The notes beneath the pieces are model-generated. The model was given only the letters and a program-made list of their open reading frames with translations, searched no databases and had not been told where the DNA came from. 64,000 nucleotides of DNA from Patescibacteria group bacterium (GTDB lineage Bacteria > Patescibacteriota > Gracilibacteria > UM-FILTER-43-11). A program made the position numbers and the translations under genes. Below are positions 1 to 64,000 of this stretch, one piece after another. The first letter of the stretch is position 1, and every line of letters starts with the position of its first letter. The stretch spans positions 11,231 to 75,230 of the forward strand of contig JAHJBZ010000066.1 of assembly GCA_018813295.1 (NCBI GenBank). Direction: 5' to 3'.

Positions 1-49
1 AGCGCCACCCGCCTAAGGCGGGCTCCACCATAGCGCCACAACAGAAAAC

Positions 50-1504
50 ATGATAAAAGACCTCAAACAACTCAGCCCGGGTTTATATGAAATTCCCAAA
101 ACATACAAAAAAGGTATGCTCGTACCTGCACGTATTTTTGCATCTCCGGAGTTATTGGAAAAAATGGACGAAGGTGTTTTTGATCAGGTGACAAATATCG
201 CCACGTTACCAGGAATCGTAGAAGCTGCTTACTGTATGCCGGATGGCCATTGGGGTTATGGATTTCCAATCGGAGGAGTGGCTGCATTCGATCCGGACAA
301 TGACGGAATTATTTCCCCCGGTGGAATTGGTTTTGACATTAATTGCGGCATGCGACTTATTACGACCAATTTGACTGAAGATGATGTAAAACCAAGACTG
401 CATGATTTAATAGACCATTTATATGCCAAAATTCCTGTTGGGGCTGGTCAGCATGGTTTTGTACGCTTACATCAAAAGGAATTCAAACAAGTAATTAAAA
501 AGGGGGCAAGATGGTGCCTGGAAAACGGTTATGCAGAGCAGGAGGATCTGGAAAGAACGGAAAATCACGGTGAATTTAATTGGGCAAATCCTGAAAAAGT
601 ATCCGATAGAGCGATTAAAAGAGGTTATAACCAAATCGGAACGTTAGGAAGCGGAAATCACTATCTGGAAATTCAGGTTGTACGTGATGAAAACATTTTT
701 GATAAAAAATTAGCCAATGCTTTTGGGATTTTTGGTCAAAATCAAATTGTAATCATGTTCCATTGTGGCAGTCGCGGTTTTGGACACCAGGTTGCAACGG
801 ACTACCTCCAAAAATTCCTAAAAAAAATGCCGCAATACGGTATTCCTATACTCGATAAAGAGCTAAGCTGTGCACCATTTAACAGCCAGGAGGGTCAGGA
901 CTATTTTGCAGCCATGGCATGCGCCGCAAACATGGCATTTGCAAACAGGCAGGTAATTTTTCATCAAATTAAAAAGTGTTTCAGTAATATTTTTGGTAAA
1001 ACTCCTCAGGATCTTGGAATAGAACAGCTATATGACGTTACCCACAACACAGCCAAACTGGAGGATCATAAAGTTGGCGGTAAAATCAAAAAATTACTCG
1101 TTCATCGCAAAGGTTCCACACGCTCTTTCCCGCCAGGCCATCCGGATCTGGAGGAGGACTTTCAGGAAACAGGTCAACCGGTTATTATTGGAGGATCTAT
1201 GGCAACTGGTTCTTATTTGCTTGTGGGGACGCAGGAAGCAATGGAAAAAAGTTGGGGTTCCACCGCCCACGGCTCAGGCCGTGCCATGTCTCGCCATAAA
1301 GCAAAAAAAATGGTTAGAGGTAGGGATTTACAGCGAGAAATGGAACAGCAGGGAATTTATGTGAAGACATGCTCTTTTTCCGGTTTAGCAGAAGAAGCTG
1401 GCTTTGCCTACAAAAATATTACTGAAGTAGTTGAAGCCTGTGAGCTTTCAGGAATCTCCAAAAAAGTGGTAGCATTTGAACCAATTGGAAATATTAAAGG
1501 TTAA
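50..1504 (+). CDS. rtcB: RNA ligase RtcB (3'-phosphate/5'-hydroxyl RNA-splicing ligase)
   Basis: 484-aa ORF with RtcB signature blocks HWGYGFPIGG, GGIGFDINCGMR, GSGNHYLE, HCGSRGFGH, GGSMATGSY, STAHGSGR. Confidence 0.95.
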   Translation: MIKDLKQLSPGLYEIPKTYKKGMLVPARIFASPELLEKMDEGVFDQVTNIATLPGIVEAAYCMPDGHWGYGFPIGGVAAFDPDNDGIISPGGIGFDINCGMRLITTNLTEDDVKPRLHDLIDHLYAKIPVGAGQHGFVRLHQKEFKQVIKKGARWCLENGYAEQEDLERTENHGEFNWANPEKVSDRAIKRGYNQIGTLGSGNHYLEIQVVRDENIFDKKLANAFGIFGQNQIVIMFHCGSRGFGHQVATDYLQKFLKKMPQYGIPILDKELSCAPFNSQEGQDYFAAMACAANMAFANRQVIFHQIKKCFSNIFGKTPQDLGIEQLYDVTHNTAKLEDHKVGGKIKKLLVHRKGSTRSFPPGHPDLEEDFQETGQPVIIGGSMATGSYLLVGTQEAMEKSWGSTAHGSGRAMSRHKAKKMVRGRDLQREMEQQGIYVKTCSFSGLAEEAGFAYKNITEVVEACELSGISKKVVAFEPIGNIKG

Positions 1505-1508
1505 CTAT

Positions 1509-2012
1509 ATGAGATTATTCATTTCAATCGACGTGCCAAAAGAATTTCATCGTTACTGTCAGCAATTACAGGATCAGTTTCCTGATATTAGAAAAACAAA
1601 TGAGTTTCATTTAACACTTCAATTTTTGGGTGATGATATTGAAGATGCTGAACCAATTATTGAAACACTAAAAACCATAAAATTCGAACAATTTGAATTA
1701 GAAATGGGTGATGCGCTCCCCTTCCCCAATCCATTTCAACCACGAGGAATTTGGATTGAATGCAAAAAAACTGACGCTCTCGAAAAATTAGCAAATGACA
1801 TACGAGAAGCCTTAGAACCTCTAGGATTTATTCCAGACAAACCTTTTAAAGCGCATATAACTTTAGGCCGATTTAGAAAGCCACCGCATAAAAAACCTGA
1901 AAAAATTGAAGGCGAACAGCACAAATTCACAGTCAATCACTTCAATTTAATGGAAAGCATGCTCAGTCCAATCGGACCGAAATACAAAAGAATAATAAAA
2001 ATAAATTATTAA
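1509..2012 (+). CDS. thpR: 2H-phosphoesterase family RNA 2',3'-cyclic phosphodiesterase / 2'-5' RNA ligase
   Basis: In-frame ATG at 1509, 5 nt after the rtcB stop; the track start at 1476 overlaps rtcB. Two HxTx motifs are present (FHLTLQFLG and AHITLGRF). Confidence 0.85.
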   Translation: MRLFISIDVPKEFHRYCQQLQDQFPDIRKTNEFHLTLQFLGDDIEDAEPIIETLKTIKFEQFELEMGDALPFPNPFQPRGIWIECKKTDALEKLANDIREALEPLGFIPDKPFKAHITLGRFRKPPHKKPEKIEGEQHKFTVNHFNLMESMLSPIGPKYKRIIKINY

Positions 2013-2078
2013 TTTTAGATCAGTGAAATCAAATTCTGCGTAATGAGACAAATCCGAAAAATCTGCGGTTCAGACAAT
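2013..2078. repeat. Truncated copy (right half only) of the TTGTCTGAAC-TIR element family
   Basis: Ends in aatctgcggttcagacaat (2060-2078), the same terminus type as elements at 44139, 58674, 60904 and 62701. Internal words such as gaaatcaaa are shared with the 60904-61416 copy. No matching left terminus was found. Confidence 0.5.
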
Positions 2079-2183
2079 AACCATTTAAAAAAACTGAAAG
2101 AAAAGATACAATGCAAATGTATTTAACATTGAACGTATTATTACGTTTTTATTTTTAATTTTATTTCATAACAATATAAAATC

Positions 2184-4214
2184 ATGAGAAATAAATTTAT
2201 TAAAAGAGTTGCCATTACTCTCACCTTTTTAATGGTGTCAATGCAGCTCACCGCCCTGCCAACTTATGCTCTTGTGGGAGATGCAAGCACTGGCTCTTGT
2301 GCCACAGAAGTGTGTACAACCACTGGTAATACTGCATCCAATGTATCAGGTGCTGGCCAAGCCGAAGAAGTACCTACAGAAGAAATTGAAGGTGAAACTC
2401 AAGGTGAAGTAACTGCAACCTTATATGACAGCCCCGGTGATGACACTGTAACAAGTGCAACCACGATTCCTACCGGAGATTTTTCAGTAGATAGTTTTTT
2501 TGACATAGTTGTCGAAGTAGATTTCGATGAGGAAGTGGATACCGATAATTTAGTTGAGTTAGTTGTCGATGAACTTGAAGTTGCCGATGATGATGAAGGG
2601 GCAGCTATTATCGACGAAGCAATTGATGAACTATTAGAGGAAATTGAAGATATGAGTGACGAAGAAGCAGAAGAGGCTTTAGAAGATCTTGAGGAAGAAA
2701 TTGAAGAAGCAATTGAAGATGCCGAAGAAGAGGCAGGGCAAGGACAGCAAAGCGGAAAAGCACATAGAAAAATCTGGCTGCTGAAAAAATTATTAACCAA
2801 ACTACGTGCTGAATTCCTAAAAGAACATCCGGGAATTGCGAGTATAATTCGCCATGTCACAAATCACCGAGGAATTTATTTAATTCGTTGGGGTAATTTA
2901 GACGGGGGCTGGCCTTGTGCCGGCTATGACCAGGATGAAATTGCTGCAAATTTAGAGGCAGGTGAAACACCATGTGGAGTAGACGTAGTTAACTACGATG
3001 GAATAATTTCTGTGGACAAAGGCACATTAAACGTACGCAAAGAAGTGCTTTTTGAAAATAACGATACCGTAACAAGTTCAAGCGGGTCATCCATTTCATT
3101 TGATTCTGTAATCGCAGGCCATTGGGATGGCTTACTTGTAACATACGTTCCTGCTGCAAACGATGATGGAACACAAGGAGAAGTAAATGTAACAGTTTCT
3201 ATTGGTGATTTAAACGAAACATACACAGGAAGCGAAGTATTTGGGACAAGAGATATAGGCAACGAGCATAAAATTGAAATTAAAAAACTCAGCAATATTT
3301 TAACCGGAGTTTCATCTGACAATATTGGTAAACTTATCCTTGCCAAGTTAAGCGTTTACAACAAAATAAATAATATTCTCGCAAAACTTTATCGCCTGAG
3401 AATGTTAAATGTAGGTGGTGATGCACTTGATGATCTTGAAGATTTAATTGAGGGAATAGAAGATGATAATCTTGATGAAGACAGTGCAGAAGAATTAGAA
3501 GATCTTCTCGATGAATTATATAACGAACTTGATGATGATCTAACAGAAGATGAACTGGATGATATAGTAGATGAATTGGAAAATGATTATGATGATGTGG
3601 ATTCTGCAGCTACAGGCCGTAAATTCGCAGCGGGATTGTTACCATTCAGTGATACTGATGATGACGCATGGTATACAGAATATGTTTCAGCTGTTAAAAA
3701 CAGTGGAATTATAAGTGGATATAAAAATGCTGATGGAAGCTCCACAGGCCAGTACGGACCAGGTAACAATGTTACCGTTGCTGAAATCATAAAAATCGCT
3801 TTAGAAACTACAGGCGAAGGAACCTCAGACAGTACACCAGGCTTAAATGCTGCATGGCATCATTGGGCTAAGGGTTATGTTGCAAGAGCAGAAGAGCTTG
3901 GTCTTGATATTGTAAATGACGACGGTTTAGATTTAGATCGCCCTGCCACCCGCGGGGAAGTTGTCAGAATAATGTTAGAAGTTCTTGGTATCAGTCCAGA
4001 CCCAGTTACCGGAACAGACTTCTTTGATGTACTTACTACCCATGAGCATGCCGCATACGTTCAATATGCAAAAGATTTAGGAATAGTTAGCGGTGACGAT
4101 ACTACCGGCGCTTTTAGGCCAGATGATTCAATAAACCGTGCTGAAGCTGCAAAAATAGCTAACCTAATTCTAAGTGTAGTACTAGGCGGCTATGATAGCT
4201 TCTTCGACATCTAA
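2184..4214 (+). CDS. Secreted acidic surface protein with C-terminal SLH (S-layer homology)-like modules
   Basis: Signal-peptide-like N-terminus (VAITLTFLMVSMQLTALPTYA). Two long D/E-rich low-complexity tracts. Three C-terminal SLH-like repeats (FSDTDDDAWYTEYV.., WAKGYVARAEELG.., HAAYVQYAKDLGIVSG..). Confidence 0.7.
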   Translation: MRNKFIKRVAITLTFLMVSMQLTALPTYALVGDASTGSCATEVCTTTGNTASNVSGAGQAEEVPTEEIEGETQGEVTATLYDSPGDDTVTSATTIPTGDFSVDSFFDIVVEVDFDEEVDTDNLVELVVDELEVADDDEGAAIIDEAIDELLEEIEDMSDEEAEEALEDLEEEIEEAIEDAEEEAGQGQQSGKAHRKIWLLKKLLTKLRAEFLKEHPGIASIIRHVTNHRGIYLIRWGNLDGGWPCAGYDQDEIAANLEAGETPCGVDVVNYDGIISVDKGTLNVRKEVLFENNDTVTSSSGSSISFDSVIAGHWDGLLVTYVPAANDDGTQGEVNVTVSIGDLNETYTGSEVFGTRDIGNEHKIEIKKLSNILTGVSSDNIGKLILAKLSVYNKINNILAKLYRLRMLNVGGDALDDLEDLIEGIEDDNLDEDSAEELEDLLDELYNELDDDLTEDELDDIVDELENDYDDVDSAATGRKFAAGLLPFSDTDDDAWYTEYVSAVKNSGIISGYKNADGSSTGQYGPGNNVTVAEIIKIALETTGEGTSDSTPGLNAAWHHWAKGYVARAEELGLDIVNDDGLDLDRPATRGEVVRIMLEVLGISPDPVTGTDFFDVLTTHEHAAYVQYAKDLGIVSGDDTTGAFRPDDSINRAEAAKIANLILSVVLGGYDSFFDI

Positions 4215-4230
4215 AACAATCTAATCACTA

Positions 4231-4270
4231 AAACCCCGTGTCTGGATCGTCTAGATACGGGGTTTTTGTT
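4231..4270 (+). terminator. Rho-independent terminator after the SLH protein gene
   Basis: aaaccccgtgtctgga / tctagatacggggttt stem followed by tttttgtt. The two non-Watson-Crick positions are G.U on the + strand. Confidence 0.75.
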
Positions 4271-4391
4271 ATGCAACGTAAAGACTAAAGGGTATATAAC
4301 TTAAGGAAAAAGACCCTTAAGCCCTTTAGTAATTAGCCCTTCAGTTTATAAGTTATCTGTTGTATCGTTATGTCGTCATATCGTTTATTAT

Positions 4392-4967
4392 ATGGAACTC
4401 TTTTCGCGCCACAAAAGAAAATTGGAGCGCTTAATTGATATAATTATAATCCTCTTAATAATAGGATGGATTATATTCTTATTTGCTGTAGACCTGGAAA
4501 AAATAATCGAGAATATCGGAGTGCATAATGGATATCTTTTGGCGTTTACTAGCTCATTTTTTGGAGGACTGGTAACAGTAACATTTGCATCCGTTTATCC
4601 AACAATCATCGCCTTTGCGTTAGGGGGGCTCAACCCCATAATATTAGGTATTATTGCAGAAATCGGATTAACAATAGCCAACATGATTTATTTTTATCTT
4701 GGGCGAAAAAGTCGAGTTGTTGCGGAGTACTCATCAACATTCGATAAATACAGCCATCGCATTCTAAAATGGATAAACAGTAAACCAAACTGGCTAATTC
4801 CAATTCTTATATGGATTTATGTAGGACTTAGCCCGTTTCCAAACAACTTGCTCACAACTTCAAGTGGACTGATTGATTTCTCATACAAAAAAATAATCAT
4901 CCCATTGTTTTTAGGAAACATAACACTGATGACAATCCTGGCCTACTTTGGAGTTTTATTTGATTAA
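4392..4967 (+). CDS. Integral membrane protein, family not recognised
   Basis: 191-aa ORF with about five hydrophobic helices and no catalytic motif I can name. Confidence 0.6.
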   Translation: MELFSRHKRKLERLIDIIIILLIIGWIIFLFAVDLEKIIENIGVHNGYLLAFTSSFFGGLVTVTFASVYPTIIAFALGGLNPIILGIIAEIGLTIANMIYFYLGRKSRVVAEYSSTFDKYSHRILKWINSKPNWLIPILIWIYVGLSPFPNNLLTTSSGLIDFSYKKIIIPLFLGNITLMTILAYFGVLFD

Positions 4968-5064
4968 CAAAAAACAATCGCTGGCTCCATGGTTATACCT
5001 GGAGTCAGCGATGTCTTACAGCTCATTCCGATATTGTCGGAAATAGCTTTTTAACCCTATTGAT

Positions 5065-5430
5065 CTATTGCTTAGGCTTTGGAGGCTTTGGTAAACCTAA
5101 TTCCTCCATAATTGAATGTGCTTCCTGCATTTTAGCTCGTCCCTCCTCAATCAATTGATGAGCTTCTACAAATTGATCCCAATTGCTCTCATTAATTATT
5201 TCTAAAATCTTAGCACCGCGTGGTGACTCGCTAACAAGCGAATACCAGGTATCATAATCTCCGTTACTAATAGCTTCGTGAATTGCTGAGCGCATTTCCT
5301 GACGCTCTTCAATGGTTGGCTTTGAAACCTCTTCCTCAGACATTTCATCTGCATAAGATGCCCCAAGCATAGTGAATGTAAAGACAAGTATTAATGTCAT
5401 CACTGCACCAATAGTCGTATACTTTTTCAT
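5065..5430 (-). CDS. Small secreted or anchored helical protein
   Basis: 121 aa. N-terminal signal/anchor MKKYTTIGAVMTLILVFTFTMLGASYA, acidic helical body, KPPKPKQ tail. Confidence 0.55.
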   Translation of the reverse strand: MKKYTTIGAVMTLILVFTFTMLGASYADEMSEEEVSKPTIEERQEMRSAIHEAISNGDYDTWYSLVSESPRGAKILEIINESNWDQFVEAHQLIEEGRAKMQEAHSIMEELGLPKPPKPKQ

Positions 5431-5620
5431 GTTATTTATAAATTAAAAAATTAAAATTTTGAGTGGCCACTCTAAAGCTTCACTAATTAATACACCTGTT
5501 AAAAAATTTTCTTTCAGAAAATTTTTTAAATTTAAGAATATTGAACGCTGAATTTATATTTTTAAAATAAACCCCTGCCTATAAAAACAGATTTAAAATC
5601 AAATCAAAAATCTAAAATCG

Positions 5621-6376
5621 CTAATCAATATTCTTAAATCGATCAGGAGGAGTTGGTGGCCTCATCTTCCCTTCAGGTCTCACCGGCGGCTTCCAAAGCA
5701 TTATCCTCTTAGCCTTAAATTCATCCTCATCAATCTTTTCTCCAAGTACGCCAATAGATTGACGTAACTGCAATCTAAAATCATCCTTAAATTCAGCATC
5801 GGTAATATCCACTGTCCATTTTGTTCCTTTAAAATCAATCATCATAATTTGCTCATCAGACATTAAATTGATAATGCGACCAACAAGCGCACCTCTGTCT
5901 GGTACAACCATAGCTCCATCACGCTTCTCTTTCCAGGTTGCATAAGGAGGAATACTTTCAGCTAAAGCCGTATCAACAGAATGTCCTACTCCTACGAAAT
6001 ATAAACCGGACCCAAATAGCAAAGAGATCACCACTGAGGTTATTACAACCATAACCGGACTGTATCTATATCCCTTTTTGGTTTTTTCAAAAAGCATTGT
6101 TGCCAAAAACATTATAAGACCCAATATTGCGATCCATATATAAGGAAGTACCAACATAAAAGAATGTATTGCACCATTTCCAACATAACGAACAATCTCC
6201 CAATCGACTCCGGTAATTACCCGCAAAATTACACTGATGGCCAAACTACCAAGAACTACAGAAGTAGCTAAAGCTACCCAGAGCAACACATGAAGCAGAA
6301 CAAACTGCCAACGCGACCTTGGTTGAATTTTATTCTTCTTAATTGTGCCTAAAATGGATTTGCTTAGCTTCGTCAT
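5621..6376 (-). CDS. Membrane protein, possible anti-sigma partner of the adjacent ECF sigma
   Basis: 251 aa, multiple TM helices then a soluble C-terminal domain. It starts 4 nt downstream of the ECF sigma gene on the same strand. The anti-sigma role is inferred from context only. Confidence 0.45.
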   Translation of the reverse strand: MTKLSKSILGTIKKNKIQPRSRWQFVLLHVLLWVALATSVVLGSLAISVILRVITGVDWEIVRYVGNGAIHSFMLVLPYIWIAILGLIMFLATMLFEKTKKGYRYSPVMVVITSVVISLLFGSGLYFVGVGHSVDTALAESIPPYATWKEKRDGAMVVPDRGALVGRIINLMSDEQIMMIDFKGTKWTVDITDAEFKDDFRLQLRQSIGVLGEKIDEDEFKAKRIMLWKPPVRPEGKMRPPTPPDRFKNID

Positions 6377-6379
6377 AAA

Positions 6380-6973
6380 TTAGGATATTAAATATATAAG
6401 ATTGTTCTTTTCAGCTATTTGTTTGAATTGAGCTTTCGCGCGATTGATTAATGTGGCAACTGTACCCATTGGTTTTTTCAAAATATCGCTTATTTCTTTA
6501 TAATCCTTTTCGTCGAGATAACGGAGTATTAGTATTTCTCTGAAATCTGGAGACAGCATTGAAAGAACTTTTCGTACTTTTTGCTGTAAATCTTTCTTTT
6601 TTATATCTTTCACAATATTCACATCACTTTCTAGAATATCGATCAGACTTTTAACATCGTCATCATCTGTTTCAATGGGCAATGTTTTGTGTCGATTGAT
6701 TTTTTTAATCTGATTTATAGTTTCGTTATGTGTAATCCGGTAAACCCAGGAAGAGAAGCCTAAATCGAGATCAAAATCATTGAGATTTTTATAAATTTTT
6801 ATAAACACTTCCTGCAAGATGTCTTCAGCTGTTTCCCTATTTACCCCTGAAAAATGACGAATGTACCTAAACAGCTTTTTCTCATAACGTTCCATTAGAT
6901 ACAAAAACACCTCCTGATCTTTCAAGGTTAAGGAAACGAGCTCAGCATCAGTCTTTTTGGAGTAATCTTGCAT
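6380..6973 (-). CDS. RNA polymerase sigma-70 factor, ECF subfamily
   Basis: 197 aa. Region 2 is AEDILQEVFIKIYKNLNDFD....FSSWVYRITHNETIN. Region 4 helix-turn-helix is YKEISDILKKPMGTVATLINRAK. Confidence 0.9.
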   Translation of the reverse strand: MQDYSKKTDAELVSLTLKDQEVFLYLMERYEKKLFRYIRHFSGVNRETAEDILQEVFIKIYKNLNDFDLDLGFSSWVYRITHNETINQIKKINRHKTLPIETDDDDVKSLIDILESDVNIVKDIKKKDLQQKVRKVLSMLSPDFREILILRYLDEKDYKEISDILKKPMGTVATLINRAKAQFKQIAEKNNLIYLIS

Positions 6974-7076
6974 GCAAAAAAATATAGGAAACGCTACTAT
7001 ATAATACTACAAAATAGAAGAATATTTTCTTTCAAAATTCTCTTGCTTTTTACCTTACATAAATATATCATCCTTA

Positions 7077-7093
7077 TTGAGAATCATTATCAA
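7077..7093. promoter_or_regulatory. Fur/PerR-type operator (7-1-7-like imperfect palindrome)
   Basis: ttgagaatcattatcaa lies 7 nt upstream of the Fur-family gene start. It is an imperfect inverted repeat of the TTGAnAAT / ATTnTCAA type, resembling Fur/PerR boxes. Confidence 0.5.
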
Positions 7094-7099
7094 TAAGAA

Positions 7100-7498
7100 A
7101 TGATAACCAAAGATAAAAATCAGCGAGTTACCAGACAAAGGAAGATTATCCTTGATGAAATATGCAAAGTTTGCTGCCACCCTACTGCAAAGCAAGTTTA
7201 CAAAATGACAAAAAAGAAAATGCCAAATATTGGCTTAGCTACTGTATATAGAACTTTGGACTTTTTGGAAAAAAAGAATTTAATAATCAAATTACAATCA
7301 AAAAATAGTGTTACCAAATACGATGGCAATACTTCAAGACACTGTCATTTAATTTGTAAATTATGTGGTAAAATAATTGATATTTTTGATATTAAAAAAG
7401 TCAAAATAGATTCCGATGAATTAAAAAAGTCCGGTTTTGAGCCATCATTGGATTTTTTAGAAATTCATGGCATATGCAAAAAATGTAAAAATTGTTAA
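7100..7498 (+). CDS. Fur-family metalloregulator (PerR-like by context)
   Basis: 132 aa. Winged-helix segment [18 protein letters not shown]. CxxC pairs HLICKLCGK and GICKKCKNC. It sits directly upstream of rubrerythrin and desulfoferrodoxin. Confidence 0.85.
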
Positions 7499-7526
7499 AA
7501 TCACTTTACCTATTAACCCTATTATC

Positions 7527-8111
7527 ATGAATGAAACAATTCAAAACTTAACAAAAGCATTTATTGGTGAAAGCCAAGCAAGAAATCGATATACGATTTA
7601 TGCAAAAGTCGCTAAAAAGGAAGGATATGAACAAATGTCAGAGATTTTTCTGACTACTGCAGACCAGGAAAGAGAACATGCAAAGTGGTTATTTAGAATG
7701 ATTAATGATTTAAAGAAAGAAAGTTCTAAAAATTTAGACACAATTAATGTAGATGTAGGAGCTCCAACAATAATGAGTGATACAAAAGAAAATCTAAAAG
7801 CAGCAATTGCTGGTGAACATTATGAATATGAATCAATGTATCCAGAATTTGCTGATACAGCTGAAAAAGAGGGATATCCAGATATTGCAAAAAGACTAAG
7901 AGCAATTGCTAACGCAGAAGAGCATCACGAAGAAAGATATAAAAAGCTATTAAAAGAATTAGAAGGAGGTACGGTATTTAAAAAAGCTGAAGAGACAACA
8001 TGGGTTTGTAGCAAATGTGGTCATACTCATACCGGTAATGAAGCACCTGATGCATGCCCTTCGTGAGGTCACCCAACAGCTTATTTTCAAGTAAAATGTG
8101 AAAACTATTAA
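7527..8111 (+). CDS. rbr: Rubrerythrin with in-frame TGA (8064-8066) at the last Cys of the rubredoxin-like CxxC
   Basis: Di-iron motifs [17 protein letters not shown] and EEHHEERY. C-terminal WVCSKCGH..(12)..[23 protein letters not shown]. The frame stays open and family-like for 14 codons after the TGA. The start was moved to ATG 7527, because the 7467 start overlaps the Fur gene. Confidence 0.8.
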
Positions 8112-8130
8112 CTCTTAACTAATTAAGGTT

Positions 8131-8505
8131 ATGACTCAATTAAACCAAATCTATAAATGCAACGTTTGCGGGAATATAGTTGAAATGGTACATGCTGGAG
8201 CTGGCGAACTCGTTTGCTGCGGACAGCCGATGCAATTAATGAAAGAAAACACCGTAGATGCAGCACAAGAAAAACACGTGCCAGTTATCGAAAAAACGGA
8301 CACGGGCATCAAGGTTAAAGTTGGTGACGTGCCTCATCCAATGGAACAAGAGCATTATATTGAATGGATTGAAGTTTTGGCTGACGGAATGAGTTACAAA
8401 AAATTCCTAAATCCAGGTGACGCACCAGAAGCTGAATTTAACGTAACTAGTGATTCAGTCACAGCTCGTGAATACTGCAATTTACATGGACTGTGGAAAT
8501 CCTAG
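8131..8505 (+). CDS. dfx: Desulfoferrodoxin (2Fe superoxide reductase)
   Basis: 124 aa. N-terminal desulforedoxin-like CNVCGN...CCGQPM. Centre II ligand motifs are [18 protein letters not shown] and CNLHGLW. Confidence 0.9.
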
Positions 8506-8510
8506 AATCC

Positions 8511-8891
8511 TCAAGCCACAAACCCGAAATAAGCCATTAGCAAACCAAATACCAAAGTGAAATAAGGCATTATCTTCATGAAACTGCCCGTAAACATTGG
8601 CTCAAACCACTTTGTAAAGCCTGGAAAAATCATAAAATTTATACCTTTGACAACCCCTATCCAGCCAATCAAAGTTATAATAACCGGCCAATCCCATACC
8701 CAAATATTGTGATACTCAATAAGTATCATTCCGATTACGATTCCAAAAAGACTCATTAAGGGGTTAATCGCTGGAGTTTTTATAATGTCCTGAAACATTT
8801 TTTTATAGCTAATGGTGCCCATTAATACACCAATAGACATTGCAATGTAAATGACGCCAATGATTTTGGCAACAAAAATTGAAAGTTCCAT
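8511..8891 (-). CDS. Small integral membrane protein
   Basis: 126 aa, four hydrophobic helices, TGA stop. Confidence 0.6.
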   Translation of the reverse strand: MELSIFVAKIIGVIYIAMSIGVLMGTISYKKMFQDIIKTPAINPLMSLFGIVIGMILIEYHNIWVWDWPVIITLIGWIGVVKGINFMIFPGFTKWFEPMFTGSFMKIMPYFTLVFGLLMAYFGFVA

Positions 8892-8912
8892 ATGAAAAAT
8901 GAGTTATGAAAT

Positions 8913-8990
8913 AATGATTATTTGAGTACTCGTAGCAAGTCCCGCTAAGCGGGACGCAGCGAGAGGATATTTGTTTTTGTGTAAAAAAGT
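8913..8990. repeat. TIR-less remnant of the MITE-like element core
   Basis: atgattattt...ctcgtagcaagtcccgctaagcgggacgcagcgagaggatatttgttt is colinear with the core of the 58674-58830 element (atgattattt...ctgtagagacgtcccgcttagcgggacgtctctacgatatttgttt). Confidence 0.55.
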
Positions 8991-9016
8991 ATTTATTTGA
9001 TTATATCACACATTTA

Positions 9017-9047
9017 AAAAGCCCCCGATGTATATCGGAGGCTTTTT
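9017..9047 (-). terminator. Rho-independent terminator for the minus-strand mini-ORF pair
   Basis: On the minus strand the sequence is gcctccgat-atac-atcgggggc followed by ttttt. The single non-canonical pair is U.G on the minus strand but C.A on the plus strand. Confidence 0.7.
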
Positions 9048-9049
9048 AA

Positions 9050-9169
9050 TTACCAACTATCATCATCCGTTTCATCTTCTTCAAGATTATAACACTTACA
9101 TTCACATTCCGGCTTTCCGCATTCTTCACATAAGGGACAATCTTGTCCACATTCACACTCGTCAAACAT
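9050..9169 (-). CDS. Unannotated 39-aa acidic Cys-rich peptide (MFDECECGQDCPLCEECGKPECECKCYNLEEDETDDDSW)
   Basis: Hand translation of the minus strand gives ATG at 9169 and TAA at 9052-9050. There are 8 Cys in 22 residues. The terminator follows directly. The + strand track ORF 9028-9246 is antisense to it. Confidence 0.5.
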   Translation of the reverse strand: MFDECECGQDCPLCEECGKPECECKCYNLEEDETDDDSW

Positions 9170-9202
9170 ATTTATCTGACTTAAATAATAAAATTCAAAG
9201 AC

Positions 9203-9325
9203 CTATTTCCTCTTTTTGGCCTTTGTCTTTTTTGTGGCTTTTTTAACCACTTTTTTTGTGGCTTTTTTAACCACTTTTTTTGCAGGTTTTTTAGCTGCTT
9301 TTTTTGTTGTTTTTTTCACTGGCAT
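9203..9325 (-). CDS. Unannotated 40-aa Lys-rich basic peptide (MPVKKTTKKAAKKPAKKVVKKATKKVVKKATKKTKAKKRK)
   Basis: Hand translation gives ATG at 9325 and TAG at 9205-9203. It contains a 24-nt tandem duplication (ccactttttttgtggcttttttaa x2 on the + strand) encoding KKVVKKAT twice. The composition is histone H1/Hc-like. Confidence 0.5.
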   Translation of the reverse strand: MPVKKTTKKAAKKPAKKVVKKATKKVVKKATKKTKAKKRK

Positions 9326-9390
9326 AAGTGTAAAAAATTAAGTAATAAATTATTTTAATTATCATTGATTTATATAAAAAAGCAATAGTA

Positions 9391-9430
9391 AAAAAAACGG
9401 CCTAAATTGAGTCGTTTTTAATGGCGGAAC
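9391..9430. repeat. Direct repeat copy 1 (tRNA-Asp 3' end plus terminator)
   Basis: aaaaaaacggcctaaattgagtcgtttttaatggcggaac matches 10206-10245 at 39 of 40 positions. Confidence 0.9.
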
Positions 9431-9449
9431 AATTTAAGAACTTTTTGAA

Positions 9450-10184
9450 TTAAAAATCGAACACTACTTTGATAATCATCAATATAGCAATGCCAATCAT
9501 AGCCTTTCTTATTAATTCATCACCATGCTTCACAGCTAAATGAGAACCAATCCACGCACCAATAAAACTTGATACAAACATTGTTGCAAGTAATGAAATC
9601 GAAACTGTTGAAGCCAAAGCAAGTATAGTCAAAGCTATTGCCGTTTCGGGTATAGCTGCAACTATGTCAGTGCTTCTTGCCTCTAGAAAACTCTTATGAA
9701 AAAAATGAACCAATACTAAAACTGCAAAAGTTGCCCCAGCCATAGCCAAAGCACCACTCCAAATACCAACAAGCAACATAAACAAAAGACCTATAATGCT
9801 CATGGCTTCCTTTTTTAAATCTTTTTTTGGTTTTGCAGGCTTAAGCAAAAAGAATATGCCAACAAAGACACCAATGATGATGATGTACCTCAATAAGCCC
9901 TCAGGTAACCTGACGACGAGATTTGCACCAAAGAAAGATCCGATGCCTAACGGTATCATAATGATCAGTGCCAACTTCCAATTAATACTTTTTGATTTGT
10001 GATAGCCTCGTAATGCACCAATCACAACTCCAAGATCAGACATTCTATTTAAGGCAAGGGTGTTTATCGGTGGAATGCCAAAGGCAAGCATAGTAGGTAT
10101 AGCAAAAACGCCAGCACCCCCAGAAATAGAAGTTACAATTCCCATAACCAATCCCAACGCAGCAATGGATAAAAACTCAATCAT
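9450..10184 (-). CDS. TauE/SafE (TSUP, DUF81) family anion exporter
   Basis: Polytopic membrane protein with GGAGVFAIP and other TSUP-like glycine-rich helices. Start set at MIEFL (10184), because the longer track start runs into the 40-bp repeat. Confidence 0.75.
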   Translation of the reverse strand: MIEFLSIAALGLVMGIVTSISGGAGVFAIPTMLAFGIPPINTLALNRMSDLGVVIGALRGYHKSKSINWKLALIIMIPLGIGSFFGANLVVRLPEGLLRYIIIIGVFVGIFFLLKPAKPKKDLKKEAMSIIGLLFMLLVGIWSGALAMAGATFAVLVLVHFFHKSFLEARSTDIVAAIPETAIALTILALASTVSISLLATMFVSSFIGAWIGSHLAVKHGDELIRKAMIGIAILMIIKVVFDF

Positions 10185-10205
10185 GGATACAGTATACCAA
10201 ATTAC

Positions 10206-10245
10206 AAAAAAACGGCCCAAATTGAGTCGTTTTTAATGGCGGAAC
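10206..10245. repeat. Direct repeat copy 2, overlapping the 3' end of tRNA-Asp
   Basis: aaaaaaacggcccaaattgagtcgtttttaatggcggaac. The last 9 nt, tggcggaac, are the reverse complement of the tRNA-Asp 3' end GUUCCGCCA. Confidence 0.9.
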
Positions 10246-10313
10246 GGACGGGACTTGAACCCGCGACCTCCTGCGTGACAGGCAGGCGTTCTAACCAACT
10301 GAACTACCGCTCC
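10237..10313 (-). tRNA. tRNA-Asp (anticodon GUC), CCA encoded
   Basis: The minus strand reads GGAGCGG-TA-GTTC-AGTTGGTTA-GAAC-G-CCTGC-CTGTCAC-GCAGG-AGGTC-GCGGG-TTCAAGT-CCCGT-CCGTTCC-G-CCA. This is a canonical cloverleaf with a GUC anticodon. Confidence 0.9.
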
Positions 10314-10361
10314 AAAGCTACGATATTGTATAGGATCACTCTATTTTTGTAAATATGAAAT

Positions 10362-10865
10362 TTAAACCTCACCAAAGGCAACTACGTAGTTCTTACCGTA
10401 GTGTTTAGCACATTTTGGACATGTAGTATAAAAGAAATAGAGCTTTTTTTGCTCTTTGCCTTTTGATTTAACAAATTCCCCCATTTCCTTCACCCATTTA
10501 CCTGCATCTTTGAAAGGTCCTTCAAAAACTTTTGATAGATAGACACCGGAAAGCTTAATCATTTCCATACCTGGTACATCTTTGTTAACCGCAAAATAAT
10601 GTTCACCTTTCCATGGGGAAGGGTCGTATGAAAGAGTTATAAAGGCCTCGTCCATTGCATTGGCATCCATAATTTTTTTAAATGAACCTTTGTACATAGA
10701 TCCCATATTGAGGGGAAAATGGAAAAAATTAATAGTAGTTGCTTTTGCAAAAAGCTTGTTATCAAAAATAAACTCCTTATCATTCCACGGAGCAGGATCA
10801 AATCGCGGACAACAACCTGTTTCATTGTCATCCATATTGATTTTTGGTATTTCGTTTATATCCAT
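10362..10865 (-). CDS. Conserved-looking hypothetical protein (CCPRFDP ... TTCPKCAKHYGKNY)
   Basis: 167-aa ORF with TAA stop and Cys motifs at both ends. I cannot name the family. Confidence 0.6.
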   Translation of the reverse strand: MDINEIPKINMDDNETGCCPRFDPAPWNDKEFIFDNKLFAKATTINFFHFPLNMGSMYKGSFKKIMDANAMDEAFITLSYDPSPWKGEHYFAVNKDVPGMEMIKLSGVYLSKVFEGPFKDAGKWVKEMGEFVKSKGKEQKKLYFFYTTCPKCAKHYGKNYVVAFGEV

Positions 10866-10908
10866 GATAAATAAATTAGATTATTCACACGAAATATACC
10901 ATGAAACA

Positions 10909-11211
10909 TTACCCATTAATACCAGCCCTCTTTAAACACTCAACTACTCGTGTTCTTACAGGTGGCGGTAGTTCAAAAACAGAACTGATCCCCCCCCTCC
11001 TTAATAAGGCATTAGTTTCTTCGCGAACAATAATCTCCGCCATTATTCTTTCACCTAAAGAAGCAAAATTACACGCTCTTCTACCAACTCTAGCCTGAAA
11101 AGAATCATCTGCTCCAACTGGTGTCCGATCAACCAATCCACCTCTTGACCTAACAGCCTGATCCAACCATTCCCTTTGATCTGCATAGCCCTGCCTAAAA
11201 CCTTCAAACAT
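10909..11211 (-). CDS. Hypothetical 100-aa R/G/A-rich protein, compositionally atypical
   Basis: Longest ORF in a locally GC-richer patch. The overlapping + strand track ORFs (10660-10935, 10901-11098) are probably by-products of the lower AT content. Confidence 0.4.
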   Translation of the reverse strand: MFEGFRQGYADQREWLDQAVRSRGGLVDRTPVGADDSFQARVGRRACNFASLGERIMAEIIVREETNALLRRGGISSVFELPPPVRTRVVECLKRAGING

Positions 11212-11367
11212 AAAAATTTATTACAGAAAAAATATAGTCTTCAAAACATAACACTATCAAACTATTTATTAATACAATTTAAATTACAAAGTTCTTTTTA
11301 AATATTTTCCTATCTTATTGATTATAAAGCATTTTTATGGTATAATTTATTAATTATAATAATTATT

Positions 11368-12042
11368 ATGCCAGAAACAGAAAAAATCAGAGAAAAAATT
11401 GATCCATTGAAACTCGATTATATCAATGGAATTCGTGCAAAAATCAACGCATTAATAAAAAAGGCTGTAATGGTAGGAGGGGCAGGGCTTTTAGTTGGAA
11501 CGATCGCTGGTACAGCAGCACAAAAAGAATATCGTGATTGGGTAGGTGATGACTATGAAGATACAGAGCAAGGGGGAAAGGGGCAGCAGGCACCACTTAA
11601 TGAACAAGAACCTGAATATGGCATACTTTCAGAAGCCAGAAGAAAAGTAGGTGCTGTAAAAGATGCCATTGCAGGTAAAGTTGGAGAAGAAATGGAAAAT
11701 ACTGAAACAGTACAAAAAATAAGAGAACTGGAAACGGCTTACCATAAATTACGAGAAACAGGTGACAAGGCCTCTTTTTGGATACCATTTCTTATGGCCT
11801 TTCTTGCAACAGTAAAACTGTTAAACATAAGCATTGAAGCAAAAAAGAAATTAACTGAAAATGTAGACCCTCAAGTTGAAGTCAACATGAAAAAAATAGA
11901 AGAAAAACTGAATGAATTAATTAAAAGAATGAATGATTTGTCCCAAAAAGAACAGCTCTCTATTGAAGAACAAGGATCTATTCGAAAAGAAGTAGATAGA
12001 TTAATGGAAGAAATGACTCAAATAAAAGAATCATTATCTTAA
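11368..12042 (+). CDS. Hypothetical membrane-associated coiled-coil protein
   Basis: 224 aa with two hydrophobic segments and long E/K-rich helical stretches. Confidence 0.55.
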   Translation: MPETEKIREKIDPLKLDYINGIRAKINALIKKAVMVGGAGLLVGTIAGTAAQKEYRDWVGDDYEDTEQGGKGQQAPLNEQEPEYGILSEARRKVGAVKDAIAGKVGEEMENTETVQKIRELETAYHKLRETGDKASFWIPFLMAFLATVKLLNISIEAKKKLTENVDPQVEVNMKKIEEKLNELIKRMNDLSQKEQLSIEEQGSIRKEVDRLMEEMTQIKESLS

Positions 12043-12959
12043 AACAAATTCCCTAAATCTTTTTTCATATTTTCAGCAGCTTCGCGAGCTGCCTCTGCAT
12101 AAGCCTCACCTGGCTTTCCTTGCTTTTCATAAGCAAAAATAATTCCACGGGATGAATTCACAATGGCACCAGTACCATTATTATGAAAACAAGGCTTCAC
12201 ATCTTCCGCTCCCCCACCTTGCGCACCATAGCCAGGCACTAAAAAGATTTGATTTGGCATAAGGTTACGAAGCACACGTGCTTCTTCTGGGTATGTAGCA
12301 CCAATAACAGCACCAACTGATGAAAACCCACTATCACCGATAAGATCACGCCCCCAACCTTCAACAAGAGTCGCCACATGCTCATCCATTAGATGGTCAC
12401 CAAGTGCCTGACCTTGAATTTCATCTGCAGAAGGATTGGATGTGCGCACTAAAACAAAAATGCCTTTACCTTGCTCTTGGCAGACTTTGGTAAATGGAAC
12501 AATGCCATCAGTTCCAAGATATGGAGTAACTGTTAATGCATCCGCATTGATTCCAGGAACTTCTTCGCCAAAAAGATCGATCGTACCGATATGCGCAGCA
12601 GCATATGCTGTAGCAGTAGAACCGATATCATTACGCTTAGCGTCACCTATTACAAGCATTCCTTTTTCATGCGCATAACTAACGGTGTCTTCATAAGCTT
12701 TTAATCCTTCATGTCCATAATATTCATAAAAAGCAATCTGAGGTTTAACTGCTGGAACAATATCTGAAACAGCATCAATAATACCCATATTAAATTCCAA
12801 AATTGCTGCTGCTGCAGCTTCTTTGGTTTCACCAAATTCATCAACAGCTTTTTCTTTAATGAAATCAGGAATTTGAGCAAGGCGTGGATCAAGACCAACA
12901 ACTGTTGGATTGTTTAATTCACTAATGCGATTTATTAATCTATCTGCGAAATGTATCAT
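12039..12959 (-). CDS. pyrF: Orotidine 5'-phosphate decarboxylase, type 2
   Basis: 306 aa. Motifs VVGLDP, DAKRNDIGSTA and LVPGYGAQGG are typical of long-form PyrF. Confidence 0.9.
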   Translation of the reverse strand: MIHFADRLINRISELNNPTVVGLDPRLAQIPDFIKEKAVDEFGETKEAAAAAILEFNMGIIDAVSDIVPAVKPQIAFYEYYGHEGLKAYEDTVSYAHEKGMLVIGDAKRNDIGSTATAYAAAHIGTIDLFGEEVPGINADALTVTPYLGTDGIVPFTKVCQEQGKGIFVLVRTSNPSADEIQGQALGDHLMDEHVATLVEGWGRDLIGDSGFSSVGAVIGATYPEEARVLRNLMPNQIFLVPGYGAQGGGAEDVKPCFHNNGTGAIVNSSRGIIFAYEKQGKPGEAYAEAAREAAENMKKDLGNLF

Positions 12960-13084
12960 AATATTAATTTTTAATTTTTAATTCGAAATTTTTAATCAAT
13001 TTTCATTGTAATAATGTTTAAATTTTTAAAACATTAGAAATTCAGACATTCAATAAAAATTAAAAACTAAAAATTAAAAATTAA

Positions 13085-13894
13085 TCAAGCCGTCTGATTA
13101 TGGAAAAAAGATTCATTTTCTTTGAGCCTTAAACGTATTTCATGTGCTTCGTTTTTGGCTTTATCATTATAAGGCTCTACTGTAAGAATTTTTTCATATG
13201 TAAAAAGGGAATTATCATAATCTTCATCAGCCCGACAGGAATCAGCTAGTAAAAAAAGATAATTCACATCGCGAGGCTTTAGTTCAGCTGCACGACGAAA
13301 GCATTCCGCCGCAACTGAATAGTACATAAGTAGATGATAAAGCTTTCCTAAGGCTAGCAATTTCCTATCATCTTTTTCATCCAATTCAACAGCACGTACA
13401 TACATTTGAATCGCATCTTTATAGCGTCTTTTTTTAACAAAAATTTTACCAAGATTTTCATAAATATCGGGATTATCAGGATCTGTTTCAAGCAAACGAC
13501 GATACAAAGTCTCCGCTTTCCTAAAATCACCACTATCCATACAAACTTTTGCCAATTTTAAAGAAATAGGCAGCTCATCCTTTGCAAAAGAAGTTGCCTG
13601 AATAAGATGTTTTTTTGCCTCATTCCATTGTTGTTTCGCAATGGCCAATTCAGCATGCCTCATTTCCTCTTTATACCGATTAAAATTGAACTTTGTTTCT
13701 GGGTTTTCTTTAGCTAATTCATCTTTAAAACGCTTTTTGCTCTCGACTTGTTCTATTTTTCGATTTTCATGAACTTTGGTAGAAATTTTTTCTTTAAACT
13801 CCTTTTTTTCAGTACGTCTAAAAATAACATTACGCCGACTAGCAATAATAATAATCGCGAGGAGTGCCAATAGAAATATATATAATTGAGACAT
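13085..13894 (-). CDS. TPR-repeat protein with N-terminal membrane anchor
   Basis: N-terminal TM helix (IFLLALLAIIIIA). Several 34-aa TPR-like units, for example AETLYRRLLETDPDNPDIYENLGKIFVKKRRYKDAIQMYVRAVELD. Confidence 0.75.
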   Translation of the reverse strand: MSQLYIFLLALLAIIIIASRRNVIFRRTEKKEFKEKISTKVHENRKIEQVESKKRFKDELAKENPETKFNFNRYKEEMRHAELAIAKQQWNEAKKHLIQATSFAKDELPISLKLAKVCMDSGDFRKAETLYRRLLETDPDNPDIYENLGKIFVKKRRYKDAIQMYVRAVELDEKDDRKLLALGKLYHLLMYYSVAAECFRRAAELKPRDVNYLFLLADSCRADEDYDNSLFTYEKILTVEPYNDKAKNEAHEIRLRLKENESFFHNQTA

Positions 13895-14014
13895 AAGCTA
13901 AACAACAAAAACATTTAGAATTTCGTATTTCAGATTTCGCATTCAAATGCAAAATGCGAATTCAGAAATGCAAAATATTAAGGTTTGTTTTTGTTTTTGT
14001 TTTTATAATAAAGG

Positions 14015-14971
14015 CTATCGCTCGGTCAGAAGAAAAAAGTTTTCTAAAGCCAATTTTTTATTTGTGTTTCGTTCAATAAGATAGCGTGTTTTTTCTAAAG
14101 ATTCAAATAGATTAGCTATATCTTCTAAAGTAAATCGCGATTTTAATGCATGATTATCACTAGAAAGATATTCATAAACTAATTTTCTCAAGTAACGTGA
14201 AAAAGCATCGAAAAAAAGTTCTAATTGTTCTGGTTCCTGATCCAAAGTTTCGACAAACATAAATTTTTGCGAAAGGTTATTCTTTTTCAAAAAAAACTCG
14301 ATTTGATTATAGATACTTCTCTGCTCAGTCAAAATCGTAGGACTTTTTATCAGATTAATAGCTAAACCCGGACGTCCTTGCGAAATTTGAATTATTTCAT
14401 CAAGATCGGAATTATCGCCAAATTTCTCCTGTAAGTATTTTTTCAAAACACCATCTTCAACACTATAAAAAGAATATCTTCTTACGCGAGATTTGATAGT
14501 GGGCAGTACTTGATTAATTTTATTGGAAGTTAATATAAAAATTGTTTTACCAGCCGGCTCTTCAAGTGTTTTTAAAAAAGAATTCTGAGCCTCAATAGGC
14601 ATTCTTTCAATGTTTTCAATTAGTATTATCCTGTGTTTGCCATAAGAGGTGAGGTTAGTTTTATGTATTAAATCACGTACATCATCGATTTTTATAGTTT
14701 CACCATTGTCAGTCATCACAATCATGTCTGGGTGTGAGCCGCTTTGAATCAATTTGCAATCTTGGCAGGTATGACAAAGATCATTTGGACACTGCAAAAT
14801 ATTCGCAAACATCCTGGCTATTCGAAATATACCAACATCTTTTGGGCCTGAAAAAAGATATGCATGAGAAATATTATTTTCAGCAATTTCCTTTTCCAGC
14901 TGCTGCAATTGCTTCTTATGCCCAATTGTATCCCATTTATATAGCATTTGATTATCGGTTTTCTGAGACAT
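14015..14971 (-). CDS. holB: DNA polymerase III subunit delta'
   Basis: HAYLFSGPKDVG P-loop-like segment, Zn module CHTCQDCKLIQSGSHPD, and SFLKTLEEP. Start set at MSQKTD (14971), because the 5' extension of the track ORF runs into a heptamer repeat array. Confidence 0.85.
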   Translation of the reverse strand: MSQKTDNQMLYKWDTIGHKKQLQQLEKEIAENNISHAYLFSGPKDVGIFRIARMFANILQCPNDLCHTCQDCKLIQSGSHPDMIVMTDNGETIKIDDVRDLIHKTNLTSYGKHRIILIENIERMPIEAQNSFLKTLEEPAGKTIFILTSNKINQVLPTIKSRVRRYSFYSVEDGVLKKYLQEKFGDNSDLDEIIQISQGRPGLAINLIKSPTILTEQRSIYNQIEFFLKKNNLSQKFMFVETLDQEPEQLELFFDAFSRYLRKLVYEYLSSDNHALKSRFTLEDIANLFESLEKTRYLIERNTNKKLALENFFLLTER

Positions 14972-15042
14972 TTCTGAGACATTATTATACACTATTTTCT
15001 TACATGGCCAACCGCATTCGTAATTTGTGTTTAGTGATTGGT

Positions 15043-15077
15043 GGCACGAGGCACTAGGCACCAGGCACGAGGCACAA
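15043..15077. repeat. Degenerate heptamer tandem array (ggcacNa x5)
   Basis: ggcacga ggcacta ggcacca ggcacga ggcacaa, located between the holB start and tRNA-Leu. Confidence 0.9.
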
Positions 15078-15150
15078 AATTACCTTGTAATTAACCCAAA
15101 AATTCACTAAAATAACTGGGCTTGCGTTTCGAATGTAGAACTTAAGTCAA

Positions 15151-15235
15151 GCCTGGGTGGTGAAATTGGTATACACGAAAGACTTAAAATCTTTTTCCTT
15201 CGGGAGTGAGGGTTCGAGTCCCTCCCCAGGCACCA
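15151..15235 (+). tRNA. tRNA-Leu (anticodon UAA), long variable arm, CCA encoded
   Basis: GCCTGGGTGGTGAAATTGGTATACACGAAAGACTTAAAATCTTTTTCCTTCGGGAGTGAGGGTTCGAGTCCCTCCCCAGGCACCA. The anticodon loop is CUUAAAA. This is a type II tRNA. Confidence 0.9.
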
Positions 15236-15303
15236 GACGAAAGCGGTGCGGTCCGCCGCAGTACGCGATAACGGAGGTAGGCGGGCCATTAAAATCAACC
15301 AAT

Positions 15304-15783
15304 ATGGATAAACTAATAAAAAAACCGGTAAAAAACTTCATGACAAAAGATGTCATTGCAGTAAAAAAAGAAGATAGCATCAAGAATGTTTTTAAATTAA
15401 TGGACGAAAATGAAATACTTGGGATTCCAGTAGTTGATGATGATAATCAACCAATCGGAATGGTAACTGAAAGTGATCTTATAAAACATTTCACAACAAT
15501 TAAAACACCTAAGGGAATTAATTTATTAGGTAGCATTGTTTTCCTGGATGACATCAGCAAATTCAATGAAAATCTAAAAGATCATTGTGCGGAATCAGTA
15601 GGGGATATAATGACAGACGTAGCAATTACAATTAACGAAGACACTCAGCTTATAGATGCAATAGACTTAATGGCACAATATAATCTAAACAGGCTTCCTG
15701 TTGTGGATAAAAAGAACAAATTGACCGGTATTATCACTCGAACAGATATAGTTCATCAACTTGCCAAATCAAAACATATATAA
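15304..15783 (+). CDS. CBS-domain pair protein
   Basis: Starts at MDKLIKKPVKNFMTKDVIAV (ATG 15304); the track start at 15157 overlaps the tRNA. There are two CBS modules (..ILGIPVVDDDNQPIGMVTESDL.. and ..LNRLPVVDKKNKLTGIITRTDI..). Confidence 0.85.
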   Translation: MDKLIKKPVKNFMTKDVIAVKKEDSIKNVFKLMDENEILGIPVVDDDNQPIGMVTESDLIKHFTTIKTPKGINLLGSIVFLDDISKFNENLKDHCAESVGDIMTDVAITINEDTQLIDAIDLMAQYNLNRLPVVDKKNKLTGIITRTDIVHQLAKSKHI

Positions 15784-15910
15784 TTACAAAATTAAAAATT
15801 CAAGATTACAAAATTAACTAGCATTTCATTTTTTATACACTAAAATAATCTTGTAATTTTCAATTTTCTAATCTTGTAATGAAAATTTTATTTCATAAAA
15901 TTTTAAAAAA

Positions 15911-16564
15911 ATGGAGCAGTACACAATTGAAGTAACACAAGGAGTTTATGCAACTGCAAAAGAAGCTAGAAATGCAGACCGCGTTCCTATGATTTATTAT
16001 GGAAAAGGAGTTGAACCAACAAATTTTTCCGCTGATTACCAGGATTTTAAACGCTTATACAAAAAAGCAGGGAAAAGTGCGATCATAACCCTTATTAATG
16101 AGAGCAAAAAAGAGTTTCATGTTCTGGTTCACGAAATTCAATACGACCCAGTTAGTGATGAAATGATTCATATCGATCTCATGGCAGTTGATCTTAACAA
16201 ACCGATTACAACAGAGGTACCTTTGGTGTTCATTGGCCAAGCACCTGCTGTAAAAGATCTAAATGGTACTTTCATGAGTGGTAAAGATCGCGTAATGGTT
16301 GAATGTTTACCTAAAGACTTAGTTCACGAAATTGAAGTGGATATCAGTCCTCTTGTTGATTTCCACAGCGGTCTTACAATAGCAGATATCAATGCTCCTG
16401 AAGGTGTTAGAATCCTAGATGCAGAAGATATCAGCATCGCAACCGTTTCTGCTCCACGCGCAGAGGAAGTAGAAGTAGTAGCTCCTACTGAAAAAACTGC
16501 TGAAGGCGAAGAAGGTGAAGCTCCCGCTAAAGGCGAAGAGGAAAAAGAGGAAGGAGGTGAGTAA
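15911..16564 (+). CDS. rplY: 50S ribosomal protein L25/general stress protein Ctc
   Basis: 217 aa. Ctc-type two-domain L25 (RNADRVPMIYYGKG..) with an acidic C-terminal tail. Confidence 0.85.
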   Translation: MEQYTIEVTQGVYATAKEARNADRVPMIYYGKGVEPTNFSADYQDFKRLYKKAGKSAIITLINESKKEFHVLVHEIQYDPVSDEMIHIDLMAVDLNKPITTEVPLVFIGQAPAVKDLNGTFMSGKDRVMVECLPKDLVHEIEVDISPLVDFHSGLTIADINAPEGVRILDAEDISIATVSAPRAEEVEVVAPTEKTAEGEEGEAPAKGEEEKEEGGE

Positions 16565-16575
16565 TTTTCTCAACT

Positions 16576-17277
16576 ATGAAATTCAAGGCCGATAATAAAA
16601 TTTTTGAAAATTATCCAGATTTTATTGACGGTATTTTAGTGGTAAAAAATATCGATAATAACGGCACTAATCCAGAAATTACTGAGCTATTAAGAAAAAT
16701 AGAAAAAGAAATAAGAGAAATTACGGATATTGAATCAGTAAATTCACATCCTAAAATTGCGGCATGGAGAGAAGCTCACAGGAAATTTGGGAATAATCCA
16801 AAAAAATCCCCACCATCGGTACAAGCTATATTCGGTAGGGTTTATAAAGGTGGTGAATTACCAATAATTAATAAATTAGTAGATTTATATAACTACATCT
16901 CTTTAAAATATGTCGTTCCTGCTGGTGGTGAAAATTTAGACAAATGTGTAGGCGATATCGAATTAACTTATGCTGATGGTGACGAAGAATTCATTGAATT
17001 AGAATCAGTAGAAAATAGACCGCCTGAAACGGGGGAGGTGGTTTATAAAGATCAGGCAGGAGTCATTTGCAGAAAATTTAATTGGCGCGAAGCAGACAGA
17101 ACAAAATTAAGTGAAAATACAAAAAATGCTGTGTTGGTTATAGAAGGTCTGTCACCAGTAACCAGAGATGAGCTTCAGCGAACATTAGATGAATTACAGG
17201 AATTAGTGCAAAAATATTGCGGTGGTGAAAGTAATAGTTATATTTTAGATCAGGATAACCGAGAAATAGAGATTTAG
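16576..17277 (+). CDS. B3/B4 tRNA-binding-domain protein
   Basis: 233 aa. The segment HPKIAAWREAHRKFGNNPKKSPPSVQAIF...PIINKLVDLYNYISLKYVVPAGGENLD resembles stand-alone PheT B3/B4-like proteins. Confidence 0.65.
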   Translation: MKFKADNKIFENYPDFIDGILVVKNIDNNGTNPEITELLRKIEKEIREITDIESVNSHPKIAAWREAHRKFGNNPKKSPPSVQAIFGRVYKGGELPIINKLVDLYNYISLKYVVPAGGENLDKCVGDIELTYADGDEEFIELESVENRPPETGEVVYKDQAGVICRKFNWREADRTKLSENTKNAVLVIEGLSPVTRDELQRTLDELQELVQKYCGGESNSYILDQDNREIEI

Positions 17278-17288
17278 CCTAGATATCT

Positions 17289-18299
17289 ATGCATCTTTCA
17301 GAATTCGACTACAATCTTCCAAAAGAATTCATCGCCCAAAGACCATTAGAGAACCGCGATGAATCAAAATTGATGGTGCTAAATCGCGCTGACCAAACAA
17401 TCGAGCACCATCAGTTTTTTGAGTTGCCAGATATTTTGAGTCCGGACTCCGTTTTGGTTTTTAATGAATCAAAAGTGATTCCAGCTCGGCTCAAATTTAA
17501 ATTGGGCAACGGTAATGCAGAGATATTATTAATTAAACCAAGCTCCGATAACACCTGGGAGTGTATGGTAAAACCAGGGCACAAATTTGGACCAAAAACC
17601 GACATTCAAATAGATTCGGAATTAAACGCACATGTAAAAGATATTACCCCCCACGGTTTAAGAGTTATAAAATTTCACTGTGATGACTTCGACGCCTATC
17701 TCAAAAAACACGGTCACACTCCTACCCCACCCTATATAAAGGAAGAAGTAAGTGACCCGGAAAAATATCAGACGATTTACGCAAAAACCGAAGGTTCGGT
17801 CGCCGCACCAACAGCCGGTTTCCATTTTACGGATAAAGTTTTTAAAGGATTAAAAGAAAAAGGAATCCAGACTGAATTCATTACACTTCATGTAGGCCTT
17901 GGGACATTCCAACCGGTAAAAGTAGATAAAATTACCGAGCATAAAATGCACAGTGAGTGGTTTAGTTTGCCGGAAGATGTTGCTGAGAGGCTAAATAAAG
18001 CAAAAGAGGAAGGCAAAAAAATCATTGCTGTAGGTACAACATCAATCCGTGTACTCGAATCATGTGCGGATAACGGAGTTTTGATTCCGAAATGCGGTGA
18101 AACTGACATTTTTATTTACCCGGGATACAAATGGAAATTCGTAAACCAAATGATTACAAATTTTCACGTACCAAAAAGCACACTCCTTATGCTCGTAAGC
18201 TCATTTGCAAATCGGGACTTTATCCTAAAAGCATACGAAACAGCCAAAGAAAAAAAATATAGGTTCTTTAGTTTTGGCGATGCCATGCTTATAAAATAA
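17289..18299 (+). CDS. queA: S-adenosylmethionine:tRNA ribosyltransferase-isomerase
   Basis: Motifs TPPYI, YQTIYA, GSVAAPTAGFHFT, LHVGLGTFQPV, AVGTTSIRVLES, TNFHVPKSTLLMLV, YRFFSFGDAMLI. Confidence 0.95.
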   Translation: MHLSEFDYNLPKEFIAQRPLENRDESKLMVLNRADQTIEHHQFFELPDILSPDSVLVFNESKVIPARLKFKLGNGNAEILLIKPSSDNTWECMVKPGHKFGPKTDIQIDSELNAHVKDITPHGLRVIKFHCDDFDAYLKKHGHTPTPPYIKEEVSDPEKYQTIYAKTEGSVAAPTAGFHFTDKVFKGLKEKGIQTEFITLHVGLGTFQPVKVDKITEHKMHSEWFSLPEDVAERLNKAKEEGKKIIAVGTTSIRVLESCADNGVLIPKCGETDIFIYPGYKWKFVNQMITNFHVPKSTLLMLVSSFANRDFILKAYETAKEKKYRFFSFGDAMLIK

Positions 18300-18305
18300 T
18301 TAATT

Positions 18306-18512
18306 TTAATTTACAGCATTTCGTTTTTTGAGATATGTAATCCAAAGACTAAGCATTATATTGGTTCTAAGATCGGGAGATAGGGAAAGATAACCTGAAG
18401 GAAACCCACAAAAAGCCTCAGATAATTCTTCTATTTGTTCTATAGAAAACTGAGCTAATTTTTGACCTTCAGGATCAGTTAATTGATAACGAAGGTTTAA
18501 TAAAAATTGCAA
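18306..18512 (-). CDS. Small hypothetical protein at the end of the acidic-paralog array
   Basis: Track ORF with a TTG start. The same frame stays open upstream to 18623 (..LPKIDPECFESDVRRLRDIADQ..) without any ATG, GTG or TTG, so the true 5' end is unclear. It may be a decayed or non-canonically initiated fourth paralog. Confidence 0.4.
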   Translation of the reverse strand: MQFLLNLRYQLTDPEGQKLAQFSIEQIEELSEAFCGFPSGYLSLSPDLRTNIMLSLWITYLKKRNAVN

Positions 18513-18644
18513 ATCTGAACTCGGTAATTCTGCGATTCCTGTTCGCGACTGATCTGCTATATCCCTAAGTCTTCTTACATCCGATTCAAAACATTCAGGA
18601 TCTATTTTTGGTAAATTTATACTTTATGACATAAAAAAATTTGT

Positions 18645-19193
18645 TTAAGCATTAGAATGTTTTTCAATTAAATTCATAATTCTTATATGACCATTTTCTA
18701 AACCAGATAAAAATACTTTCAAATCTTCTGATTTATGGGAAATCGGAAAAGCAAAATGTTCAGTAATATATATCAATGCACGATCCATACGACATAATAA
18801 CTCAAGAGGAAATTGGACTCCTAATATCTCCACTATATACATTGCATAAAAAAAATCAGTAATACATTTTACATCTTCAGGACACAAAACATTTCTTTGT
18901 GTTTTCATTTTATCAACCACCATTTCCAGCAATTCTACAGCTGCTGATATCTCTTCAGAAGATTCATATTCCTTAAAATCCGGAATATCAGCAGTATATA
19001 ACCTCGCTCTAATTTCCATTAAAGTATTTCGCGCTTCATGGGTAAAATCTATCAGCGCAAAATCCAATAAAAAACCAACAACGGAAAGTGCTTGATTTGC
19101 CTGGTCTGAATCTAAACAGTCAATGTGATCAGCAACCAACTCACGCAACTGCGAAAGAACAATAATATCATCCGATTCTGGTGGTTTTGTCAC
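18645..19193 (-). CDS. Acidic all-helical hypothetical protein, paralog 1 of 3
   Basis: 182 aa from a GTG start. Shares the L..L.RMDRALIYI core with the two upstream genes. The frame is open a further 31 codons upstream, with N-terminal similarity to the paralogs but no ATG. Confidence 0.6.
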   Translation of the reverse strand: MTKPPESDDIIVLSQLRELVADHIDCLDSDQANQALSVVGFLLDFALIDFTHEARNTLMEIRARLYTADIPDFKEYESSEEISAAVELLEMVVDKMKTQRNVLCPEDVKCITDFFYAMYIVEILGVQFPLELLCRMDRALIYITEHFAFPISHKSEDLKVFLSGLENGHIRIMNLIEKHSNA

Positions 19194-19282
19194 TCCGGTA
19201 TTAACATACTTAGCACCAACTGCTTCCAGATCACCAATGATTTTTACTGCATCCGGTCGATTCTTTGAGAGATATTTAAAAA

Positions 19283-19912
19283 CTATTCAGTATCTTCTTC
19301 GCGATCAATCAAAGATTTAACTCTTTGGTGTGTAAATTTAAGTCCCTGAAAATAACCACTCAAAGGCAATTCCCCGCCAACGGTGATAGGAGACATATCT
19401 AAATACAACAACGCATCAGCAAGACGCTGTAGATGGTCCAATGAAATATCATCGCCACTAGCTAAAAGCTCATCAACAGCCATTAAACTTTGACCAAAAG
19501 CAATAGTATCCCTGGAAGGCAAATCCTCCTGCGTCCTAATCTGCTCTACCATAGCAAGAAAAGAACTAATGGATTCATCTACACTTTCATCTTCTTCTCC
19601 CTCGCCATCAAGTGTTAATTTGAGCTGTGAACGATATCGGGCTAATTCATCCTTCATTCTTTCAATAAAAATCCTCTGATTTTCGTTCAATCCTGCCCTC
19701 CTTAATAAATGTTTTAATACCTGACGTGTTCGATCTATTAAATCATCATCTAATAAATCAAAACCACCACCAATCATACTGCATGACCTCATAATCAATT
19801 TAAAATTATCATCGGTTAATAACAATTTTTCAGGTGATTTGGGATAATTTTCTGGTAACGTTTCCAGATTTTCAACGGCTACCTCTAGATTTGGTCTGTC
19901 TACGGAAGGCAT
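19283..19912 (-). CDS. Acidic all-helical hypothetical protein, paralog 2 of 3
   Basis: 209 aa. N-terminus MPSVDRPNLEVAVENLETL, core HLQRLADALLYLDM, C-terminus ..LIDREEDTE. Confidence 0.7.
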   Translation of the reverse strand: MPSVDRPNLEVAVENLETLPENYPKSPEKLLLTDDNFKLIMRSCSMIGGGFDLLDDDLIDRTRQVLKHLLRRAGLNENQRIFIERMKDELARYRSQLKLTLDGEGEEDESVDESISSFLAMVEQIRTQEDLPSRDTIAFGQSLMAVDELLASGDDISLDHLQRLADALLYLDMSPITVGGELPLSGYFQGLKFTHQRVKSLIDREEDTE

Positions 19913-19934
19913 GATTGCGAGTTAATAATTAAAA

Positions 19935-20645
19935 CTATTGATCAGGATTATCAGAGGGTTCATCACAATAAGTCTGGTGAACATCTTCAAGATGGGTTTC
20001 ATACAAATCAAGAGCTCTGCTATGCAATTCTGAGAAACTAGGATTAGTATAAAACTTGTTCAAATCCAATTTTTCACCCACACCTTGATAAGTAAGATCT
20101 GCTTGGGCTAAATAATCAAGAGCATCTACAAGAATAAACAATTGATCATAAGGAATAGATACATCTTCTGGGGATAACAAGCGGCTTAATGATGTAACGC
20201 ATGCAGTGAGGTTATCAAAAAGGGCAGAATTAAAAACACCATTAGCATTTTTTATATCTTGTACAACAGCAACAAAATTAGCAACTATCTTTTTAAGTTC
20301 AGGATCAACTGATTCTCCATCAGTAAGTATTTGTTGTATTGCTGAACGTCTAGCCTGCAATGCTACAATAACAGATTCCAAAATATTTTTCGCGGCATCG
20401 CTAATTTTTAAATCCTCTTTATCCACTCTATCTAACAAAAACCGAATAGCGCGTATAAGTTCAGAAACATGTGAAGCATTCAATCCATCAATATTTCTCA
20501 TAACGTGCAACCGTAACTCCAAAATAACCCTAAAATCACTTGTTTTTAAGGCTTTTTGAGGACTTTCACCAGAGCATCTTTGATTCAGCTCTTCAAAATC
20601 ATCAAAGGCTCTTTCTAACTCCGGTATTTCATCAAATGAGGGCAT
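19935..20645 (-). CDS. Acidic all-helical hypothetical protein, paralog 3 of 3
   Basis: 236 aa. N-terminus MPSFDEIPELERAFDDFEEL, core YDQLFILVDALDYLAQ, C-terminus ..CDEPSDNPDQ. Confidence 0.7.
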   Translation of the reverse strand: MPSFDEIPELERAFDDFEELNQRCSGESPQKALKTSDFRVILELRLHVMRNIDGLNASHVSELIRAIRFLLDRVDKEDLKISDAAKNILESVIVALQARRSAIQQILTDGESVDPELKKIVANFVAVVQDIKNANGVFNSALFDNLTACVTSLSRLLSPEDVSIPYDQLFILVDALDYLAQADLTYQGVGEKLDLNKFYTNPSFSELHSRALDLYETHLEDVHQTYCDEPSDNPDQ

Positions 20646-20740
20646 TTTTATATCAAAAATTAGATATAAGGAGTAATATTATATACCAAACAGGACAATT
20701 GTCAAACATAAATGCACCAAATAACCATCGGGTCTACAAT

Positions 20741-20770
20741 GGACCTACCCCGCTTAGCGGGGGACCTACC
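20741..20770 (-). terminator. GC-rich hairpin between the ATP-grasp fusion gene and the paralog array
   Basis: ccccgc-tta-gcgggg stem-loop (20748-20762) bracketed by the direct repeat ggacctacc. No U-tract follows, so terminator function is uncertain. Confidence 0.35.
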
Positions 20771-20776
20771 ATTGGA

Positions 20777-23134
20777 TTATCTAAGATATGCCGGCAAATA
20801 AATGGGCTTCTTAAGCCCTTTAACCTTCTTAACAATATCCAAATCATTCAAATCCAATTTTCCGTAATATAAATCGGTCAAATCCCCTCCTTTACTCACA
20901 AAATCTAATATCATTCGATACCCCTTAAAATAAACAAAGTCTTTGGTAAATGCCCCAGGTTTACTCGTGTCAGCCAATCCTCGTTTCGCCTTAATGGCCA
21001 CTTTCCATGCACGCTCAGCATCAAAACCAAGCTCTAGAATCTTGGCATAAATATCAGCAAAACTACCATTCAGAGCAGTATGAATACCGATTACAGAAGA
21101 TGCAGGCCAATATTTCTTTTGCGTTTCACTGGATTCGGTTTTTTCCTGGTTGTAAACAGCCAAACCTTCTTCGGTCATAAGATAATCAGCCAAGCCACGT
21201 TGAAATAATTTATAAGGCTGTAGTGCACCGTTCATAGCTGTAAAAGCATGAGTTTCAATCTCGTGGGCAATTGTACCTTTAAGTCTATCTTCAGAAAAAG
21301 TTGCATCACTGCGAATAGAAATGGTGTTTTGTTTACCCGCAACTGCATCAGAAACAAGTTCATCCTTAAGTTTAACGCGCCACCCCTTAAGGCCATAATC
21401 TTCAATTGCTTTTTCAAAAACCTTTTTAGCTTCTTTGGCGGACAAAACTTTTCCAGGTGCAGGAAATTTATCGGGCATAAATTTTATTTCATCATAAGCT
21501 TGATTTACAAGCTCTTCATTTGGCGCACCATATAGGTGAATGGATTTTGCAGTAAAATGACCAGTCCCACGAGACTCGAGAAGTTCAATTTTACGTTGAA
21601 TCTCATCAGCTTTCTTTCTCCAAAGAATTCCTATGGGTGTATTTGGGAACTCGATACGTTTTAAACGCGTATAAAGATTATTAGGGTCAAAAGAAAGCTC
21701 CTTGTACTTAAACTTAGGATTATATTTTGGATCCACAAGGAACTTAGTATGCTCTTCTCTTAAATTGATGGGCTTTAAGTGCGATAATAATTTAATTTGA
21801 TCATCGATGTCAAAAAGCTCCTGATCAATTTTCTCAAGATCTTTGTCGGTAAACGTTTTAGCTATATATGGAACATCTGTGGCTTTTTGCTCCGAAGAAG
21901 CAGGAGTCATATGCTTGCTTGGATCAATTAAAAAGTTTCTAAGATCTCTTTGTCCAACAAGCATTTTAAATTTTTCCTCACTAAAGTCTGCTGTATCAAC
22001 CACGGTTGTTATACGTTGATCGGCAAGGTTAAATTTACATTTTCCCGACTCATCTAATCCAATTTTTTGAGCAATGGTCTTGTCTAAAATAGACTTTTCC
22101 GTATGGGGATCCATTTGAGCAACAATTTTTGCATTATCTTTTCTTCCAATTGCCTCAACGCGCTCTAAATTTCCAATTACAATTTTTTCCGTCTTTTTTT
22201 CTTGCTTAGTTTCAGCTTTTTCGCCAAAAATATCCCGGGCAATACGCACGCCTTTCTCAGGAGTAGTCACTTTAATGCCCTCAACTCTTTCCAAACGACG
22301 ACGCAATGGAGCCATATTAGCAATTTGCACAGCAAGACCTGCACGAGCATTAATCTCTAAAAGTACTGGCCCCATATTTTTATCAAGAGTTAAATCAACT
22401 GCAGCAAAACCAAGATTTGTAACCTGCTGTACCCGGGAGGCAATTAAAAGCATTTCCTCCCAATGAGGTATTTTAATTCCTTTAACATCACCAAATCCTG
22501 GAATTCCATCTATCGATTTATTATATTGAGTTATATAGGTTAAATTGCCATTGCCGATATCAATTCCAACACCAACACCACCTAAATGAATATTAGCTTT
22601 ACCTTGGGAGCTTTCGGTTGGCAAGCGTAGCATAGCCATTACAGGAATAAGGTTATGCACCACAATTCGGATATCAGGAAGCCCCTTGTAGGCTATTTTT
22701 TTAAACATATCAGGCGCAATAAGCAGTTGCTCAAAAAGTGCAACATCGGAAATATCCGCAAGTGAATAGCGTCCATCAAGAATATCATTTATATGCCTCT
22801 CTAATTCCGCCTGAGTAAAAACTTCATCATTCCCACTAACCCAGTTACTCCCCTTACGCCCCTTAATGATCAAAATACCTTCACCCCCATAACCAGAATT
22901 AGGTTTAACTACAAAAGAATTAGGCAGACTATTGAAATCAAAATTTTTAAGTTCTTTTTTACTATGTATTGCATTGTAAAGGCGCGCCACAGGTATGCCG
23001 CGAGCGGACAAAAAGTTCTTTGTCTTAATTTTGCTATCAGCAAGCATTACAGCCTTTTTAGGGTTGTAAGCCTTGATATACAAGAGATTCCTGGCATTTA
23101 TTCCGAGCAAGCCCGGATTATGGAAAAACCACAT
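20777..23134 (-). CDS. Fusion protein: RimK-related ATP-grasp ligase (N-terminal) plus DUF1704/QEGLA/MATCAP-type metallocarboxypeptidase (C-terminal)
   Basis: 785 aa. The N-terminus (GINARNLLYIKAYNPKK..ADSKIKTKNFL..VVKPNSGYGGEGI) resembles alpha-L-glutamate-ligase-related proteins. The C-terminus has HEIETHAFTAMNG and TEEGLAVYNQE, that is HExxH plus the QEGLA-like motif. Confidence 0.8.
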   Translation of the reverse strand: MWFFHNPGLLGINARNLLYIKAYNPKKAVMLADSKIKTKNFLSARGIPVARLYNAIHSKKELKNFDFNSLPNSFVVKPNSGYGGEGILIIKGRKGSNWVSGNDEVFTQAELERHINDILDGRYSLADISDVALFEQLLIAPDMFKKIAYKGLPDIRIVVHNLIPVMAMLRLPTESSQGKANIHLGGVGVGIDIGNGNLTYITQYNKSIDGIPGFGDVKGIKIPHWEEMLLIASRVQQVTNLGFAAVDLTLDKNMGPVLLEINARAGLAVQIANMAPLRRRLERVEGIKVTTPEKGVRIARDIFGEKAETKQEKKTEKIVIGNLERVEAIGRKDNAKIVAQMDPHTEKSILDKTIAQKIGLDESGKCKFNLADQRITTVVDTADFSEEKFKMLVGQRDLRNFLIDPSKHMTPASSEQKATDVPYIAKTFTDKDLEKIDQELFDIDDQIKLLSHLKPINLREEHTKFLVDPKYNPKFKYKELSFDPNNLYTRLKRIEFPNTPIGILWRKKADEIQRKIELLESRGTGHFTAKSIHLYGAPNEELVNQAYDEIKFMPDKFPAPGKVLSAKEAKKVFEKAIEDYGLKGWRVKLKDELVSDAVAGKQNTISIRSDATFSEDRLKGTIAHEIETHAFTAMNGALQPYKLFQRGLADYLMTEEGLAVYNQEKTESSETQKKYWPASSVIGIHTALNGSFADIYAKILELGFDAERAWKVAIKAKRGLADTSKPGAFTKDFVYFKGYRMILDFVSKGGDLTDLYYGKLDLNDLDIVKKVKGLKKPIYLPAYLR

Positions 23135-23143
23135 ATAATTTAA

Positions 23144-23206
23144 TTTTCAATTTACAATTTACAATTTTCAAAAGTTTGGAAATTTAAAATTTAAAATTGT
23201 AAATTT
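23144..23206. repeat. Mirror array of degenerate heptamers
   Basis: ttttcaa tttacaa tttacaa ttttcaa ... tttaaaa tttaaaa ttgtaaa, located between the 7TM gene and the ATP-grasp fusion gene. Confidence 0.85.
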
Positions 23207-23212
23207 AGTTAT

Positions 23213-24718
23213 TTACTCCTCCGCATGTCTCATCACCTCTCTAAATCTCACATACTCCATAAGTCTAAGTCCAGTCCATCGGCCAAGACCATAATTAACA
23301 AGAAGTAAAATTAAAATAATTTCAGGATGGCCGAGCATAAGATTTTGAAGATACTGCCACTCAACAACCCAGTAACAAATAAGGGAAACGGCTGTTGTCT
23401 CAAACATTAAAAGTAATGCCGCATGAAAACCTTTGCCACCCAAAGCACTTACAAACTTTTCTGCCAACGTCGTCATAATAAGCATTGGGAAAACCGCAAT
23501 CGTTGCAATCTGGCTAATTCCCAAATACGTACCAAAAGCGAGCATAAGCAAAATAATAAGCGTTGAAATCGTCAGAATTATGGCAATTCTCGGAATATGG
23601 AGTAGCCGAAAACGATCCAAAGCTTTGCGCAGAACTGCTCCTGTAACAATAATGATCACAAGAATTGTTAAACCAAACTTTAGACCTAAAGCTAAAAATG
23701 AAAGTGTGATAATAGAAGGTGTATAAAGACCAAATGTGGTAATACCGATAACCTGTTTTAAGAACGTAATAATGGTTACGATAACCGGAAGCATAAGAAG
23801 GAGCACAATGGTGTTACTTGGAATTCCTTTGCTAATCATAAAGCTAACCAAATAAGAAATGGAATTCCAGATACTGACACGACCGGTTTCTTCATTAATT
23901 ACAGTATAATCAGAAATACTGGCTTCTAAATCTTTCAAAAACACATCTACAGATTCTGCAACAATAAGATTTTTCAGCTCATACTGACGGGTGATAATAA
24001 TCTGTTTAGGCTGAATAATATTAAAGTTACCCTGCATAATACGACCAAATGTATTTAAACTCTCATCTGTAATAACAACGATACTTTTCCCTTTAAGGGA
24101 ATCCTGAACTTGAGACATTTCTTCCTTAGCTGCCTGCTGAACCAAACGGGTTAATGCATTAATCCCGCTACCACGCGTTGTCCAGATAACTATGGAATTG
24201 GCGCTATTAAGGATCGAAACCTGATCGGATAATTTCTTGGAAAGGGCTTCTTCGGACATAAAAGCCGTAGTGCTGTCATAACTTTCGATCAAGAAAATAT
24301 ATGTTCCCTCTTCTTCGGCCTCGGTTCTTAGATTTGCAATATTTTCCTTTTTATCGGTTACATCTGTAAGCATCAAAACAAGTTTTGTATACACAAAAAC
24401 ATCCCGAACGATTGATTCCTTCTCTCTGCCCTGAGTAACAGTAAGAGCTACTGGATAACTTCCAGGGCTGTCATATGTATGCACAACTTCTTCGCCCCAT
24501 TGAACAGCACTGCCATCCCCAAAATCCCACTGGTAACTCACAGTATCATCATTATCCAGAAGAAATGATGAAGAGGCATCAAAAATTATACTTTTATCAA
24601 CCTGAACAATATCCTGCGCAGTAATTATCGGACGAAGTTCATTTAAAAAATCCACCGCCCCTGCTGTTATTGGAAGTAGGAATAGAGAGAGAAGTATTGA
24701 GATCAGAAATTTCTTCAT
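23213..24718 (-). CDS. Signal peptide + PKD-like domain + linker domain + C-terminal 7-TM module (7TM_transglut/UUP1-like)
   Basis: 501 aa. PKD-like YQWDFGDGSAVQWGEEVVHTYDSPGSYPVALTV. The C-terminal seven hydrophobic helices end in GRWTGLRLMEYVRFRE, as in 7-TM proteins that neighbour RimK-like ligases. Confidence 0.7.
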   Translation of the reverse strand: MKKFLISILLSLFLLPITAGAVDFLNELRPIITAQDIVQVDKSIIFDASSSFLLDNDDTVSYQWDFGDGSAVQWGEEVVHTYDSPGSYPVALTVTQGREKESIVRDVFVYTKLVLMLTDVTDKKENIANLRTEAEEEGTYIFLIESYDSTTAFMSEEALSKKLSDQVSILNSANSIVIWTTRGSGINALTRLVQQAAKEEMSQVQDSLKGKSIVVITDESLNTFGRIMQGNFNIIQPKQIIITRQYELKNLIVAESVDVFLKDLEASISDYTVINEETGRVSIWNSISYLVSFMISKGIPSNTIVLLLMLPVIVTIITFLKQVIGITTFGLYTPSIITLSFLALGLKFGLTILVIIIVTGAVLRKALDRFRLLHIPRIAIILTISTLIILLMLAFGTYLGISQIATIAVFPMLIMTTLAEKFVSALGGKGFHAALLLMFETTAVSLICYWVVEWQYLQNLMLGHPEIILILLLVNYGLGRWTGLRLMEYVRFREVMRHAEE

Positions 24719-24794
24719 AATATTTGATTAGTATTAAGTTTTAAGTCTTAAGGACTAAGCTAGCTTACAGCTTATGACTTAAGACTTATGACTC

Positions 24795-25697
24795 TTATTT
24801 TATATATGTAAGCCACTTCTTATACTTAGCATTCTTCCCTTTCGTAATATTCAAAAAATTCTTCTTAAGCTCAGCAGCGACTGGATAATTTTTACCATCA
24901 CCTATCTTTTTGTCATCGACTTTGGATATCGGAGTAACCTCAGCAGCTGTACCGGTAAAGAAAACTTCATCCGCAGAATAAACATCCTTGAGCTTCAAAC
25001 TTTTTTCAACGAACTTAATTCCCAGATCCTTTGCCACATGCTTAATCGCATCACGAGTAAGACCAGAAAGGATTCCGTAATCCGGTGGGGTATATATTAC
25101 TCCTTTTTTAACAATATAAACATTTTCCGCAGCACCTTCTGCAACATTTCCTTTATGATCCAGAAAGAGAGCTTCATCATAACCGGCATTCGTAGCTTCA
25201 AGTGATGCAAGAATAGAATTTGAATAATGCCCAATTATCTTTGCGGAAGTAACCGTACTTTCTGGATGGATTCTAATATATTTAGAAGTTTTCACACTTA
25301 TATCATGCTCTCCTAAATATGATCCCCAACCCCACATGGAAATAGAAACACTCACTGGTGCGCCAACCGGATTTACCCCCATCTTTCCGTATCCATATAT
25401 AATGAGATGCCTGATATACCCTTCTTTCATTTTATTCTTTTTAACTAATTTTAGTGTCTCATCAATAATTTCTTTTTGGCTGTAAGGAACCTTCATGCCA
25501 ATGGCATTGGCAGAAAAGAAAAGCCTTTTAATATGATCCTGAAGCCTGAAAATAGCAGGACCATCCGGCGTTTTATATATTCTGATACCTTCAAACACAC
25601 CAGCACCGTAATGAAGGGTATGAGTAATTATGTGGACTTTTGCATCTTTCCATTTTTTAGTCTTACCATCCATCCAGATGTATTTCGTCTTATTCAT
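24795..25697 (-). CDS. ilvE: Branched-chain amino acid aminotransferase
   Basis: 300 aa. Motifs GAGVFEGIRIY, FRLQDHIKRLFFSA, GYDEALFLDHKGNVAEGAAENVYIV, LSGLTRD (fold type IV PLP enzyme). Confidence 0.9.
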   Translation of the reverse strand: MNKTKYIWMDGKTKKWKDAKVHIITHTLHYGAGVFEGIRIYKTPDGPAIFRLQDHIKRLFFSANAIGMKVPYSQKEIIDETLKLVKKNKMKEGYIRHLIIYGYGKMGVNPVGAPVSVSISMWGWGSYLGEHDISVKTSKYIRIHPESTVTSAKIIGHYSNSILASLEATNAGYDEALFLDHKGNVAEGAAENVYIVKKGVIYTPPDYGILSGLTRDAIKHVAKDLGIKFVEKSLKLKDVYSADEVFFTGTAAEVTPISKVDDKKIGDGKNYPVAAELKKNFLNITKGKNAKYKKWLTYIK

Positions 25698-25891
25698 TTT
25701 TGGAGGGGTTAATATGAGGGAATCCCGCTAGGGGGGATTCCGAAGCTGACAGGCGACGAACCAGGGCATCCGCCGCGGCGGACTGCTCCGTCGAAATTCT
25801 CCATCATTCTACCAAAAATCGGGCAATAAAAAAACCATCAATAAAAACTCAATTTGACAAAAAAACTCCACAAATCAACAATTAGCTCTAA

Positions 25892-26320
25892 TCAAAATTG
25901 CCATCTGGAATAACCCTCTAGCTCACCAACGGGATTCAGCTCCAATATCTCTGGCTCTCTATCAATTGGATTATCAGCATCAACAGGCTCAAGATAAACC
26001 TGAACGGGCCCACCCCTGTCTTTTCTAAGTAAGAGTACTCGACGCACATCCTCTGCTAAAATCGCAAAATCTCCACCAATTGTTTTATGCCCCACCATAT
26101 TTCTATTGGTCATTAACAAAATATCATCTCGAGTTTGTCCAACAATCACACCCCTACAAGATTCTATTGTATCCGGATCTGCAGCTATCCGTTCCGGCTG
26201 TCCTGGATTCCAAGGATCCCCAACTGTAAATGATAATTCAGGTTTTTCTGAAGACATAAAATAAGAGTAACTTGATATATTTAGGATGATCATCCTATTA
26301 AAAAAAGAAGGATTCGTCAA
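25892..26320 (-). CDS. Hypothetical protein, family not recognised
   Basis: 142-aa ORF with TGA stop. A more likely start is MSSEKPEL at 26257. It is bracketed by GC-rich structured spacers. Confidence 0.5.
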   Translation of the reverse strand: MTNPSFFNRMIILNISSYSYFMSSEKPELSFTVGDPWNPGQPERIAADPDTIESCRGVIVGQTRDDILLMTNRNMVGHKTIGGDFAILAEDVRRVLLLRKDRGGPVQVYLEPVDADNPIDREPEILELNPVGELEGYSRWQF

Positions 26321-26455
26321 ATAAAAAGGTCCCGCCTGTGCCCCTCCGATAGGAATTGATTGAAATTGATAATCTATTTCTATCTATTTCAATCGGGATG
26401 GCCCAGGAAGGACAATCAGGGGGCGCCTGCCTGCCGGTAGGCAGGAGGCGAGGGG

Positions 26456-27022
26456 TCAGAAATCCAACCCCTTAATAGCTCTTCCCTCCCTCGTAGAATA
26501 ATGCTTCACCTCATTAACATCAGAAACTAAATCAGCCTTTTTAATAAGCCAATCGGGGGCACTGCGACCGGTTAAGACAAGGTGCACATTTTTCGGACAT
26601 TTATCCACCAAATCATGCACTGCAGAATCGGAAAGCAGACCTGTTTTAATACAGGTAAGAATTTCATCCGCCACAATCAAAAAGTATCCTTTAGTAGAAT
26701 TTTTGAATTTTGAATTTTGAATTTTGAATTTTTTATTATATAAGGTATAGATTTTTTCAATTCCCTTTTTTGCCTCATTCTCATCGGAACGTGTATTTGC
26801 AAACCTAAATTCCTGTGTTTTTTCATTAAACCGATCATGGCCAAATCTGAAGACATCGATCTTATCCTTTAACTGATCTAAGATATTCTGTTCGCCATAA
26901 TGTTCTCCCCCCTTATCAAAAAAGACGATAGAAACGGCTTTATTCCACCCGGCAGCCCTTATTGCTGTACCAAGGGAGCTGGTTGTTTTACCTTTTCCAT
27001 CACCTGTAATTACTAAAATCAT
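26456..27022 (-). CDS. cobO: Cob(I)yrinic acid a,c-diamide / cob(I)alamin adenosyltransferase
   Basis: 188 aa. P-loop ITGDGKGKTTSSLG, then VADEILTCIKTGLL and LVLTGRSAPDWLIKKADLVSDV. It contains an inserted KKFKIQNSKFKNSTK segment encoded by a heptamer repeat. Confidence 0.85.
   Translation of the reverse strand: MILVITGDGKGKTTSSLGTAIRAAGWNKAVSIVFFDKGGEHYGEQNILDQLKDKIDVFRFGHDRFNEKTQEFRFANTRSDENEAKKGIEKIYTLYNKKFKIQNSKFKNSTKGYFLIVADEILTCIKTGLLSDSAVHDLVDKCPKNVHLVLTGRSAPDWLIKKADLVSDVNEVKHYSTREGRAIKGLDF
26697..26734. repeat. Heptamer tandem repeat (GAATTTT x5) inside the cobO coding sequence
   Basis: gaattttt gaatttt gaatttt gaatttt gaatttttt on the + strand. The unit length is not a multiple of 3. 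Confidence 0.95.
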
Positions 27023-27087
27023 AATCCTTTAATTAAGCAATATTATTAAATCAATTTAGGGCATGTTTGTAAATTGGAATTTAGAGT

Positions 27088-27115
27088 TTGTAAATTGTAA
27101 ATTGTAAATTGTAAA
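27088..27115. repeat. Perfect heptamer tandem repeat (ttgtaaa x4)
   Basis: ttgtaaattgtaaattgtaaattgtaaa in the cobO/nrdJ divergent spacer, with an extra copy at 27067-27073. Confidence 0.95.
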
Positions 27116-27161
27116 TTTGCGTTTATTAAAGCCAGAATCCAGCCACAACAATTCACAAAAA

Positions 27162-27209
27162 TATCAACATGTAGTGCCTATAACGTAAGCTTTATACAAG
27201 ATCTTGTGT
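27162..27209. promoter_or_regulatory. Possible tandem NrdR boxes upstream of nrdJ
   Basis: Two 16-mers centred 32 bp apart. The second, atacaagatcttgtgt (27194-27209), contains a perfect 12-bp palindrome acaagatcttgt (27196-27207) and by eye matches 13 of 16 positions of the acaCwAtATaTwGtgt consensus. The first, tatcaacatgtagtgc (27162-27177), matches about 10 of 16. Confidence 0.35.
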
Positions 27210-27397
27210 ATCGTCAAGAACATTTGTTTGACTTCACCCCTCCATTTTTCTAAATTGAAGTACGCATTCAAAAACAAAAAACAGGGATTGCCTCACCCGC
27301 TTTTTTAAAGCCCTCCATATTTCTCACTCCGAGGGAATATAAATAGGTTGAGCTATATCTTTGTGCTCATTACACCCCTAACCAAAACAATTAAAAA

Positions 27398-30300
27398 ATG
27401 AAGAAAACGCACCCATATCATGGCCTAAGCGTCAGTCGCTTTTTCACAGCCGCTGACAAAAACCCTCTAAAAGAGGTTGAATACATAAAACGTGATTGCC
27501 GCATCACCAAACAAGACGGATCAATTGTCTTCGAAATGAAGGATTTTAAGGCACCAAAGAGCTGGTCTCAAAACGCCAGTGACATCATGGCTTCCAAATA
27601 TGCCAGAAAAGCTGGCGTTCCTCAGTACGATGAAGATGGAAAACCTATAAAAGATGAAAGGGGTAATCCTGTTCTGGGTGTAGAAAAGGGTGCAGATCAA
27701 GTTATAGGACGCATGACTGGATGCTGGCGCATGTGGGCAGAAAAACATGGATATTTTGACAGCAAGCAGTCCGCAGATGCATATGAAGCAGAAATGAATT
27801 ATATGCTTATTAACCAAATGTCAGCGCCAAACTCACCACAATGGTTTAATACAGGTCTAAATTCAGCTTACGGAATCAACGGCCCTGCACAAGGTCATTA
27901 CTATGCAGATCCAAAAACTGGAAAAATAAATAAATCAGAAGATGCATACACTCACCCCCAACCACACGCCTGCTTCATTCAATCAGTTAAGGACGACCTA
28001 GTAAATGAAGGTGGAATTATGGATTTATGGATGCGTGAGGCAAGATTATTTAAATATGGTTCAGGTACAGGGTCAAACTTCTCAGCTGTTCGTGGAGAAG
28101 GAGAAAATCTTTCTGGTGGTGGCTTCTCTTCTGGTTTAATGTCATTCCTTAAAATAGGAGATCGTGCAGCCGGTGCAATTAAATCCGGCGGTACAACACG
28201 CCGTGCAGCTAAAATGGTCTGTCTGGACATCGACCACCCTGAAATCGAATCGTTCATCAACTGGAAGGTAGAAGAAGAGAAAAAAGTAGCTGCCCTTATT
28301 GCTGCTGGTTACTCCAGCGATTTCAACGGCGAAGCATATGCAACTGTATCTGGTCAAAACTCAAATAACTCAGTTCGAATTTCAAATAAATTTATGAATG
28401 CAGTCGAGAACGACGAAGATTTTGATCTTACCAGCCGTATAACCGGAAAGGCATTTAAAACCGTCAGTGCTCGAAAAATATGGAAACAGATTGGTTATGC
28501 CGCTTGGGCATGTGCTGATCCAGGCCTTCAATTCGACACTACCATTAACGAATGGCACACCTGCCCAAAAGATGGGCGCATCAACGCATCCAATCCTTGC
28601 AGCGAATATATGTTCTTAGATGACACCGCATGTAATTTGGCATCGTTAAATTTAGAAAAATTCTTTGATGAAAAAACCGATAAATTTAACGTAGAGGCAA
28701 TGCGCCACGCAATACGCCTATGGACAATCACACTTGAAATCAGCGTACTTATGGCTCAATTCCCAAGCTATGAAATTGCAAAAAGGAGCTATGAATACAG
28801 AACTCTAGGCCTTGGTTATGCAAACCTTGGAACAGTGCTAATGCTTCTCAGTGTTCCTTACGATAGCGACGAAGGCCGTACTATAGCTGCTGCACTCACA
28901 TCAATCTTAACCGGAGCTTCATATGAAACCTCAGCTGAAATGGCGGATAGCTATGGTCCATTCGTACGCTATGAACACAACAAAGAGGACATGCTCAGAG
29001 TAATCAGAAACCACAAAAGGGCAACTTACGACGTGCCGGAAGAGGAATACGAAGATTTAGAAGTGAAGCCCGTAGGCCTTAAAAAAGAACATTGTCCTAA
29101 ATATCTTCACGAAGCCTCTTGCAGAGCCTGGGATATGGCGCTTAAAAAAGGAGAAAAATTCGGATTCAGAAACGCGCAAGTTTCCGTAATCGCCCCAACT
29201 GGCACTATTGGCCTATTAATGGATTGCGATACAACCGGAATAGAACCGGACTTCGCATTGGTTAAATTTAAAAAACTCGCTGGTGGCGGATACATGAAAA
29301 TTATCAATCAATCTGTACCGGTAGCTCTTAAAAAATTAAATTATACCACCGAGCAAATACAGGAAATCTTAGATTATATAGTTGGTAAAGGCTCACTTGT
29401 CGAAGCCCCATTCATTAATTGGAAAACTTTAAAGAAAAAGGGATTAAACGAAGACGAACTTATAAAAATCGAAAAAGGTATCAAAAATGCATTCGGAATT
29501 AGCATGGTATTTAACAAATTTATAATCGGTGAGGAAGCTCTTGAACGTCTTGATATCAATCCAGATATTTACAACGACCCTAACTTTAACTTCTTAAAAG
29601 AAATCGGATTCACCGATGAGGAAATTGAAGCTGCTAATGAGTTTGTATGCGGCGCCATGACCATAGAAGGCGCACCTTACATAAAAGAGAAGCATCTGCC
29701 TGTCTTTGATTGTGCTAATAAATGTGGCAGAAAAGGAAAACGTTTCATTGATTACACCGGACACATAAAAATGCTCGGCGCAACTCAGCCATTTGTTTCC
29801 GGTTCTATTTCCAAAACCATTAACATGCCTAACGAAGTTGAGGTAAAAGACGTATTAGAAGCATATGAACTTAGCTGGAAACTCGGATTAAAAGCTAACG
29901 CCATCTATCGTGATGGAAGTAAACTTTCTCAACCATTAAATACATCATCAGAAGACAAGAAAAAGGAAGGTAAAGGGAAAATCGAAATGAGCGAAGTGGA
30001 AATTACCAAGAAACCACTACGCCGACGTCTTAGTAATGAAAGACAGTCAATCACACACAAATTCTCTATCGCAGGACACGAAGGATATTTCACCGTTGGG
30101 CTATACGACGACGGAACCCCTGGAGAATTCTTCATAAAAATGAGCAAAGAAGGCTCCACGCTTTCCGGAATCATGGATAGCCTCGCTCTTTCCATCTCTT
30201 TAAACCTCCAATACGGTGTACCACTAGAAGTTCTCATTTCCAAATTCACTCACTCCAGGTTCGAACCTTCTGGAATGACAACCAACAACGAAATTCCAAT

Positions 30301-30706
30301 CGTAAAATCCATCATGGATTACATAGGCCGCTGGCTTGCTCTTAAATTCTTATCAAAAGATGAAGCAAAGAAATATCACAATGGCGACCTTATAGACCGT
30401 GCGTATAACGAAGGTACAATGTCCATCAAGGGCGTCATGCCAGCTATTAAAAGCACTATCACAATAGGCGAACCACAAGTTAAAGAAAGAGATGATACTG
30501 AAGCAAGGTTAATCCAGGTTCTCGAAAAAGCTAAAATTCAACCAGCTAAAAAAGCAGTAACTGTCGGCGGAGTAAACTCTTATACAACTCCTGTAGCCTA
30601 CCAAAATGACGACGCACCAATGTGCCACAACTGCGGTTCTGTAATGGTGCGTAACGGCAGCTGCTACAAATGTCTGGATTGTGGTGAAACGTCTGGTTGT
30701 AGTTAA
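27398..30706 (+). CDS. nrdJ: Adenosylcobalamin-dependent (class II) ribonucleotide reductase
   Basis: 1102 aa. Motifs include the active-site SNPCSEY, plus GSGTGSNFS, GGTTRRAAKM, VIAPTGTI and PFVSGSISKTINMP. The C-terminal zinc ribbon is CHNCGS..CYKCLDCG. Confidence 0.95.
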   Translation: MKKTHPYHGLSVSRFFTAADKNPLKEVEYIKRDCRITKQDGSIVFEMKDFKAPKSWSQNASDIMASKYARKAGVPQYDEDGKPIKDERGNPVLGVEKGADQVIGRMTGCWRMWAEKHGYFDSKQSADAYEAEMNYMLINQMSAPNSPQWFNTGLNSAYGINGPAQGHYYADPKTGKINKSEDAYTHPQPHACFIQSVKDDLVNEGGIMDLWMREARLFKYGSGTGSNFSAVRGEGENLSGGGFSSGLMSFLKIGDRAAGAIKSGGTTRRAAKMVCLDIDHPEIESFINWKVEEEKKVAALIAAGYSSDFNGEAYATVSGQNSNNSVRISNKFMNAVENDEDFDLTSRITGKAFKTVSARKIWKQIGYAAWACADPGLQFDTTINEWHTCPKDGRINASNPCSEYMFLDDTACNLASLNLEKFFDEKTDKFNVEAMRHAIRLWTITLEISVLMAQFPSYEIAKRSYEYRTLGLGYANLGTVLMLLSVPYDSDEGRTIAAALTSILTGASYETSAEMADSYGPFVRYEHNKEDMLRVIRNHKRATYDVPEEEYEDLEVKPVGLKKEHCPKYLHEASCRAWDMALKKGEKFGFRNAQVSVIAPTGTIGLLMDCDTTGIEPDFALVKFKKLAGGGYMKIINQSVPVALKKLNYTTEQIQEILDYIVGKGSLVEAPFINWKTLKKKGLNEDELIKIEKGIKNAFGISMVFNKFIIGEEALERLDINPDIYNDPNFNFLKEIGFTDEEIEAANEFVCGAMTIEGAPYIKEKHLPVFDCANKCGRKGKRFIDYTGHIKMLGATQPFVSGSISKTINMPNEVEVKDVLEAYELSWKLGLKANAIYRDGSKLSQPLNTSSEDKKKEGKGKIEMSEVEITKKPLRRRLSNERQSITHKFSIAGHEGYFTVGLYDDGTPGEFFIKMSKEGSTLSGIMDSLALSISLNLQYGVPLEVLISKFTHSRFEPSGMTTNNEIPIVKSIMDYIGRWLALKFLSKDEAKKYHNGDLIDRAYNEGTMSIKGVMPAIKSTITIGEPQVKERDDTEARLIQVLEKAKIQPAKKAVTVGGVNSYTTPVAYQNDDAPMCHNCGSVMVRNGSCYKCLDCGETSGCS

Positions 30707-30750
30707 TTTTTCATTCAGACAAAAACAAAGTGTATACAGATACAAAAAAA

Positions 30751-30789
30751 CAAGAGCCTTTCTACAAGATCCCGGTAGAAGGGCTCTTG
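30751..30789 (+). terminator. Terminator hairpin after nrdJ
   Basis: caagagcctttctac / gtagaagggctcttg, with 14 of 15 positions paired. The downstream U-tract is weak. Confidence 0.6.
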
Positions 30790-30854
30790 TGATATATTTG
30801 TAAAGATTCAGGACTCAGCTGTTTCCTGTGTCCTGAATCCTGTATCCTTATGAT

Positions 30855-31619
30855 ATGTACAAAAAAGAATTCCAAATCACAGAGAATGTAAGCAACAACT
30901 CATTTTCATACGACAAGCGCACTAATCCGACAATAACTGTTCCAGATATTGTAGACGGAAGTATTGATGATGTGAAAATCGGAGACAAAATTGTTTTTGA
31001 GGATTTTGATGAAGATGGAAATCTAAAATCATGCACTGGTCTACAAAATTTCATTAGGACAGTTCATCCGACAACAAAAAAACCAGTGATAATTGTTGAT
31101 AATCACAATCATGTTTTTTATTTTTGGTATGAAGCCAGAACAAACGGGCAAATAAATAATGGAGCTACTCTTATACACATCGACCAACACAAAGACATCC
31201 GAAAACCGGCAGAAAAACTAAACAACTCCGACGATTTAAATAGTGTTTTCAAATACACCAACTCTATCTTAAACGTCGGAAACTACATCCCCCCTGCGAT
31301 GGAAGAAGGGCTTGTTAGAAAAGTAATTCCGATCACCAGTGAATCAGAGATAAATAAAAACACCCCCGAAGGCGCGCCGGTCCCCCCTGATAAGGGGGTT
31401 AGGGGGTTTGCGCGCCTTCGGGGAACCGAATCATCGTTAATCGTTAACATTGATCTCGACTTCTGGGCACCGGAAATGGATTATATAGATAATAAATTAA
31501 AAATCGACACTACAAAAAAATGGATGGAAAAAGCCGACCTAATCACAATCGCAACCAGCCCGTTTTTCATAGATCAAGAATTAGCATTAAAAGTTTTAAA
31601 GGAATTACTTTATAATTAG
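30855..31619 (+). CDS. UPF0489-like (arginase/deacetylase-fold-like) protein carrying an in-frame palindromic insertion
   Basis: 254 aa. VIIVDNHNHVFYFWYEA, LIHIDQHKDIRKP and NIDLDFW resemble UPF0489 motifs. This assignment has low confidence. Confidence 0.6.
   Translation: MYKKEFQITENVSNNSFSYDKRTNPTITVPDIVDGSIDDVKIGDKIVFEDFDEDGNLKSCTGLQNFIRTVHPTTKKPVIIVDNHNHVFYFWYEARTNGQINNGATLIHIDQHKDIRKPAEKLNNSDDLNSVFKYTNSILNVGNYIPPAMEEGLVRKVIPITSESEINKNTPEGAPVPPDKGVRGFARLRGTESSLIVNIDLDFWAPEMDYIDNKLKIDTTKKWMEKADLITIATSPFFIDQELALKVLKELLYN
31364..31423. repeat. 60-bp GC-rich palindromic element inserted in frame in a coding sequence
   Basis: A perfect 14-bp inverted repeat, ccccgaaggcgcgc (31364-31377) / gcgcgccttcgggg (31410-31423), encloses a cccccctgataaggggg hairpin. 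The 20-mer gataagggggttagggggtt (31389-31408) is identical to 39342-39361. Confidence 0.85.
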
Positions 31620-31620
31620 C

Positions 31621-31664
31621 TTAATCCTTAAGACTTAATCCTTAAGACTTAATCCTTAAGACTT
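31621..31664. repeat. 14-bp tandem repeat (ttaatccttaagac x3) abutting a start codon
   Basis: Three perfect copies end 2 nt before ATG 31665. The same word family occurs at 24740-24794 and 39373-39400. Confidence 0.95.
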
Positions 31665-33155
31665 ATGAAATTCCCATTCACAAAAAACGAAATCTTTTTC
31701 GCCGCAGTTTACTTTGTACAAGCAGCTGTCGGAATTTCCGCCCTCGCTCAATTCTTATTTACGCGCAATGAACTCGGTTTGAGTTTTATTGAACTTGGGA
31801 TATTGGCAGCACTTCCAACAATCTCCTGGAGCATAAAACCGATTTATGGATTTTTAACGGATTTAGTACCAATTTACGGATACAGACGCAGGCCATATTT
31901 GCATATAATGCCGCTAATAACAATGCTCAGCTGGCTTTGGATTTGGCAATTTGCAGACTCTTTTATCAGTTATGCCATTCCAATTATGATTGCGAATATC
32001 GGACTCGGATTTACCGATGTAATTGCAGACGGACTGGTTGTTCAGCAATCAGATGAAAAAACTGCCGGCCGATATCAGTCCATCTGTTGGGGGTCGCTAA
32101 CCGTTGGCGCAATTATCACAACATTCCTTTCCGGGCTTTTAATCGGACGAGATATTGTCAGCATAAAAGGCATGTTCCTGATCACTGCATTAATACCACT
32201 TATCACATTTACACTTTCTTTCTTTATTAAAGAAAGACGTATATCCGATCGTTCTGAACTTAAAACCCATAAAGCAATAAGTCCAAGTTATATTTATACA
32301 GCTGTGTTAGCTTTTATTGTAACAATAGTTTTACTTTCTCCATATGAAGGCCAAAACATGGCCACTGCATCCTTTGGTGTCATAGGAATTTGGTTCGTAT
32401 GGTTTGGCGGATACTTCAAACACCTTATGGATATTAAAATTATCGGCAAAAGTATATTTGCGGCCGCAATATTTATATTCTTCTGGCGTTTCACGCCAAG
32501 TTTCGGTGCACCATGGTCGGACTACCTCCTCAATCAAGTTGGCGTAGACCAGGAAACTTTTGGTTACTTTGGGGTGGTTAGTTATATAGGTTGGTTAATT
32601 GGATCAATATTATTTGCGAAATATTTTGATAAATTTAACCTAAAAAAAGTTTTACTTTGGACAATTGTATTGAGTGCCATTTTAGGGCTCAGCCAACTGG
32701 GACTTACAAAGATTGAACTTGGAAATGCGATTGGCAGTAACGTAATTATTAAATACGTAGGAGCTGTAATCTCAGCCCCTGTATTCCTTATCGCACAAGG
32801 AAGAGATTTTTGGACTCACTTGATGCAGTACGATGGTTTAATTTTCCTGAATTTCTTCCTCGACTTCTTCCTTGGAATTTTATATATGATTTCATTCCTC
32901 GCACTTCTAAAATTTGTTGCACTTAGCACACCAAGGAATCTGGAAGGAACAAACTTTGCCGTATTCGCATCCATTATGAACTTTGGACTTGTATTTGGAT
33001 CGATTAGCGGAGGATACATTTACGAACATATTCAACATGGTATGTTTGGAATAAACGGTCTTCAAATCACCGTACTCCTCGGCGCCATAACCTCCCTCAT
33101 CGCCCTAATTGTTTTGCCATGGATTAAGACAGATCATATGGCACACGAATCTTAA
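31665..33155 (+). CDS. MFS transporter, folate-biopterin transporter (BT1)-like
   Basis: 496 aa, about 12 TM helices. The N-terminal segment LPTISWSIKPIYGFLTDLVPIYGYRRRPYL is typical of the BT1/FBT family. Confidence 0.7.
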   Translation: MKFPFTKNEIFFAAVYFVQAAVGISALAQFLFTRNELGLSFIELGILAALPTISWSIKPIYGFLTDLVPIYGYRRRPYLHIMPLITMLSWLWIWQFADSFISYAIPIMIANIGLGFTDVIADGLVVQQSDEKTAGRYQSICWGSLTVGAIITTFLSGLLIGRDIVSIKGMFLITALIPLITFTLSFFIKERRISDRSELKTHKAISPSYIYTAVLAFIVTIVLLSPYEGQNMATASFGVIGIWFVWFGGYFKHLMDIKIIGKSIFAAAIFIFFWRFTPSFGAPWSDYLLNQVGVDQETFGYFGVVSYIGWLIGSILFAKYFDKFNLKKVLLWTIVLSAILGLSQLGLTKIELGNAIGSNVIIKYVGAVISAPVFLIAQGRDFWTHLMQYDGLIFLNFFLDFFLGILYMISFLALLKFVALSTPRNLEGTNFAVFASIMNFGLVFGSISGGYIYEHIQHGMFGINGLQITVLLGAITSLIALIVLPWIKTDHMAHES

Positions 33156-33156
33156 A

Positions 33157-33236
33157 ACGAATAGTAGCTCGTATTGTAGTCCACTATTCGAGCCACAACT
33201 TGAGCCACCATTCGAGCCATCCGCCGCAGGCGGGGA
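33157..33236. repeat. Dispersed 12-mer mirror-repeat spacer (cgaatagtagct / gagccacaa family)
   Basis: acgaatagtagctcgtattgtagtccactattcgagccacaacttgagccaccattcgagccatccgccgcaggcgg. It is related to 47382-47476 and 54523-54568. Confidence 0.85.
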
Positions 33237-33238
33237 TC

Positions 33239-34006
33239 TTATTTATCCCCCAATCTCTTTAAAGCTCTCAAAGCCTCGATCGGCATCATCCAGATTGTTG
33301 TATTTGATTGATCGGAAGAAAGATCATTAATAGTTTGCAATGTGCGAAGATGTAAGGCGCCATCTGCCTCAGAAAGAGTCTTGGCAGCTTTTTTCATATT
33401 CTCGGCAGCAGCCACCTCACCTTCTGCCTTAATAATAACAGCTCTTTTTTCACGTTCAGCTTCGGCCTCTTTCGCCATTGTTCTTTTCATGTTATCGGGC
33501 AAACCGATATCCTTTAATTCCACAGCTTCAACTTTTATCCCCCAGGGATCACTGGCTTTATCTACAATTATTTGAATACGACCAGCAATCTCATCACGAT
33601 TGCGAAGAAGCTCATCAAGCGTAGTCTCACCAACTGCATTACGCATCGTAGTTTGAGCAAGCTGACTAACTGCAAAATAAAAATTTTCAACCTCGATAAT
33701 AGATTTTGCAGCATCACTAACCTTATAATAGATAACCGCATTAATACGAATGGAAATGTTATCTTTTGTAATTGCCTCTTGATCAGGTACATCAACTACC
33801 TTTGTACGAAGATCAACCTTAATCATTCTCTGAAAAACAGGAATAACAATTCGCCAACCGGGATTTTTCATTCCGGAATATTTTCCTAACGTAAACATCA
33901 CACCTCGCTGATATTCATTTACCTGCTTGATCAAAATCACAATTAAAATAATGAGGGGCACAGCCAATGTACTCAGCATAGAAAAGAGAAATGCAAAATC
34001 ATCCAT
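33239..34006 (-). CDS. SPFH/Band 7 (stomatin/prohibitin-like) membrane protein
   Basis: 255 aa with an N-terminal TM helix. SPFH core (VVDVPDQEAITKDNISIRINAVIYYKV..) and an EAEAEREKRAVIIKAEGE coiled coil. Confidence 0.9.
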   Translation of the reverse strand: MDDFAFLFSMLSTLAVPLIILIVILIKQVNEYQRGVMFTLGKYSGMKNPGWRIVIPVFQRMIKVDLRTKVVDVPDQEAITKDNISIRINAVIYYKVSDAAKSIIEVENFYFAVSQLAQTTMRNAVGETTLDELLRNRDEIAGRIQIIVDKASDPWGIKVEAVELKDIGLPDNMKRTMAKEAEAEREKRAVIIKAEGEVAAAENMKKAAKTLSEADGALHLRTLQTINDLSSDQSNTTIWMMPIEALRALKRLGDK

Positions 34007-34129
34007 GATAATAAAATTAAAAAATAAACTGCTTCTCAGTTTAACGAATCTTTTTTTTAAAAGCGAGAAGAGATTTGACGATTATTTAATAAGCTATATC
34101 ATTAAATAGTAAATAATAGATTAATATCC

Positions 34130-35761
34130 ATGCCTCAATGCACAACTTGCTCCAATTCATTTGAAACCCGAGATGCAGATCGTACGTTCTACAAAAAATT
34201 TGATGCACCGGATCCCAAAAAATGCCCGGACTGCCGTTTGCAGCAACGATTAAATTTTCGTAATGAACGTACTCTCTACAAACGTACCAGTAATCTTTCC
34301 GGAAAAAGTATGATCTCCATTTATTCTCCGGAAAGCAAATATCAAATATATAGTACTGACGAATGGTGGAGTGACAAATGGGATGGCCTGAACTACGGAC
34401 GAGAATTTAATTTCAGCAGGCCTTTCTTTGAGCAGTTCCAAGATTTACTATTAAGAATACCTCGCATTACCCTTTTTAATGTAAACCCAACCAACAGTGA
34501 ATACTGCCAACAGGCTTATAACAACAAAGGATGTCATTTATGTATGGTGGTAACAGATTGTGAAGATTGCATGTATATCTCTCATACCAACCACGCTAAA
34601 GATTCCTTTGATTCAACATACACGCATCACATGGAATTATGTTATGAATGCTTAGATAGCAACCAGCTATATGGATGTATAGAATGCCAGAGTTGCCAGG
34701 GCTCAAACGGACTTATGTATTGTTACGATTGTATTGGATGCAGAGATTGTTTTGGTAGCTGGGGACTGCGTAACAAAGAAAATTACATTTTTAATAAACG
34801 CTATTCAAAAGAAGAATATAAAGAAAAAATAAATTCACTTGAATTAGGTAAATCACCTAATTATCTAGAATACAAAAAATACTTTCAGGATTTGATGAAA
34901 ACTCGGGTACACCGGGCTAGCCGAAATATTAATATTTTTGACTCAACTGGAAACTACCTGATCAATGCGCAAAACTGTCATGAATGTTTTGATTCATTTC
35001 AAATTCAAGACTGCGCGTATTGCACATGGATTTTTGAAAGCAATAACTGCCAGGATGTATATGGACTTGGTGGTAGTGGATGGGTATATAACTGTCTTGG
35101 AAATGAGAAGGTGAACAATGTAGCTTTCAATACTTTTGTTTCTGATGGTGGAGATATTTATTACAGCGATCTTTGTTTTTATTCTATGAATTTATTTGGC
35201 TGTGCTGGATTAAGGAACAAAAAACATTGTATTTTTAATAAGCAATATTCACCGGAAGAATATGAAAAATTAAGAGCTCAGATAATCGAACATATGAAAA
35301 AAACAGGTGAATGGGGTGAGTTTTTCCCGGTTTCACTTTCACCTTTTGCATACAACGAGACCGCCGCTCAAAATTATTTCCCATTAACAAAAGAGGAGGC
35401 AGAAAAACAGGGATTTGCATGGAAAACTTCAAAGGAAATTGATCAAAAAGAGCAAATATATAAAATACCGGAAGATATTAAAGACGTTCAGGATGACATC
35501 ACTGAAAATATTGTGGTTTGCTCATGCAATAAGCGTTATCAAATCGATCCAGTGGAATTAAAGTTTTATAAAGAAAAGAATATTCCTATTCCACTCAAAT
35601 GTCATGACTGCCGTTACGCAGATCGTTTAAAGCTGAGAAACCCACGAAAACTATACAAACGAAATTGTGCCAAATGTAATGCCGAAATTCAGACAACTTA
35701 TGCGCCGGATAGACCGGAAGTGATATACTGCGAGCAGTGCTATTTAAAAGAAGTGGATTAA
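34130..35761 (+). CDS. Cys-rich zinc-ribbon/repeat protein, paralog A (543 aa)
   Basis: N- and C-terminal CxxC...FYxK...P.P..CP.CR...R...RN.R.LYKR modules. The middle is internally duplicated Cys-rich repeats, each ending GLRNK..(I/C)(F/I).NK.YS.EEYE. It also carries the conserved GEWGEFFP.S.SPFAYNET.AQ.YFP motif. Confidence 0.8.
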   Translation: MPQCTTCSNSFETRDADRTFYKKFDAPDPKKCPDCRLQQRLNFRNERTLYKRTSNLSGKSMISIYSPESKYQIYSTDEWWSDKWDGLNYGREFNFSRPFFEQFQDLLLRIPRITLFNVNPTNSEYCQQAYNNKGCHLCMVVTDCEDCMYISHTNHAKDSFDSTYTHHMELCYECLDSNQLYGCIECQSCQGSNGLMYCYDCIGCRDCFGSWGLRNKENYIFNKRYSKEEYKEKINSLELGKSPNYLEYKKYFQDLMKTRVHRASRNINIFDSTGNYLINAQNCHECFDSFQIQDCAYCTWIFESNNCQDVYGLGGSGWVYNCLGNEKVNNVAFNTFVSDGGDIYYSDLCFYSMNLFGCAGLRNKKHCIFNKQYSPEEYEKLRAQIIEHMKKTGEWGEFFPVSLSPFAYNETAAQNYFPLTKEEAEKQGFAWKTSKEIDQKEQIYKIPEDIKDVQDDITENIVVCSCNKRYQIDPVELKFYKEKNIPIPLKCHDCRYADRLKLRNPRKLYKRNCAKCNAEIQTTYAPDRPEVIYCEQCYLKEVD

Positions 35762-35844
35762 TTTCTGCCTACGGCGGAGACCTAATTGGTGACCTAATAG
35801 GTGTACACCAATAAGGCCACCAATTAGGCCACCCATTAGAAATT
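35762..35844. repeat. 12-mer mirror-repeat leader (gacctaattggt / accaattaggcc)
   Basis: gacctaattggt gacctaataggt gt-ac accaataaggcc accaattaggcc acccattag, ending 6 nt before ATG 35845. Confidence 0.85.
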
Positions 35845-37476
35845 ATGAAAAACTGTAAAAACTGCACCACCGAATTCGAAATAGCAGAACAGGATCGTAA
35901 ATATTACGAAAAAATTAACGTGCCCGAACCTACACACTGCCCAACATGCCGCCAACAACGGAGGTATGCAATTCGCAATGAAAGAAATCTATACAAAAGA
36001 AAATGTGGCATGTGTAATAAGGAATTGGTATCGATGTATTCCCCAGACAAACCATTCCCTATTTACTGCCCAAGCTGTTGGTGGGAGGGTGATTGGCATG
36101 GGACTAGCTACGCACAGGAATTTGATTTTAGTAGACCCTTTTTTGATCAGTTTAGAGATTTACAAAACAAAGTTCCACGAATCAGTTTGTATTTAGTTAA
36201 TTCGGAAAATTGTGACTACTGCAACTTTGTTGGTGACTGCAAAAATTGTTATTTAACGTTCGGATCTGTTTATTCAGAAGATTGTTTATACGGTTCTGCA
36301 TACTATTCAAAAAACTGCATGGACAATTTGGTGACCAGAGAATGTGAACTATGTTATGAGTGCACGGACAGCAGAAAATTATATAACTGTTTGTATTGCC
36401 AGGACTGCTATCATTCAGATCATCTGCTTTTTTGTTATGACCTGCAGGGGTGTAGTGAGTGTATTGCATGTGCGGGGCTAAGAAATAAAAAATATCACAT
36501 CGAAAATAAGCCTTATTCAAAAGAGGAATATGAAGCAATCAAATCTAAAATAAATTTTTGCAGCTCAAAGCAATTAGAAGGTGTACATGAGCAGCTAAAG
36601 AAGATGAAATTGGAAATTCCACATCATTTTATGCCAAATAGCAACGTACAAAACGTAAGCGGTACTCATATTTACAATTCAAAAAACACCCACCACTCAT
36701 TTTATGTAGATAGATGTGAAGACTGTGCATACTGCATGCAGGTTGTAGACTTAAAAGATTGCTACGACAACAATTACACCGAAGAAAATGAATTGTGTTA
36801 TGAATATCTTGGAATGTATGGGGCGAAAAATACTTTTTACTCAACTTTCTCCAGACATTCATACGATGTTTTTTATTCTGAATACACTATTAACGCCAAA
36901 AATTTATTTGGATGTAGCAATATTCACAAAAAGGACTTTTGTATTTTGAACAAGCCTTACTCAGAAGAAGAATATAAAGAACTTGTTCCAAAAATAATCG
37001 ACCATATGAAGGAAGCCGGTGAATGGGGAGAATTTTTTCCTATAAGCCACTCACCATTCGCATACAACGAAACAGTTGCGCAAGAATATTTCCCAATGGA
37101 AAAGGGGGGAGCCACTGGCAAGGGTTACAAGTGGAAAGACCCAGACCAAAAAGAATGCCAACCTCAAACAACCGAAGTTCCTGTAGAGATTAAAGATGTT
37201 CAGGATTCAATTTTAAATGAAGTTTTAGCTTGCAGCGACTGCAAAAAAAATTACAAAATAATTTCGCAGGAATTAAAATTTTATCGCAATATACACCTGC
37301 CTATTCCAAAAAAATGCCCCGACTGCAGACATAAAAACAGACTCTCGCTCCGCAATCCTCGCAAACTATTCAGCAGGCAGTGTAATAAGTGTAATACAGA
37401 TATTCAGACAACTTATGCACCAGACAGACCGGAGAAAGTTTATTGTGAAAAATGCTATCACGAATCGGTATACTAA
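35845..37476 (+). CDS. Cys-rich zinc-ribbon/repeat protein, paralog B (543 aa)
   Basis: Same length and architecture as 34130-35761, roughly 40% identical by eye. It retains the second N-terminal ribbon (RKCGMCN...YCPSCWW) that is degenerate in paralog A. Confidence 0.8.
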   Translation: MKNCKNCTTEFEIAEQDRKYYEKINVPEPTHCPTCRQQRRYAIRNERNLYKRKCGMCNKELVSMYSPDKPFPIYCPSCWWEGDWHGTSYAQEFDFSRPFFDQFRDLQNKVPRISLYLVNSENCDYCNFVGDCKNCYLTFGSVYSEDCLYGSAYYSKNCMDNLVTRECELCYECTDSRKLYNCLYCQDCYHSDHLLFCYDLQGCSECIACAGLRNKKYHIENKPYSKEEYEAIKSKINFCSSKQLEGVHEQLKKMKLEIPHHFMPNSNVQNVSGTHIYNSKNTHHSFYVDRCEDCAYCMQVVDLKDCYDNNYTEENELCYEYLGMYGAKNTFYSTFSRHSYDVFYSEYTINAKNLFGCSNIHKKDFCILNKPYSEEEYKELVPKIIDHMKEAGEWGEFFPISHSPFAYNETVAQEYFPMEKGGATGKGYKWKDPDQKECQPQTTEVPVEIKDVQDSILNEVLACSDCKKNYKIISQELKFYRNIHLPIPKKCPDCRHKNRLSLRNPRKLFSRQCNKCNTDIQTTYAPDRPEKVYCEKCYHESVY

Positions 37477-37564
37477 TGGATAAACTAATTGTAGGACTAA
37501 TGGTCGGACTAATCGATAAGTTCATCAATAGTACATCAATTAGTCCACCAATAAGTCCCCCAAT
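37477..37564. repeat. 12-mer mirror-repeat leader (ggactaatggtc / tcaattagtcca)
   Basis: aaactaattgta ggactaatggtc ggactaatcgat ... atcaatagtaca tcaattagtcca ccaataagtccc, ending directly before ATG 37565. Confidence 0.85.
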
Positions 37565-39295
37565 ATGAACTTTGTTACAACCCCAAACACCACCAAACAA
37601 ATTGACCTCCTTCTAATCAATCCCGACTTCTCAAAAAATGAGTTAGGTGTTACATCAGCTCCGGAAAATCATTTAGGACTTAATAGGTTGGCGGGGTATT
37701 TGGCAAAAAAGGGACACAAGTGTGCAGTGATCGACACAACTGGACGTGAGAGCGGAACAAGTGGACCGGAAAATTTAGGTAAATGGATCGCAGACCACGC
37801 GCAGGAATACAAATCAATCGGATTCCATACAAATTCCTGGAACATAAATCATATTCTCCGTGCACTTAACGAGTGCAGATCTGCATTGAAAAACAAAAAA
37901 GTTTTATTTGGAGGACCGCTTGCAAGTTCTGAGCCAAAAAAAATGACTGAGCTTTTAATGGAGTCCGGACTCCAAAACATTGGAGTTGTGGAAGGACTCG
38001 GGGAAAAGATTACAGACGAAATTTTGAATAAAAATAACCTGTCGGACGTAAATGGACTCTGGTGTTTTGAGAATGGAAAGTTTAAAGAGGGTGAAAAAGT
38101 GGCCCTAACACAAGAGGAATTCGAAGGCACCCCATTTCTTGATCTTGAATACAATACTTTTTACCAAAATTACTACAAACCGGTAATCGAAAGTGGTGAT
38201 TTGGATAATTTCAGCATGGAAATTATTTTCGGTTCACAGGGGCTGGATGTAAACCGCGGCTGCCCTTTCAAATGCACCTATTGTTCGGTACCGCAATATG
38301 AAAGAAAGCTAATTACCTACTCACCAAAAAGGGTTGTTGATGAATTGGAATACCTAGCCAAAGAAGCAGGGTTTTTCATGTTCACTTTCACCAACTCAAA
38401 CATAATGTTTTATGACCAGTTATGGATTCAGGAGTTCTGCCGGGAAGTTATCGGGAGAGGAATGAACGATTATATAAATTGGACCGCATATCATCACCCA
38501 AGCATCATTGCGAAACTCCCGTTATCCGATTTCAACCTAATGAGAAAAGCTGGATCGGATAATATTGTATTCGGAATACAGAGTTTTGAAGAAAAAATCT
38601 TAAAACTTTTTATGCGGCCGCTGAATACCAGAGAGCTAACAGAAGTAATCAGAGAAAAAACCTTAAACTCCAAACAATATTTAACCGTAGACTACATAAC
38701 AGGCGTACCAGGGGAAGATTTGGACGTGATAGAAGATGCATTTAACTACTTTATCGACAACGAAATTGAATGTCGCAACTATCAGCTGAAGTTTTACCCA
38801 AATACAAAACTGCCAACTATGGATTTGGACATGTCGGATCATGATTTGGTACCAATAACAGGAGAACTTGCACCGGAATTAAATGCATATGCAATAGTTT
38901 CAAAGCATCCAAACCCAAAAGCAGCAAAATTGGACGGGATGTTACGTGAGGCAAATGAAGATTTAACAAAAAACCGCCCACCAAGACTTGGAAAATATAT
39001 TGTCGACTCCGCGGAAACCGCAAAAATGCTGTACGAAAAAGAAATTCCAGACAATCCAAACATTCCGGATAAAGTAAAACGCGCCATGCGCATCGCACTT
39101 CACGAAATGCTCAATCCAAAAAAACGTGAGCAGACTTTGGAAGGGCTGGATCCAATGGAAATGATGAAAAAGGTAATAATGGCAGGAAACGACGCCCCGC
39201 CAATGGTTAAAGCAATGCAGGAGAAATTGAAAAATGAATTAGGAGAAGGAAAATTTAAGGAATTAAGAGATAAATACGGACAAAATGGTATTTAA
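37565..39295 (+). CDS. B12-binding-domain radical SAM enzyme (class B-like)
   Basis: 576 aa. N-terminal Rossmann-like segment (LLLINPDF...LAGYLAKKGHKCAVIDT). Radical SAM cluster motif GCPFKCTYCSV (CxxxCxxC). Confidence 0.85.
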   Translation: MNFVTTPNTTKQIDLLLINPDFSKNELGVTSAPENHLGLNRLAGYLAKKGHKCAVIDTTGRESGTSGPENLGKWIADHAQEYKSIGFHTNSWNINHILRALNECRSALKNKKVLFGGPLASSEPKKMTELLMESGLQNIGVVEGLGEKITDEILNKNNLSDVNGLWCFENGKFKEGEKVALTQEEFEGTPFLDLEYNTFYQNYYKPVIESGDLDNFSMEIIFGSQGLDVNRGCPFKCTYCSVPQYERKLITYSPKRVVDELEYLAKEAGFFMFTFTNSNIMFYDQLWIQEFCREVIGRGMNDYINWTAYHHPSIIAKLPLSDFNLMRKAGSDNIVFGIQSFEEKILKLFMRPLNTRELTEVIREKTLNSKQYLTVDYITGVPGEDLDVIEDAFNYFIDNEIECRNYQLKFYPNTKLPTMDLDMSDHDLVPITGELAPELNAYAIVSKHPNPKAAKLDGMLREANEDLTKNRPPRLGKYIVDSAETAKMLYEKEIPDNPNIPDKVKRAMRIALHEMLNPKKREQTLEGLDPMEMMKKVIMAGNDAPPMVKAMQEKLKNELGEGKFKELRDKYGQNGI

Positions 39296-39341
39296 CAAAA
39301 AGGCGGGAATGGTTCCCCCTGCCTGCCCCGCAACGGCGGTG

Positions 39342-39361
39342 GATAAGGGGGTTAGGGGGTT
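39342..39361. repeat. Intergenic copy of the 20-mer found inside the 31364-31423 insertion
   Basis: gataagggggttagggggtt is identical to 31389-31408. It is embedded in a GC-rich patch (ccccctgcctgccccgcaacggcggtg). Confidence 0.9.
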
Positions 39362-39394
39362 CTCACCTTTTGCTTAATTCTTAAGACTTACTCC

Positions 39395-40579
39395 TTAAGA
39401 CTTTTTTCCCGCTTCCAATTCCTCCATTACATATTCTGTCACCTCATCAGCAATCTTTCCTTTAATATAACCATAAGCTTTTAGATCTATCTTAACCGCA
39501 GCAAGCTGAATAGCAGGAGATGGATTATCAATCAATTCAATTAAAAGTGGATTTTGTTTAAGTGCTTCTAATACAACCCTTTCATCTGACTCCATACCCA
39601 TTGCAAGAATATGCCTAAGTGCACCCACATCATTAGAAACAGCAGCAAACTGATTTAATGCATCTGCATCTCGGAAATGTTTAATTAATGATCCATTTTT
39701 ACCAAGCAGCTCATATAGCTCTACCGGTGACAATGAAAAATTATTGATAAGAGGAATTGCATCTAAGTTTTTTTCAAGCGCTTTAGCTTGGACATCTTTT
39801 GATGGATTTTCAATAAGCTCAACCAATCTCCAATCCTTCTCAACCGCAAAAAGTTGAACTGATTGCTCTGGGGTGATTCCGGCCTCAAGAATAACTCTGA
39901 ACATTTGAGGATTCTTCTCAACTGCAAGGAGTTGAACCGCTGTTGACGGAGTTACTACGGAACTAACAAGAGTTTCAAATGCCGCTATATCCTTCTTAAC
40001 TAATGCAATTTGAACTGGTTCTTCTGGAATTATTCCGACACCAACAATAGCCTCAAATGCCTCCACACCATGCTGTTCAACTGCAGCTTTTTGAGCTTTT
40101 TCTGATGGGATAATCTCCATTGCAATAATACGCCTAAGCGCTTCCAATCCACTTTCCTGGTTAGAGGAAAGGCTAACGGCAACAACTTGCAAATCTTCGT
40201 CTTGGGCTAAATCACCAGCATATTTAATCGCCCTTCCATCTTGCCCAACTGCTTCACGTATACGTTTCTCCGATGGAGTTATTCCCATTCTAATGATTTG
40301 ACCAAGAAAAGCTCCATTTGCCTCAATCACAGCATCTTGACCTGCCTCCGATATATTCTGCATACTTTTTACAATTCTACCCCTACTTAATTCAATAAGT
40401 TCAATCATTCTGTCGTCAGGTACTTCTACACCTGTAGCCAGTACATTTTTCAGTGCAGTACGATCCGCAGCCGGAGCTGACTGCTCTGGTTGACCTGATC
40501 TAGCTGCCTGACCTGATTGATCCTGCTTATTGTCACCATCTTCTGCTTGTGGTCTTGTTACTGTTCTTTTTATAGCCAT
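39395..40579 (-). CDS. Tandem helical-repeat protein (HEAT/DUF4116-like periodicity)
   Basis: 394 aa. The N-terminal ~45 residues are disordered and Q/A/G-rich. About nine ~36-aa repeats follow with a recurring (I/T)P(S/E)E..Q.(A/L)AV motif. The stop codon lies inside a 14-mer repeat unit. Confidence 0.7.
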   Translation of the reverse strand: MAIKRTVTRPQAEDGDNKQDQSGQAARSGQPEQSAPAADRTALKNVLATGVEVPDDRMIELIELSRGRIVKSMQNISEAGQDAVIEANGAFLGQIIRMGITPSEKRIREAVGQDGRAIKYAGDLAQDEDLQVVAVSLSSNQESGLEALRRIIAMEIIPSEKAQKAAVEQHGVEAFEAIVGVGIIPEEPVQIALVKKDIAAFETLVSSVVTPSTAVQLLAVEKNPQMFRVILEAGITPEQSVQLFAVEKDWRLVELIENPSKDVQAKALEKNLDAIPLINNFSLSPVELYELLGKNGSLIKHFRDADALNQFAAVSNDVGALRHILAMGMESDERVVLEALKQNPLLIELIDNPSPAIQLAAVKIDLKAYGYIKGKIADEVTEYVMEELEAGKKS

Positions 40580-40854
40580 TTTCTTAAAAATTAATAATTA
40601 AATGTCTTCTTGCTGTGAATTGGCAAGAAAAAGACATCCTGCCAAACGTGGAGGGTATTTTATTACATATTTTTAACCTTGTCAACCCTATTTTAAACAA
40701 TTTTAATTAAATTTGTTAAATCCCCTTTTTCCCGCTAAACTATCTACCAGACGCATAATAAGATTATTTCGACTATTAAGACTATTACGACTATTAGGAA
40801 ATCCTAAAAGTCCTAAAAGTCGTAAAATTCTTAAAAGTCCTAACTAAAATACCA

Positions 40855-42768
40855 ATGGAAATTCCTAAAATAGGACAACCCCTAAATGACGAACAAATCA
40901 ATTTTTTAAATGTGCTAACAAAAAGCTGCCGTAATGCAATAGTGGCAATGGTTGCAAATGCGCAGTCCGGCCACCCCGGCGGCGCCTGCTCATCAATTGA
41001 TTATCTTGCAACAATTTATGCATTCATTATCAGCCAGACGGGTGAGGATGTAGTTGTAAGCAATGGCCACGTTTCCGCAGCTGTATACAGCATTTTGGCG
41101 GAAATGGGATATATTCCAAGAGAAGAAGTGATTCAGGATTTTAGAAAAGTAGGAAAAATTTACGAAGGGCATATTACAAGACATGTAAGGGGTGTGAATT
41201 ACGGAACAGGCCCGCTGGGGGTTGGTGTTTCTGTAGCAACCGGTTTTGCAATTGCAGAAAAGCTAAAAAAGACCGATCGCCGGGTTTTTGCAATGGCCGG
41301 AGACGGCGAATGTGATGAAGGGCAGGTTTACGAAATGATGCACTTTGCAAATAAGTATAAATTAGACAATTACACCTTATTTATTGATTATAATGCGGTT
41401 CAGCTTACAGATAGTTTAGATAAAACTATGCCAATTAATCTGAAGGAAATTTTTGAATCAGCAAATTGGAACGTTTTGGAATGTGATGGACATAATTTTA
41501 GTGAAATTTGGGATGCTGTTGGAAAAAGTTATGAGTCAGATAAGCCGACAATGATTCTCGGCCATACAATTATGGGTAAAGGGGTTACTTTTATGGAACC
41601 GGACGGAGCTGATCACAAATCCACTTGGCATGGCATACCTCCAAAACCAGAACAAGCGGAAAGTGAACTTGCAGGCCCACTTAAAATGACAGATGAAGAA
41701 GTAAGTTTGTTAAATGAATTCAGAAAACAGGTTAAATGGGAACCGCCTAAAAACCATGAAATTGAAAACCTCACTCCCATCCCCGGATTTAAAATAGGAG
41801 AGCCAAATATAATCGAACCAGGTGAAAAAGTAGACTGTCGTGGAGCCTACGGAAAGGCGCTTTTAGACCTTGCAAAACTAAATGACAATGTTGTTGCTAT
41901 GACAGCAGACCTGGGAGGATCTGTAAAAACAACAGTTATGGGCAAGGAGTTCCCGGAAAGAGTATTTGAAGTAGGAATTGCAGAGCAACACATGGTTAGC
42001 TTTGCTGGAGGATTAAGTTTGCGAAATATGATTCCATTCGCATCAACTTTTGGTGTGTTTATGACAAGCAGGGCAAAAGATCAGGCTAGACTGAATGATA
42101 TAAATGAAACAAATGTAAAAATGGTATCCACACATTGTGGACTTTCCGTAGGAGAAGATGGGCCAACTCACCAAACGGTGGATGATATGGGCTCTTTTTC
42201 TGGCTTCTTTAACACAGATATATTAGAACCAGCAGATGCGAATCAAACTGACCATATCATTAGATTTATAGCCGCACATTATGGAAATTTTTATGTACGC
42301 ATGGGGCGACATAAGTTCGAAGTGCTCACAAAGGAAGATGGAACACCTTTTTATGATGACAAATACAAATTCGAACTTGGGAAGGCGGATGTAATCAGGA
42401 AAGGTGATCAGGTTACAGTTGTTGCTGTAGGATCAATGGTGAACATTGCATTAGATGTAGCGGAAAAATTGAAAGGGGAAATCTCGGTTGAACTTATTGC
42501 AATGAGCTCATTTAGCAAAATTGATATAGATACACTGGTTACATCACTCGAAAAAACCGGAAAAATTATAACAATAGAAGATCATAATCCTAAATCTGGA
42601 TGGGCTAATCAAATTAACAGTGTAATAGCTCAGGAAGGGCTTTCTGTAATTATCAACAATCTTGCGGTACGAAAGTATCAGCTCTCCGGCAAACCACTAG
42701 AGCTTTACGATCAGGCTGGAATCGGCCAATCAGATTTAGAAAAAGCAATCCTTGCAATTACTTCTTAA
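40855..42768 (+). CDS. tkt: Transketolase
   Basis: 637 aa. Motifs SGHPGG, GDGECDEGQVYE and HCGLSVGEDGPTHQ. Confidence 0.95.
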   Translation: MEIPKIGQPLNDEQINFLNVLTKSCRNAIVAMVANAQSGHPGGACSSIDYLATIYAFIISQTGEDVVVSNGHVSAAVYSILAEMGYIPREEVIQDFRKVGKIYEGHITRHVRGVNYGTGPLGVGVSVATGFAIAEKLKKTDRRVFAMAGDGECDEGQVYEMMHFANKYKLDNYTLFIDYNAVQLTDSLDKTMPINLKEIFESANWNVLECDGHNFSEIWDAVGKSYESDKPTMILGHTIMGKGVTFMEPDGADHKSTWHGIPPKPEQAESELAGPLKMTDEEVSLLNEFRKQVKWEPPKNHEIENLTPIPGFKIGEPNIIEPGEKVDCRGAYGKALLDLAKLNDNVVAMTADLGGSVKTTVMGKEFPERVFEVGIAEQHMVSFAGGLSLRNMIPFASTFGVFMTSRAKDQARLNDINETNVKMVSTHCGLSVGEDGPTHQTVDDMGSFSGFFNTDILEPADANQTDHIIRFIAAHYGNFYVRMGRHKFEVLTKEDGTPFYDDKYKFELGKADVIRKGDQVTVVAVGSMVNIALDVAEKLKGEISVELIAMSSFSKIDIDTLVTSLEKTGKIITIEDHNPKSGWANQINSVIAQEGLSVIINNLAVRKYQLSGKPLELYDQAGIGQSDLEKAILAITS

Positions 42769-42807
42769 TCCATACGATCCTCTATTCGATCTTCAATTCG
42801 ATCCTCA

Positions 42808-43470
42808 ATGCGAAATATTATGAAAAAACAAATAATCCCAAAAAGAATCGACGTAAGACATTTTAGAGTAGCAATTTTTGGGTCTGCCCGAATCAAACGT
42901 AATGATCCACGTTACAAACTAATACACACTCTAGCTAAAATGATTGCCAGAGATGGAATAGATGTGGTAACTGGCGGTGGCTACGGATTAATGGAAGCAG
43001 CAAATAAAGGGCATAGGGAAGGGCAAAAAAGGGGTGGAAAAGTTCAATCATTTGGCTTAAATATTAAACTGCCAAAAGAGCAAAAAGCCAATAAGCATTT
43101 GGACATTAAAAAAGAATTTGGGCGCTTCTCAGACCGCTTGGATTATTTTATGCACCTTTCAAATGCAGTAGTAGTTGCACCTGGAGGAATAGGCACACTA
43201 CTGGAATTCCTGTATACCTGGCAGCTTATTCAGGTTGGGCATATTTGCAATATCCCGATCATTCTTTTGGGCAAAATGTGGCCGGATTTCATTAAGTGGA
43301 TAGAAAAATGGCCACTAAAGAAGAAACTAATTGATATTGAGGACATGCATCCTATTTTTCTAGCTGATAATTGTAAAGAAGCGATAAAAATCATTAGAAA
43401 GGCGCATAAAGACTTTATAGACCGCGGACCGGATTATTGCTGGAATTACAAAAAATATAAAATTGATTAA
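42808..43470 (+). CDS. LOG-family (TIGR00730-type) nucleotide-binding protein
   Basis: FGSARI...VVTGGGYGLMEAANKG...APGGIGTLLEF, i.e. the GGGxGxM and PGGxGTxxE motifs. Confidence 0.85.
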   Translation: MRNIMKKQIIPKRIDVRHFRVAIFGSARIKRNDPRYKLIHTLAKMIARDGIDVVTGGGYGLMEAANKGHREGQKRGGKVQSFGLNIKLPKEQKANKHLDIKKEFGRFSDRLDYFMHLSNAVVVAPGGIGTLLEFLYTWQLIQVGHICNIPIILLGKMWPDFIKWIEKWPLKKKLIDIEDMHPIFLADNCKEAIKIIRKAHKDFIDRGPDYCWNYKKYKID

Positions 43471-43497
43471 CATATTAGCACCTAAACAACTAAAACT

Positions 43498-43818
43498 ATG
43501 CTTGATAAAGTCCACAAAGAATACCACGAAGGAAAATTAAGTTTTCGTGATTATCTATCAGCCCATCGCACTATTTTAGCCAACGATCGTACGTGGCTTG
43601 GTAATATTCGCACTTCTTTAACCTTCTTTGTTGCTGGTGTCTCTTTTATACAATTTTTCGGCTCATCAATCGTACAGGTTATTGGTTGGATTTTCGTGCC
43701 ATTAGGCATAATAAATTTACTTATTGGACTTTGGCAATATCGCAAAAGGAAAAATATGTTTCAGCTCATTGAAGAAAGTGATGAAATAGTGAAAGAGTAT
43801 TTTGATAATCAAAAATAA
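43498..43818 (+). CDS. DUF202 (YidH)-like small membrane protein
   Basis: 106 aa. LANDRTWLGNIRTSLTFFVAG followed by two TM helices. Confidence 0.7.
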   Translation: MLDKVHKEYHEGKLSFRDYLSAHRTILANDRTWLGNIRTSLTFFVAGVSFIQFFGSSIVQVIGWIFVPLGIINLLIGLWQYRKRKNMFQLIEESDEIVKEYFDNQK

Positions 43819-44138
43819 TGACAGACGAGGGATATAAAAAGATTTTTGTCGGATTATCTGCATTAGCTATTACTTTATTTGGCATTATTGTGACAAGCTT
43901 ATTTTTTGATGTAGAATTTGATGAAAAAAACCTTTGGATAGGAGGAATAATTGTTTTCCTTTCGGTTTTTCTTTTTTATACAACACCAATTTACGGGAAA
44001 ATCATCACGCTTATCGTCTCAATTGGTGCAATTTCCTACTTTTTATCTCAAACAACCGGCTTAGCTATTCATTGGAGTCTAGGGATAGCGCTTAGTTTTA
44101 TGGGAATAGTCAGCTTCGGCCTAATGGTTTTGGAATAA
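43818..44138 (+). CDS. Small membrane protein, translationally coupled to the preceding gene
   Basis: 106 aa, three or four TM helices. TAATG stop/start overlap. Confidence 0.6.
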   Translation: MTDEGYKKIFVGLSALAITLFGIIVTSLFFDVEFDEKNLWIGGIIVFLSVFLFYTTPIYGKIITLIVSIGAISYFLSQTTGLAIHWSLGIALSFMGIVSFGLMVLE

Positions 44139-44282
44139 TTGTCTGAACTGTGATTTATGTGATTGAAATGATTTTTTTGATTTGTATTTTCGTAGAGACG
44201 CATTGCAATGCGTCTCTACGAATGTTTTATATATAAAAATCATATCCATCACTGTAATCATGAGAAATCACAGTTCAGACAA
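44139..44282. mobile_element. MITE-like element, copy A (144 bp)
   Basis: Termini are ttgtctgaactgtgatt (44139-44155) and aatcacagttcagacaa (44266-44282), a perfect 17-bp TIR. The central hairpin is cgtagagacgcattgcaatgcgtctctacg. It starts directly after a TAA stop. Confidence 0.8.
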
Positions 44283-44290
44283 TAAACAAA

Positions 44291-44323
44291 AAACCCCCGT
44301 ATCAATGATACGAGGGGCTTTTG
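44291..44323 (+). terminator. Rho-independent terminator
   Basis: cccccgtatc-aat-gatacgagggg stem with one bulge, followed by ctttt. Confidence 0.6.
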
Positions 44324-44329
44324 TCTGGC

Positions 44330-44800
44330 TCCGATAGAGTGTGAATCGTACGACACATTTACAACGTATCGAGAATCACTCAGAACCAAACAATTTTAGG
44401 TGACTAGCCAAAAATGAAATCCAGACTGCACTTTGGTTTTTGTTTTCGTCCGTCCAAGACGTGTTCTTGGGCGTTATCTTTTTATTTTTATTTTTGGTAA
44501 AATAGACAACAGAACATAAGGGGGTTAAGCTCTCGCTAGTCAGGCAGAGCTACATCGTAAAGCCTAGAGAGGATTAGGCGAGAAGTGAAAAAAGTTTTAT
44601 TTTTATTTTTGTTTTTTACTTCTTACCTACGTAATCTTCTCAGGGCTTTACCTATTGGTAAGTTTATAATGTAAAGGATCAAGGGAGAGTAACTATCCTG
44701 GGCCTGACCGGATCTTTTATTATGATTTTTGTCCGCGGCCCAGAATGTTAATTTTTGTGATTTTTGTTTCGTTTCCGAAGCGGTGAAATCAAAGCATTAT
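44330..44800 (+). ncRNA. Candidate structured RNA of unknown class (strand tentative)
   Basis: Lies in an ORF-free gap between convergent gene ends. It has a long hairpin aaagcc-tagagaggatta-ggcgagaag / cttcttacc-tacg-taatcttctc-a-gggcttt (44559-44650). Two hairpin loops share TTTTTATTTTTATTTTT. A further hairpin ctgggcc...ggcccag spans 44697-44743. G.U pairs slightly favour the + strand. Confidence 0.3.
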
Positions 44801-44994
44801 ATCAAGTAGAAAAATATATGCAAGTTTTTTATATTTACAAAAATATAATTTCATTTTAAAAAAACATATACCCAAAACAGGAATGGCTTTAATAAGGCAC
44901 ATAATTTTTCAATTCAGATTTTCCAATTTTCATTAAAATGATCAAATACTAATCAAGTGAAAAATGATAAATGAAAAATGAAAAATGAAAATTG

Positions 44995-46233
44995 TTACTG
45001 CGCTTGCTCTTGAAGTTCCTTTAGAATTTCAATCATTTCTTCGTACTCAGCACAACGAAATTGACACCCATTTTCTTCATTAAAATACCATCTTCCAATA
45101 CAATCAGGAAAACCCGGACGCGGACCTATTGAAAGCGGTGTTAGTAGATTATATACACAACATTCGTCTTTTTCCTCACTTGTCTCGAAATCCTCACAAT
45201 ACTCACTTATAGAATCACCTTCACCTTCCCCCTCTCCTCCAAAATACTCCTCTAATTCCTCTTCTGTATAGCAATGAAATACACATAATCTTATTACATT
45301 ATCAAACTGCCATTCGCCAATGCACCCTGTTTCAACACCAACATTCTGCTGTGTGCAACAAGTATTACGCACTTCTTGAGATCCAATGCTGCAATCAGCT
45401 TCTTCATCTTCACCTTCATCTTCCTCTTCCGGTTCTTGTTCCTCTTCTTCCTTTTCGTTCTCACATCGATACTCACATAACCTACTTGAGTTATTAAACA
45501 CCCAATGACCATAACCACTGCAATAAGGAACCTGTACGCCTTCATTTGCTCTTTCACAGCAATAATTTCGAATAGCTTGAGATCCGACACTGCAATCCCC
45601 GCCTGTTTCTTCTTCCTCTTCACCTTCTTCACCTTCCCCCTCCCCCTCTCCTTCACCTTCACCCTCATCTACTTCCTCTGGTTCAAAACCATCCCAATTT
45701 TCCGTATCCCAGACAACCACATCATCCCCACCGCTAATTGATGCCTCTCCACCTCCAAAGCTTATTTCATCTACAGAATTAGTATCAATCAAAAAGGAAT
45801 CATCATTTCCAATTTCATCGCCATTAACTACTATACTCGACCCATTTGATAACTGAATATCGAGCAGAACCCCCTCAGGAACAGTAATTGTACCGCTTAA
45901 ACCCAGCCATTCATCAGATAAACTAAATCTAGCCCCGCCATTATCTGTGCTAAAAAAACGAATTTTACTGATTCCATCCTCATCTCCTTCTATATCAACC
46001 GTAATTTTATCGGTTTTAGCGGTAACAATTTTTAAATTAGATCTATCAACGTTTTCCAAAACAAAAACACCTTCCTGTACTTCAAATGATTGATGAAAGC
46101 CAGCCTGAGTAGTAAAAAGTTTTACATAAGCAGCGCCTAATAAGAGAACAATAATGGCAAGGGCTGCCAGATAATATTTAGTCATAGGATTTTTGTTATT
46201 TTCCAAAAGCATTCTAACATCCCAAACCCGCAT
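44995..46233 (-). CDS. Membrane-anchored surface protein with three copies of a novel 6-Cys module
   Basis: 412 aa with an N-terminal TM anchor and a beta-rich domain. E/G-rich linkers (EGEGEGEGEGE) separate three C-x(9-13)-CC-x(10-17)-C-x(3,4)-W-x-F-x(5-7)-C-x3-C modules. Confidence 0.7.
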   Translation of the reverse strand: MRVWDVRMLLENNKNPMTKYYLAALAIIVLLLGAAYVKLFTTQAGFHQSFEVQEGVFVLENVDRSNLKIVTAKTDKITVDIEGDEDGISKIRFFSTDNGGARFSLSDEWLGLSGTITVPEGVLLDIQLSNGSSIVVNGDEIGNDDSFLIDTNSVDEISFGGGEASISGGDDVVVWDTENWDGFEPEEVDEGEGEGEGEGEGEEGEEEEETGGDCSVGSQAIRNYCCERANEGVQVPYCSGYGHWVFNNSSRLCEYRCENEKEEEEQEPEEEDEGEDEEADCSIGSQEVRNTCCTQQNVGVETGCIGEWQFDNVIRLCVFHCYTEEELEEYFGGEGEGEGDSISEYCEDFETSEEKDECCVYNLLTPLSIGPRPGFPDCIGRWYFNEENGCQFRCAEYEEMIEILKELQEQAQ

Positions 46234-46306
46234 TTTTAGCTAAATAAGCATTGATTTTTTATCTAAAATATGATAGAATAATTAGATAATTTAACAAAAT
46301 AAAAAC

Positions 46307-47380
46307 ATGAATCCAAATATCACCAAAATTTTTGACCTGGCCGTTAACCGTAATGCTTCTGATATTCACTTTCAGACAGGTAAAAAACCTGTAATCAGAA
46401 TTAACGGAAAACTGTATTTAGTGGACGACGCGGAAATATTCCAGTTAATGGAAAATACTCCGGAATTCCAGGAGCTTATAAACAAAGAACAACAAAAGTA
46501 TTTTGTCGAAAACGGAAACGTTGATTTTGCTTTCACATATGACAACGACTATCGCTTTAGAGGTAATGTGTATAGACAGCAAAACGGACTTTCTCTGAGC
46601 CTTCGCATTATACGAAATAGAATTCTTAGCTTTGAACAACTTAACTTGCCCCCAATATTTAAAGACATTGCGGAGAATTATCGCCAAGGCTTCTTTTTGG
46701 TTGTCGGGCCAACAGGACAGGGGAAAACAACAAGCATGGCAGCCATCTTGAGTCATATCAATAAGCATAGAGAAGAGCATATTGTTACTATTGAAGACCC
46801 GATTGAATATATAATTCAAAATGAAAAAAGCATAATTGAACAACGAGAAGTTGGACTGCATACTTCGTCTTTTCAAAGTGCCCTAAGGTCTTCTATGAGA
46901 CAGGATCCGGATATTATTATCATTGGGGAAATGAGGGATCAGGAAACTATGCAAGCTGCATTAACACTTGCAGAAACGGGTCATTTAGTTTTCTCAACAA
47001 TGCATACTAACAATGCTCCTCAAACAATCGATAGAATAATTGACGCATTTCCGGAACATAAACAAAAACAAATCCGCATTCAATTGGCCAGCACTCTAAC
47101 CGGTGTGATCTCTCAGCGCTTAATTCCGGGAGTAAAAGATGAATTAGTATATGCATATGAACAATTACTGACTACGGATGCAGTACGCAACATTATTCGA
47201 ACTGAAAAAATTGAACAAATCTACAATGCTCTACAAACCGATGAGGAGAGCGGTTTTATAAGACTTGAAAAATGTCTCGCAGAACTTGTAAAAGAAGAAA
47301 AAATATCTAAAGAAAATGCTTTAGCATTTTCTACAAGCCGAGAACTTGTTGATATGTTTTTAGAACTTCAACCAGCCTAA
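46307..47380 (+). CDS. pilT: Type IV pilus retraction ATPase PilT
   Basis: 357 aa. Walker A GPTGQGKTT, plus EDPIEY, RQDPDIIIIGEMRD and TGHLVFSTMHT. Confidence 0.9.
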   Translation: MNPNITKIFDLAVNRNASDIHFQTGKKPVIRINGKLYLVDDAEIFQLMENTPEFQELINKEQQKYFVENGNVDFAFTYDNDYRFRGNVYRQQNGLSLSLRIIRNRILSFEQLNLPPIFKDIAENYRQGFFLVVGPTGQGKTTSMAAILSHINKHREEHIVTIEDPIEYIIQNEKSIIEQREVGLHTSSFQSALRSSMRQDPDIIIIGEMRDQETMQAALTLAETGHLVFSTMHTNNAPQTIDRIIDAFPEHKQKQIRIQLASTLTGVISQRLIPGVKDELVYAYEQLLTTDAVRNIIRTEKIEQIYNALQTDEESGFIRLEKCLAELVKEEKISKENALAFSTSRELVDMFLELQPA

Positions 47381-47381
47381 T

Positions 47382-47476
47382 ACGAATAGTAGCTCGAATA
47401 GTAGCTCAAGTTGTGGCTCGAATGGTGGACCACAATACGAGCAACTATCCGAGCCACAATACGAGCCACCATCCGA
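47382..47476. repeat. Dispersed 12-mer mirror-repeat spacer (cgaatagtagct / cacaatacgagc family)
   Basis: cgaatagtagct cgaatagtagct caagttgtggct cgaatggtggac | cacaatacgagc aactatccgagc cacaatacgagc caccatccgata. The halves are about 70% reverse-complementary. Confidence 0.9.
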
Positions 47477-47490
47477 TAAATTTATAAATT

Positions 47491-48282
47491 ATGGAAAAAG
47501 TACAAACCACATCAAAACAAAAAAACATTCTCTATATCGATGGCGAAAAAGGGATAATACGTAATCTTCAGGACTACCTGGAACAATACGAAATTAAAGG
47601 AAAATACGGATTAAATTTTTCGTTTGCACAAAATGCCCACGAAGCACTAAAAAAGATTACTGAAAAGAAAATTGACTTAATAATTCTTGAGATTGTTTTG
47701 CCTATTATTAATGGATATTACTTAATTAAAACCATTAAAAAAGAAAATATTCCAATAATAGTTTATACAAAACTTAGAGGACCAGAGGACCTGGCAAGGC
47801 TAGCCTCATCAGAAGTTGAAAATATTTTCCTAAAAGACCTGACAAAAATTGAAGACTTAGTCCAGGCATTAATTGGGAAAGATTCTTATAAAACAGACTT
47901 AAATAAAGTCGTTATTGAATTGCAAACTTATATCAAAGGAGTGTTGGGTGAAGAATCTGAATATTCGCTTAAAGTATTACAATGCCCACGGTGTAATAGT
48001 ATCTTGGCCCCTAATTCTCATTTTTGTAACAACTGTGGCCAAAAAGTATTTAAAGAAAAGAAACAAATTGCCCTCAGGGCAAAAAAAGATAAGGAAAAAG
48101 AGGATGCTAAGAAAAAAACTGCTTCGCCTGCCCCAAAACAAGAGGCTGTCGTAGCCGCTGCTGGCGCGTCCAAGGAGGAAGTAGATTTGCCCAAGAAGGA
48201 AGAACCCACTGAAGTAGAGACTAGCCATGGCGCGTCTCAGGAGGAAAAAGTAAAAGAAATAAAAACCATTAAACAAACATAA
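47491..48282 (+). CDS. Receiver-like domain (Asp-to-Glu at the phospho-acceptor position) + zinc ribbon + K/E-rich tail
   Basis: CheY-like fold, ILYIDGEK...DLIILEIVLPIINGY...IIVYTKL...IFLKDL, with Glu where the phospho-Asp is expected. CPRCNS..(9)..CNNCG follows. Confidence 0.7.
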   Translation: MEKVQTTSKQKNILYIDGEKGIIRNLQDYLEQYEIKGKYGLNFSFAQNAHEALKKITEKKIDLIILEIVLPIINGYYLIKTIKKENIPIIVYTKLRGPEDLARLASSEVENIFLKDLTKIEDLVQALIGKDSYKTDLNKVVIELQTYIKGVLGEESEYSLKVLQCPRCNSILAPNSHFCNNCGQKVFKEKKQIALRAKKDKEKEDAKKKTASPAPKQEAVVAAAGASKEEVDLPKKEEPTEVETSHGASQEEKVKEIKTIKQT

Positions 48283-48343
48283 AAACTCCCAACTCCCTAC
48301 GGTATGCATCATATAGTGCATACGCACTCCTAACTAAAATAAA

Positions 48344-50092
48344 ATGAACATAGATCCAAAAAAACTAATTAAGAGTCTTAAAGCAATAAAAATTCCCACA
48401 AAAGAATTAGAGGAAGAAGCTAGAGTAACTAATAGATCGCTTTACAATGTGATCGTAAAAAAACACATTCTTCCGGATGAAGAACTTGGAAAATTAATTG
48501 CAGAAATCATTGAATACCCTTATGTAAGCCTTTCAAAAATAGATATCCCAAATGAAATTTTAGAAATAGTTCCGGAAAATATTGCCTTAAAACAAGGCAT
48601 TATTACTTTTGCCATAGATGAAGAAACCAACATTATCAAAATTGCCACGGTTAATCCGTTTGACCTGGAAATGATAAATGACATTCAGAAGAAAACCGGA
48701 CATGAGGCAGAAGTGTATTACACAACTAAATCGAGTATTCAAAATATTATCGGCAAATACCACCAAGAGTTAAAAAATATTTTCTTAGGTATGCTTCCTG
48801 AGCACATGCGTTATACAAAAGAGGCAGGAGCAGGAAAAGAAATGCCAACCGAAGCCATTGAAGAAGAAGTTCCTATAGTTAAAATTTTTGACGCAATCCT
48901 ATTGCATGCATACAGACAACACGCATCTGATATACATATTGAATCCACAAAAAATAATACTGTTGTTCGCTACCGTATTGATGGGGTTTTGCATGTAATA
49001 GTAAATTTTCCAAAGGAAATACACGAATCCCTGGTTACTCGTTGTAAAATTCTGGCAGGATTAAGAATTGATGAAACTCGTGCTGCTCAAGATGGACGTA
49101 TAGCTACAAAACTAGATAATGACAATGTGGCCTTCCGTGTTTCAATTTTACCAACACACTTTGGTGAAAAAATTGTTATGCGCTTACTTGTAGAAATTGA
49201 AGAATCTATTAATTTAATAGAATCAGGGCTAAGCGAAGAAAATTACAAGGCAGTAATCACAAATTCAACAAAACCATACGGGATGATGATTGTAGTTGGG
49301 CCAACTGGATCTGGGAAAACTACAACTTTATACAACATAATCAAACTGCTTAATTCCGAGGAAATAAATATTTCCACTATCGAAGATCCTATCGAATACG
49401 GTATTGAGGGAATCAATCAGGTTCAGGTAAACCATGCGACAAACTTAACATTTGCAAACGGACTGCGAGCACTTCTGCGTCAAGATCCGGATAGTATTTT
49501 AGTAGGAGAAATCCGTGACCAGGAGACAGCTCAAATTGCCATTGAGTCCTCTATGACAGGTCATATGGTTTTTTCAACACTTCATGCCAATAGCACCGCT
49601 GTTGGCATACCGCGTTTAATAGAAATGGGTATTGAGCCTTTCCTCCTTACAGCGGCAATTAATTGTCTTGTCGCCCAAAGACTTGTACGTAAAATTTGCC
49701 CTCAGTGTATGCAGGCTCATATATATTCCAGTGAAACTTTGGGGCTTATTTATAAAGAAAAAAATATGGTCGATCTTGTTAAAAAAATTAGTCTTAAGTA
49801 TTACTCCGAAGATGAGACCAATCAACTCGAATTCAAAGATGAATTTATGTTCTACAAAGGAATGGGTTGTAAATCATGCGGGTTCACAGGTTACAAAGGA
49901 CGTATTGGTCTTTATGAAGTACTGGAACTAAATGACTATATAAAAAAGGTAATTTTAGAAGGCGGCAGTTCTGATGCAGTAGAAGAAGCAGCTATAAAAG
50001 GTGGTATGACTACCATGCTCGAAAACGGAATTGAAAAAGCTCTTTCTGGGATTACTTCACTCGAGGAAATCATTCGTGTTATTAAAGCTTAA
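48344..50092 (+). CDS. pilB: Type IV pilus assembly ATPase PilB (GspE family)
   Basis: 582 aa. N-terminal GSPII_E_N-like domain, Walker A GPTGSGKTT, then EDPIEY, RQDPDSILVGEIRD, and the Zn motif CPQC...CKSCG. Confidence 0.95.
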   Translation: MNIDPKKLIKSLKAIKIPTKELEEEARVTNRSLYNVIVKKHILPDEELGKLIAEIIEYPYVSLSKIDIPNEILEIVPENIALKQGIITFAIDEETNIIKIATVNPFDLEMINDIQKKTGHEAEVYYTTKSSIQNIIGKYHQELKNIFLGMLPEHMRYTKEAGAGKEMPTEAIEEEVPIVKIFDAILLHAYRQHASDIHIESTKNNTVVRYRIDGVLHVIVNFPKEIHESLVTRCKILAGLRIDETRAAQDGRIATKLDNDNVAFRVSILPTHFGEKIVMRLLVEIEESINLIESGLSEENYKAVITNSTKPYGMMIVVGPTGSGKTTTLYNIIKLLNSEEINISTIEDPIEYGIEGINQVQVNHATNLTFANGLRALLRQDPDSILVGEIRDQETAQIAIESSMTGHMVFSTLHANSTAVGIPRLIEMGIEPFLLTAAINCLVAQRLVRKICPQCMQAHIYSSETLGLIYKEKNMVDLVKKISLKYYSEDETNQLEFKDEFMFYKGMGCKSCGFTGYKGRIGLYEVLELNDYIKKVILEGGSSDAVEEAAIKGGMTTMLENGIEKALSGITSLEEIIRVIKA

Positions 50093-50094
50093 AT

Positions 50095-51441
50095 ATGCCT
50101 ACAGAAACCACTACACAATCAGAGGAGATGCAAAAAATATCACTCTCAGAAACAAAATCTGTCGTAGACAGTGAGCCTGTCACAAACAGTGAGTCTGCCG
50201 AACCTGTCGAATCTAAAGAGGTAGGACAAACACCAAAACCACAACCAGAGGCAAGTCCACGCGACGAAGGAGCAGGTCCACAACCCAAACAACAATACGA
50301 ACCCCAACTGGAGGATGCCCCCCCCGAAGAAGTAAAGGAAGTAGTAAAGAAAAAAATCACAAAACGTAAAAAAGGACTAATAGAGCGACTTAGGGAAATC
50401 GGAACTATTTCGCAAAAAGAAGTAGTTGAATTTACAAGGCACTTATCTGTTATGCTAAGTGCAGGAGTTACAATTTTCGAAGCCATCAGCTTTTTAAGAG
50501 ACCAATCAAAAAATAAGGTTTTTTCCGGACGGCTTAGTGATGTTTTATATAGCCTTAACAACGGACAATCTCTTTCTGCATCCATGAGAAAATTCCCAAA
50601 AGTTTTCCCAGAAATTTACACCAACATTATTCATGTAGGTGAACAATCAGGAACCCTGCCGGAAACAATGATTAATATGGCCGATCACCTTGAGGAAAAT
50701 GATAAATTTAAAAGTAAAGTTAAAGGCGCTTTGGTCTATCCAAAAATCATTCTCGGAGTTATGGGTGCTTTTCTTCTTGTATTGTTCCTCTTTGTAATGC
50801 CAAGGATTTTAACTGTATTTCAAAGCCTTAATGCGGAACTGCCAACTACCACAAAAATAACAATTGGACTAACTAATTTTATTCAAAATAATATCTTAAT
50901 GATTTTTCTGGTAATTGTTGGAAGTATAGTAGGAATGAGTATAATATTCAGAAATCCTGCAGCAAAAAAAGTAAGAGATCATTTTTACCTTAAGGTGCCA
51001 TTTATAGGAAAAATCGTACTAAATTACAATACCACCCAGGTAGCTCAACATTTTGGAACTCTTTTTGCAAGTGGGCTTACCATTATTAAATGTTTAGAAA
51101 TTACCAGAAGCGTTGTAAAGAATAAAATGTTTCAGGATGAACTTGATTATATGGTAGATAAAATAAAAAATGGAGCATCATTTTCTCAAAGTTTTAAAGA
51201 AAAATCTATTTTCCCACCAATGTTTAATAAATTAATACGAGTTGGTGAACGTACCGGAAAACTTCCTCATGTAGTGGAATATATGAAAAATTACTACAAA
51301 GGACTGGTGGACTCTGATGTTAAAAATATAACTACAATTATAGAACCAGTAATTATGGTGCTTTTGGGGCTGATGGTTGCTGGTTTGGTTGTTACAGTAA
51401 TCGGACCAATCTATCAATTAATATCTAATGTAGGTCAATAA
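50095..51441 (+). CDS. pilC: Type IV pilus platform protein PilC (GspF family) with ~100-aa low-complexity N-terminal extension
   Basis: 448 aa. Two GspF repeats (..LSVMLSAGVTIFEAI.. and ..LFASGLTIIKCLEI..), three TM helices, and an acidic/Pro-rich N-terminus. Confidence 0.9.
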   Translation: MPTETTTQSEEMQKISLSETKSVVDSEPVTNSESAEPVESKEVGQTPKPQPEASPRDEGAGPQPKQQYEPQLEDAPPEEVKEVVKKKITKRKKGLIERLREIGTISQKEVVEFTRHLSVMLSAGVTIFEAISFLRDQSKNKVFSGRLSDVLYSLNNGQSLSASMRKFPKVFPEIYTNIIHVGEQSGTLPETMINMADHLEENDKFKSKVKGALVYPKIILGVMGAFLLVLFLFVMPRILTVFQSLNAELPTTTKITIGLTNFIQNNILMIFLVIVGSIVGMSIIFRNPAAKKVRDHFYLKVPFIGKIVLNYNTTQVAQHFGTLFASGLTIIKCLEITRSVVKNKMFQDELDYMVDKIKNGASFSQSFKEKSIFPPMFNKLIRVGERTGKLPHVVEYMKNYYKGLVDSDVKNITTIIEPVIMVLLGLMVAGLVVTVIGPIYQLISNVGQ

Positions 51442-51935
51442 TGCTACTTAATTTTGCAAATAACAGGGCCAAGCTTGAGCGCAAACAAAAAAAAGCATTT
51501 TCATTTATTGAAGTAATTATCACAACATCTTTATTCCTTTTGCTTGCTGGCATAGGGATAGGATCATACTTCCAATATTATTCATTCTCATTAATTAAAA
51601 GCGATGTAGATCACACATTAACCCTTGTCAAACAAACCCGTTTCAAAGCATTAAAAAACCCGACAAATGATAATTATGGAATTCATATAGATCCGGTTAC
51701 AAGAATGATAACTGGATTCCGTGATTCATATAACCCATTGGATAGCGAAAATATTACTATTGAACTGGAACAGCTTGGAATAACAGATCTGAGTTTAAAC
51801 CCAAGCGTTGGAGTAACTAACGAAATATTATTCGAAACCCAAACCGGTAAAACGCAAAATTCAGGAAGTTTCACAATCGGCAACGATAATTACAGCTACA
51901 CAATTAATATTAATCCTCAAGGAGTTGTTAATTAA
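51441..51935 (+). CDS. Minor (pseudo)pilin, GspH/FimT-like
   Basis: Prepilin leader KKA|FSFIEVIITTSLFLLLAGIGI with Glu at +5. TAATG overlap with pilC. Confidence 0.75.
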   Translation: MLLNFANNRAKLERKQKKAFSFIEVIITTSLFLLLAGIGIGSYFQYYSFSLIKSDVDHTLTLVKQTRFKALKNPTNDNYGIHIDPVTRMITGFRDSYNPLDSENITIELEQLGITDLSLNPSVGVTNEILFETQTGKTQNSGSFTIGNDNYSYTININPQGVVN

Positions 51936-52446
51936 AAATAAAAACAACAAAGGAAGTAGAATAGGTTCCAGTATAGTGGAATTAATCATTGTAATAGTTC
52001 TTTTTGCAATTTTAGTTCCGACTTCCGTAGGAATATTCATAAGTGCAAGTAAGATATCCGGTCAGGGATATATACAGCATTCCGCAGCTGTAACACTGGG
52101 GGAAACAAATGACATTTTGCGTTTTATGAGAAACCAGGGATTTGACTTACTTGTTAGCGGTTCATTTTATTTAATAAGAAATCCCGGATCAGATTCATGG
52201 CTTATAAAAAACGATCTACCAGATATGGATGTTTTTGAAAGATACATTACCGTTTCAAATGCATTACGTCATCAAGGTACAGACGATATATATTTCGATG
52301 GTGACAGCGGTGCTTCCTACGAAGACTCAGACACTAAAAGAATTGATATAGAAATTTTGTGGGCTCCGGACTATTTACCTTTAGATCTTATAAGTCAAAC
52401 AATTTATATTACCAATTGGCAAAAAACCATTACATATAGCTCTTAA
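51925..52446 (+). CDS. Minor pilin
   Basis: TTG start. Prepilin-like RIG|SSIVELIIVIVLFAILV with Glu at +5. Confidence 0.65.
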   Translation: MLIKNKNNKGSRIGSSIVELIIVIVLFAILVPTSVGIFISASKISGQGYIQHSAAVTLGETNDILRFMRNQGFDLLVSGSFYLIRNPGSDSWLIKNDLPDMDVFERYITVSNALRHQGTDDIYFDGDSGASYEDSDTKRIDIEILWAPDYLPLDLISQTIYITNWQKTITYSS

Positions 52447-52452
52447 AAAAAT

Positions 52453-54522
52453 ATGAAAAATAAAAAAATAAAAAATTTAAAAAATCGATACGGTACAGTA
52501 TTTATTGAACTACTGCTTTATATGGCTATTTTTCTTGTTTTGGTGCCCATCCTGCTCACTGTATCTATTAATTCAATTAAACTTGAAGAGCGTCATAGTG
52601 CTGAAAAACAAGTTAGTATAGATAGTAGATTTTTAGTGGAACGGATATATGACATCATTGTTGATGCCAAACGCATTGATGTTGAGAATTCAGTTTTTAG
52701 CGATGCTGATGGAAAATTAGTTTTAATTATGCAGGATGACACCACTATTATTATTGAAGCAAATCCAACTAACAATACAATCGAAATAACTGAAGGGGGG
52801 CAAACGACTGAATTGTCTTCCAGTGAAGCTGTAATAGAGCACCTTTTCTTTGAAAAAATTCCCGATGCACTAAATGACCCCGAATTAGTTTTGGGAGTTA
52901 ACATGAGACTGGAAATCAGTGCTATTGAAGAATATGACCCTCTCCAGAATTATGTGGTTTCCGCTAATTTGGAACGCGGTGATTATGACGATGACGATTG
53001 CCCAGACTTTATAGATCATTTTCCAAAGCATGATCAGTGCTGCAGAGATGTGGATGATGACGGCACTTGTGATGAAATGGATAACTGCGTTTTAGCTTAC
53101 AATCCATTTCAGGAAGATTTAGATGAAGATGACATTGGAGATGCTTGTGATTTATCAGCATTTGAATTTCCTTCTTATAATTGCAGTGATGATCAGGGAT
53201 TAATCGATTTAATTAATCAGGTACCACCTTTACCCCCAGGTCATTTAAAAAATATTTTAATGAGTTCAAATCCATTATCTCCAACTGTTCTTCAGGCATT
53301 AATCGATAAAGATCCTGCTGCTCCAGATGGCCATATTAAACAAATCTTCGTTGCAAACACAAAGCTGTATACAGATACCTATACAAACGTAATGGCAATG
53401 GATATATCGCAGGGAAATAAAAACAGTATTGAGGATGCCCAGGATGAAGCCACTGAATACGCCTGGACAGAAGAAGGAGCCCCACCTACCGAAATCGAAT
53501 ATGACATTACGCTTTCCGGCGCAGGTGAAGAATATGGAGAAGAACAAATTGCAGATAACTACAAAATTAAATTCGATAATGCCGATGAAGACTTAGGAGT
53601 AGAAGAAACTTTTCAACAAACTGACATATTTATTATTACTGCAAATGATGGATCGGCAGAAGTAACCGTTACTATTCAAGATGACGACAGCAACACAGAA
53701 ACATTTATTCTAAATGGTATAGGAGACAGTTTCACAACCTCATTTGGATTCGGAGCAACTTTAGATGACTACGAAGGAAATAATTATATGTTTAAAGTAA
53801 GCAACATATCCAACGATGAAGAAATGGACTATGTTGAATTTAATTTTGGCATTCAGGCAGAAATAACATCACCTACGGACTCAATATATACAGCTAGACG
53901 ATATACATATTATTGCCCAGGCGGTTGTGAAGGAAATTGTGGTGATAGTGGAACCGGAATTATTATTGGTGATGTAATAACTGATCAATGTTACAAAGCT
54001 ATTGGCGGATATCCGGAATGGTGTTCTGTTTGGTTTACATTCTTTAATAACGATGCAAGTGCACCAGCATACGAGGGAGGAAATCAGGAAGGCGAGGAAG
54101 AGCTTTACTGGGAAAAAACTTTTCAAACTGTTCTTTCCGAAGTGCAAATAGAACATCTGGAAAGCATAACAGTTACCGGTGAAATAGCCTATCAAAGTAT
54201 TGCCCAATTTTTCTGTGATCAATTTGCAGCTGAATGTTTAATGAACGGTGATTTGTCAGGAGCACAAGACGTAGAATTGTACGACTGGGTATCGGAAACA
54301 TGGGAAATAATTGGGGTAGTAGGCTTAAGTAACTCAACCAGTAACCAGCAAACCTTTTCAGTAATTTACGATGGCAGTAATCCTCAGAAATTTATTGGCG
54401 GTGAAGAAAATAGACAAATAAAAGCCCGCATGGAATTTAACTGGAACGGAATCCCGCCTGAAGGCGAAAGCGCACCTTGTTTTATGTTAATAGATTACTT
54501 TACTTTACATCTTAAATGGTAA
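52453..54522 (+). CDS. Large minor pilin / putative tip adhesin with thrombospondin type 3-like Ca-binding repeats
   Basis: 689 aa. Prepilin-like RYG|TVFIELLLYMAIFLVLVP. TSP3-like DDDDCPDFIDHFP..DVDDDGTCDEMDNC..NPFQEDLDEDDIGDACD. The C-terminal domain is Cys-containing. Confidence 0.75.
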   Translation: MKNKKIKNLKNRYGTVFIELLLYMAIFLVLVPILLTVSINSIKLEERHSAEKQVSIDSRFLVERIYDIIVDAKRIDVENSVFSDADGKLVLIMQDDTTIIIEANPTNNTIEITEGGQTTELSSSEAVIEHLFFEKIPDALNDPELVLGVNMRLEISAIEEYDPLQNYVVSANLERGDYDDDDCPDFIDHFPKHDQCCRDVDDDGTCDEMDNCVLAYNPFQEDLDEDDIGDACDLSAFEFPSYNCSDDQGLIDLINQVPPLPPGHLKNILMSSNPLSPTVLQALIDKDPAAPDGHIKQIFVANTKLYTDTYTNVMAMDISQGNKNSIEDAQDEATEYAWTEEGAPPTEIEYDITLSGAGEEYGEEQIADNYKIKFDNADEDLGVEETFQQTDIFIITANDGSAEVTVTIQDDDSNTETFILNGIGDSFTTSFGFGATLDDYEGNNYMFKVSNISNDEEMDYVEFNFGIQAEITSPTDSIYTARRYTYYCPGGCEGNCGDSGTGIIIGDVITDQCYKAIGGYPEWCSVWFTFFNNDASAPAYEGGNQEGEEELYWEKTFQTVLSEVQIEHLESITVTGEIAYQSIAQFFCDQFAAECLMNGDLSGAQDVELYDWVSETWEIIGVVGLSNSTSNQQTFSVIYDGSNPQKFIGGEENRQIKARMEFNWNGIPPEGESAPCFMLIDYFTLHLKW

Positions 54523-54568
54523 ATCCGAATAGTGGTCCGCCGCGGCGGAAGCCACAATCCGAGCCACA

Positions 54569-55039
54569 ATGCGTAATATAAGAAAAACAAAAAAGGGTTT
54601 CATCGCAATTATCAGCCTGCTAATAATCACAACCATAAGCATGATATTTGCTATGTCGATGTTAAAAGACGGCGTGGATAATGCGTCGCTTTCATTAAGC
54701 AGTATTTATTATGAAAATGCGCGCATTAATGCAACTACATGCCTGGAAGATACCCTGTATAGAATAAAACAGGAGGAGATATTCAATGAAGATTTAGATT
54801 ATACGATCACAGATGAAGATTCATGCACAACTACAATTACCTGGTATGACCCACAACAAACCGCTCCGGGAATTGTGGAAAGATTGGCTGATTTAGAAGT
54901 CATTGGAGTAAGCAATAATTTTACACGTACATTTAGTTACGGATTAAAAGTATCCAGATTTGATGTAAATTATTCTGACGGATCATTGGATTATATGAAC
55001 AATATTGACATTATTTCTATCGAGGAATTAACCTCATAA
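54569..55039 (+). CDS. Minor pilin, PilX-like (no Glu+5)
   Basis: KKG|FIAIISLLIITTISMIFAM N-terminus, 156 aa. Confidence 0.6.
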   Translation: MRNIRKTKKGFIAIISLLIITTISMIFAMSMLKDGVDNASLSLSSIYYENARINATTCLEDTLYRIKQEEIFNEDLDYTITDEDSCTTTITWYDPQQTAPGIVERLADLEVIGVSNNFTRTFSYGLKVSRFDVNYSDGSLDYMNNIDIISIEELTS

Positions 55040-55045
55040 ACCTTA

Positions 55046-56752
55046 ATGGATAACACCCTGAAAAACACATTCGGGTTAGCAATAAGTAATGAGATGCTCA
55101 CTGCTGTAGAGCTGGCTTACAATAAGTCAGGACTTAAGGTAATTAATTTTTCTAAAGTTGATTTGGAACCAGGCGTAGTAGAAAATAATTGTATTATTAT
55201 CAATCCTCTGGCACTCAAAGAAGCCCTATCCAAACTTCTGCAGGAAGCAAAAATGGGGCCAATTAAATCAGAAAATGTAATAATTTCAATCCCTGAAGAA
55301 AAAACATTTAATCATCACATAGATATTCCAAAAGAGCAGGTAAAAAATAAAGAATTTATAAAAAATGTGGCCAGGGACTTTATCCCAATTGCGCTTGACG
55401 ATGCAATAATCGACTACAAACAAATTCGAAGCAATCCTGGACAAAATTACATAACTTTTAACTTTGTAGCCGTTCAAAAAAACATTATAGATTCACTTAC
55501 GAAAGTATTAAGTGAAGCAAATTTAAACGTAGTAGCTGTAGATATTGATAAAAACAGCATAATTCGTTCTTGTAACAATTCTTTGCAAAAAAATGAAGGC
55601 GATTTCATGGTGGTGAACATAGGTATGAATAAATCGACAATAAATATTACAACGTCTTCGGGTTTTTATTATAATATCGATGCAAAAATAGAAGGGAAAA
55701 AATTAGATGAAAAAATTAAAGAATTATTAAAGATTCCGAGTATTGCAGATGTAAGAACATTGCTCATGCAATTCAGCCAGGATGAAAATGTAATAAAAGC
55801 CGATCAGAAAAAAATCCTAGAGCAAGGTTTGCAAAGTTATTTTGCAACTTTCATTAAAAAAATAAACGAATTAATCCAGGCAATTGGGAACAGGGGAGGA
55901 CTGGAGCTTAATACAATTTACTTAATAGGCTGTCATTCATGTGTACCCGGGATTGAAGAAACATTTAAAGAAGCTTTCCCAAAAACAGAAATAAAACATA
56001 AATTAAATTATATCCAGCTTGATGAAACAACGGAATTAATTTACCCATATGCTATTGGTTTGGCCCTTAGGGCTGTTTTGCCGGAAGTTAATGAAAATGA
56101 TATCAACCTGCTTCCGCAAAATAAAAAAGAGGAATTGGAAGAGAGAAAAGTAACACCTGTTATTAGAAGATATTTGTTAGGAACTTGTATTATGCTAGGT
56201 GGCTTACTTATATTGTCAGGCATATTCACCAGCAAAACATATTTGGGCTATAGAGTAAGTTCACAGGAGTTAAGCCTATTGGAAGAAAAAGCAATGAACC
56301 CCTACCTAAGAGAAGCGGCACAGGAAATACAACAGGAAACACAATTGGCAAATCAAATTCTCAGCATAGTGGAGGGCGCTGTGCCCGGCAGTAAAACTAT
56401 GAAAATATTTGATAACTACAATACAAACGGCATTACTTTGGTAAATGTAAACTACAGCATAAATACAAACAAAGAAATTGAAATACGCTTAAGGGCAAAA
56501 GCATCTTCTAGGTCTGCAATTGAAGAATTCATTTTAGAATTAGAAAGCAGCCCATATTTTACTGAAGTCATATCCCCTCTTTCCAATCTGGTTGGCAAAG
56601 GAGAACGTTTTATTAATATAGATCTAAAATTAAATGCAAACGAAATAATAAATGAACACGAGAAAGAAAAAGAGGAAGCCGAAACAAAAGTAATGCAAGA
56701 TTCTGAAAATAAACCTAAACAACCTTCTATTCAGCAACCAGCTGAGGAATAA
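55046..56752 (+). CDS. pilM: PilM (actin-like ATPase) fused to a PilN-like transmembrane/periplasmic region
   Basis: 568 aa. N-terminal PilM-like fold (FGLAISNEMLTAVELAY..). TM helix RRYLLGTCIMLGGLLILSGIF at about residue 372. Coiled-coil and alpha/beta C-terminus. Confidence 0.8.
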   Translation: MDNTLKNTFGLAISNEMLTAVELAYNKSGLKVINFSKVDLEPGVVENNCIIINPLALKEALSKLLQEAKMGPIKSENVIISIPEEKTFNHHIDIPKEQVKNKEFIKNVARDFIPIALDDAIIDYKQIRSNPGQNYITFNFVAVQKNIIDSLTKVLSEANLNVVAVDIDKNSIIRSCNNSLQKNEGDFMVVNIGMNKSTINITTSSGFYYNIDAKIEGKKLDEKIKELLKIPSIADVRTLLMQFSQDENVIKADQKKILEQGLQSYFATFIKKINELIQAIGNRGGLELNTIYLIGCHSCVPGIEETFKEAFPKTEIKHKLNYIQLDETTELIYPYAIGLALRAVLPEVNENDINLLPQNKKEELEERKVTPVIRRYLLGTCIMLGGLLILSGIFTSKTYLGYRVSSQELSLLEEKAMNPYLREAAQEIQQETQLANQILSIVEGAVPGSKTMKIFDNYNTNGITLVNVNYSINTNKEIEIRLRAKASSRSAIEEFILELESSPYFTEVISPLSNLVGKGERFINIDLKLNANEIINEHEKEKEEAETKVMQDSENKPKQPSIQQPAEE

Positions 56753-56762
56753 TTAATTATCC

Positions 56763-57332
56763 ATGGCAAATCATATTCTTAGCAAAAAAACAGGAAAGTT
56801 AATATTAAAAAAGAGAGTTTTAAGAATTCTAACATTGCTAAATGTTGTATTTCTTATAGTTTCCATAGTTTTCTTGTCTCTTTTTCTTTCTTATTATAAA
56901 AAAGTTAAAGAAAATGAAACTAAAATTGTGCAAACACAACAAACATTAGCCGACCTGCAATATTTAGTTGAAATAGATTTTAACGGACAAATTGATAGTG
57001 ACATATTGGATGAAAAATCATTTGCGCAATACGATGAAGTGATTCCTTTTATAACCTTATTGGAAAGTCTATTTTCCGTTATAGACCCGCAAGCCGACAT
57101 AACAATTAAAAGCCAGGAAAAACAAATATTCATTGATCACTACGCAGACTATAGAATAGTTCTTGATATGAATGAAAAAAAAGATTTGTTTCTTAAAGCT
57201 TTGGATGAACTTTATAATTCAAGTTTTATAACAAAAATAACAAGTTTTACAATGAATTATAGGCAGGATGATGACGGACTTACTCACAAATTAAACGAAG
57301 TTGACTTTGTAATCAGATTATATTTAAGCTAA
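56763..57332 (+). CDS. PilO-like pilus alignment protein
   Basis: 189 aa with a single N-terminal TM helix, coiled coil and C-terminal alpha/beta domain. Assigned from its position after pilMN. Confidence 0.55.
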   Translation: MANHILSKKTGKLILKKRVLRILTLLNVVFLIVSIVFLSLFLSYYKKVKENETKIVQTQQTLADLQYLVEIDFNGQIDSDILDEKSFAQYDEVIPFITLLESLFSVIDPQADITIKSQEKQIFIDHYADYRIVLDMNEKKDLFLKALDELYNSSFITKITSFTMNYRQDDDGLTHKLNEVDFVIRLYLS

Positions 57333-57422
57333 TAAGCCAAAAAAAACCTAAAAAAGTATTGCATATATATGATATCTGCATATATACTTATTAATGTTAA
57401 ATTATTTTTTAATTCATTTGTT

Positions 57423-57983
57423 ATGGGGCTCAAAAATAAAAAAGGGTTTACTCTTATAGAACTCTTAATTGTCATCGGTATCATCGCAATCCTTGCTGGT
57501 ATCGTTCTTGTTGCTGTAAATCCAGCACAACAATTTGGTAAAGCTAACGATTCTGAACGTAAATCAGAAATCGGTACTCTTCTGAGTGCAGTTTACCAAT
57601 ATCAAACCTCTCCAACAGCACGTGGCGCATTACCAGAGTGTTCACTTGGTGCTGTACCTGCTGATACAGCAATTCCTGAATGTGATGATCCAACCGGACC
57701 AGGAGGCATATTTGACGGAGCCTTAGAGCTCGGAACACCTGCTGATGCAGACACTTATGACTGTTCAACTGCTTTAATTCCTTCATATCTTCGTGAGATA
57801 CCTATCGACCCAACCAGTGCTACATACGACGCAACTGCAACCGGTTATTACATTTGTCAGGATACAAGCGGAGCAGTATCCCGTGTTTACGTACTTGCCG
57901 TTGGCGCAGAAGTATATACAGATGATGGTGGCTGTGAACATCCAGATGGATCAGGAGATCCTGTAATGTGTGTTTCCGGCTGA
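57423..57983 (+). CDS. Type IV major pilin, paralog 1
   Basis: MGLKNKKG|FTLIELLIVIGIIAILAGIVLVAV class III signal, start at internal ATG 57423. C-terminal Cys pair. TGA stop. Confidence 0.9.
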   Translation: MGLKNKKGFTLIELLIVIGIIAILAGIVLVAVNPAQQFGKANDSERKSEIGTLLSAVYQYQTSPTARGALPECSLGAVPADTAIPECDDPTGPGGIFDGALELGTPADADTYDCSTALIPSYLREIPIDPTSATYDATATGYYICQDTSGAVSRVYVLAVGAEVYTDDGGCEHPDGSGDPVMCVSG

Positions 57984-58006
57984 TGCAAATTGAATTAACT
58001 ACTAAA

Positions 58007-58038
58007 GCCCCATCCCGCTAAGCGGGGTGGGGCTTTTT
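58007..58038 (+). terminator. Rho-independent terminator after pilin 1
   Basis: gccccatcccgc-taa-gcggggtggggc followed by ttttt. The one wobble is U.G on the + strand. Confidence 0.8.
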
Positions 58039-58104
58039 GCTATATAAATTTTGATTTATTTCACTTAAATGATAGACTTTACAAGAACTACAATCAAAAA
58101 ATTC

Positions 58105-58671
58105 ATGCTGAACAAAACCAAAAAAGCCTTTACCCTTATAGAACTTTTAATTGTTGTCGGTATTATTATGATACTTGCAGGTATCGTTCTTTTTACTGTT
58201 AATCCTGCGGTACAGTTTGGTAAAGCTAACGATTCTGAACGCAAAACTGAGATAAGCGCTATTGCAAATGCTATTAATCAATATTCCGCCTCCCCTCACG
58301 CAAGAGGCGCCTTGCCAGAATGCTTACTCGGAGCAACGCCTACTGCAACTGCTATCCCAGAATGTGATACTGACGGTCTTGGTATAGGCGTAGGTAATGG
58401 TGGTTTCGAAGGTGCTGTTGAACTAGGCACTCCAGGTGATGCAGACACTTACGACTGCTCAAGCACCTTAATACCATCTTTTTTACGCGAAATACCTATT
58501 GATCCAGATAGCGCATATGACGAAACAGCAACCGGTTACTACATTTGCCAAGACACAACTGGCCTTACATCCAAAATTTATGTAATTGCAGTTGAGGCAG
58601 AAGTGTTTACAGATGATGGTGGATGCGAAGTACCAGGCAGCACCACACCAACGATGTGCGTTTCTGGGTAA
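58105..58671 (+). CDS. Type IV major pilin, paralog 2
   Basis: MLNKTKKA|FTLIELLIVVGIIMILAGIVLFTV. High identity to paralog 1 over the whole length by eye. Ala at position -1. Confidence 0.9.
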   Translation: MLNKTKKAFTLIELLIVVGIIMILAGIVLFTVNPAVQFGKANDSERKTEISAIANAINQYSASPHARGALPECLLGATPTATAIPECDTDGLGIGVGNGGFEGAVELGTPGDADTYDCSSTLIPSFLREIPIDPDSAYDETATGYYICQDTTGLTSKIYVIAVEAEVFTDDGGCEVPGSTTPTMCVSG

Positions 58672-58673
58672 AA

Positions 58674-58830
58674 TTGTCTGAACTGTGATTCTCTTGATTA
58701 AATGATTTCTATGATTATTTAAACGGTTTTTCTGTAGAGACGTCCCGCTTAGCGGGACGTCTCTACGATATTTGTTTATATAAAAAATCATGACCATCAG
58801 TACAATCATCAATAATCACAGTTCAGGCAA
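58674..58830. mobile_element. MITE-like element, copy B (157 bp)
   Basis: Termini are ttgtctgaactgtgatt (58674-58690) and aatcacagttcaggcaa (58814-58830), with one mismatch. The central hairpin gtagagacgtcccgcttagcgggacgtctctac is at 58734-58766. It fills the gap between the convergent pilin 2 and recG ends, abutting the recG stop. Confidence 0.8.
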
Positions 58831-60903
58831 TTAAGATTCTTCCATCTTCTTCCTCAATTTTTGCAGCATATTAGCCAAAACCGGATACTTTTTTAAATCC
58901 GGTGACTTTTCAACAATAACTTCAGCCGCCTTTCTCACCCTATCAAGCAAAATCCCATCTAGTAAATTGGCTATTTTTAAGTCTGGTAAACCAGATTGGC
59001 GCACACCGTACACTTCACCAGGACCGCGGAGCTTAAGATCAATTTCCGCTAACTTAAAACCATCGGTGTGATCAACCATTGCCTTTAAGCGCGTAAAAGT
59101 AAGATCTGAACTGGAGTCTGTATATAAAAAACAATAGGATTGAACCGATCCACGCCCTACCCTGCCCCTGAATTGATGAAGCTGAGAAAGGCCAAAGCGA
59201 TCTGCGCCTTCAATTAGCATCATTGTTGCATTCGGCACATCAATTCCCACTTCAATTACAGATGTGGAGACAAGAATTTGCACTTCACCATCTTTAAACT
59301 TCTGCATCACAGCCTCTTTTTCAGCTGATTTTAACTTTCCATGCAGTAAACCGATTTTAAATTTAGGAAATACATCATGCAACTGCTCATACTCCTTTTT
59401 AACAGACTTTACCTCAAGTACATCAGAATCATCAATTAAAGGACAAATTACATAAACCTGCTCCCCCTTCTCAACTTTCCCCTCTATAAAACGATAAACA
59501 GTTTCACGATGTTCCGGTGGCACAATTTTAGTGGTAATCGGCAAACGACCAGGTGGCATTTCGTTTATGACGGAAAGATCCTGATCGCCATAAGCTACAA
59601 GCGCAAGAGTTCGTGGAATCGGCGTAGCAGTCATATTTAAAACATGAGGACTGCCTTGCTGAACAAGAACTTCGCGCTGTTTAACCCCAAAACGATGCTG
59701 CTCATCGATAACAATTAATCCAAGATTAGGAAATTCAACACCTTCTTGTATCAAAGCATGCGTACCAATAGCAATATCAACCTGACCAGACTTAATTCCA
59801 TCCAAAACCGTTCTTTTTTCTTTAGCTTTTAGTGATCCAACGAGCAATTGTATGTTAATCGGATTTTTTGATGGAAATTTTTTCTCAAAAACTTCCATAA
59901 ACTTACTAATAGACACTAAATGTTGACGCGCTAAAACCTCTGTAGGAGCCATAATTGCTGTTTGGTACCCATTTTTCACCATTTGAAGTAACGCCATAAC
60001 CGCTACAACTGTTTTTCCGGACCCCACATCCCCTTCCAAGAGTCGCATCATAGGAAAAGGGCACTCCAAATCCTTTAAAATCTCATAAATTGTAACTTTT
60101 TGAGCACCTGTTGGCGTAAAAGGAAGCGTAGAGAAAAAATCTTTCACAAATTCAGGGTCAAGTGGCACCCCGCCAACCGGACTTTCGGATGAACGACTCT
60201 CTTTCCATTCCTCTTTTGCCTTTACGGCATTAAGTTGCAATAAAAATAACTCCTCATAACCTAATCTATCCTGCGCAGCTTTAAGTTTTTTGGTGTTTGA
60301 GGGAAAATGTACCTCGCGAATAGCCTCGGATTTAGGCATTAAACCTTCCTCTTTAATAATTTCCTCCAGCAAAACCTCTTCAAACTCCTTTGTAAGAAAA
60401 AGCAGAGGATAAATTTTTTCACGTAACCATTTTGAAGTAATTACTTCATGTTGAGGGTAAATTGGAACGGTTGCGCCAGCATGAATCTGCACTTCTTTAA
60501 TCGTTTCTACAGTCGGACTTTGGAGTATTAACTTTCCATATTGATATTGAACCTTACCTGCGACAATTACCTCTTTATCCATAGGTAACATGCGGATCAG
60601 GTGTGGCTGATTAAACCAAACAACCTCACATTCAGAGCCGTGATCATCGTAAAACATCGCCCTAACAAGCTTCATTCGACGATTCTTTGTCGAAACAAGT
60701 TTGATTCCATGTAAAAACCCCTTAGTTGTAATGATTTCACCATCTTTCGCCTCCCAAATCTTCTTAAATTGAGACAAATCCTCATATCCACGCGGAAAAT
60801 AAAGCAATAAATCGCTCACAGTATATAAGCCCATTTCCTTTAGAGCTAAAATATACTCCTTTTTAGTACTTAACGCCTCTGAAAGTGGGGTATTTAGATT
60901 CAT
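58831..60903 (-). CDS. recG: ATP-dependent DNA helicase RecG
   Basis: 690 aa. Wedge/OB N-terminus and helicase motifs GDVGSGKT, DEQHRFG, TATPIPRT and QLHQFRGRVGRG. Confidence 0.95.
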   Translation of the reverse strand: MNLNTPLSEALSTKKEYILALKEMGLYTVSDLLLYFPRGYEDLSQFKKIWEAKDGEIITTKGFLHGIKLVSTKNRRMKLVRAMFYDDHGSECEVVWFNQPHLIRMLPMDKEVIVAGKVQYQYGKLILQSPTVETIKEVQIHAGATVPIYPQHEVITSKWLREKIYPLLFLTKEFEEVLLEEIIKEEGLMPKSEAIREVHFPSNTKKLKAAQDRLGYEELFLLQLNAVKAKEEWKESRSSESPVGGVPLDPEFVKDFFSTLPFTPTGAQKVTIYEILKDLECPFPMMRLLEGDVGSGKTVVAVMALLQMVKNGYQTAIMAPTEVLARQHLVSISKFMEVFEKKFPSKNPINIQLLVGSLKAKEKRTVLDGIKSGQVDIAIGTHALIQEGVEFPNLGLIVIDEQHRFGVKQREVLVQQGSPHVLNMTATPIPRTLALVAYGDQDLSVINEMPPGRLPITTKIVPPEHRETVYRFIEGKVEKGEQVYVICPLIDDSDVLEVKSVKKEYEQLHDVFPKFKIGLLHGKLKSAEKEAVMQKFKDGEVQILVSTSVIEVGIDVPNATMMLIEGADRFGLSQLHQFRGRVGRGSVQSYCFLYTDSSSDLTFTRLKAMVDHTDGFKLAEIDLKLRGPGEVYGVRQSGLPDLKIANLLDGILLDRVRKAAEVIVEKSPDLKKYPVLANMLQKLRKKMEES

Positions 60904-61416
60904 ATTGTCTGAACCACTGATTACGCAGATTAAAAGATTACGCTGATTGTATTTTTATACTATTAGCCACTCTTTTAAACTGCAAACTCCTTGATCCAAA
61001 ATTAATAAGTAATCCTGTTTCTAAATTATAGGCTTCAAGATAATTTATCGCCTGGGCCAAATGAACATCTTCTATCTCTGTAATTGCTTTTAGCTCCACC
61101 ATAATACAGCCTTCTATCAGAAAATCCACACGTCTCGTTCCTACGGTATAGCCACGATAACAAATACTCATTTCATGCTCACGTGAATAGCTCAGACCAT
61201 ACTCAGTAAATTCTAATGCTAACGCCCTTTGATAAACTACCTCCTGAAACCCATTCCCAAGATCAGAGTGCACTTTCATAGCAGCACCTATTATTTTCTT
61301 TGTTATATCTGAATATTTATATCGTTGTTTATTCATAATATCCATTTATTAACTATTTAATTAGTAATTTAATCTGAGAAATCAAAAAAATCAGTGTAAT
61401 CAGTGGTTCAGACAAT
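60904..61416. mobile_element. TIR-bounded 513-bp element carrying a GxxExxY gene
   Basis: Perfect 21-bp terminal inverted repeat attgtctgaaccactgattac (60904-60924) / gtaatcagtggttcagacaat (61396-61416). The terminus has the same TTGTCTGAAC...GATT type as the short elements. The left end touches the recG start codon. Confidence 0.75.
60938..61345 (-). CDS. GxxExxY family protein (PD-(D/E)XK nuclease fold)
   Basis: 135 aa. Signature GNGFQEVVYQRAL (GxxExxY) and RVDFLIEGCIMVELK (D...E.K-type nuclease core). Confidence 0.85.
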   Translation of the reverse strand: MDIMNKQRYKYSDITKKIIGAAMKVHSDLGNGFQEVVYQRALALEFTEYGLSYSREHEMSICYRGYTVGTRRVDFLIEGCIMVELKAITEIEDVHLAQAINYLEAYNLETGLLINFGSRSLQFKRVANSIKIQSA

Positions 61417-61529
61417 TAAATAATAGTAAACAAATGTTCACCCGTCAACAGAAAAAGACTACTTCCTATTCATTGACATTTAACCATATATAATGTATAA
61501 TAAATAGATAAACATTAAAAAATAAAACC

Positions 61530-62579
61530 ATGAAAACATCATTTTTTAAAGAAAGATATTTTATTTATCTTGCAGAAGCTGAGCCTCCAGCTGCCGAGGA
61601 AGGAGAACATGCCGAGGAAGGAGAAGGAGATGAAGAGGTAGCAGCTGAAGAAGAAATGTCTGACACTCTTAAAAAAGGATTAAGAGCGATCGACAGTACA
61701 ATTCCCCCACGACCATCAATACGCCCTGCAATAGAACAACCTGAATATTCAGCAGAACAAGCAATTTCAGAGGAGCTAGATACAGCTAAAGCAGAAGAAT
61801 TAGATAGGGAAAAGGCACGTAGACCAATGTTAAAAACTGAGCAAGAAAGAGCAAACGAAGAAATGGAAAGGATTAGAGATCGGCAAACAACACCCGGCAG
61901 AAAATTTGCCGTTGAAATGGCATACCATCCACAATTTAGAGATACAATTAGGAATCTAATTGTAGAACATTGGAACAAAATGAGCCCAGAGGAAAAAGCA
62001 GGACAAAACATGTGGGATTATATCCATGAAAATATGAGCCGGGTCGCAGATTACAATGCTGAATTTGGAGGCAGACTAGATGCAGTCGCAATGGGAAAGA
62101 AAAAAGAAAGCATACCGACACTTGAAGGCGAGGAAGAAGGAACAGCAATTGCCGAAGGAACAAGGCCTGCAGAAACAGAACCTAAAGCTGTAACTGCTGC
62201 TACAGAAACAGAGCCACAAACTGAACTGGCAGCTGCAGCAGAAGCGTACGGAGTTAATCTAGAAGTAGAGCCAGAAGTAGCAATTAAACAAGCTGAAGAA
62301 ACGCTGGAAAGCATTAGAGAAAATATAGAAGACAGCCTCTATAACAAATTAGCAGAATTATACCCGGAAAAAACATTCGATATTAATATATCTGCAAGTA
62401 CAGAATACCCAGGAAGAATTGCTGTCAGCTTCTCAAATAACGAAATTGGAACTTATACAGGAAATTGGGGGAGGAGCCTTAACGGAATCAATCAGCACAT
62501 ATCAAATCTAACCACAGCCAAAATCGCAAGCAAAATAAAAAGAGAAGGAGAAGATGCTACCGTTGAAGACACAGGGTAA
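61530..62579 (+). CDS. Acidic low-complexity hypothetical protein
   Basis: 349 aa, E/A-rich N-terminal and central tracts, no recognisable domain. Confidence 0.55.
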   Translation: MKTSFFKERYFIYLAEAEPPAAEEGEHAEEGEGDEEVAAEEEMSDTLKKGLRAIDSTIPPRPSIRPAIEQPEYSAEQAISEELDTAKAEELDREKARRPMLKTEQERANEEMERIRDRQTTPGRKFAVEMAYHPQFRDTIRNLIVEHWNKMSPEEKAGQNMWDYIHENMSRVADYNAEFGGRLDAVAMGKKKESIPTLEGEEEGTAIAEGTRPAETEPKAVTAATETEPQTELAAAAEAYGVNLEVEPEVAIKQAEETLESIRENIEDSLYNKLAELYPEKTFDINISASTEYPGRIAVSFSNNEIGTYTGNWGRSLNGINQHISNLTTAKIASKIKREGEDATVEDTG

Positions 62580-62674
62580 ACAGAAGATGCCGCTGCAACA
62601 GGTGATGAAGTGGAATCAGCTGATTTCTTAATAGCAGATGCTGAAAGATAAAAAAGCAAACACAAAAGCAAAAA

Positions 62675-62700
62675 AGAGGCTGCCACCGGCAGCTCTTTTT
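62675..62700 (+). terminator. Rho-independent terminator
   Basis: agaggctgcc-acc-ggcagctct stem with one bulge, followed by tttttt. Confidence 0.7.
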
Positions 62701-62849
62701 TTGTCTGAACTATGATTTTTTATGATTAAATGATGAGCATGATCGTTATAAACCAAAAATTACAGCAAAACGAAAATACCGTGATACAAATCATAAAAAT
62801 CATTTAATCACATAAATCATAGTTCAGACCACTATCACAGTTCAGACAA
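62701..62849. mobile_element. MITE-like element, copy D (149 bp) with duplicated right terminus
   Basis: The left terminus is ttgtctgaactatgatt (62701-62717). There are two right termini, aatcatagttcagac (62815-62829) and atcacagttcagacaa (62834-62849). It abuts the stop codon of the V-ATPase D gene. Confidence 0.75.
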
Positions 62850-63476
62850 TTAAGCAGCCGCCTGAATCTTCGCCTTAACAACCATGGTATTAATAATCGC
62901 ACCGCGTTCCATTTCTCCAAGCTTCATTTGAATAAACTTAATCGTATCCTTTAAATCAGGAATCATGCGGTATTCAAGTGCATTTACACGGCGACGGGTC
63001 TTTTCAAGTTCCTCCGCTAAAGCCTCAGCGGATTTTTCAATTTCAGCCAACTTGATAAGCAGGGGGAAAGTGTCCTGAAAAGATTGCAATGCGATATCTA
63101 ATTCACCGCTGGTTTGCAAAAAACCATAACTTACAACTTCTCCTTCGGTTTCCAGTTTAAAATGAGGAATGCGAACTGACATTACATTTTTGGTTTCAAC
63201 TTTTAGTTCAGTTTTAGCAGTGGAATAAAGAAGTGCACCTTCCAGCATTTCCTCTTCCATCAAAGAATTAGCACGAATGAAGTTTTTAAATGCAGCACCG
63301 AGTTTTTGCTCTACTTCTTCACGAACAGCTTTAGCTTCGCGTATCACTTCCATAAATTTCTGCATCAAACCATCCTGCTTATCTTTAAGCAGTTTATGTC
63401 CACGCTTTGCACTCTTAATCTTCTTCTTAAGAGTTAGCAGAGCCATCCTGGTTGCATTAACATTCAATATCGCCAT
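62850..63476 (-). CDS. ntpD: V-type ATP synthase subunit D
   Basis: 208 aa. N-terminus NATRMALLTLKKKIKSAKRGHKLLKDKQD and C-terminus RRVNALEYRMIPDL are typical of V/A-type subunit D. Confidence 0.9.
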   Translation of the reverse strand: MAILNVNATRMALLTLKKKIKSAKRGHKLLKDKQDGLMQKFMEVIREAKAVREEVEQKLGAAFKNFIRANSLMEEEMLEGALLYSTAKTELKVETKNVMSVRIPHFKLETEGEVVSYGFLQTSGELDIALQSFQDTFPLLIKLAEIEKSAEALAEELEKTRRRVNALEYRMIPDLKDTIKFIQMKLGEMERGAIINTMVVKAKIQAAA

Positions 63477-63553
63477 ATTAATTGATTACAATTGACATTT
63501 GACCATTGACCTTTGACTTCTTTAGTCAATTGTCAAATGTTAAAGGTCAAATG
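63477..63553. repeat. Heptamer mirror-repeat spacer between V-ATPase B and D
   Basis: ttgacat ttgacca ttgacct ttgactt ... gtcaatt gtcaaat .. ggtcaaat. The left and right halves are imperfect reverse complements. Confidence 0.85.
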
Positions 63554-64000
63554 TTATTTCATATATTTCTCAATATGCTCCTCCTTAACACGCTTCAATT
63601 CAGCTTTCGGCAAAATCTTAAGCAGTTCCCAGCCAAGATTTAGAGAATCTTCAATATCACGATCCTCATGCTCACCCTGGCGAATAAATTTATCTTCAAA
63701 AGCTACTGCAAACTTCATATAAGCACGATCGGTTTCATCAAGAGCTGCTTCACCAAGAATAACAGCAAGTTCGCGAACATCGTTACCGCGTGCATAAGAA
63801 GCATAAAGCTGGTTCATAACACCACTATGATCTTCGCGGGTTTTACCTTCACCAATACCTTTATCTTTCAGGCGGGAAAGTGAAGGAAGTACATCAACTG
63901 GCGGATAAATACCCTTACGATGAAGCTCACGACTCATTACAATCTGACCTTCTGTAATATAACCAGTTAAGTCAGGAATTGGGTGGGTAATGTCATCTTC
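63554..64000 (-). CDS. ntpB: V-type ATP synthase subunit B (C-terminal part; gene continues past the window edge)
   Basis: The frame is open to position 64000: [44 protein letters not shown], a hallmark V/A-ATPase B segment. The track Met at 63937 is internal. Confidence 0.9.

Follow-up and report, generated by a model that had tools for sequence, protein, structure and literature searches.

The question raised by this locus is whether a 60-nt GC-rich palindromic block within an AT-rich gene is native coding sequence, or whether it is DNA of other origin that the reading frame has come to accommodate. We examined the block in its genomic setting, the window being the whole 64-kb stretch of DNA that was analysed. 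The ORF containing it matched Pfam PF12640 (UPF0489) with an E value of 2e-10, in agreement with the UPF0489-like gene named in the initial annotation, and homologues of its product are annotated as Candidatus Peregrinibacteria UPF0489. The block reads CCCCGAAGGCGCGC-CGGTCCCCCCTGATAAGGGGGTTAGGGGGTTT-GCGCGCCTTCGGGG, and the ORF runs through it as PEGAPVPPDKGVRGFARLRG (residues 171-190). The features concerned are as follows.

30855..31619, + strand: UPF0489 / peptide-arginase-like protein (ureohydrolase fold), 254 aa, assigned from the ORF, Pfam and a fold match
31364..31423, no strand assigned: composite GC-rich palindromic insert, 60 nt, equal to codons 171-190 (PEGAPVPPDKGVRGFARLRG)
31364..31377, no strand assigned: left arm of the outer palindrome, CCCCGAAGGCGCGC, translated P-E-G-A
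31410..31423, no strand assigned: right arm of the outer palindrome, GCGCGCCTTCGGGG, translated A-R-L-R-G
31381..31408, + strand: inner small dispersed hairpin repeat, 28 nt, TCCCCCCT-GATAAGGGGGTTAGGGGGTT, lodged within the outer palindrome at its apex
39313..39361, + strand: intergenic second copy of the inner repeat, its loop split by about 21 nt, TTCCCCCTG[CCTGCCCCGCAACGGCGGTGG]ATAAGGGGGTTAGGGGGTT

The 60 nt of the block make up exactly 20 in-frame codons, and the two 14-nt inverted arms (31364-31377 and 31410-31423) are perfectly complementary and enclose the inner hairpin, as the initial annotation had described. In both base composition and codon choice the insert is foreign to its host gene, with a GC content of 72% versus 35% in the remaining gene, a GC3 of 65% versus 35%, and a mean synonymous-codon fraction of 0.26 versus 0.44. 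The predicted fold of the block reached -48.2 kcal/mol compared to -31.2 ± 3.5 kcal/mol for shuffled sequences (z = -4.9), and none of the 200 shuffles was as good. A scan of the whole window for strong GC-rich hairpins within coding sequences (stem ≥ 9 bp, loop ≤ 44 nt) returned this block alone. No target-site duplication was seen at the window element, whose ends carry no recognisable direct repeat, and an unpaired GTAG or CGTC tag was absent from its flanks (...AAACACC and GAACCG...).

The AF2 model of the host protein had a mean pLDDT of 90.3, and its closest fold match was the peptide arginase OspR (8brp, E 1e-6). Residues 171-190 formed the sole low-confidence, unstructured stretch of the model (pLDDT 53-60), located between the helix at 163-168 and the strand at 195-200; the insert is thus predicted to map to a disordered surface loop. 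The segment from NVGNY to DLDF measured 44-48 aa in 64 of 109 homologues, sister lineages included, versus 64 aa in the window protein, and subtracting 20 residues from the latter restores the baseline length. This identifies the 20 residues as an insertion. Ortholog comparison and structure prediction had both been proposed in the initial annotation as checks on an inserted segment, and both came out in its favour.

The 20-mer GATAAGGGGGTTAGGGGGTT occurred exactly twice in the window, at 31389-31408 and 39342-39361, with none expected in shuffled sequences, so the second copy noted in the initial annotation proved exact. The metagenome consensus of the inner repeat, (a)TTCCCCCT-GATAAGGGGGTTAGGGGGTT, lies 1 nt away from the window copy, and the 20-mer gave 79 exact matches at 75 metagenome loci. 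The earlier view of the block as a dispersed element therefore holds for the 20-mer; it does not hold for the block as one element, since the 20-mer belongs only to the inner of two. An inverted partner lay within 110 nt of 17 of the 48 free-standing metagenome copies, and both window elements were singlets outside any inverted doublet. The intergenic copy (39313..39361) sits between the convergent genes 37565..39295 (+) and 39395..40579 (-). Hairpin apexes interrupted by further inserts were found in the window block, at 39313-39361, at locus L090 and in the metagenome copies of 'context b'.

The outer element, a perfect palindrome, belongs to the CC(C/T)GAAGGCGCG...CGCGCCTTC(A/G)GG family. 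We searched 185,579 species genomes with the strict pattern CCTGAAGGCGCG-N8-12-CGCGCCTTCAGG and obtained only 17 loci, 16 of which fall in two lineages (6 in CPR, 10 in Spirochaetota/Leptospirales). Copies of the family occurred in intergenic DNA and also in frame in genes of other CPR genomes, namely those for RecF, a P-type ATPase, a chorismate-binding enzyme and a REP-associated tyrosine transposase (RAYT); further in-frame copies lay in genes for an LTD/PKD protein and a PGA_cap protein, and the copies in other genes were always read in the stop-free frame CCT-GAA-GGC-GCG. The peptides encoded by the inserts varied with the palindrome core. A 32-nt core was identical between the UPF0489 insert of L085 and the PabB-like insert of L280, the peptide EGATPASRLQ was common to the UPF0489 of P0087 and the RAYT of L289, and L247 and L288 formed another pair with an identical core or peptide in unrelated genes of different genomes. 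In the wider family, complementarity extended at several loci into locus-specific flanks (AATCAC...GTGATT in L285; TTTTTTAT...ATAAAAAA in L215). The Peregrinibacteria MAG JACRIE01 held at least five outer-family copies, and the 64 kb of the source genome held one, with no further copies of the 14-nt arms even at 2 mismatches (chance expectation 0.05). The search for the 14-bp inverted repeat suggested in the initial annotation thus gave a divided answer: the exact repeat is unique in the window, while relatives of it occur at the orthologous codon and in other CPR genes.

Looser arms, CTGAAGGCGCG-N0-30-CGCGCCTTCAG, returned more than 120 loci in many phyla. This apparent cross-phylum family was rejected as evidence, because 596 Gb contain about 1e8 hairpins, so that hundreds of occurrences are to be expected for any GC-rich 11-mer stem; some of the matches were unrelated REP families of Pyrinomonadaceae and of one Verrucomicrobiota MAG. 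An origin from phages was likewise rejected, as 2.9 million viral contigs gave 1 match to the 20-mer and 0 to the strict outer pattern.

At the orthologous codon of related species, at least nine in number, we found differing palindromes with arms of 11-20 bp (L085, L086, L002, L087, L088, L089, L004, L014 and L090). Seven of 10 loop hairpins were palindromes of 34-40 nt, perfect through the centre and with zero loop; the palindrome of L088 had one mismatch, that of L090 contained a 26-nt nested insert, and L003 had a short imperfect hairpin. Heptanucleotide tandem repeats occupied the orthologous site in L001 and L005, and a heptamer run was also assigned to L003. The arm CC(C/T)GAAGG(C)GCG was present at this codon in L085, L086, L002, L088 and L089, and the GTAG in the palindromes of L004, L014 and L090 was not free, being paired with CTAC within the stem. 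When the 10 loop palindromes were compared, 97.8% of cells paired, 16 of 18 pairs varied on both sides, and one-sided or G-T states were absent from stem pairs 3-14, a pattern indicating that their complementarity is of the DNA type and not of the RNA type. Among the protein homologues there were at least 24 differing palindrome-type loop peptides, with several families and the heptamer repeats sharing one loop. All inserts examined at this site (at least 24 loop peptides and the tblastn genome loci) were in frame and free of stops. A census of 590 kb around the orthologues revealed very few other in-ORF hairpins, which argues for a true hotspot and disfavours the notion that insertions occur everywhere and are seen wherever they are tolerated.

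RAYT genes were the immediate upstream neighbours of UPF0489 in L009, L012 and L014; in L005 the RAYT gene lay about 1.9 kb downstream of it. Orthologues with a RAYT directly upstream mostly had no loop palindrome, L014 being the only exception, and in the window's own clade ribonucleotide reductase lies upstream of UPF0489. The Peregrinibacteria RAYT of L289 (NCBIfam NF047646.1, 84.4 bits versus a cut-off of 80) carries an in-frame outer-family palindrome. A Spirochaetota RAYT (L295) shared 34% identity with the Peregrinibacteria RAYT, and TGAAGGCGACG palindromes of one family were found both upstream of and within its gene. Across three phyla, palindromes lay in frame within RAYT genes, after the HUH strand. 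The closest RAYT relative, like the outer family itself, is shared with Spirochaetota/Leptospirales. No RAYT was detected in the 64-kb window (HMM on all six-frame ORFs, E ≤ 1e-3) and no transposase among its first 20 ORFs (Pfam). A genome scan with the Peregrinibacteria RAYT gave 3 loci only, and additional RAYTs came to light solely by local search of the loci under study.

On this evidence the 60-bp block is probably non-native DNA, made up of REP-like selfish palindromes, one nested in the other and tolerated in a permissive loop. The outer palindrome would have settled in the disordered surface loop of the UPF0489 enzyme, and the inner 28-nt hairpin repeat, a member of a widely dispersed family, would then have landed in its apex. 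The outer family is stop-free in the frame CCN-GAA-GGC-GCG and the total length is 60 nt, so the ribosome is expected to read through and the protein to be lengthened by 20 residues just in front of NIDLDFW, a conserved strand; we infer this translation from the conservation of frame. Most likely the insert has no useful role for the enzyme and is simply tolerated. By analogy with REPs, the repeats are likely to move by a RAYT-type (IS200-like, Y1/HUH) transposase, which would recognise the single-strand hairpin and cleave or join it. Three causes of the recurrent occupation of the loop are plausible: UPF0489 may be, or may ancestrally have been, linked to a RAYT gene; the loop may be tolerant of insertions; and a resident palindrome may draw further insertion or conversion at its apex. 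The argument from linkage is indirect, because RAYT-adjacent orthologues mostly lack the palindrome and the window's clade has ribonucleotide reductase upstream.

Several other explanations were weighed against this one. The palindromes could have arisen and been kept up in situ at a fragile loop site, through intrastrand template switching in the form of fold-back synthesis or of quasipalindrome correction, with no mobile element or transposase. Such a process would account for the zero-loop hairpins, for the mirroring of each between-species change in stem pairs 3-14 on the opposite arm with no G-T intermediates, and for complementarity that enters the flanks of L285 and L215; it also fits the missing target-site duplication and the failure of the RAYT HMM (all ORFs) and Pfam (first 20 ORFs) to find a transposase in the window. 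It is nevertheless unlikely as the origin of the block, given the identical cores or peptides in unrelated genes of different genomes (L085 with L280, P0087 with L289, L247 with L288), an inner element that exactly copies a repeat with 79 matches elsewhere, a strict family limited to two lineages, and the association of palindromes with RAYT genes. Template switching may still keep resident copies perfect and in this way partly complement insertion of REP-like palindromes. As for misassembly or chimera formation, assemblies of this population do break at a repeat about 30 nt 3' of the gene; the block, however, occupies the identical gene position in 4 assemblies of record (2 NCBI MAGs and 2 Logan assemblies) with identical DNA and is therefore not an assembly artefact, and homologous palindromes stand at the orthologous codon in independent species from other studies, so this explanation is effectively refuted. 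These 4 gene-carrying assemblies were 100% identical over 2.6-16 kb and thus display no presence/absence polymorphism.

Selection for a functional hairpin, acting in mRNA (pausing of translation ahead of the active-site strand, or a signal for stability or processing) or in DNA (a protein-binding palindrome), appears improbable. The stable fold, the rare codons of the insert, and the hairpins that many species have at the orthologous codon, with pairing kept despite sequence divergence, would all suit such a role. Yet the 64 insert-free homologues do without it, unrelated palindrome families and non-palindromic heptamer repeats share the one site, the palindromes recur in unrelated genes and intergenic DNA, and the pairing lacks G-U pairs and crosses the would-be loop, which RNA selection does not demand. 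Nor did the block match a known class of RNA signal. The terminator scan gave no + strand terminator-like site at the block, where GAACCGAATC follows the hairpin and no T-run is present, and an intrinsic (Rho-independent) terminator was rejected on this ground. Rfam returned two tRNAs and nothing else for the whole window at the gathering score, and the top score for the local region at E ≤ 10 was 22.6 bits versus a gathering score of 60; a known structured RNA was rejected accordingly. It is highly improbable that the insert escapes translation through ribosome bypass or mRNA excision, as in the GC-cluster 'byp' elements of Magnusiomyces mitochondria. The general situation there is comparable, with GC-rich palindromes lying within coding regions of a genome rich in AT (PMC8811140), and the hairpin here is very stable, but the loop inserts and the copies in other genes consistently keep the frame without stops, which counts against bypass or excision because either would lift that constraint.

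Among known systems the closest likeness is to REPs, which have been proposed to be elements mobilised by RAYTs (PMC3116915, Bertels & Rainey 2011). Published cases include intragenic REPs, REPs that entered target palindromes, and different REPs at about one site of recB in two Xanthomonas species (PMC3733652, Di Nocera et al. 2013). The elements here resemble REPs in being short palindromic repeats (20-40 bp for REPs; 14+14-nt arms, 34-40-nt palindromes at the orthologous site and a 28-nt inner hairpin in our case), in lying both between genes and in frame within genes, replication and repair genes such as RecF included, and in the insertion of one repeat into a pre-existing palindrome. As in Xanthomonas recB, related species carry differing palindromes at about one site; as in REP-RAYT systems, the lineage has RAYT genes that carry or adjoin palindromes; and the inverted doublets seen in part of the inner family recall REPINs, the doublets that serve as replicative unit in that system. 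They depart from the definition of REPs as extragenic, the window copy and several CPR copies being intragenic. Two described REP superfamilies are defined by an unpaired GTAG or CGTC end tag at the stem-loop (PMC3733652), a tag that the window palindromes lack. Unlike described REPs, the palindromes are perfect through the centre with arms of 14-20 bp, and several families, together with heptamer repeats, have time and again settled in one loop, in at least 24 homologues. Further differences from described REP-RAYT systems are the CPR host, the 64-kb window without a RAYT, and RAYT ORFs that themselves contain palindromes in frame.

The initial annotation had pointed to Rickettsia palindromic elements, and this precedent stands, though REP precedents reach beyond Rickettsia (PMC3733652). 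Rickettsia palindromic elements measure about 100-150 bp and encode their own conserved peptide (summarised in PMC10969869). Like them, the present repeats lie in frame in unrelated housekeeping genes, in a genome that is small and AT-rich, and add a tolerated peptide, but the units here are only 28-40 bp (12 codons), the 60-bp block comprises two nested elements, the peptide varies with the core, and neither sequence nor phylum is shared. Yeast mitochondrial GC clusters have terminal AG/TAG repeats read as target-site duplications and include in-frame insertions in var1 (PMC8811140). The clusters are likewise short GC-rich palindromes in an AT-rich genome; they are mostly intergenic, their in-frame insertions make one gene 'expandable' in a manner comparable to UPF0489, and their merging, shuffling and behaviour as recombination hotspots can be likened to the composite block. 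They differ in being mitochondrial and eukaryotic with no RAYT-type enzyme involved, the genome here being bacterial and no terminal duplication being seen at the window element. MITEs (about 50-500 bp, with terminal inverted repeats and target-site duplication, IS-derived) were rejected, since no end repeats were recognised, the units are shorter and no parent IS was identified. Heterocystous cyanobacteria reportedly contain 21-27-nt small dispersed repeats (SDR) that form hairpins, can be nested and are associated with heptameric STRR tandem repeats, as Elhai et al. are said to have described in 2008. Similar behaviour is shown by the 28-nt inner element and by the heptamer runs of the L001, L003 and L005 loops, a likeness that we treat as a lead only; sequences and phylum differ.

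More tentatively, and as a proposal that we hold as possible rather than probable, the UPF0489 loop could long have been serving a REP-RAYT system active in CPR bacteria as an intragenic landing pad. UPF0489 would have been, and in some species would still be, the downstream operon partner of a RAYT, and the loop would be the first tolerated slot for the REP flanking the transposase. Once occupied, it would keep drawing new REPs, apex insertions and heptamer fillers, and one enzyme loop would have been rewritten dozens of times across Peregrinibacteria. The in-ORF REPs of RAYT genes hint that they could feed back on transposase expression. On this proposal, the outer family and the RAYT relative shared with Spirochaetota/Leptospirales would imply that a REPtron, a RAYT gene flanked by its cognate REP, has spread horizontally between a lineage of CPR bacteria and a lineage that may host them.

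Both intragenic REPs and Rickettsia palindromic elements have precedents; the new aspects are that the host is a CPR bacterium, that the GTAG/CGTC tag is missing, that the repeats are nested and that one hotspot recurs across species. The initial annotation was unaware of a description for this kind of genome, and our literature searches similarly found none of REP-like DNA with RAYT-type transposases in CPR bacteria. CPR genomes are of small size, and mobile DNA is generally considered scarce in them. The findings mean that REP-like selfish DNA and RAYT-type transposases are present in these bacteria. For annotation, PEGA....RLQG, VETQDFASLR and DKGVRG in MAG proteins are to be read as marks of repeat insertion and not of homology, and the repeats also break assemblies. 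For protein evolution, one loop of a conserved enzyme can repeatedly gain 12-20 codons whose peptide is arbitrary and dictated by the palindrome; similar additions are present in RecF, a P-type ATPase, a chorismate-binding enzyme and a transposase, and the hotspot offers dozens of natural alleles at one site for studying how palindromes are gained, perfected and replaced.

The block that the initial annotation reported within the UPF0489 gene, 60 bp long, GC-rich and bounded by a perfect 14-bp inverted repeat, was confirmed at 31364-31423 (CCCCGAAGGCGCGC CGGTCCCCCCTGATAAGGGGGTTAGGGGGTTT GCGCGCCTTCGGGG), with two outer arms of 14 nt in perfect complementarity. Its GC content was 72% compared to 35% elsewhere in the host gene (GC3: 65% vs 35%), and its rare codons included CCC, GCG, CGG and GTC. 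The ORF at 30855..31619 (+) was translated across the block, which formed residues 171-190 (PEGAPVPPDKGVRGFARLRG), in agreement with the proposed in-frame read-through of 20 codons. The folding energy of the block was -48.2 kcal/mol compared to -31.2 ± 3.5 kcal/mol for dinucleotide shuffles (z = -4.9), and a hairpin scan identified it as the sole strong GC-rich hairpin within a CDS of the window. The 20-mer GATAAGGGGGTTAGGGGGTT, for which an identical second copy had been claimed, occurred exactly twice in the window (31389-31408 and 39342-39361; none expected in shuffles), while no further match to the 14-nt arms was found in the 64 kb with up to 2 mismatches permitted (chance expectation 0.05). 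The block DNA was identical in four assemblies of record, indicating that it is not an assembly artefact, an explanation whose probability we regard as negligible.

The host ORF matched PF12640 (UPF0489), and its named close homologues belonged to Candidatus Peregrinibacteria or Patescibacteria, identifying the window as CPR DNA. Upstream of the gene lay a class II ribonucleotide reductase, an arrangement shared with the related loci L085 and L090. An AlphaFold2 model built with 44 homologues reached a mean pLDDT of 90.3 and a pTM of 0.89; the exception was residues 171-190, with pLDDT of 60 then 53 and no secondary structure, between a helix (163-168) and a strand (195-200) carrying the invariant DLDFW motif. 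The best structural match was peptide arginase OspR (8brp, E 1e-6), with metformin hydrolases and arginases next, so the host is, by its predicted structure, a ureohydrolase-fold enzyme. The insert thus mapped to a disordered surface loop, as structure prediction had been suggested to reveal, immediately before the probable metal-ligand strand.

Loop length was measured from NVGNY to DLDF in 109 homologues. The loop comprised 44-48 aa in 64 homologues, at least 49 aa in 45, and 64 aa in the window protein, which minus 20 residues equals the modal baseline of 44 aa; alignment of orthologues therefore established the 20 residues as an insertion. No counterpart of the segment was found in more distant relatives (Acidobacteriota, Clostridia, Gracilibacteria). 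In at least 24 enlarged loops, the encoded peptides were palindrome translations (e.g. PEGAETFPRLQG, PEGAQALARLQG, PESGQSIAHFQG, PEGAIGQSRLR, PVGVQNFEPLRG and RRDARFCVST). At the DNA level, the orthologue inserts lay at the same codon, a conserved proline codon nine residues past the ITSE motif.

Loop inserts in UPF0489 genes of related loci (L numbers)
L085: perfect 36-nt palindrome, CCCTGAAGGCGCGGAAAC / GTTTCCGCGCCTTCAGGG
L086: 36-nt palindrome, CCCTGAAGGCGCGCAAGC / GCTTGCGCGCCTTCAGGG
L002: 34-nt palindrome, CCTGAAGGAGCGGATCA / TGATCCGCTCCTTCAGG
L087: 38-nt palindrome
L089: 40-nt palindrome
L088: 34-nt palindrome with one mismatch
L004: 36-nt palindrome, CCCCGTAGGGGTTCAAAA / TTTTGAACCCCTACGGGG
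L014: 36-nt palindrome, TTTCGTAGAGACGCAAGATTTTGCGTCTCTACGAAA
L090: 56-nt palindrome, 15-bp arms around a nested 26-nt insert
L003: short CCTGCCTGCCGG-type hairpin with AAATCAC heptamers on either side
L001: four GCACGAR heptamers
L005: five GAAGYTC heptamers

In a neighbour-joining protein tree computed with the loop removed, palindrome, heptamer and empty loops were interleaved. Loops of the 'SERELxxAxPKxPFI' clade were empty except in P0065 (the L014 protein), which carried a palindrome, so at least this one is an independent gain. Across 590 kb surveyed around the orthologues, long ORFs contained almost no other strong hairpins, indicating that the UPF0489 loop is a real hotspot rather than one tolerated site among many.

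The 32 nt between the outer arms include an inner repeat, TCCCCCCT-GATAAGGGGGTTAGGGGGTT (31381-31408). The 20-mer gave 79 exact matches at 75 metagenome loci, 48 of them within a free-standing hairpin repeat of ~28-30 nt, (a)TTCCCCCT-GATAAGGGGGTTAGGGGGTT. These free-standing copies were almost always intergenic and mainly on contigs of very high AT content (22-28% GC), and 17 of the 48 had an inverted partner within 110 nt, resembling REPINs (inverted REP doublets). The remaining 31 matches lay inside a high-copy non-coding element of ~350-400 nt with apparent terminal inverted repeats TATATTAAGTCTAAAAACTAAC...GTTTCAAAATAGACTTAATATA, which is MITE-like and possibly a structured RNA; its 31 loci fell within L097-L165 (e.g. 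L142, L107, L125 and L155; contigs Ga0209518_* and Ga0154385_*), often at contig ends. A CTTAAAGACTTAAG motif abutted the 20-mer in 31 metagenome copies. The hairpin loop of the second window copy (39313-39361, intergenic) was itself interrupted by ~21 nt, and apex interruptions also occurred in L090 and in 31 metagenome copies of one class ('context b'), so that hairpin apexes are recurrent points of insertion or rearrangement. The most fitting reading of the window insert is that an outer palindrome was already resident and the inner repeat was added later. The initial annotation was correct in essence: its dispersed, non-native element held as an insertion of dispersed families, but the block comprises two nested elements rather than a single one.

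The window outer arms are members of the CC(C/T)GAAGGCGCG family found in orthologue loops. A loose arm pattern matched over 120 genomes spread across many phyla; this result was discounted, since the hairpins in 596 Gb should include any given GC-rich 11-mer stem hundreds of times and several matches belonged to REP families that are unrelated. Only 17 loci matched the strict pattern CCTGAAGGCGCG-N8-12-CGCGCCTTCAGG: six CPR (four in Peregrinibacteria MAG JACRIE01, one in Peregrinibacteria fen_1329, one in Patescibacteria MAG021), ten Spirochaetota/Leptospirales and one alphaproteobacterial, so that the family is almost confined to Peregrinibacteria/Patescibacteria and Spirochaetota/Leptospirales MAGs. 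The strict-pattern sets were L187, L235, L262, L272, L279, L284, L287 and L290-L292 versus L283, L285, L286, L288, L289 and L217. In CPR genomes the outer family frequently lies within genes, with in-frame copies in the five listed next.

In-frame outer-family copies
RecF (CPR genome); in alignment with PDB 5z68, the solved RecF is gapped across the stretch
930-aa P-type ATPase (CPR genome)
Chorismate-binding enzyme (CPR genome)
LTD/PKD protein (CPR genome)
PGA_cap protein (Buchananbacteria MAG)

All five gene copies used the reading frame (C/T)CT-GAA-GGC-GCG (P/S-E-G-A ... R-L-Q), and one of the two alternative frames contains a TGA stop. A 32-nt core was identical between the UPF0489 insert of L085 and the chorismate-binding insert of L280; EGAIRESRLQ was common to L247 and L288, and EGATPASRLQ to the UPF0489 homologue P0087 and the L289 transposase.

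The L289 copy lies in an ORF for a REP-associated tyrosine transposase (RAYT; NCBIfam NF047646.1, 84.4 bits vs a cut-off of 80; Pfam Y1_Tnp). A profile of RAYT-type proteins, run against all retrieved loci, revealed RAYT genes neighbouring UPF0489 in four related genomes (in an operon-like arrangement in L009, L012 and L014) and none in the 64-kb window.

RAYT genes near UPF0489
L009 2389-2994: directly upstream, stop and start codons 3 nt apart
L012 2511-2993: directly upstream, arranged as in L009; gene broken by an internal stop codon or a frameshift
L014 232-789: directly upstream, arranged as in L009; gene broken by an internal stop codon or a frameshift
L005 5598-6209: ~1.9 kb downstream

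This linkage is far above chance for a normally single-copy gene. At the RAYT position, L013 had no RAYT but only a perfect 34-nt GTAG-type palindrome. RAYT ORFs of three phyla (Peregrinibacteria, Spirochaetota, Omnitrophota) each carried one or two perfect in-frame palindromes, mostly just past the HUH motif strand, as with VETQDFASLR (L009), RKGAINRALT (L014), VRTQDFVSLQ (L012) and the Omnitrophota VGNGLKPFPT.

In-frame palindromes in RAYT ORFs
L009 2713-2740
L014 520-549
L296 2220-2248
L295 2341-2392
L289 5147-5180

No description of such palindromes in RAYT ORFs was found in the literature. The Peregrinibacteria RAYT was most closely related to one in a Spirochaetota MAG (34% identity), where TGAAGGCGACG palindromes of one family lay within the gene as well as upstream of it; a cognate repeat beside the transposase gene is one element of the classical REPtron layout. 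The RAYT kinship and the two-lineage confinement of the strict family could reflect horizontal transfer or an association between host and epibiont, or could result from mis-binning.

The window held other repeats. A 14-nt tandem repeat, CTTAATCCTTAAGA (containing CTTAAG), spans 31616-31664, from the UPF0489 stop codon to the next ATG, with relatives at 39369-39403 (beside the second 20-mer copy) and 24742-24794; three other assemblies of the population end inside it (31649-31651), indicating that it breaks assemblies. A long intergenic inverted-repeat family (44126-44295, 58676-58834, 62697-62835, 60893-60931 with 61389-61416, and 2051-2089) has ends TTGTCTGAACTGTGATT...AATCACAGTTCAGACAA and TGATTTN heptamer-like runs, and looks MITE-/REPIN-like or bidirectional-terminator-like; its central perfect GTAGAGACG... 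palindrome (44189-44222, 58734-58766) belongs to the in-frame hairpin family of L014 UPF0489 and the L009 RAYT. An intergenic GGCACNA x5 tandem repeat (15034-15075), beside a tRNA (15151-15232), is similar to the GCACGAR of L001; in-frame heptamer runs also occur in L005, and the L280 chorismate-binding protein has a heptapeptide run, SDERRET.... Intergenic 12-nt-unit arrays (33145-33241, 47370-47476, 54524-54576; CGAATAGTAGCTC and inverse GAGCCACAATAC) flank GC-rich CCGCCGCGGCGG-type hairpins, and the arms 33158-33217 and 47392-47451 show 90% complementarity across 60 nt. The intergenic GC-rich hairpin GCCTGCCTGCCGGTAGGCAGG (26427-26443) shares the exact 17-mer CTGCCTGCCGGTAGGCA with the L003 loop hairpin in opposite orientation. 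Tandem paralogous 543-aa cysteine-rich proteins (34130-35761 and 35845-37476) have many CxxC motifs and internal repeats, with no precomputed Pfam match for the first and one faint match for the second. A 412-aa ORF at 44995-46233 (-) combines an extreme strand composition (GC skew of -0.52 across 45-46 kb) with repeats of the CTTCACCTTC type, implying a Glu/Gly-rich repetitive protein.

Ten loop palindromes were aligned without gaps for pairing statistics. Watson-Crick pairs filled 97.8% of cells, two-sided changes occurred at 16 of 18 pairs (44 cells), stem pairs 3-14 showed zero one-sided changes and zero G-T pairs, and the palindromes were often complementary through the centre with zero loop left. 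This signature points to inverted repetition at the DNA level, and could arise if different family members were inserted, arms were copied from each other, or both. Selection on RNA structure does not yield such a pattern. That the hairpin is a selected RNA or DNA structure is quite unlikely: many orthologues have no hairpin, the site is also occupied by unrelated families and by heptamers, and G-U pairs are lacking. A purely in situ fold-back origin of the palindrome appears improbable, because the inner repeat is exact and dispersed and because unrelated loci share identical cores, which is difficult to explain if each palindrome evolved only in place. Ribosomal bypass or excision of the insert is very improbable, as the frame is universally conserved and stop codons are absent.

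We are close to certain that foreign repeat DNA was inserted in frame. The palindromes may move as single-stranded hairpins via a RAYT-type Y1 transposase, as published for REPs as a proposal (PMC3116915, PMC3733652); we hold the chances of this mechanism to be about evenly balanced. The hotspot may be explained by RAYT linkage, whether present or ancestral, by the tolerance of the loop and by repeated hits at the apex of resident palindromes, arm-to-arm template switching may help hold resident copies perfect, and the 20 residues would be a neutral passenger. Taken together, a nested REP-like insertion with this movement, these hotspot causes and a neutral peptide is the account we consider probable.

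In-frame palindromic insertions are already established for Rickettsia palindromic elements (RPEs), intragenic REPs and yeast GC clusters (PMC10969869, PMC3733652, PMC8811140), all of which the window element resembles in behaviour. RPEs are ~150 bp, with 44 in R. conorii (PMC10969869). Several phyla have GTAG and CGTC REPs within genes, many of them genes of replication and repair; different REPs occupy about the same recB site in two Xanthomonas species, and REPs inserted into target palindromes are known (PMC3733652). Yeast mitochondrial GC clusters include in-frame insertions in var1 (PMC8811140). The window element lacks the GTAG/CGTC end tag defining described REP superfamilies, differs from RPEs in size and shows no target-site duplication such as MITEs and GC clusters have, and is thus set apart as no member of a described class. 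No literature on such elements in CPR or Peregrinibacteria was found. Since events of this kind are documented already, the surprise is limited; what is new is the CPR setting, the nested structure, very small perfect palindromes translating into 12-residue units, their repeated turnover at one enzyme loop across dozens of species, and the physical link to RAYT genes that themselves carry repeats in frame.

Follow-up and report, generated by a model that had tools for sequence, protein, structure and literature searches.

The stretch of DNA analysed here (the window, 64,000 nucleotides) carries three consecutive genes on the + strand, namely, I) paralog A (34,130..35,761; 543 aa, 35 Cys); II) paralog B (35,845..37,476; 543 aa, 41 Cys, with Cys4 in all four ribbons), and III) a gene for a B12-binding-like radical SAM protein recognised by Pfam and NCBIfam (rSAM; 37,565..39,295; 576 aa). 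All three ORFs are present exactly as described in the initial annotation, which had also called A and B paralogs of about 40% identity by eye; the full-length alignment gives 44% (E=2e-166). The unnamed protein family to which A and B belong is labelled F here. Orthologues of A in Peregrinibacteria are 82-55% identical to it, and orthologues of B reach 76%. A weak sigma-70-like promoter match (TTGACG-16-TATCAT, 34,075..34,102, + strand, 10/12 matches in a consensus scan) lies 5' of A, and a scan of the window sequence found no terminator-like sites in either spacer of the A-B-rSAM run. The CobO and class II RNR genes reported earlier for the same window were both found.

Two unstranded inverted repeats occupy the spacers. 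The first, in the A-B spacer (35,776..35,833), consists of tandem 12-nt units (ACCTAATTGGTG... / ...CACCAATTAGGC) with 29-nt arms that are 83% complementary, and the RNA fold of the spacer forms a hairpin of -33.2 kcal/mol (z -5.8). The second, also built from 12-nt units (GGACTAATGGTC... / ...ATCAATTAGTCC; 37,488..37,564), abuts the rSAM start codon and folds with -23.6 kcal/mol (z -4.6). Upstream of A, the sequence lacks the 12-mer pattern and its fold is only weak (z -2.3). The notion that each of the three genes has its own 12-mer mirror-repeat leader was therefore abandoned, since the repeats are inverted rather than mirrored, are composed of tandem units of ~12 nt, and do not precede A. 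Elsewhere in the window, five or more further spacers contain hairpins of the same design, each differing in sequence, and so do unrelated CPR loci. The hairpins are not specific to A, B, and rSAM; they are a genome-wide spacer feature, not gene-specific leaders.

From the N- to the C-terminus, F proteins consist of a basic double treble-clef module, an acidic solenoid, a helical hairpin, a homologous second solenoid, the GEWGEFFP...SPFAYNET block, and a more basic double module. In A, the N-terminal module (34,130..34,384, + strand) was delimited by alignment, Cys column statistics, and homology to the C-terminal module (35,504..35,758, + strand), which is basic, carries an RNPR motif and CxxC-x17-CxxC, and matches zf_Tbcl_2 with E=1.8e-4. 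In B, Pfam zf_Tbcl matches residues 3-40 of the N-terminal module (35,845..36,099, + strand; 29.2 bits, above the 24-bit cut-off; AF2 pLDDT 87-95), and zf_Tbcl_2 matches residues 506-540 of the C-terminal module (37,219..37,473, + strand), whose only sequence similarity in the PDB is LIM-like. A zinc-ribbon module at both termini had been proposed from the outset, and local alignment against shuffles confirmed that the two are mutually homologous (z=26 in B, z=18 in A). In the N-terminal module of A, ribbon 1 is a Cys4 ribbon followed by a basic RNER helix, and ribbon 2 is devoid of Cys. This lack of all four Cys is as first described; its reading as subfunctionalisation is misleading, because only ~19% of 150 F members have the four Cys in this ribbon and the Cys-less state is that of the majority. 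Family-wide, Cys4 is kept solely in the outermost ribbons, 1 and 4. The mean net charge in the family is +2.9 for the N-terminal and +6.9 for the C-terminal module. Of 38 F members, 35 match zf_Tbcl_2 at E<=0.1, and Pfam detects nothing in these 38 beyond terminal zf_Tbcl or zf_Tbcl_2. The four terminal ribbons match the probable treble-clef ribbons zf_Tbcl (PF13451), zf_Tbcl_2 (PF23477), and TIGR04272 ('CxxC-x17-CxxC'), and in the PDB sequence similarity extends to LIM-domain CRP proteins alone (E=0.006; compare the second finger of LIM domains). These models describe ~40-aa fingers of unassigned function, whereas F, about 550 aa long, carries at each terminus a module of 75-85 aa made up of two such fingers and an Arg-rich helix; in many members, moreover, Cys have disappeared from ribbons 2 and 3.

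The 300-aa core between the modules is covered by no Pfam model, in line with the initial annotation, which had assigned no named domain to it, and none of the 38 members has a Hexapep or pentapeptide match in Pfam. An AlphaFold2 model of B (mc849c2819dfb; 150-sequence alignment; pLDDT 88.5, pTM 0.88) predicts two narrow beta-solenoids flanked by the basic zinc-ribbon modules; where the initial annotation had asked whether structure prediction would yield a beta-helix or a treble-clef array, the model gives a beta-solenoid core between terminal treble-clef modules. In B (36,181..36,957, + strand) the core comprises solenoid 1 (~aa 113-222), a helical hairpin (226-257), and solenoid 2 (259-371); the same order was assigned to A (34,466..35,245, + strand) from its internal repeat and alignment with the B model. 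The Cys-rich core is indeed internally duplicated, its halves being homologous at z=14-15 (local alignment against shuffles; z=15 in A). Each half had been said to end in GLRNK, which holds for A, in which both solenoids terminate in GLRNKxxxIFNKxYSxEEY, and not for the second copy in B, which reads NIHKK. The solenoids are acidic (net charge -5.5 and -4.3), and Cys or Ser occupies every third position in them, with a period-3 autocorrelation of 0.6. Coils of 12 residues were assigned at B 328-367 by DSSP of the AF2 model, this geometry being read from DSSP strings and sequence periodicity alone, and the third-position Cys/Ser would most simply be the small inward-facing residues of such ~12-residue coils. 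Each F protein has 26-47 Cys, spaced in a CxxCxxC-like manner within the core. Ser is what most often replaces Cys at the majority of these core positions. A metal or Fe-S scaffold as such is conceivable, although this frequent exchange speaks against obligate ligand sets.

The B model has no significant structural relative in the PDB or BFVD (Foldseek best E=0.08, TM 0.1-0.2). The weak top matches are beta-helix proteins throughout, with local BFVD matches to phage 'putative zinc-ribbon domain proteins'. Comparable beta-helices are those of left-handed beta-helix enzymes (GlmU, gamma-carbonic anhydrase) and the narrow one of the Tenebrio molitor antifreeze protein, which has 12-residue coils with Cys, Ser, or Ala at every third position. 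F resembles the latter in its predicted 12-residue coils and strict period-3 Cys/Ser, and the antifreeze protein is not among the listed Foldseek matches of the B model. Unlike these beta-helix proteins, F is cytoplasmic and combines two solenoids capped by GLRNK..IFNK..EEY motifs with zinc-ribbon modules. C-terminal to the core, the GEWGEFFP..SPFAYNET.AQ.YFP block noted earlier was confirmed in both paralogs (A, GEWGEFFPVSLSPFAYNETAAQNYFP, 35,306..35,383; B, GEWGEFFPISHSPFAYNETVAQEYFP, 37,018..37,095; both + strand) and is the best-conserved segment of the family (mean column entropy 0.95 bits).

F is a very large, unnamed, soluble family that is essentially confined to Patescibacteria (CPR). 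It comprises at least 8000 clusters at 90% identity; 5105 representatives pass E<1e-3, and 2259 pass E<1e-30. These matches, 8000 or more, are all unnamed or 'zinc-ribbon', and no homologue with an established function was encountered. By their titles, the source genomes of 79 F loci are almost all Patescibacteria. The loci were taken from the 80 best tblastn matches and so do not sample the family at random; because code 11 was applied in ORF calling, loci using code 25 (e.g., L047) look fragmented. No transmembrane segments occur in F proteins. Two or more copies are present in 65 of 87 loci, with a maximum of 11 in 22 kb, and the arrays are tandem and co-directional, their diverged paralogs numbering from 2 to at least 11. 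The array paralogs, like A and B, are old: members of one locus share a median identity of 41.6% and never more than 59.9%, and 205 of 231 members have their nearest relative in another locus. Insertions of toxin-antitoxin modules (ParE/Phd, HigB/RHH, MazF-like) and of ORF6N genes recur within the arrays or next to them.

Only two partners recur beside F genes: a divergently transcribed wHTH regulator that is TrmB-like, and a soluble VirD4/TraD-like (T4CP) ATPase encoded 3' of the arrays. A TrmB-like gene is found in 36 of 82 non-redundant F loci and lies immediately 5' of an F gene 33 times, 28 of them divergently; several occur inside single arrays (e.g., L053). Of the 82 loci, 24 contain the ATPase, in 19 of them right next to F, and in one case (L091) a single nucleotide separates the F stop codon from the ATPase start codon. 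Viewed from the ATPase, five of seven sampled loci hold 2-5 F genes and two hold none. Neither partner occurs in the window or in the locus of its closest relative (L087), and the ATPase is absent within 10 kb in ~70% of F loci, so the F-ATPase partnership must be facultative or operate in trans. The ATPase matches T4SS-DNA_transf, TrwB_AAD_bind, TraG-D_C, and DUF87, as well as the TraD, CD1115, and CedD models, phrog_5156 (E=3e-72), and phage G gp156 (E=3e-46). It shares T4CP domain matches with the orphan VirD4-like coupling proteins of Patescibacteria (PMC12102498), and was also compared with the TraG-like coupling ATPases of the Bacillus phages SPO1 (gp27.4), G (gp156), and 0305phi8-36 (orf201) (PMC3357382). 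It differs from both in having, instead of a membrane anchor, an N-terminal DUF8128 domain of ~300 aa, and no relaxase or VirB4 was seen beside it in the sampled loci. Patescibacteria encode 5,713 VirD4-like T4CPs in 2,918 genomes, only 148 of them near virB4, and the authors of that survey allow for exaptation to another function (PMC12102498). No mention of an association of this ATPase with a zinc-ribbon/solenoid array was found in the literature open to searching.

F proteins might alternatively be secreted effectors, with the VirD4-like ATPase recruiting the Arg-rich C-terminal module and the Patescibacteria T4SS delivering them into a host bacterium. The effector paralogs of the Bartonella Bep arrays are tandem-encoded next to virD4, and F is alike in its many diverged paralogs per genome, set in a row directly adjoining a coupling-protein gene, and in its strongly basic C-terminal region. 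However, F lacks BID and FIC domains, its coupling protein is soluble without a transmembrane anchor, and its orthologues retain 55-82% identity, a level of conservation that sets them apart from effectors, which evolve fast. Secretion that depends on unfolding is, moreover, ill suited to proteins that contain rigid solenoids and 2-4 structural zinc sites. The Patescibacteria T4SS does appear specialised for roles beyond conjugation, but the T4CPs are rarely near virB4, and the T4CP gene is dispensable for epibiotic growth in one species (PMC12102498). Secretion of F is accordingly regarded as unlikely.

Slightly less likely again is that F proteins are enzymes or small-molecule binders, with an active site formed by GEWGEFFP/SPFAYNET and conserved Asn, Asp, and Arg, a substrate that differs by paralog, ligand-sensing control of the TrmB type, and incidental adjacency to the ATPase. 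The strong conservation of the acidic/aromatic block would fit, as would the invariant residues (R36, R44, N45, Q102, N122, N221, N369, R495) and the multiple TrmB-like regulators per array, the TrmB family including sugar sensors. However, searches with Pfam and NCBIfam, against PDB sequences, and with Foldseek revealed no catalytic domain, and N221 and N369 are the Asn of the IFNK/ILNK motif closing each solenoid, while N122 is that of the NSEN motif at the start of solenoid 1, a placement more in keeping with a structural part in the repeat motifs than with catalysis.

Quite doubtful, too, is a defence island against phages or mobile elements in which F paralogs act as sensors together with a HerA/FtsK-superfamily ATPase and regulators. 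The ATPase matches PADLOC mad8 (E=3.7e-15) and, more weakly, HerA models, and the recurrence of toxin-antitoxin and ORF6N genes would agree with such an island; against this, F has no PADLOC match, no effector that could be recognised as such (a nuclease, Sir2, TIR, or the like) recurs in F loci, the arrays show long-standing conservation instead of a patchy distribution, and phage genomes lack F apart from an isolated zinc ribbon.

The third gene of the locus was correctly recognised as a radical SAM gene (CPFKCTYC motif; Radical_SAM 57 bits, above the cut-off). Of its proposed cobalamin-binding-like N-terminal domain, a match is present but scores 26.7 bits, below the Pfam gathering cut-off of 32.1. 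The protein thus resembles class B (cobalamin-dependent) radical SAM enzymes in its CxxxCxxC, Radical_SAM domain, and N-terminal B12-binding-like domain, and differs in this low score and in reaching no NCBIfam equivalog cut-off (best 63.5 bits against 360). A functional set of A, B, and rSAM had been proposed, to be given up if relatives showed no synteny, and it fails on that ground: homologues of rSAM occur within 10 kb in none of 86 F-anchored loci in other genomes and in none of seven ATPase-anchored loci. In the closest relative, two unrelated genes, one of 128 aa on the opposite strand and one with a VanY domain, stand between the B orthologue and rSAM, while the orthologues of A and B lie ~3.4 kb apart with other genes in between. 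Another locus (L088), with an rSAM 81% identical, has the order RNR - BT1 - rSAM - transketolase and no Cys-rich genes, the conserved rSAM neighbours being the BT1 transporter and transketolase, not F. The rSAM gene is a chance neighbour of A and B outside the conserved gene set of F; it belongs to another, B12-themed neighbourhood (CobO, class II RNR, BT1 transporter, rSAM, transketolase), into which A and B were inserted in this lineage. That the Cys-rich proteins are metal or Fe-S scaffolds or substrates matured or modified by an adjacent B12-dependent radical SAM enzyme is hence very improbable, despite the co-directional adjacency without terminator-like sites and the many Cys, the more so as neither Fer4 nor any other Fe-S Pfam match occurs in 38 F members and core Cys so often give way to Ser.

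The best explanation of the whole, tentative and given a probability of about 0.45, is that F proteins bind nucleic acid or another polyanion and serve an orphan coupling-protein ATPase as adaptors or substrates. The nucleic-acid-binding role, an option of the initial annotation, is still plausible because the terminal modules are basic, the argument drawing only on charge and the general habits of treble-clef/LIM-like fingers. F proteins would be zinc-stabilised scaffolds or adaptors that bind a polyanion, most probably nucleic acid, through the Arg-rich modules at both termini (RNER and RNPR motifs) and that display paralog-specific solenoid and hairpin surfaces. They may work with the coupling-protein-like ATPase, whether as adaptors that lend it specificity or as substrates on which it acts, and sub-arrays may be switched on and off by the TrmB-like regulators.

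The tandem genes A (34130-35761, + strand) and B (35845-37476, + strand), and the downstream gene for a radical SAM protein with a B12-binding-like domain (hereafter rSAM; 37565-39295, + strand), were recovered as ORFs at exactly the positions first proposed for them. A and B each encode a Cys-rich protein of 543 aa and share 44% identity end to end (E=2e-166), so the paralogy, the equal length, and the roughly 40% identity estimated by eye all hold. Within each protein, homology links the 85-aa modules of the N- and C-termini (local alignment against shuffled sequences, z=26 for B and 18 for A), and it also links the first half of the core to the second (z=14-15 against shuffles), which bears out an architecture of zinc-ribbon modules at both termini and a duplicated core between them. 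The block GEWGEFFP…SPFAYNET.AQ.YFP is likewise found in both A and B.

The models zf_Tbcl, zf_Tbcl_2, and TIGR04272 are matched by the terminal ribbons only. The N-terminus of B scores 29.2 bits against zf_Tbcl, above the Pfam gathering cut-off of 24, and A scores 12.8 bits, under that cut-off; the zf_Tbcl_2 scores are 21.6 (A) and 18.6 bits (B) against a cut-off of 27. A zf_Tbcl_2-type match at E<=0.1 is present in 35 of 38 members of the unnamed Patescibacteria (CPR) family to which both proteins belong (hereafter F), the best at E=4.4e-7, and the sole similarity returned by a sequence-profile search of the PDB is LIM-like and concerns the last ribbon. Judged from these matches, the F ribbons probably belong to the zf_Tbcl-type fingers or are at any rate related to them; these fingers, too, are uncharacterised. 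The CxxC pairs, which are putative zinc sites, are not equally retained: across 150 members the Cys of ribbons 1 and 4 occur at ~89-99%, and a complete Cys4 set is present in ~50% for ribbon 3 and in only ~19% for ribbon 2. The second N-terminal ribbon of A does lack all four Cys, as had been noticed. However, since so few members retain Cys4 there, a Cys-less ribbon 2 is the common state in F, and the loss in A is neither a special event nor a sign of subfunctionalisation, as which the initial annotation had read it. The terminal modules are basic (net charge +2.9 for the N-terminal and +6.9 for the C-terminal one), and the RNER and RNPR motifs are conserved in these Arg-rich treble-clef modules.

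Searches with A and with B each listed at least 8000 relatives from Peregrinibacteria, Gracilibacteria, and other Patescibacteria, all annotated as "hypothetical" or "zinc-ribbon domain containing". When 1.84 billion representatives were searched exhaustively with a profile, 5105 clusters matched at E<1e-3, 2259 of them at E<1e-30. F was not found in phage genomes, save for one 76-aa ribbon match; no extra domains were found in the possible fusions P0200 (808 aa), P0202, and P0149. Among the loci examined, which are the best-scoring matches and not a random sample, co-directional tandem arrays predominate: 65 of 87 contain two or more copies, with a maximum of 11 in 22 kb (L068) and a median spacer of 16 nt between neighbouring F genes. 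ORFs were called with code 11, and the arrays of code-25 genomes look fragmented (e.g., L047). Paralogs within a locus have a median identity of 41.6%, never above 60%, and 205 of 231 members have their nearest relative in a different locus, which argues for old, maintained paralog sets and not for recent amplifications. One-to-one positional orthology of array members is partial among close relatives and not clear between distant CPR lineages. Typical F arrays with the associated ATPase described below also occur on MAG contigs labelled Woesearchaeota, Nitrospirota, and Burkholderiales (L075, L079, and L081), which are most likely mis-binned CPR contigs and not true occurrences outside Patescibacteria.

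Clustering of the flanking ORFs yielded just two recurrent neighbours of F, namely, a TrmB-like winged-helix (wHTH) regulator and an ATPase. The TrmB-like protein (~252 aa) is encoded in 36 of 82 non-redundant loci, sometimes in several copies within one array; its gene lies immediately upstream of an F gene 33 times and is divergent in 28 of these. The ATPase (~747 aa) is encoded in 24 of the 82 loci, usually co-directionally at the 3' end of the F genes, and in L091 a single nucleotide separates the stop of the last F gene from the ATPase start. Its N-terminal DUF8128 is followed by T4SS-DNA_transf, TrwB_AAD_bind, TraG-D_C, and DUF87, with further matches to TraD, VirD4-like, and CedD models and to phrog_5156. 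When sampled from the ATPase side, five of seven loci held 2-5 F genes. Both the ATPase and the TrmB-like gene are absent from the window. Genes of the thioredoxin/DsbA/DsbD type adjoin some arrays or ATPases (L003 11559-12146, L089 12749-13246, L092 1314-2513), which is suggestive for proteins with ~38 Cys; no recurrence of thioredoxin/DsbA genes emerged from the clustering of 183 adjacent ORFs.

The VirD4/TraG-like character of this ATPase raises the alternative that F proteins are effectors delivered by a T4SS. A VirD4/TraG-family neighbour, by which T4SS effector arrays are recognised, lies directly adjacent to an F gene at 19 of the 82 loci, and not in the window. However, T4SS coupling proteins are membrane-anchored and are encoded in a VirB4-containing locus, and neither applies to the F-linked ATPase: its highest 19-residue Kyte-Doolittle hydropathy is below 1.6 with no predicted transmembrane segment, hydrophobic segments are absent from F and from the ATPase alike, and VirB4 is not among the gene clusters that recur beside F. 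Delivery by a T4SS is thus unlikely, though it fares best among the alternatives. In Patescibacteria generally, only 148 of 5,713 T4CPs are near virB4 (PMC12102498). As a separate observation, the ATPase (L044 18492-20735 and 26 homologues) is related over its full length to proteins of large Bacillus phages, which unexpectedly connects CPR with phages of Firmicutes; gp156 of phage G matches at 88% coverage (E=3e-46), phrog_5156 matches the DUF8128-VirD4-like ATPase at E=3e-72, and SPO1 gp27.4 is also related. For the latter, a role as coupling ATPase in a DNA-translocation operon of the phage had been proposed earlier (PMC3357382).

The 300-aa core is matched by nothing in Pfam, NCBIfam, or PADLOC, in agreement with the earlier failure to name a domain there; PHROGs gives a weak match of the A/B solenoid to phrog_15341, of unknown function. 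With a 38-sequence alignment, AF2 left the core unreliable (pLDDT<50) and a Foldseek search on that model meaningless. With 150 sequences a confident model was obtained (pLDDT 88.5, pTM 0.88), in which a double ribbon is followed by beta-solenoid 1, a helical hairpin, beta-solenoid 2, a helix, the conserved block, and a second double ribbon. Of the two folds asked about for the core, a beta-helix or a treble-clef array, the model shows beta-solenoids, with treble-clef ribbons at the termini. Solenoid 2 has 12-residue coils (DSSP of the model), Cys/Ser occupancy follows a strict period of 3 in both solenoids (autocorrelation 0.6 at lag 3), and both are acidic (net charge -5.5 and -4.3). The periodicity is 3 and 12 and not the 5 or 6 of pentapeptide-repeat and left-handed beta-helix (hexapeptide) proteins, and no Hexapep or Pentapeptide Pfam match was found in 38 F members. 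Likewise, A, B, and 36 other members have no Fer4-type Pfam match, and F differs from Fe-S ferredoxins in having no invariant Cys ligand sets: core Cys columns are 40-95% Cys, with Ser the commonest alternative in most of these columns. We read the Cys/Ser positions, as modelled, as small residues that probably point into a narrow solenoid, and not as obligatory metal ligands. With ~3 Cys per 12-residue coil, it is formally possible that metal ions are stacked in a column within the solenoid, an architecture for which we know of no precedent.

The weak Foldseek matches of the model in the PDB are all beta-helix enzymes, the best of them not significant (E=0.08, probability 0.23, TM<=0.2), and Foldseek against BFVD returned local zinc-ribbon matches only. 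The likeness of the solenoids to narrow 12-residue beta-helices would be one of geometry only; every test for membership came back negative. The predicted pair of narrow beta-solenoids, with its Cys/Ser core and four treble-clef caps, is without a structural relative in the PDB or BFVD and therefore worth an experimental structure. Another alternative, that F proteins are enzymes or ligand-binding proteins, is slightly less likely still than delivery by a T4SS.

It may also be asked whether the arrays form a defence island. In PADLOC the ATPase matches the mad8 and HerA models, and it is alone in this, A and B having no match; a defence role is accordingly improbable, somewhat more so than an enzymatic one. 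Toxin-antitoxin pairs (ParE/Phd, HigB/RHH, and MazF-like with RHH) and ORF6N/KilA-N-type genes have repeatedly been inserted into F arrays or at their margins (L001 11323-11864 and 13572-14153, L087 14430-14900, L041, L058, L085, L033, L086, and others), and such selfish modules seem to land in the arrays by preference.

The initial annotation had placed rSAM in one functional set with the Cys-rich pair. Its class-B-like assignment stands as far as CPFKCTYC (CxxxCxxC, aa 233-240) and PF04055 Radical_SAM (57.1 bits, cut-off 29.5) are concerned, and the B12-binding part falls just under the cut-off (PF02310, 26.7 against 32.1 bits); all NCBIfam equivalogs score far below their cut-offs. With a promoter-like site upstream of A (34075-34102) and no terminator-like site between the three genes, A, B, and rSAM may well be co-transcribed in the window, an arrangement that is not conserved in relatives. 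Among 86 loci from other genomes, none has an rSAM homologue within 10 kb of F, and seven further loci anchored on the ATPase likewise have none. The closest relative, L087, carries orthologues of A (72%) and B (76%) in the order CobO, RNR, BT1, A … B … rSAM, transketolase; A and B are parted by intervening genes over ~3.4 kb, and a minus-strand gene and a VanY-domain gene are interposed between B and rSAM. L088, the sole locus from a metagenome scan on the rSAM side and the one taken as decisive, has an rSAM orthologue that is closer still, at 81% identity, in the order RNR - BT1 - rSAM - transketolase, with no F member present. These loci indicate that rSAM belongs to a B12-themed housekeeping neighbourhood into which A and B were inserted in this lineage. 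In the window (26456-42768), L087, and L088 (1-7760), this neighbourhood comprises a CobO adenosyltransferase and a class II (B12) RNR, both reported before for the window, as well as a BT1-family MFS transporter, the B12-rSAM, and a transketolase; the real partners or substrates of rSAM should be sought there, e.g., a folate/biopterin-type transporter. A role of rSAM as maturase for A and B is rejected for want of conserved co-localisation, which removes a tempting false lead, and F as an rSAM-matured metal scaffold, the model first offered, is very improbable indeed.

Inverted repeats of tandem ~12-nt units are present between A and B and between B and rSAM. As RNA they fold into strong hairpins, the first at -33.2 kcal/mol (z -5.8), the second at -23.6 kcal/mol (z -4.6); upstream of A there is no such repeat and only a weak fold (z -2.3). 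Of the 12-mer mirror-repeat leaders claimed for all three genes, the 12-nt units are therefore real before B and rSAM, but they are inverted and not mirror repeats, and A has none. Hairpins of the same design and of unrelated sequence occur in many intergenic spacers, the window examples being at 12971-13084, 13900-13996, 24730-24793, 35776-35833 (A-B), 37488-37564 (B-rSAM), 40771-40839 (before the transketolase), 44151-44260, 47394-47476, and 63492-63543, and also in unrelated and distant CPR loci (e.g., L001, L003, and L004), so that they are a general spacer feature and were rejected as gene-specific regulators. The hairpin fills its spacer almost completely, with arms of tandem 8-12 nt units that differ in sequence per spacer (RNA fold z -4.6 to -6.4), and frequently stops 10-16 nt short of the following start codon. 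They are not simply terminators, because the promoter region that holds the hairpin at 40771-40839 is a divergent one; a role in RNA processing or stability and an origin as replication-slippage by-product are both possibilities. Between the convergent rSAM and DUF4116 genes, 39296-39394 is G+C-rich (CCCCCTGCCTGCCCCGCAACGGCGG...GGGGGTTAGGGGG) in a genome of otherwise 37% GC and may be a bidirectional terminator, although it has no canonical T-run on the + strand. The following gene (39395-40579, - strand) encodes a 394-aa protein with a Q/A/G-rich low-complexity N-terminus and many DUF4116-like repeats; L087 and L088 lack it at the corresponding place, so that it, too, may have been inserted in this lineage.

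It is proposed that the two Arg-rich treble-clef modules of F, with their RNER and RNPR motifs, would bind a polyanion, most likely nucleic acid, and that the variable hairpin and solenoid surfaces would provide paralog specificity. F proteins would then serve as adaptors or substrates of the soluble coupling-protein-like ATPase, and TrmB-like regulators may control F sub-arrays. For the overall picture, which joins the observed layout, arrays, and partners to this adaptor or substrate function, a probability of about 45% is estimated, the uncertainty lying mostly in the functional part. More doubtful, though ahead of the alternatives, is the wider idea that F supplies the partners so far missing for the orphan soluble VirD4-like ATPases of nearly all Patescibacteria, and forms a lineage-specific machine with them. 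No publications on the F family, its arrays, or its association with orphan T4CPs were found under the Pfam/TIGRFAM names, DUF8128, or CPR Cys-rich arrays. We rate F as lying outside the known kinds of systems, new in the sense of uncharacterised rather than mechanistically understood.

Patescibacteria genomes are about 1 Mb in size, and F arrays take at least 20 kb (~2%) of some of them, with paralogs that have long been kept; such an investment implies an important, lineage-defining function and makes F a concrete target within the CPR "dark matter". The link to the DUF8128-VirD4-like ATPase bears on a question in the literature, i.e., what role the thousands of T4SS-unlinked coupling-protein homologues play in epibionts. 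Under the wider idea of a lineage-specific machine, a hexameric coupling-type ATPase would act on, or be directed by, many zinc-ribbon/solenoid proteins; the F paralogs would each recognise a nucleic-acid or host target of their own, and might be exported to the host.

What the first reader, a model, noticed from the sequence alone, without database searches (positions are those of the whole stretch)
60904..61416. GxxExxY (PD-(D/E)XK) gene enclosed by perfect 21-bp terminal inverted repeats that match a family of short MITE-like elements
The 135-aa GxxExxY gene sits inside a 513-bp segment bounded by attgtctgaaccactgattac and gtaatcagtggttcagacaat, which are perfect over 21 of 21 positions. 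The same terminus architecture (TTGTCTGAAC + 3-4 nt + GATT) bounds three gene-less 144-157-bp elements at 44139, 58674 and 62701. It also appears as a solo end at 2060-2078. This is the autonomous/non-autonomous pattern of a transposon and its MITEs. However, the only cargo is a small PD-(D/E)XK-fold protein whose family has no established function. Either the GxxExxY protein is the nuclease that mobilises these elements, or it is hitch-hiking cargo. The left TIR abuts the recG start codon, so the recG 5' UTR is provided by the element.
Basis: partly seen in the sequence, partly recalled or inferred. Interest (0 to 1): 0.75.

Follow-up and report, generated by a model that had tools for sequence, protein, structure and literature searches.

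The report
Tiny nuclease gene cassette with MITEs
A 513-bp cassette upstream of recG, carrying only a small nuclease gene between inverted-repeat ends, belongs to an undescribed and apparently mobile element family found in many bacterial phyla, along with gene-less miniature copies.

Summary
A perfect 21/21 inverted repeat (26/28 when extended) bounds window 60904-61416. It encloses a 135-aa GxxExxY / PF13366 protein with an intact PD-(D/E)XK catalytic set. Three gene-less hairpin elements and one solo end in the window share the terminus TTGTCTGAAC + 3-4 nt + GATT.

The pattern is not local. In loci from over ten phyla, 44 of 78 close GxxExxY homologues have inward-facing GTCTGAAC...GATT termini on both sides, and 65 of 78 have at least one. 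Inverted pairs fall into two size classes: 63-340 bp without a gene, and 462-714 bp, all with GxxExxY. No second recurrent cargo appeared.

Evidence for mobility:
- an internally deleted copy beside a full copy;
- long direct repeats of the flank (17-46 bp) around several elements;
- presence/absence differences upstream of recG among related Peregrinibacteria;
- lower synonymous divergence than the flanking genes.

Elements sit tightly between genes. The downstream ATG lies 2-4 nt from the terminus in 20 of 44 loci, as with recG here.

That the nuclease itself moves the element is inferred, not shown. I found no published description. It resembles REPtron/TIRtron systems and ORF-bearing 23S rRNA intervening sequences, but with a different protein. 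Interest is high.

The parts
61389..61416 (-). 5' terminal inverted repeat, in gene orientation. The core is TTGTCTGAAC-CACT-GATT.
   Evidence: I23. It closes a 26-bp stem with the other arm in the RNA minimum-energy fold.
61370..61405 (-). Array of four 9-nt units ending in GATT (cactGATTa cactGATTt ttttGATTt ctcaGATTa), between the terminus and the start codon.
   Evidence: Across 96 arms the spacing between successive GATT is 9 nt (127 cases), 8 nt (42) or 10 nt (20).
60938..61345 (-). GxxExxY protein gene, 135 aa. It is a PD-(D/E)XK nuclease with G32xxE35xxY38, D74 and E84-x-K86.
   Evidence: AlphaFold model pLDDT 88. The best structural match is Cas4 SSO0001.
60904..60948 (-). 3' terminal inverted repeat (60904-60931) plus AATC units. 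These overlap the stop codon (60938-60940) and the last codons of the gene.
58831..60903 (-). recG. Its ATG (60901-60903) directly abuts the element's 3' terminus.
   Evidence: The same N-terminus MNL(N/D)TPL starts at the ATG in the empty site of L325 and in L203.
61420..61448 (-). Sigma-70-like promoter TTGACG-17-TATTAT. It ends 3 nt (61417-61419) before the 5' terminus, so the transcript would begin inside the terminus.
   Evidence: The flank is conserved in L003.
44139..44283 (.). Gene-less hairpin element (MITE). It has T-type termini, GATT/AATC arms and a central GTAG...CTAC palindrome at 44192-44219. It lies between a TAA stop codon and a terminator.
   Evidence: -43.4 kcal/mol, z -12.
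58674..58829 (.). Gene-less hairpin element filling the gap between the convergent pilin and recG stop codons. Its central GTAG...CTAC palindrome is at 58734-58766.
   Evidence: A MITE occupies the same gap in L003, but not in L202, L203, L204 or L325.
62701..62851 (.). Gene-less element with a duplicated right terminus (GAC ends at 62829 and 62848). It abuts the V-ATPase D stop codon.
2024..2078 (.). Solo right end (AATC units followed by GGTTCAGACAAT) with no left partner.

Best explanation
Window 60904-61416 is one gene-bearing copy of a widespread, compact, inverted-repeat-bounded mobile element family, found here alongside its gene-less derivatives.

Anatomy of the element:
- a conserved terminus, (T)TGTCTGAAC;
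- an arm of 2-5 units, mostly 9 nt long, each ending in GATT;
- one ORF for a 125-140 aa GxxExxY PD-(D/E)XK nuclease;
- the mirror-image arm and terminus.

The minimal size is about 465 bp. In minimal copies only about 30 nt separate the terminus from the start codon, so I infer there is usually no internal promoter. It sits co-oriented inside transcription units, packed between the upstream gene's stop codon and the downstream gene's start codon. It is presumably transcribed by read-through, or, as here, from a promoter that ends 3 nt before its terminus. It therefore supplies the downstream gene's entire 5' UTR.

Shown:
- the terminus-gene association holds across phyla;
- there are two size classes, gene-less and gene-bearing;
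- MITEs arise by internal deletion;
- the orthologous recG site is occupied in some relatives and empty in others;
- several copies are flanked by long (17-46 bp) direct repeats of the target;
- the gene is under purifying selection with invariant catalytic residues.

Inferred: the GxxExxY protein is the element's own enzyme. It would recognise the GTCTGAAC/GATT ends, perhaps as a hairpin or cruciform, and cut there and/or make widely staggered nicks in the target. Host replication and repair would then complete insertion. Gene-less copies would be mobilised in trans.

The window's copy is an old resident of the recG leader in this Peregrinibacteria lineage. It was possibly refreshed by transfer between relatives.
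For: Terminus-gene association. 44 of 78 loci have termini on both sides and 65 of 78 on at least one, against 0.027 hits/kb/strand background. The same ends flank copies lying between hsdS and hsdR (Chloroflexi), between cas12a and rhuM-cas4-cas1-cas2 (Bacteroidetes), and between V-ATPase D and recG (Peregrinibacteria).

Cargo and derivation.
- Every pair of 462-714 bp contains GxxExxY.
- The terminus-seeded metagenome scan gave about 57 gene-less pairs and 12-13 GxxExxY copies. Its larger 'pairs' were ordinary host genes lying between two separate elements.
- L077 has a full copy plus an internally deleted copy, each followed by the same 42-nt flank.

Target-duplication-like repeats adjoin the termini:
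- L092, 46 nt (45/46);
- L019, 24 nt;
- L072, 21 nt;
- L074, 18 nt;
- L032, 18 nt, with synonymous differences only.
8 of 48 elements score above the 99th percentile of the null.

Orthologous-site polymorphism at recG. The gene is present in the window, L202 and L003. L203 has a gene-less partial element abutting the same ATG. L325 is cleanly empty.

Divergence, window versus L003.

| Gene | dS | dN/dS |
|---|---|---|
| GxxExxY | 0.72 | 0.23 |
| V-ATPase D | 1.7 | 0.06 |
| recG | 2.4 | 0.06 |

Cross-phylum copies are saturated (median pS 0.81).

Protein. E35, D74, E84 and K86 are invariant in 43 sequences. The fold is Cas4/RecB/lambda-exonuclease-like.

Placement. The downstream gene is co-oriented in 39 of 44 loci. 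Its ATG lies 2-4 nt from the terminus in 20 of 44. The upstream stop codon lies within -13..+6 nt of the left terminus in most loci that have a nearby co-oriented upstream gene, and in 7 it is the TGA inside GTCTGAAC.
Against: - No biochemical or genetic evidence links the protein to the termini. PD-(D/E)XK enzymes hydrolyse DNA and are not known to perform strand transfer alone; the one well-established transposition example I know of, TnsA of Tn7, needs a DDE partner.
- No target duplication is detectable around any of the four elements in the window.
- The window's gene-less copies are only about 75% alike, and they use a different terminus subtype from the resident gene copy. Two MITE positions are shared with L003. 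So there is no sign of recent activity in this genome.
- Many of the flank repeats around gene-less copies belong to tandem arrays of [element + spacer]. These could arise by replication slippage rather than insertion.
- Polymorphism was seen only between species-level relatives (79-86% RecG identity), not between strains.
- The terminus association was tested only for the subfamily with at least 63% identity to the query.
Confidence: 0.55

Rival explanations
1. The element family is mobile, but GxxExxY is passenger cargo, for example a defence, anti-defence or addiction function. An unlinked enzyme (a host or IS transposase, or a RAYT/TIRYT-like protein) would recognise the termini and move both the gene-bearing and the gene-less copies.
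For: - Gene-less copies outnumber gene-bearing ones by about 5 to 1 in the terminus-seeded scan.
- Copies often sit in defence loci, such as type I R-M and the cas12a operon.
- MITE loops carry GTAG...CTAC palindromes of the type that RAYTs act on.
- No PD-(D/E)XK-only transposase is known.
Against: - GxxExxY is the only recurrent ORF found between the termini.
- Minimal 462-470 bp copies contain nothing else.
- Gene and termini travel together across more than ten phyla, with 65-77% protein identity and an invariant catalytic set.
- There is no PADLOC hit.
- A passenger would be expected to alternate with other passengers.
Confidence: 0.2
2. This is a domesticated, REPtron/TIRtron-like system. 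The hairpins are long-lived host-useful structures (terminators, mRNA stabilisers or processing sites). A largely vertically inherited single-copy nuclease gene, itself flanked by the repeats, maintains or occasionally duplicates them.
For: - The gene and two MITE positions are shared by the window and L003 despite 22-28% nucleotide divergence.
- Hairpins lie exactly at gene ends.
- There is only one gene copy in 64 kb.
- The architecture parallels RAYT genes flanked by inverted REPs and TIRYT genes flanked by long inverted repeats (PMC3733652, PMC3116915).
Against: - Protein identity across phyla is 65-77%, with saturated synonymous sites, and the genomic contexts are unrelated. This indicates horizontal spread.
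- dS is lower than in the flanking genes.
- The orthologous site is empty in close relatives.
Confidence: 0.15
3. The element acts mainly at the RNA level, like the ORF-bearing intervening sequences of 23S rRNA. The terminal repeats would form a long stem that RNase III cuts, and the ORF would be dispensable or untranslated.
For: - The termini close a 26-bp stem in the RNA minimum-energy fold (z -6.4).
- The Coxiella intervening sequence has the same layout: a 28-bp terminal stem, tandem heptamers upstream of a ~120-aa ORF, 428-444 nt in total, and excision by RNase III (PMC4990558).
Against: - The ORF is intact in nearly all copies, with invariant catalytic residues and dN/dS 0.23.
- Flank duplications and internal-deletion derivatives are DNA-level events.
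- RNA processing does not explain how the element spreads.
Confidence: 0.07
4. The repeats are not element ends at all. They would be a local operator or terminator palindrome regulating this particular gene.
For: The repeat flanks a single gene, and a promoter-like site lies just upstream.
Against: - Gene-less copies occur elsewhere in the window.
- The same ends flank homologues in unrelated contexts across phyla.
- Empty orthologous sites exist.
Confidence: 0.02

Closest known systems
REPtrons and TIRtrons (RAYT or TIRYT genes with REP/REPIN or long-inverted-repeat families; PMC3116915, PMC3337134, PMC3733652)
   Same: One small gene is flanked by inverted copies of a repeat that is also dispersed, without a gene, in intergenic regions as hairpin-forming doublets. 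The gene is probably expressed by read-through. Persistence in a lineage can be long.
   Different: The protein is a PD-(D/E)XK nuclease, not an HUH/Y1 (IS200/IS605-type) transposase. The termini (GTCTGAAC plus GATT units) are conserved across phyla rather than specific to a species. Long flank duplications occur. The gene spreads horizontally.
ORF-bearing intervening sequences of 23S rRNA (Coxiella, Leptospira; PMC4990558)
   Same: Size is about 430-510 bp. A 21-28 bp terminal inverted repeat closes a stem. Short tandem repeats lie between the terminus and a ~120-135 aa ORF. The element is embedded in a host transcript and has been called selfish, but no mobility mechanism is known.
   Different: The host site here is an mRNA leader or an intergenic junction, not helix 25 or 45 of 23S rRNA. 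The ORF is GxxExxY, not the four-helix-bundle S23p. The repeat sequences differ. RNase III processing is untested here.
Classical bacterial IS/MITE pairs (for example Correia/NEMIS, RUP, Nezha)
   Same: Terminal inverted repeats, gene-less derivatives formed by internal deletion, placement next to genes, and co-transcription.
   Different: No DDE, HUH, serine or tyrosine transposase is present. At about 465 bp, the autonomous unit is smaller than any IS I know of (own knowledge). Flank duplications are long and variable (17-46 bp), not short and fixed.
Free-standing homing endonuclease genes and Tn7 TnsA
   Same: A small nuclease gene is wedged between conserved genes. PD-(D/E)XK nucleases are known in both roles.
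   Different: Insertion sites are many and unrelated, so there is no single cognate target allele. No DDE partner such as TnsB is present. Homing genes lack terminal inverted repeats and miniature derivatives.

Membership tests
GxxExxY protein / PDDEXK_3 (TIGR04256, PF13366) | Profile score above the curated cut-off | tested here: met
   PF13366 scores 130.5 bits against a cut-off of 22. TIGR04256 scores 137.9 bits against a cut-off of 35.
GxxExxY protein / PDDEXK_3 (TIGR04256, PF13366) | GxxExxY motif and the PD-(D/E)XK catalytic residues | tested here: met
   G32-F-Q-E35-V-V-Y38, D74 and E84-L-K86 are present. E35, D74, E84 and K86 are invariant in alignments of 16 and 43 sequences. The fold matches Cas4, lambda-exonuclease and MGME1.
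Class II transposon with MITE derivatives | Terminal inverted repeats shared by gene-bearing and gene-less copies | tested here: met
Class II transposon with MITE derivatives | Gene-less copies derived from the gene-bearing copy by internal deletion | tested here: met
   L077 has a 161-bp copy that keeps the left terminus, about 25 N-terminal codons, the C-terminal tail and the right terminus. It lies beside a full copy.
Class II transposon with MITE derivatives | Target-site duplication | tested here: inconclusive
   None is detectable around the window's four elements. Long, variable direct repeats of 17-46 bp adjoin the termini in 6-8 of 44 other gene-bearing copies. No fixed length was found. 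Some repeats around MITEs belong to tandem arrays.
Class II transposon with MITE derivatives | Insertion polymorphism, with filled and empty orthologous sites | tested here: met
   At the recG 5' site the element is present in the window, L202 and L003, a gene-less partial element is present in L203, and the site is empty in L325. This holds only between species-level relatives; the near-identical strains L001 and L002 are both filled.
Class II transposon with MITE derivatives | A transposase of a known catalytic class (DDE, HUH, serine or tyrosine) | tested here: not met
   The only ORF is a PD-(D/E)XK nuclease, with no other Pfam hit.
REPtron (RAYT + REP/REPIN) | An HUH/Y1 transposase gene flanked by GTAG-tagged REPs | tested here: not met
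   The protein is PF13366. The termini are GTCTGAAC, not GTAG-tagged. GTAG...CTAC palindromes occur only in the loops of two MITEs.
23S rRNA intervening sequence | Inserted in helix 25 or 45 of 23S rRNA and excised by RNase III | tested here: not met
   The window has no rRNA, and the element lies between a promoter and recG. RNase III cleavage cannot be tested with these tools.
Integron gene cassette / attC | An attC site with RYYYAAC / GTTRRRY core sites, in an array next to intI | tested here: not met
   GTCTGAAC / GTTCAGAC each carry one extra base relative to the core-site consensus as I recall it (own knowledge). Copies are dispersed singly among housekeeping genes.
Free-standing homing endonuclease | A single cognate target sequence, the empty allele | tested here: not met
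   Insertion contexts are unrelated (R-M, CRISPR, ATPase/recG and many others).

The most novel reading that the evidence does not exclude
GxxExxY elements would be a new class of autonomous transposon. At about 465 bp they would be the smallest I know of in prokaryotes. Their only protein would be a 125-140 aa Cas4/RecB-like PD-(D/E)XK nuclease acting on hairpin-forming GTCTGAAC/GATT ends. They would insert at gene boundaries inside operons, with long and variable target duplications that keep both neighbouring genes intact. This would assign a function to the whole PF13366/TIGR04256 family (over 15,000 clusters at 50% identity). By analogy, it would suggest how ORF-bearing 23S rRNA intervening sequences spread.
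Probability: 0.35. Interest if true: 0.9.

Novelty: new variant of a known kind. Interest (0 to 1): 0.78.

Why it matters
PF13366 / GxxExxY is a very large family. It has 15,526 clusters at 50% identity with E <= 1e-3. PGAP names it 'GxxExxY protein', and I found no paper that assigns it a function.

If these genes are the coding part of a conserved, inverted-repeat-bounded cassette with MITE derivatives, several things follow:
- Thousands of 'hypothetical' small genes wedged into R-M, CRISPR and housekeeping operons would be explained.
- The many spurious peptides translated from GATT repeats would be explained too.
- There would be a concrete substrate to test, the GTCTGAAC/GATT terminus.
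- A transposition chemistry not based on DDE, HUH, serine or tyrosine enzymes might be exposed.
- The old question of how ORF-bearing intervening sequences move would gain a model.

There is also a practical point for annotation. The elements supply stop codons, start-codon contexts and whole 5' UTRs to neighbouring genes, as with recG here.

Tried and rejected
- **Rfam.** At gathering thresholds the window has only two tRNAs and no known RNA family for the hairpins.
- **PADLOC and PHROGs.** PADLOC gave no hit. PHROGs gave only a weak hit to a family of unknown function.
- **Sequence search of the PDB.** Nothing useful; the best E-value was 0.18.
- **Viral contigs.** The terminus pattern gave 108 loci. 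By my rough estimate that is near chance level. Most were singletons and only one held a GxxExxY gene, so the family is not phage-borne.
- **Short fixed target duplication.** Flank logos show A/T-rich junctions (right flank AAT(G)) but no consistent 2-10 bp duplication.
- **Other cargo.** Inverted pairs of 700-2300 bp without GxxExxY turned out to be ordinary host genes (ThiM-like, HsdM, AAA ATPases and others) lying between two separate elements.
- **A second GxxExxY copy in the window.** tblastn found none. The weak hit at 15601-15687 lies in an unrelated ORF and looks spurious.
- **Literature search for the terminus sequence.** It returned mainly Neisseria transformation papers. From memory, the Neisseria DNA uptake sequence GCCGTCTGAA shares GTCTGAA. 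I judged this a coincidence, given the element's density and its spread across phyla.
- **Missing DNA.** Two RecG relatives, P0123 (86% identity) and P0131, returned gene maps without DNA. Neither map shows a GxxExxY gene upstream of recG, but the junctions could not be read.
- **Integron attC reading.** Rejected; see the membership table.
Full report
**1. The observation**

The sequence shows attgtctgaaccactgattac at 60904-60924 and its exact reverse complement at 61396-61416. The repeat finder extends the arms to 28 nt at 93% complementarity (I23).

Between the arms lies one ORF, 60938..61345 on the minus strand, 135 aa. It matches PF13366 PDDEXK_3 (E 4.9e-38) and TIGR04256 GxxExxY (E 1.9e-40). 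The recG ORF (58831..60903, minus; RecG wedge, DEAD, Helicase_C and RecG_dom3_C domains) starts at the base next to the repeat.

TTGTCTGAACNNNNGATT with up to two mismatches occurs 7 times against 0.84 expected, and 0 of 100 shuffles reach 7. The gene-less elements are 44139-44283, 58674-58829 and 62701-62851, the last with a duplicated right end. A solo end lies at 2060-2078. As single-stranded DNA the three fold into long hairpins (-43.4, -42.2 and -23.8 kcal/mol; z -12, -11.4, -5.9).

Inside each terminus there are 2-5 tandem units ending in GATT. Spacing is 9 nt in 127 cases, 8 nt in 42 and 10 nt in 20.

**2. The window and its relatives**

The gene content (V-type ATPase, type IV pilins, recG) and the closest public loci point to Candidatus Peregrinibacteria.

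- L001 and L002 are the same strain from other samples (99.9% identity), and both are filled.
- L003 (GCA_016932505.1) has the same order, V-ATPase D - GxxExxY - recG - pilin. Nucleotide identity to the window is 72% for recG, 78% for the ATPase and 78% for GxxExxY.

**3. The termini belong to the gene everywhere**

Reading the flanks of homologues from other phyla showed the same ends:
- a Chloroflexi copy between hsdS and hsdR;
- a Bacteroidetes copy between cas12a and rhuM-cas4-cas1-cas2;
- a Kuenenbacteria copy.

I then fetched 80 loci from one genome per species, using an alignment of 16 proteins. I scored (GTCTGAAC with up to 1 mismatch)-N1-5-GATT.
- 44 of 78 evaluable loci have inward-facing copies on both sides within 300 nt of the gene.
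- 65 of 78 have at least one.
- Density in the far flanks is 0.027 per kb per strand.

Two terminus subtypes occur, and they mix: GTCTGAAC-CNNT-GATT, as in the window's gene copy, and GTCTGAAC-TRT-GATTT, as in the window's gene-less copies. Element length is 462-826 bp with a mode near 465-470 bp. That is a terminus, about 30 nt, the ORF, and a terminus that begins at or just after the stop codon.

The loci represent only the subfamily with 63-77% identity to the query. More distant PF13366 members were not tested.

**4. Gene-bearing and gene-less forms**

Nearest inverted pairs across all loci are bimodal. Pairs of 63-340 bp have no gene. Pairs of 462-714 bp all contain GxxExxY, one of them as a pseudogene.

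I also ran a scan seeded only by the terminus (GTCTGAACCACTGATT-N4-6-GATT) in metagenome contigs. Of the 136 seeds:
- about 57 are gene-less pairs of 400 bp or less;
- 12-13 have a GxxExxY ORF just inside;
- 21 are too close to a contig end;
- the rest are solo ends or carry other internal hairpin modules.

Pairs of 700-2300 bp proved to be ordinary host genes lying between two separate elements. No second recurrent cargo family appeared.

In L077 a full element is followed by a 42-nt flank, and then by a 161-bp copy that keeps the left terminus, about 25 N-terminal codons, the C-terminal tail and the right terminus. The same 42 nt follow again. This shows directly that the miniature forms arise by internal deletion.

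**5. Evidence for movement**

(a) Flank duplications. Local alignment of the left flank against the right flank found 8 of 48 gene-bearing elements above the 99th percentile of a between-locus null. In most of these the repeats lie within 0-7 nt of the termini:
- L092, 46 nt (45/46);
- L019, 24 nt;
- L072, 21 nt;
- L074, 18 nt;
- L032, 18 nt, whose three differences are all synonymous (LAAYE-stop in both copies).

The duplicated segment is the 3' end of the upstream gene or the 5' end of the downstream gene, so both genes stay intact. Around gene-less copies 22 of 101 exceed the threshold. Many of those are tandem arrays of [element + constant 24-53 nt spacer], which slippage could also produce. 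The window's four elements show no such repeat.

(b) Orthologous-site polymorphism. I looked at RecG relatives with 79-86% identity.

| Locus | State of the site upstream of the recG ATG |
|---|---|
| window, L202, L003 | GxxExxY gene present |
| L203 | gene-less: GC hairpin plus right terminus (...AATGATCATGTTCAGACAA\|ATG), no left terminus found, abutting the same ATG |
| L204 | at most a degenerate remnant |
| L325 | cleanly empty (...aaaatatttagt\|ATGAATTTAGAT) |
| P0123 (86%), P0131 | no gene called; DNA unavailable |

L325 also lacks the recG-pilin MITE. That MITE is present only in the window and L003.

(c) Divergence, window versus L003.

| Gene | pS | dS | dN/dS |
|---|---|---|---|
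| GxxExxY | 0.46 | 0.72 | 0.23 |
| recG | 0.72 | 2.4 | 0.06 |
| V-ATPase D | 0.67 | 1.7 | 0.06 |

Cross-phylum copies are saturated (median pS 0.81), so the gene has no unusual synonymous constraint. The two recG-linked copies therefore share a more recent ancestor than their host genes do. This fits transfer or conversion between relatives at the same site. The left flank, which includes the promoter-like site, is homologous in both.

**6. Placement in transcription units**

The downstream gene is co-oriented in 39 of 44 loci. Its start codon lies 2-4 nt after ...GTTCAGAC in 20 of 44. In the window the junction reads GACAAT|ATG.

The upstream gene is co-oriented in 25 of 29 loci that have a nearby gene. 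Its stop codon mostly lies within -13..+6 nt of the left terminus. In seven loci the stop is the TGA inside GTCTGAAC. In the window, three MITE ends read TAA|TTG(T/C)CTGAAC, directly against a stop codon.

In the window a sigma-70-like site (TTGACG-17-TATTAT, 61448-61420, minus strand) ends 3 nt before the 5' terminus. The predicted transcript would therefore start inside the terminus, and the whole recG leader would be the element. As RNA, the termini close a 26-bp stem around the ORF (z -6.4). The GxxExxY stop codon is 34 nt from the recG ATG, so translational coupling is plausible. That is inference.

**7. The protein**

E35, D74, E84 and K86 are invariant in 43 sequences. The AlphaFold model has mean pLDDT 88. 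Its best PDB matches are Cas4 SSO0001 (E 7e-4, TM 0.52), lambda-exonuclease-like enzymes, MGME1 and the AdnAB nuclease domains. It looks like a minimal Cas4/RecB-type core.

The family has 15,526 clusters at 50% identity with E <= 1e-3, and 4,172 with E <= 1e-10. Homologues from different phyla are 65-77% identical to the query. With saturated synonymous sites, this indicates strong constraint together with horizontal spread.

**8. Mechanism**

The element family and its autonomous/miniature relationship are well supported. The step from 'only gene in the element' to 'enzyme that moves the element' is inference.

My best model is this. The nuclease recognises the GTCTGAAC/GATT ends, possibly extruded as hairpins. 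It cuts there and/or makes widely spaced nicks in the target. Host repair and replication then fill in and produce long, variable duplications. Selection retains only the insertions that leave both neighbouring genes intact, and the redundant duplicate later decays. This would explain the tight packing between stop and start codons.

Rivals:
- passenger cargo moved by an unlinked enzyme;
- a domesticated REPtron/TIRtron-like system;
- an RNA-level role like a 23S rRNA intervening sequence;
- a static regulatory palindrome (contradicted).

**9. Comparison with known systems**

The layout matches REPtrons and TIRtrons, where a single gene is flanked by repeats that also form dispersed gene-less families (PMC3733652, PMC3116915, PMC3337134). 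It also matches ORF-bearing 23S rRNA intervening sequences. The Coxiella example is 428-444 nt, with a 28-bp terminal stem, tandem heptamers upstream of a ~120-aa ORF, and excision by RNase III (PMC4990558).

The element fails membership of each, because the defining protein or the defining site differs. It lacks any known transposase class.

I found no paper that describes GxxExxY function or these termini. The only classification entry lists PDDEXK_3 as 'unknown', with multiple transfers (PMC3424549).

**10. Verdict**

The finding generalises well beyond the window. I rate it a new variant of a known kind, and it could be categorically new if the nuclease proves to be the transposase. Interest 0.78.

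Noticed in passing
window 44192-44219 and 58734-58766; L203 2957-2987: The loops of two gene-less elements hold GC-rich palindromes, GTAGAGACG...CGTCTCTAC. These are GTAG-tagged like classical REPs. The same palindrome sits upstream of recG in L203. Metagenome copies carry other GTAG- or CGTC-tagged hairpins in their loops, so the elements look like composites of two repeat systems.
   Followed up: partly
L086 3387-3961; also L136, L137, L110, L196, L264: There are tandem arrays of gene-less elements alternating with an identical spacer of about 22 to 70 nt (24 nt in L086), a layout like a CRISPR array with the roles reversed. In L086 the elements differ by SNPs and by GATT-unit number, while the three 24-nt spacers are identical. 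The cause could be repeated insertion at one site or slippage; this is unresolved.
   Followed up: partly
window 60938-61345 versus L003 3001-3405: Synonymous divergence of the GxxExxY gene (dS 0.72) is well below that of the flanking recG (2.4) and V-ATPase D (1.7) in the same genome pair.
   Followed up: yes
window 24722-24794, 31616-31671, 39369-39403: A second intergenic repeat family is built from 14-nt units (CTTAATCCTTAAGA-like). It occurs in direct and inverted copies and is unrelated to the GTCTGAAC family.
   Followed up: no
window 33145-33227 and 47370-47476: Arrays of 12-nt units (GAGCCACNAYTC-like) form a 60-nt, 90% inverted repeat with arms about 14 kb apart.
   Followed up: no
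window 15771-15907, 23142-23172, 26700-26746, 27067-27129: There are more intergenic tandem or palindromic repeats built from 7-nt units (TTGTAAA / TTTGAAT / GATTACAAAATT). This genome's intergenic regions hold several distinct short-repeat families.
   Followed up: no
window 9362-9430 and 10177-10245: A 69-nt direct repeat (78%) occurs about 815 bp apart. The second copy (10177-10245) runs into the low-coordinate end of tRNA-Asp (10237-10313, minus strand). This could mark an old integration site.
   Followed up: no
window 57431-58636: Two adjacent paralogous type IV pilin genes are 73-75% identical over three blocks (repeats D1, D6, D9). They lie just upstream of the 58674 MITE.
   Followed up: no
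window 34746-36981: Four copies of an 80-nt coding repeat (65-70% identity) are spaced 444, 1268 and 444 nt apart. This suggests a tandem pair of two-domain paralogues.
   Followed up: no
L005 and L006, about 2900-3560: The last ~40 nt of cas12a (encoding KTNKAWLNFVQ) occur twice: just before the GxxExxY element, and about 75 nt after it. The block of element plus rhuM is shared by two different cas12a loci.
   Followed up: partly
L021 1290-3433: A 2.1-kb inverted terminus pair encloses a Fic-motif ORF (HPFNDGNGR) together with a GxxExxY gene. It may be chance or a composite element.
   Followed up: no
protein representatives P0247, P0264, P0269 and others: Some family members are 250-390 aa long with two matched stretches. 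These are tandem-fused double GxxExxY domains, which hints that the single-domain protein works as a dimer.
   Followed up: no
window 61530-62579: The 349-aa acidic ORF between the element and V-ATPase D has no Pfam hit. It is absent from that position in L003 and L204, whereas two other relatives (P0123's contig, L325) carry a different minus-strand gene there. A perfect 12/12 promoter-like site (61473-61501) lies just upstream of it.
   Followed up: partly
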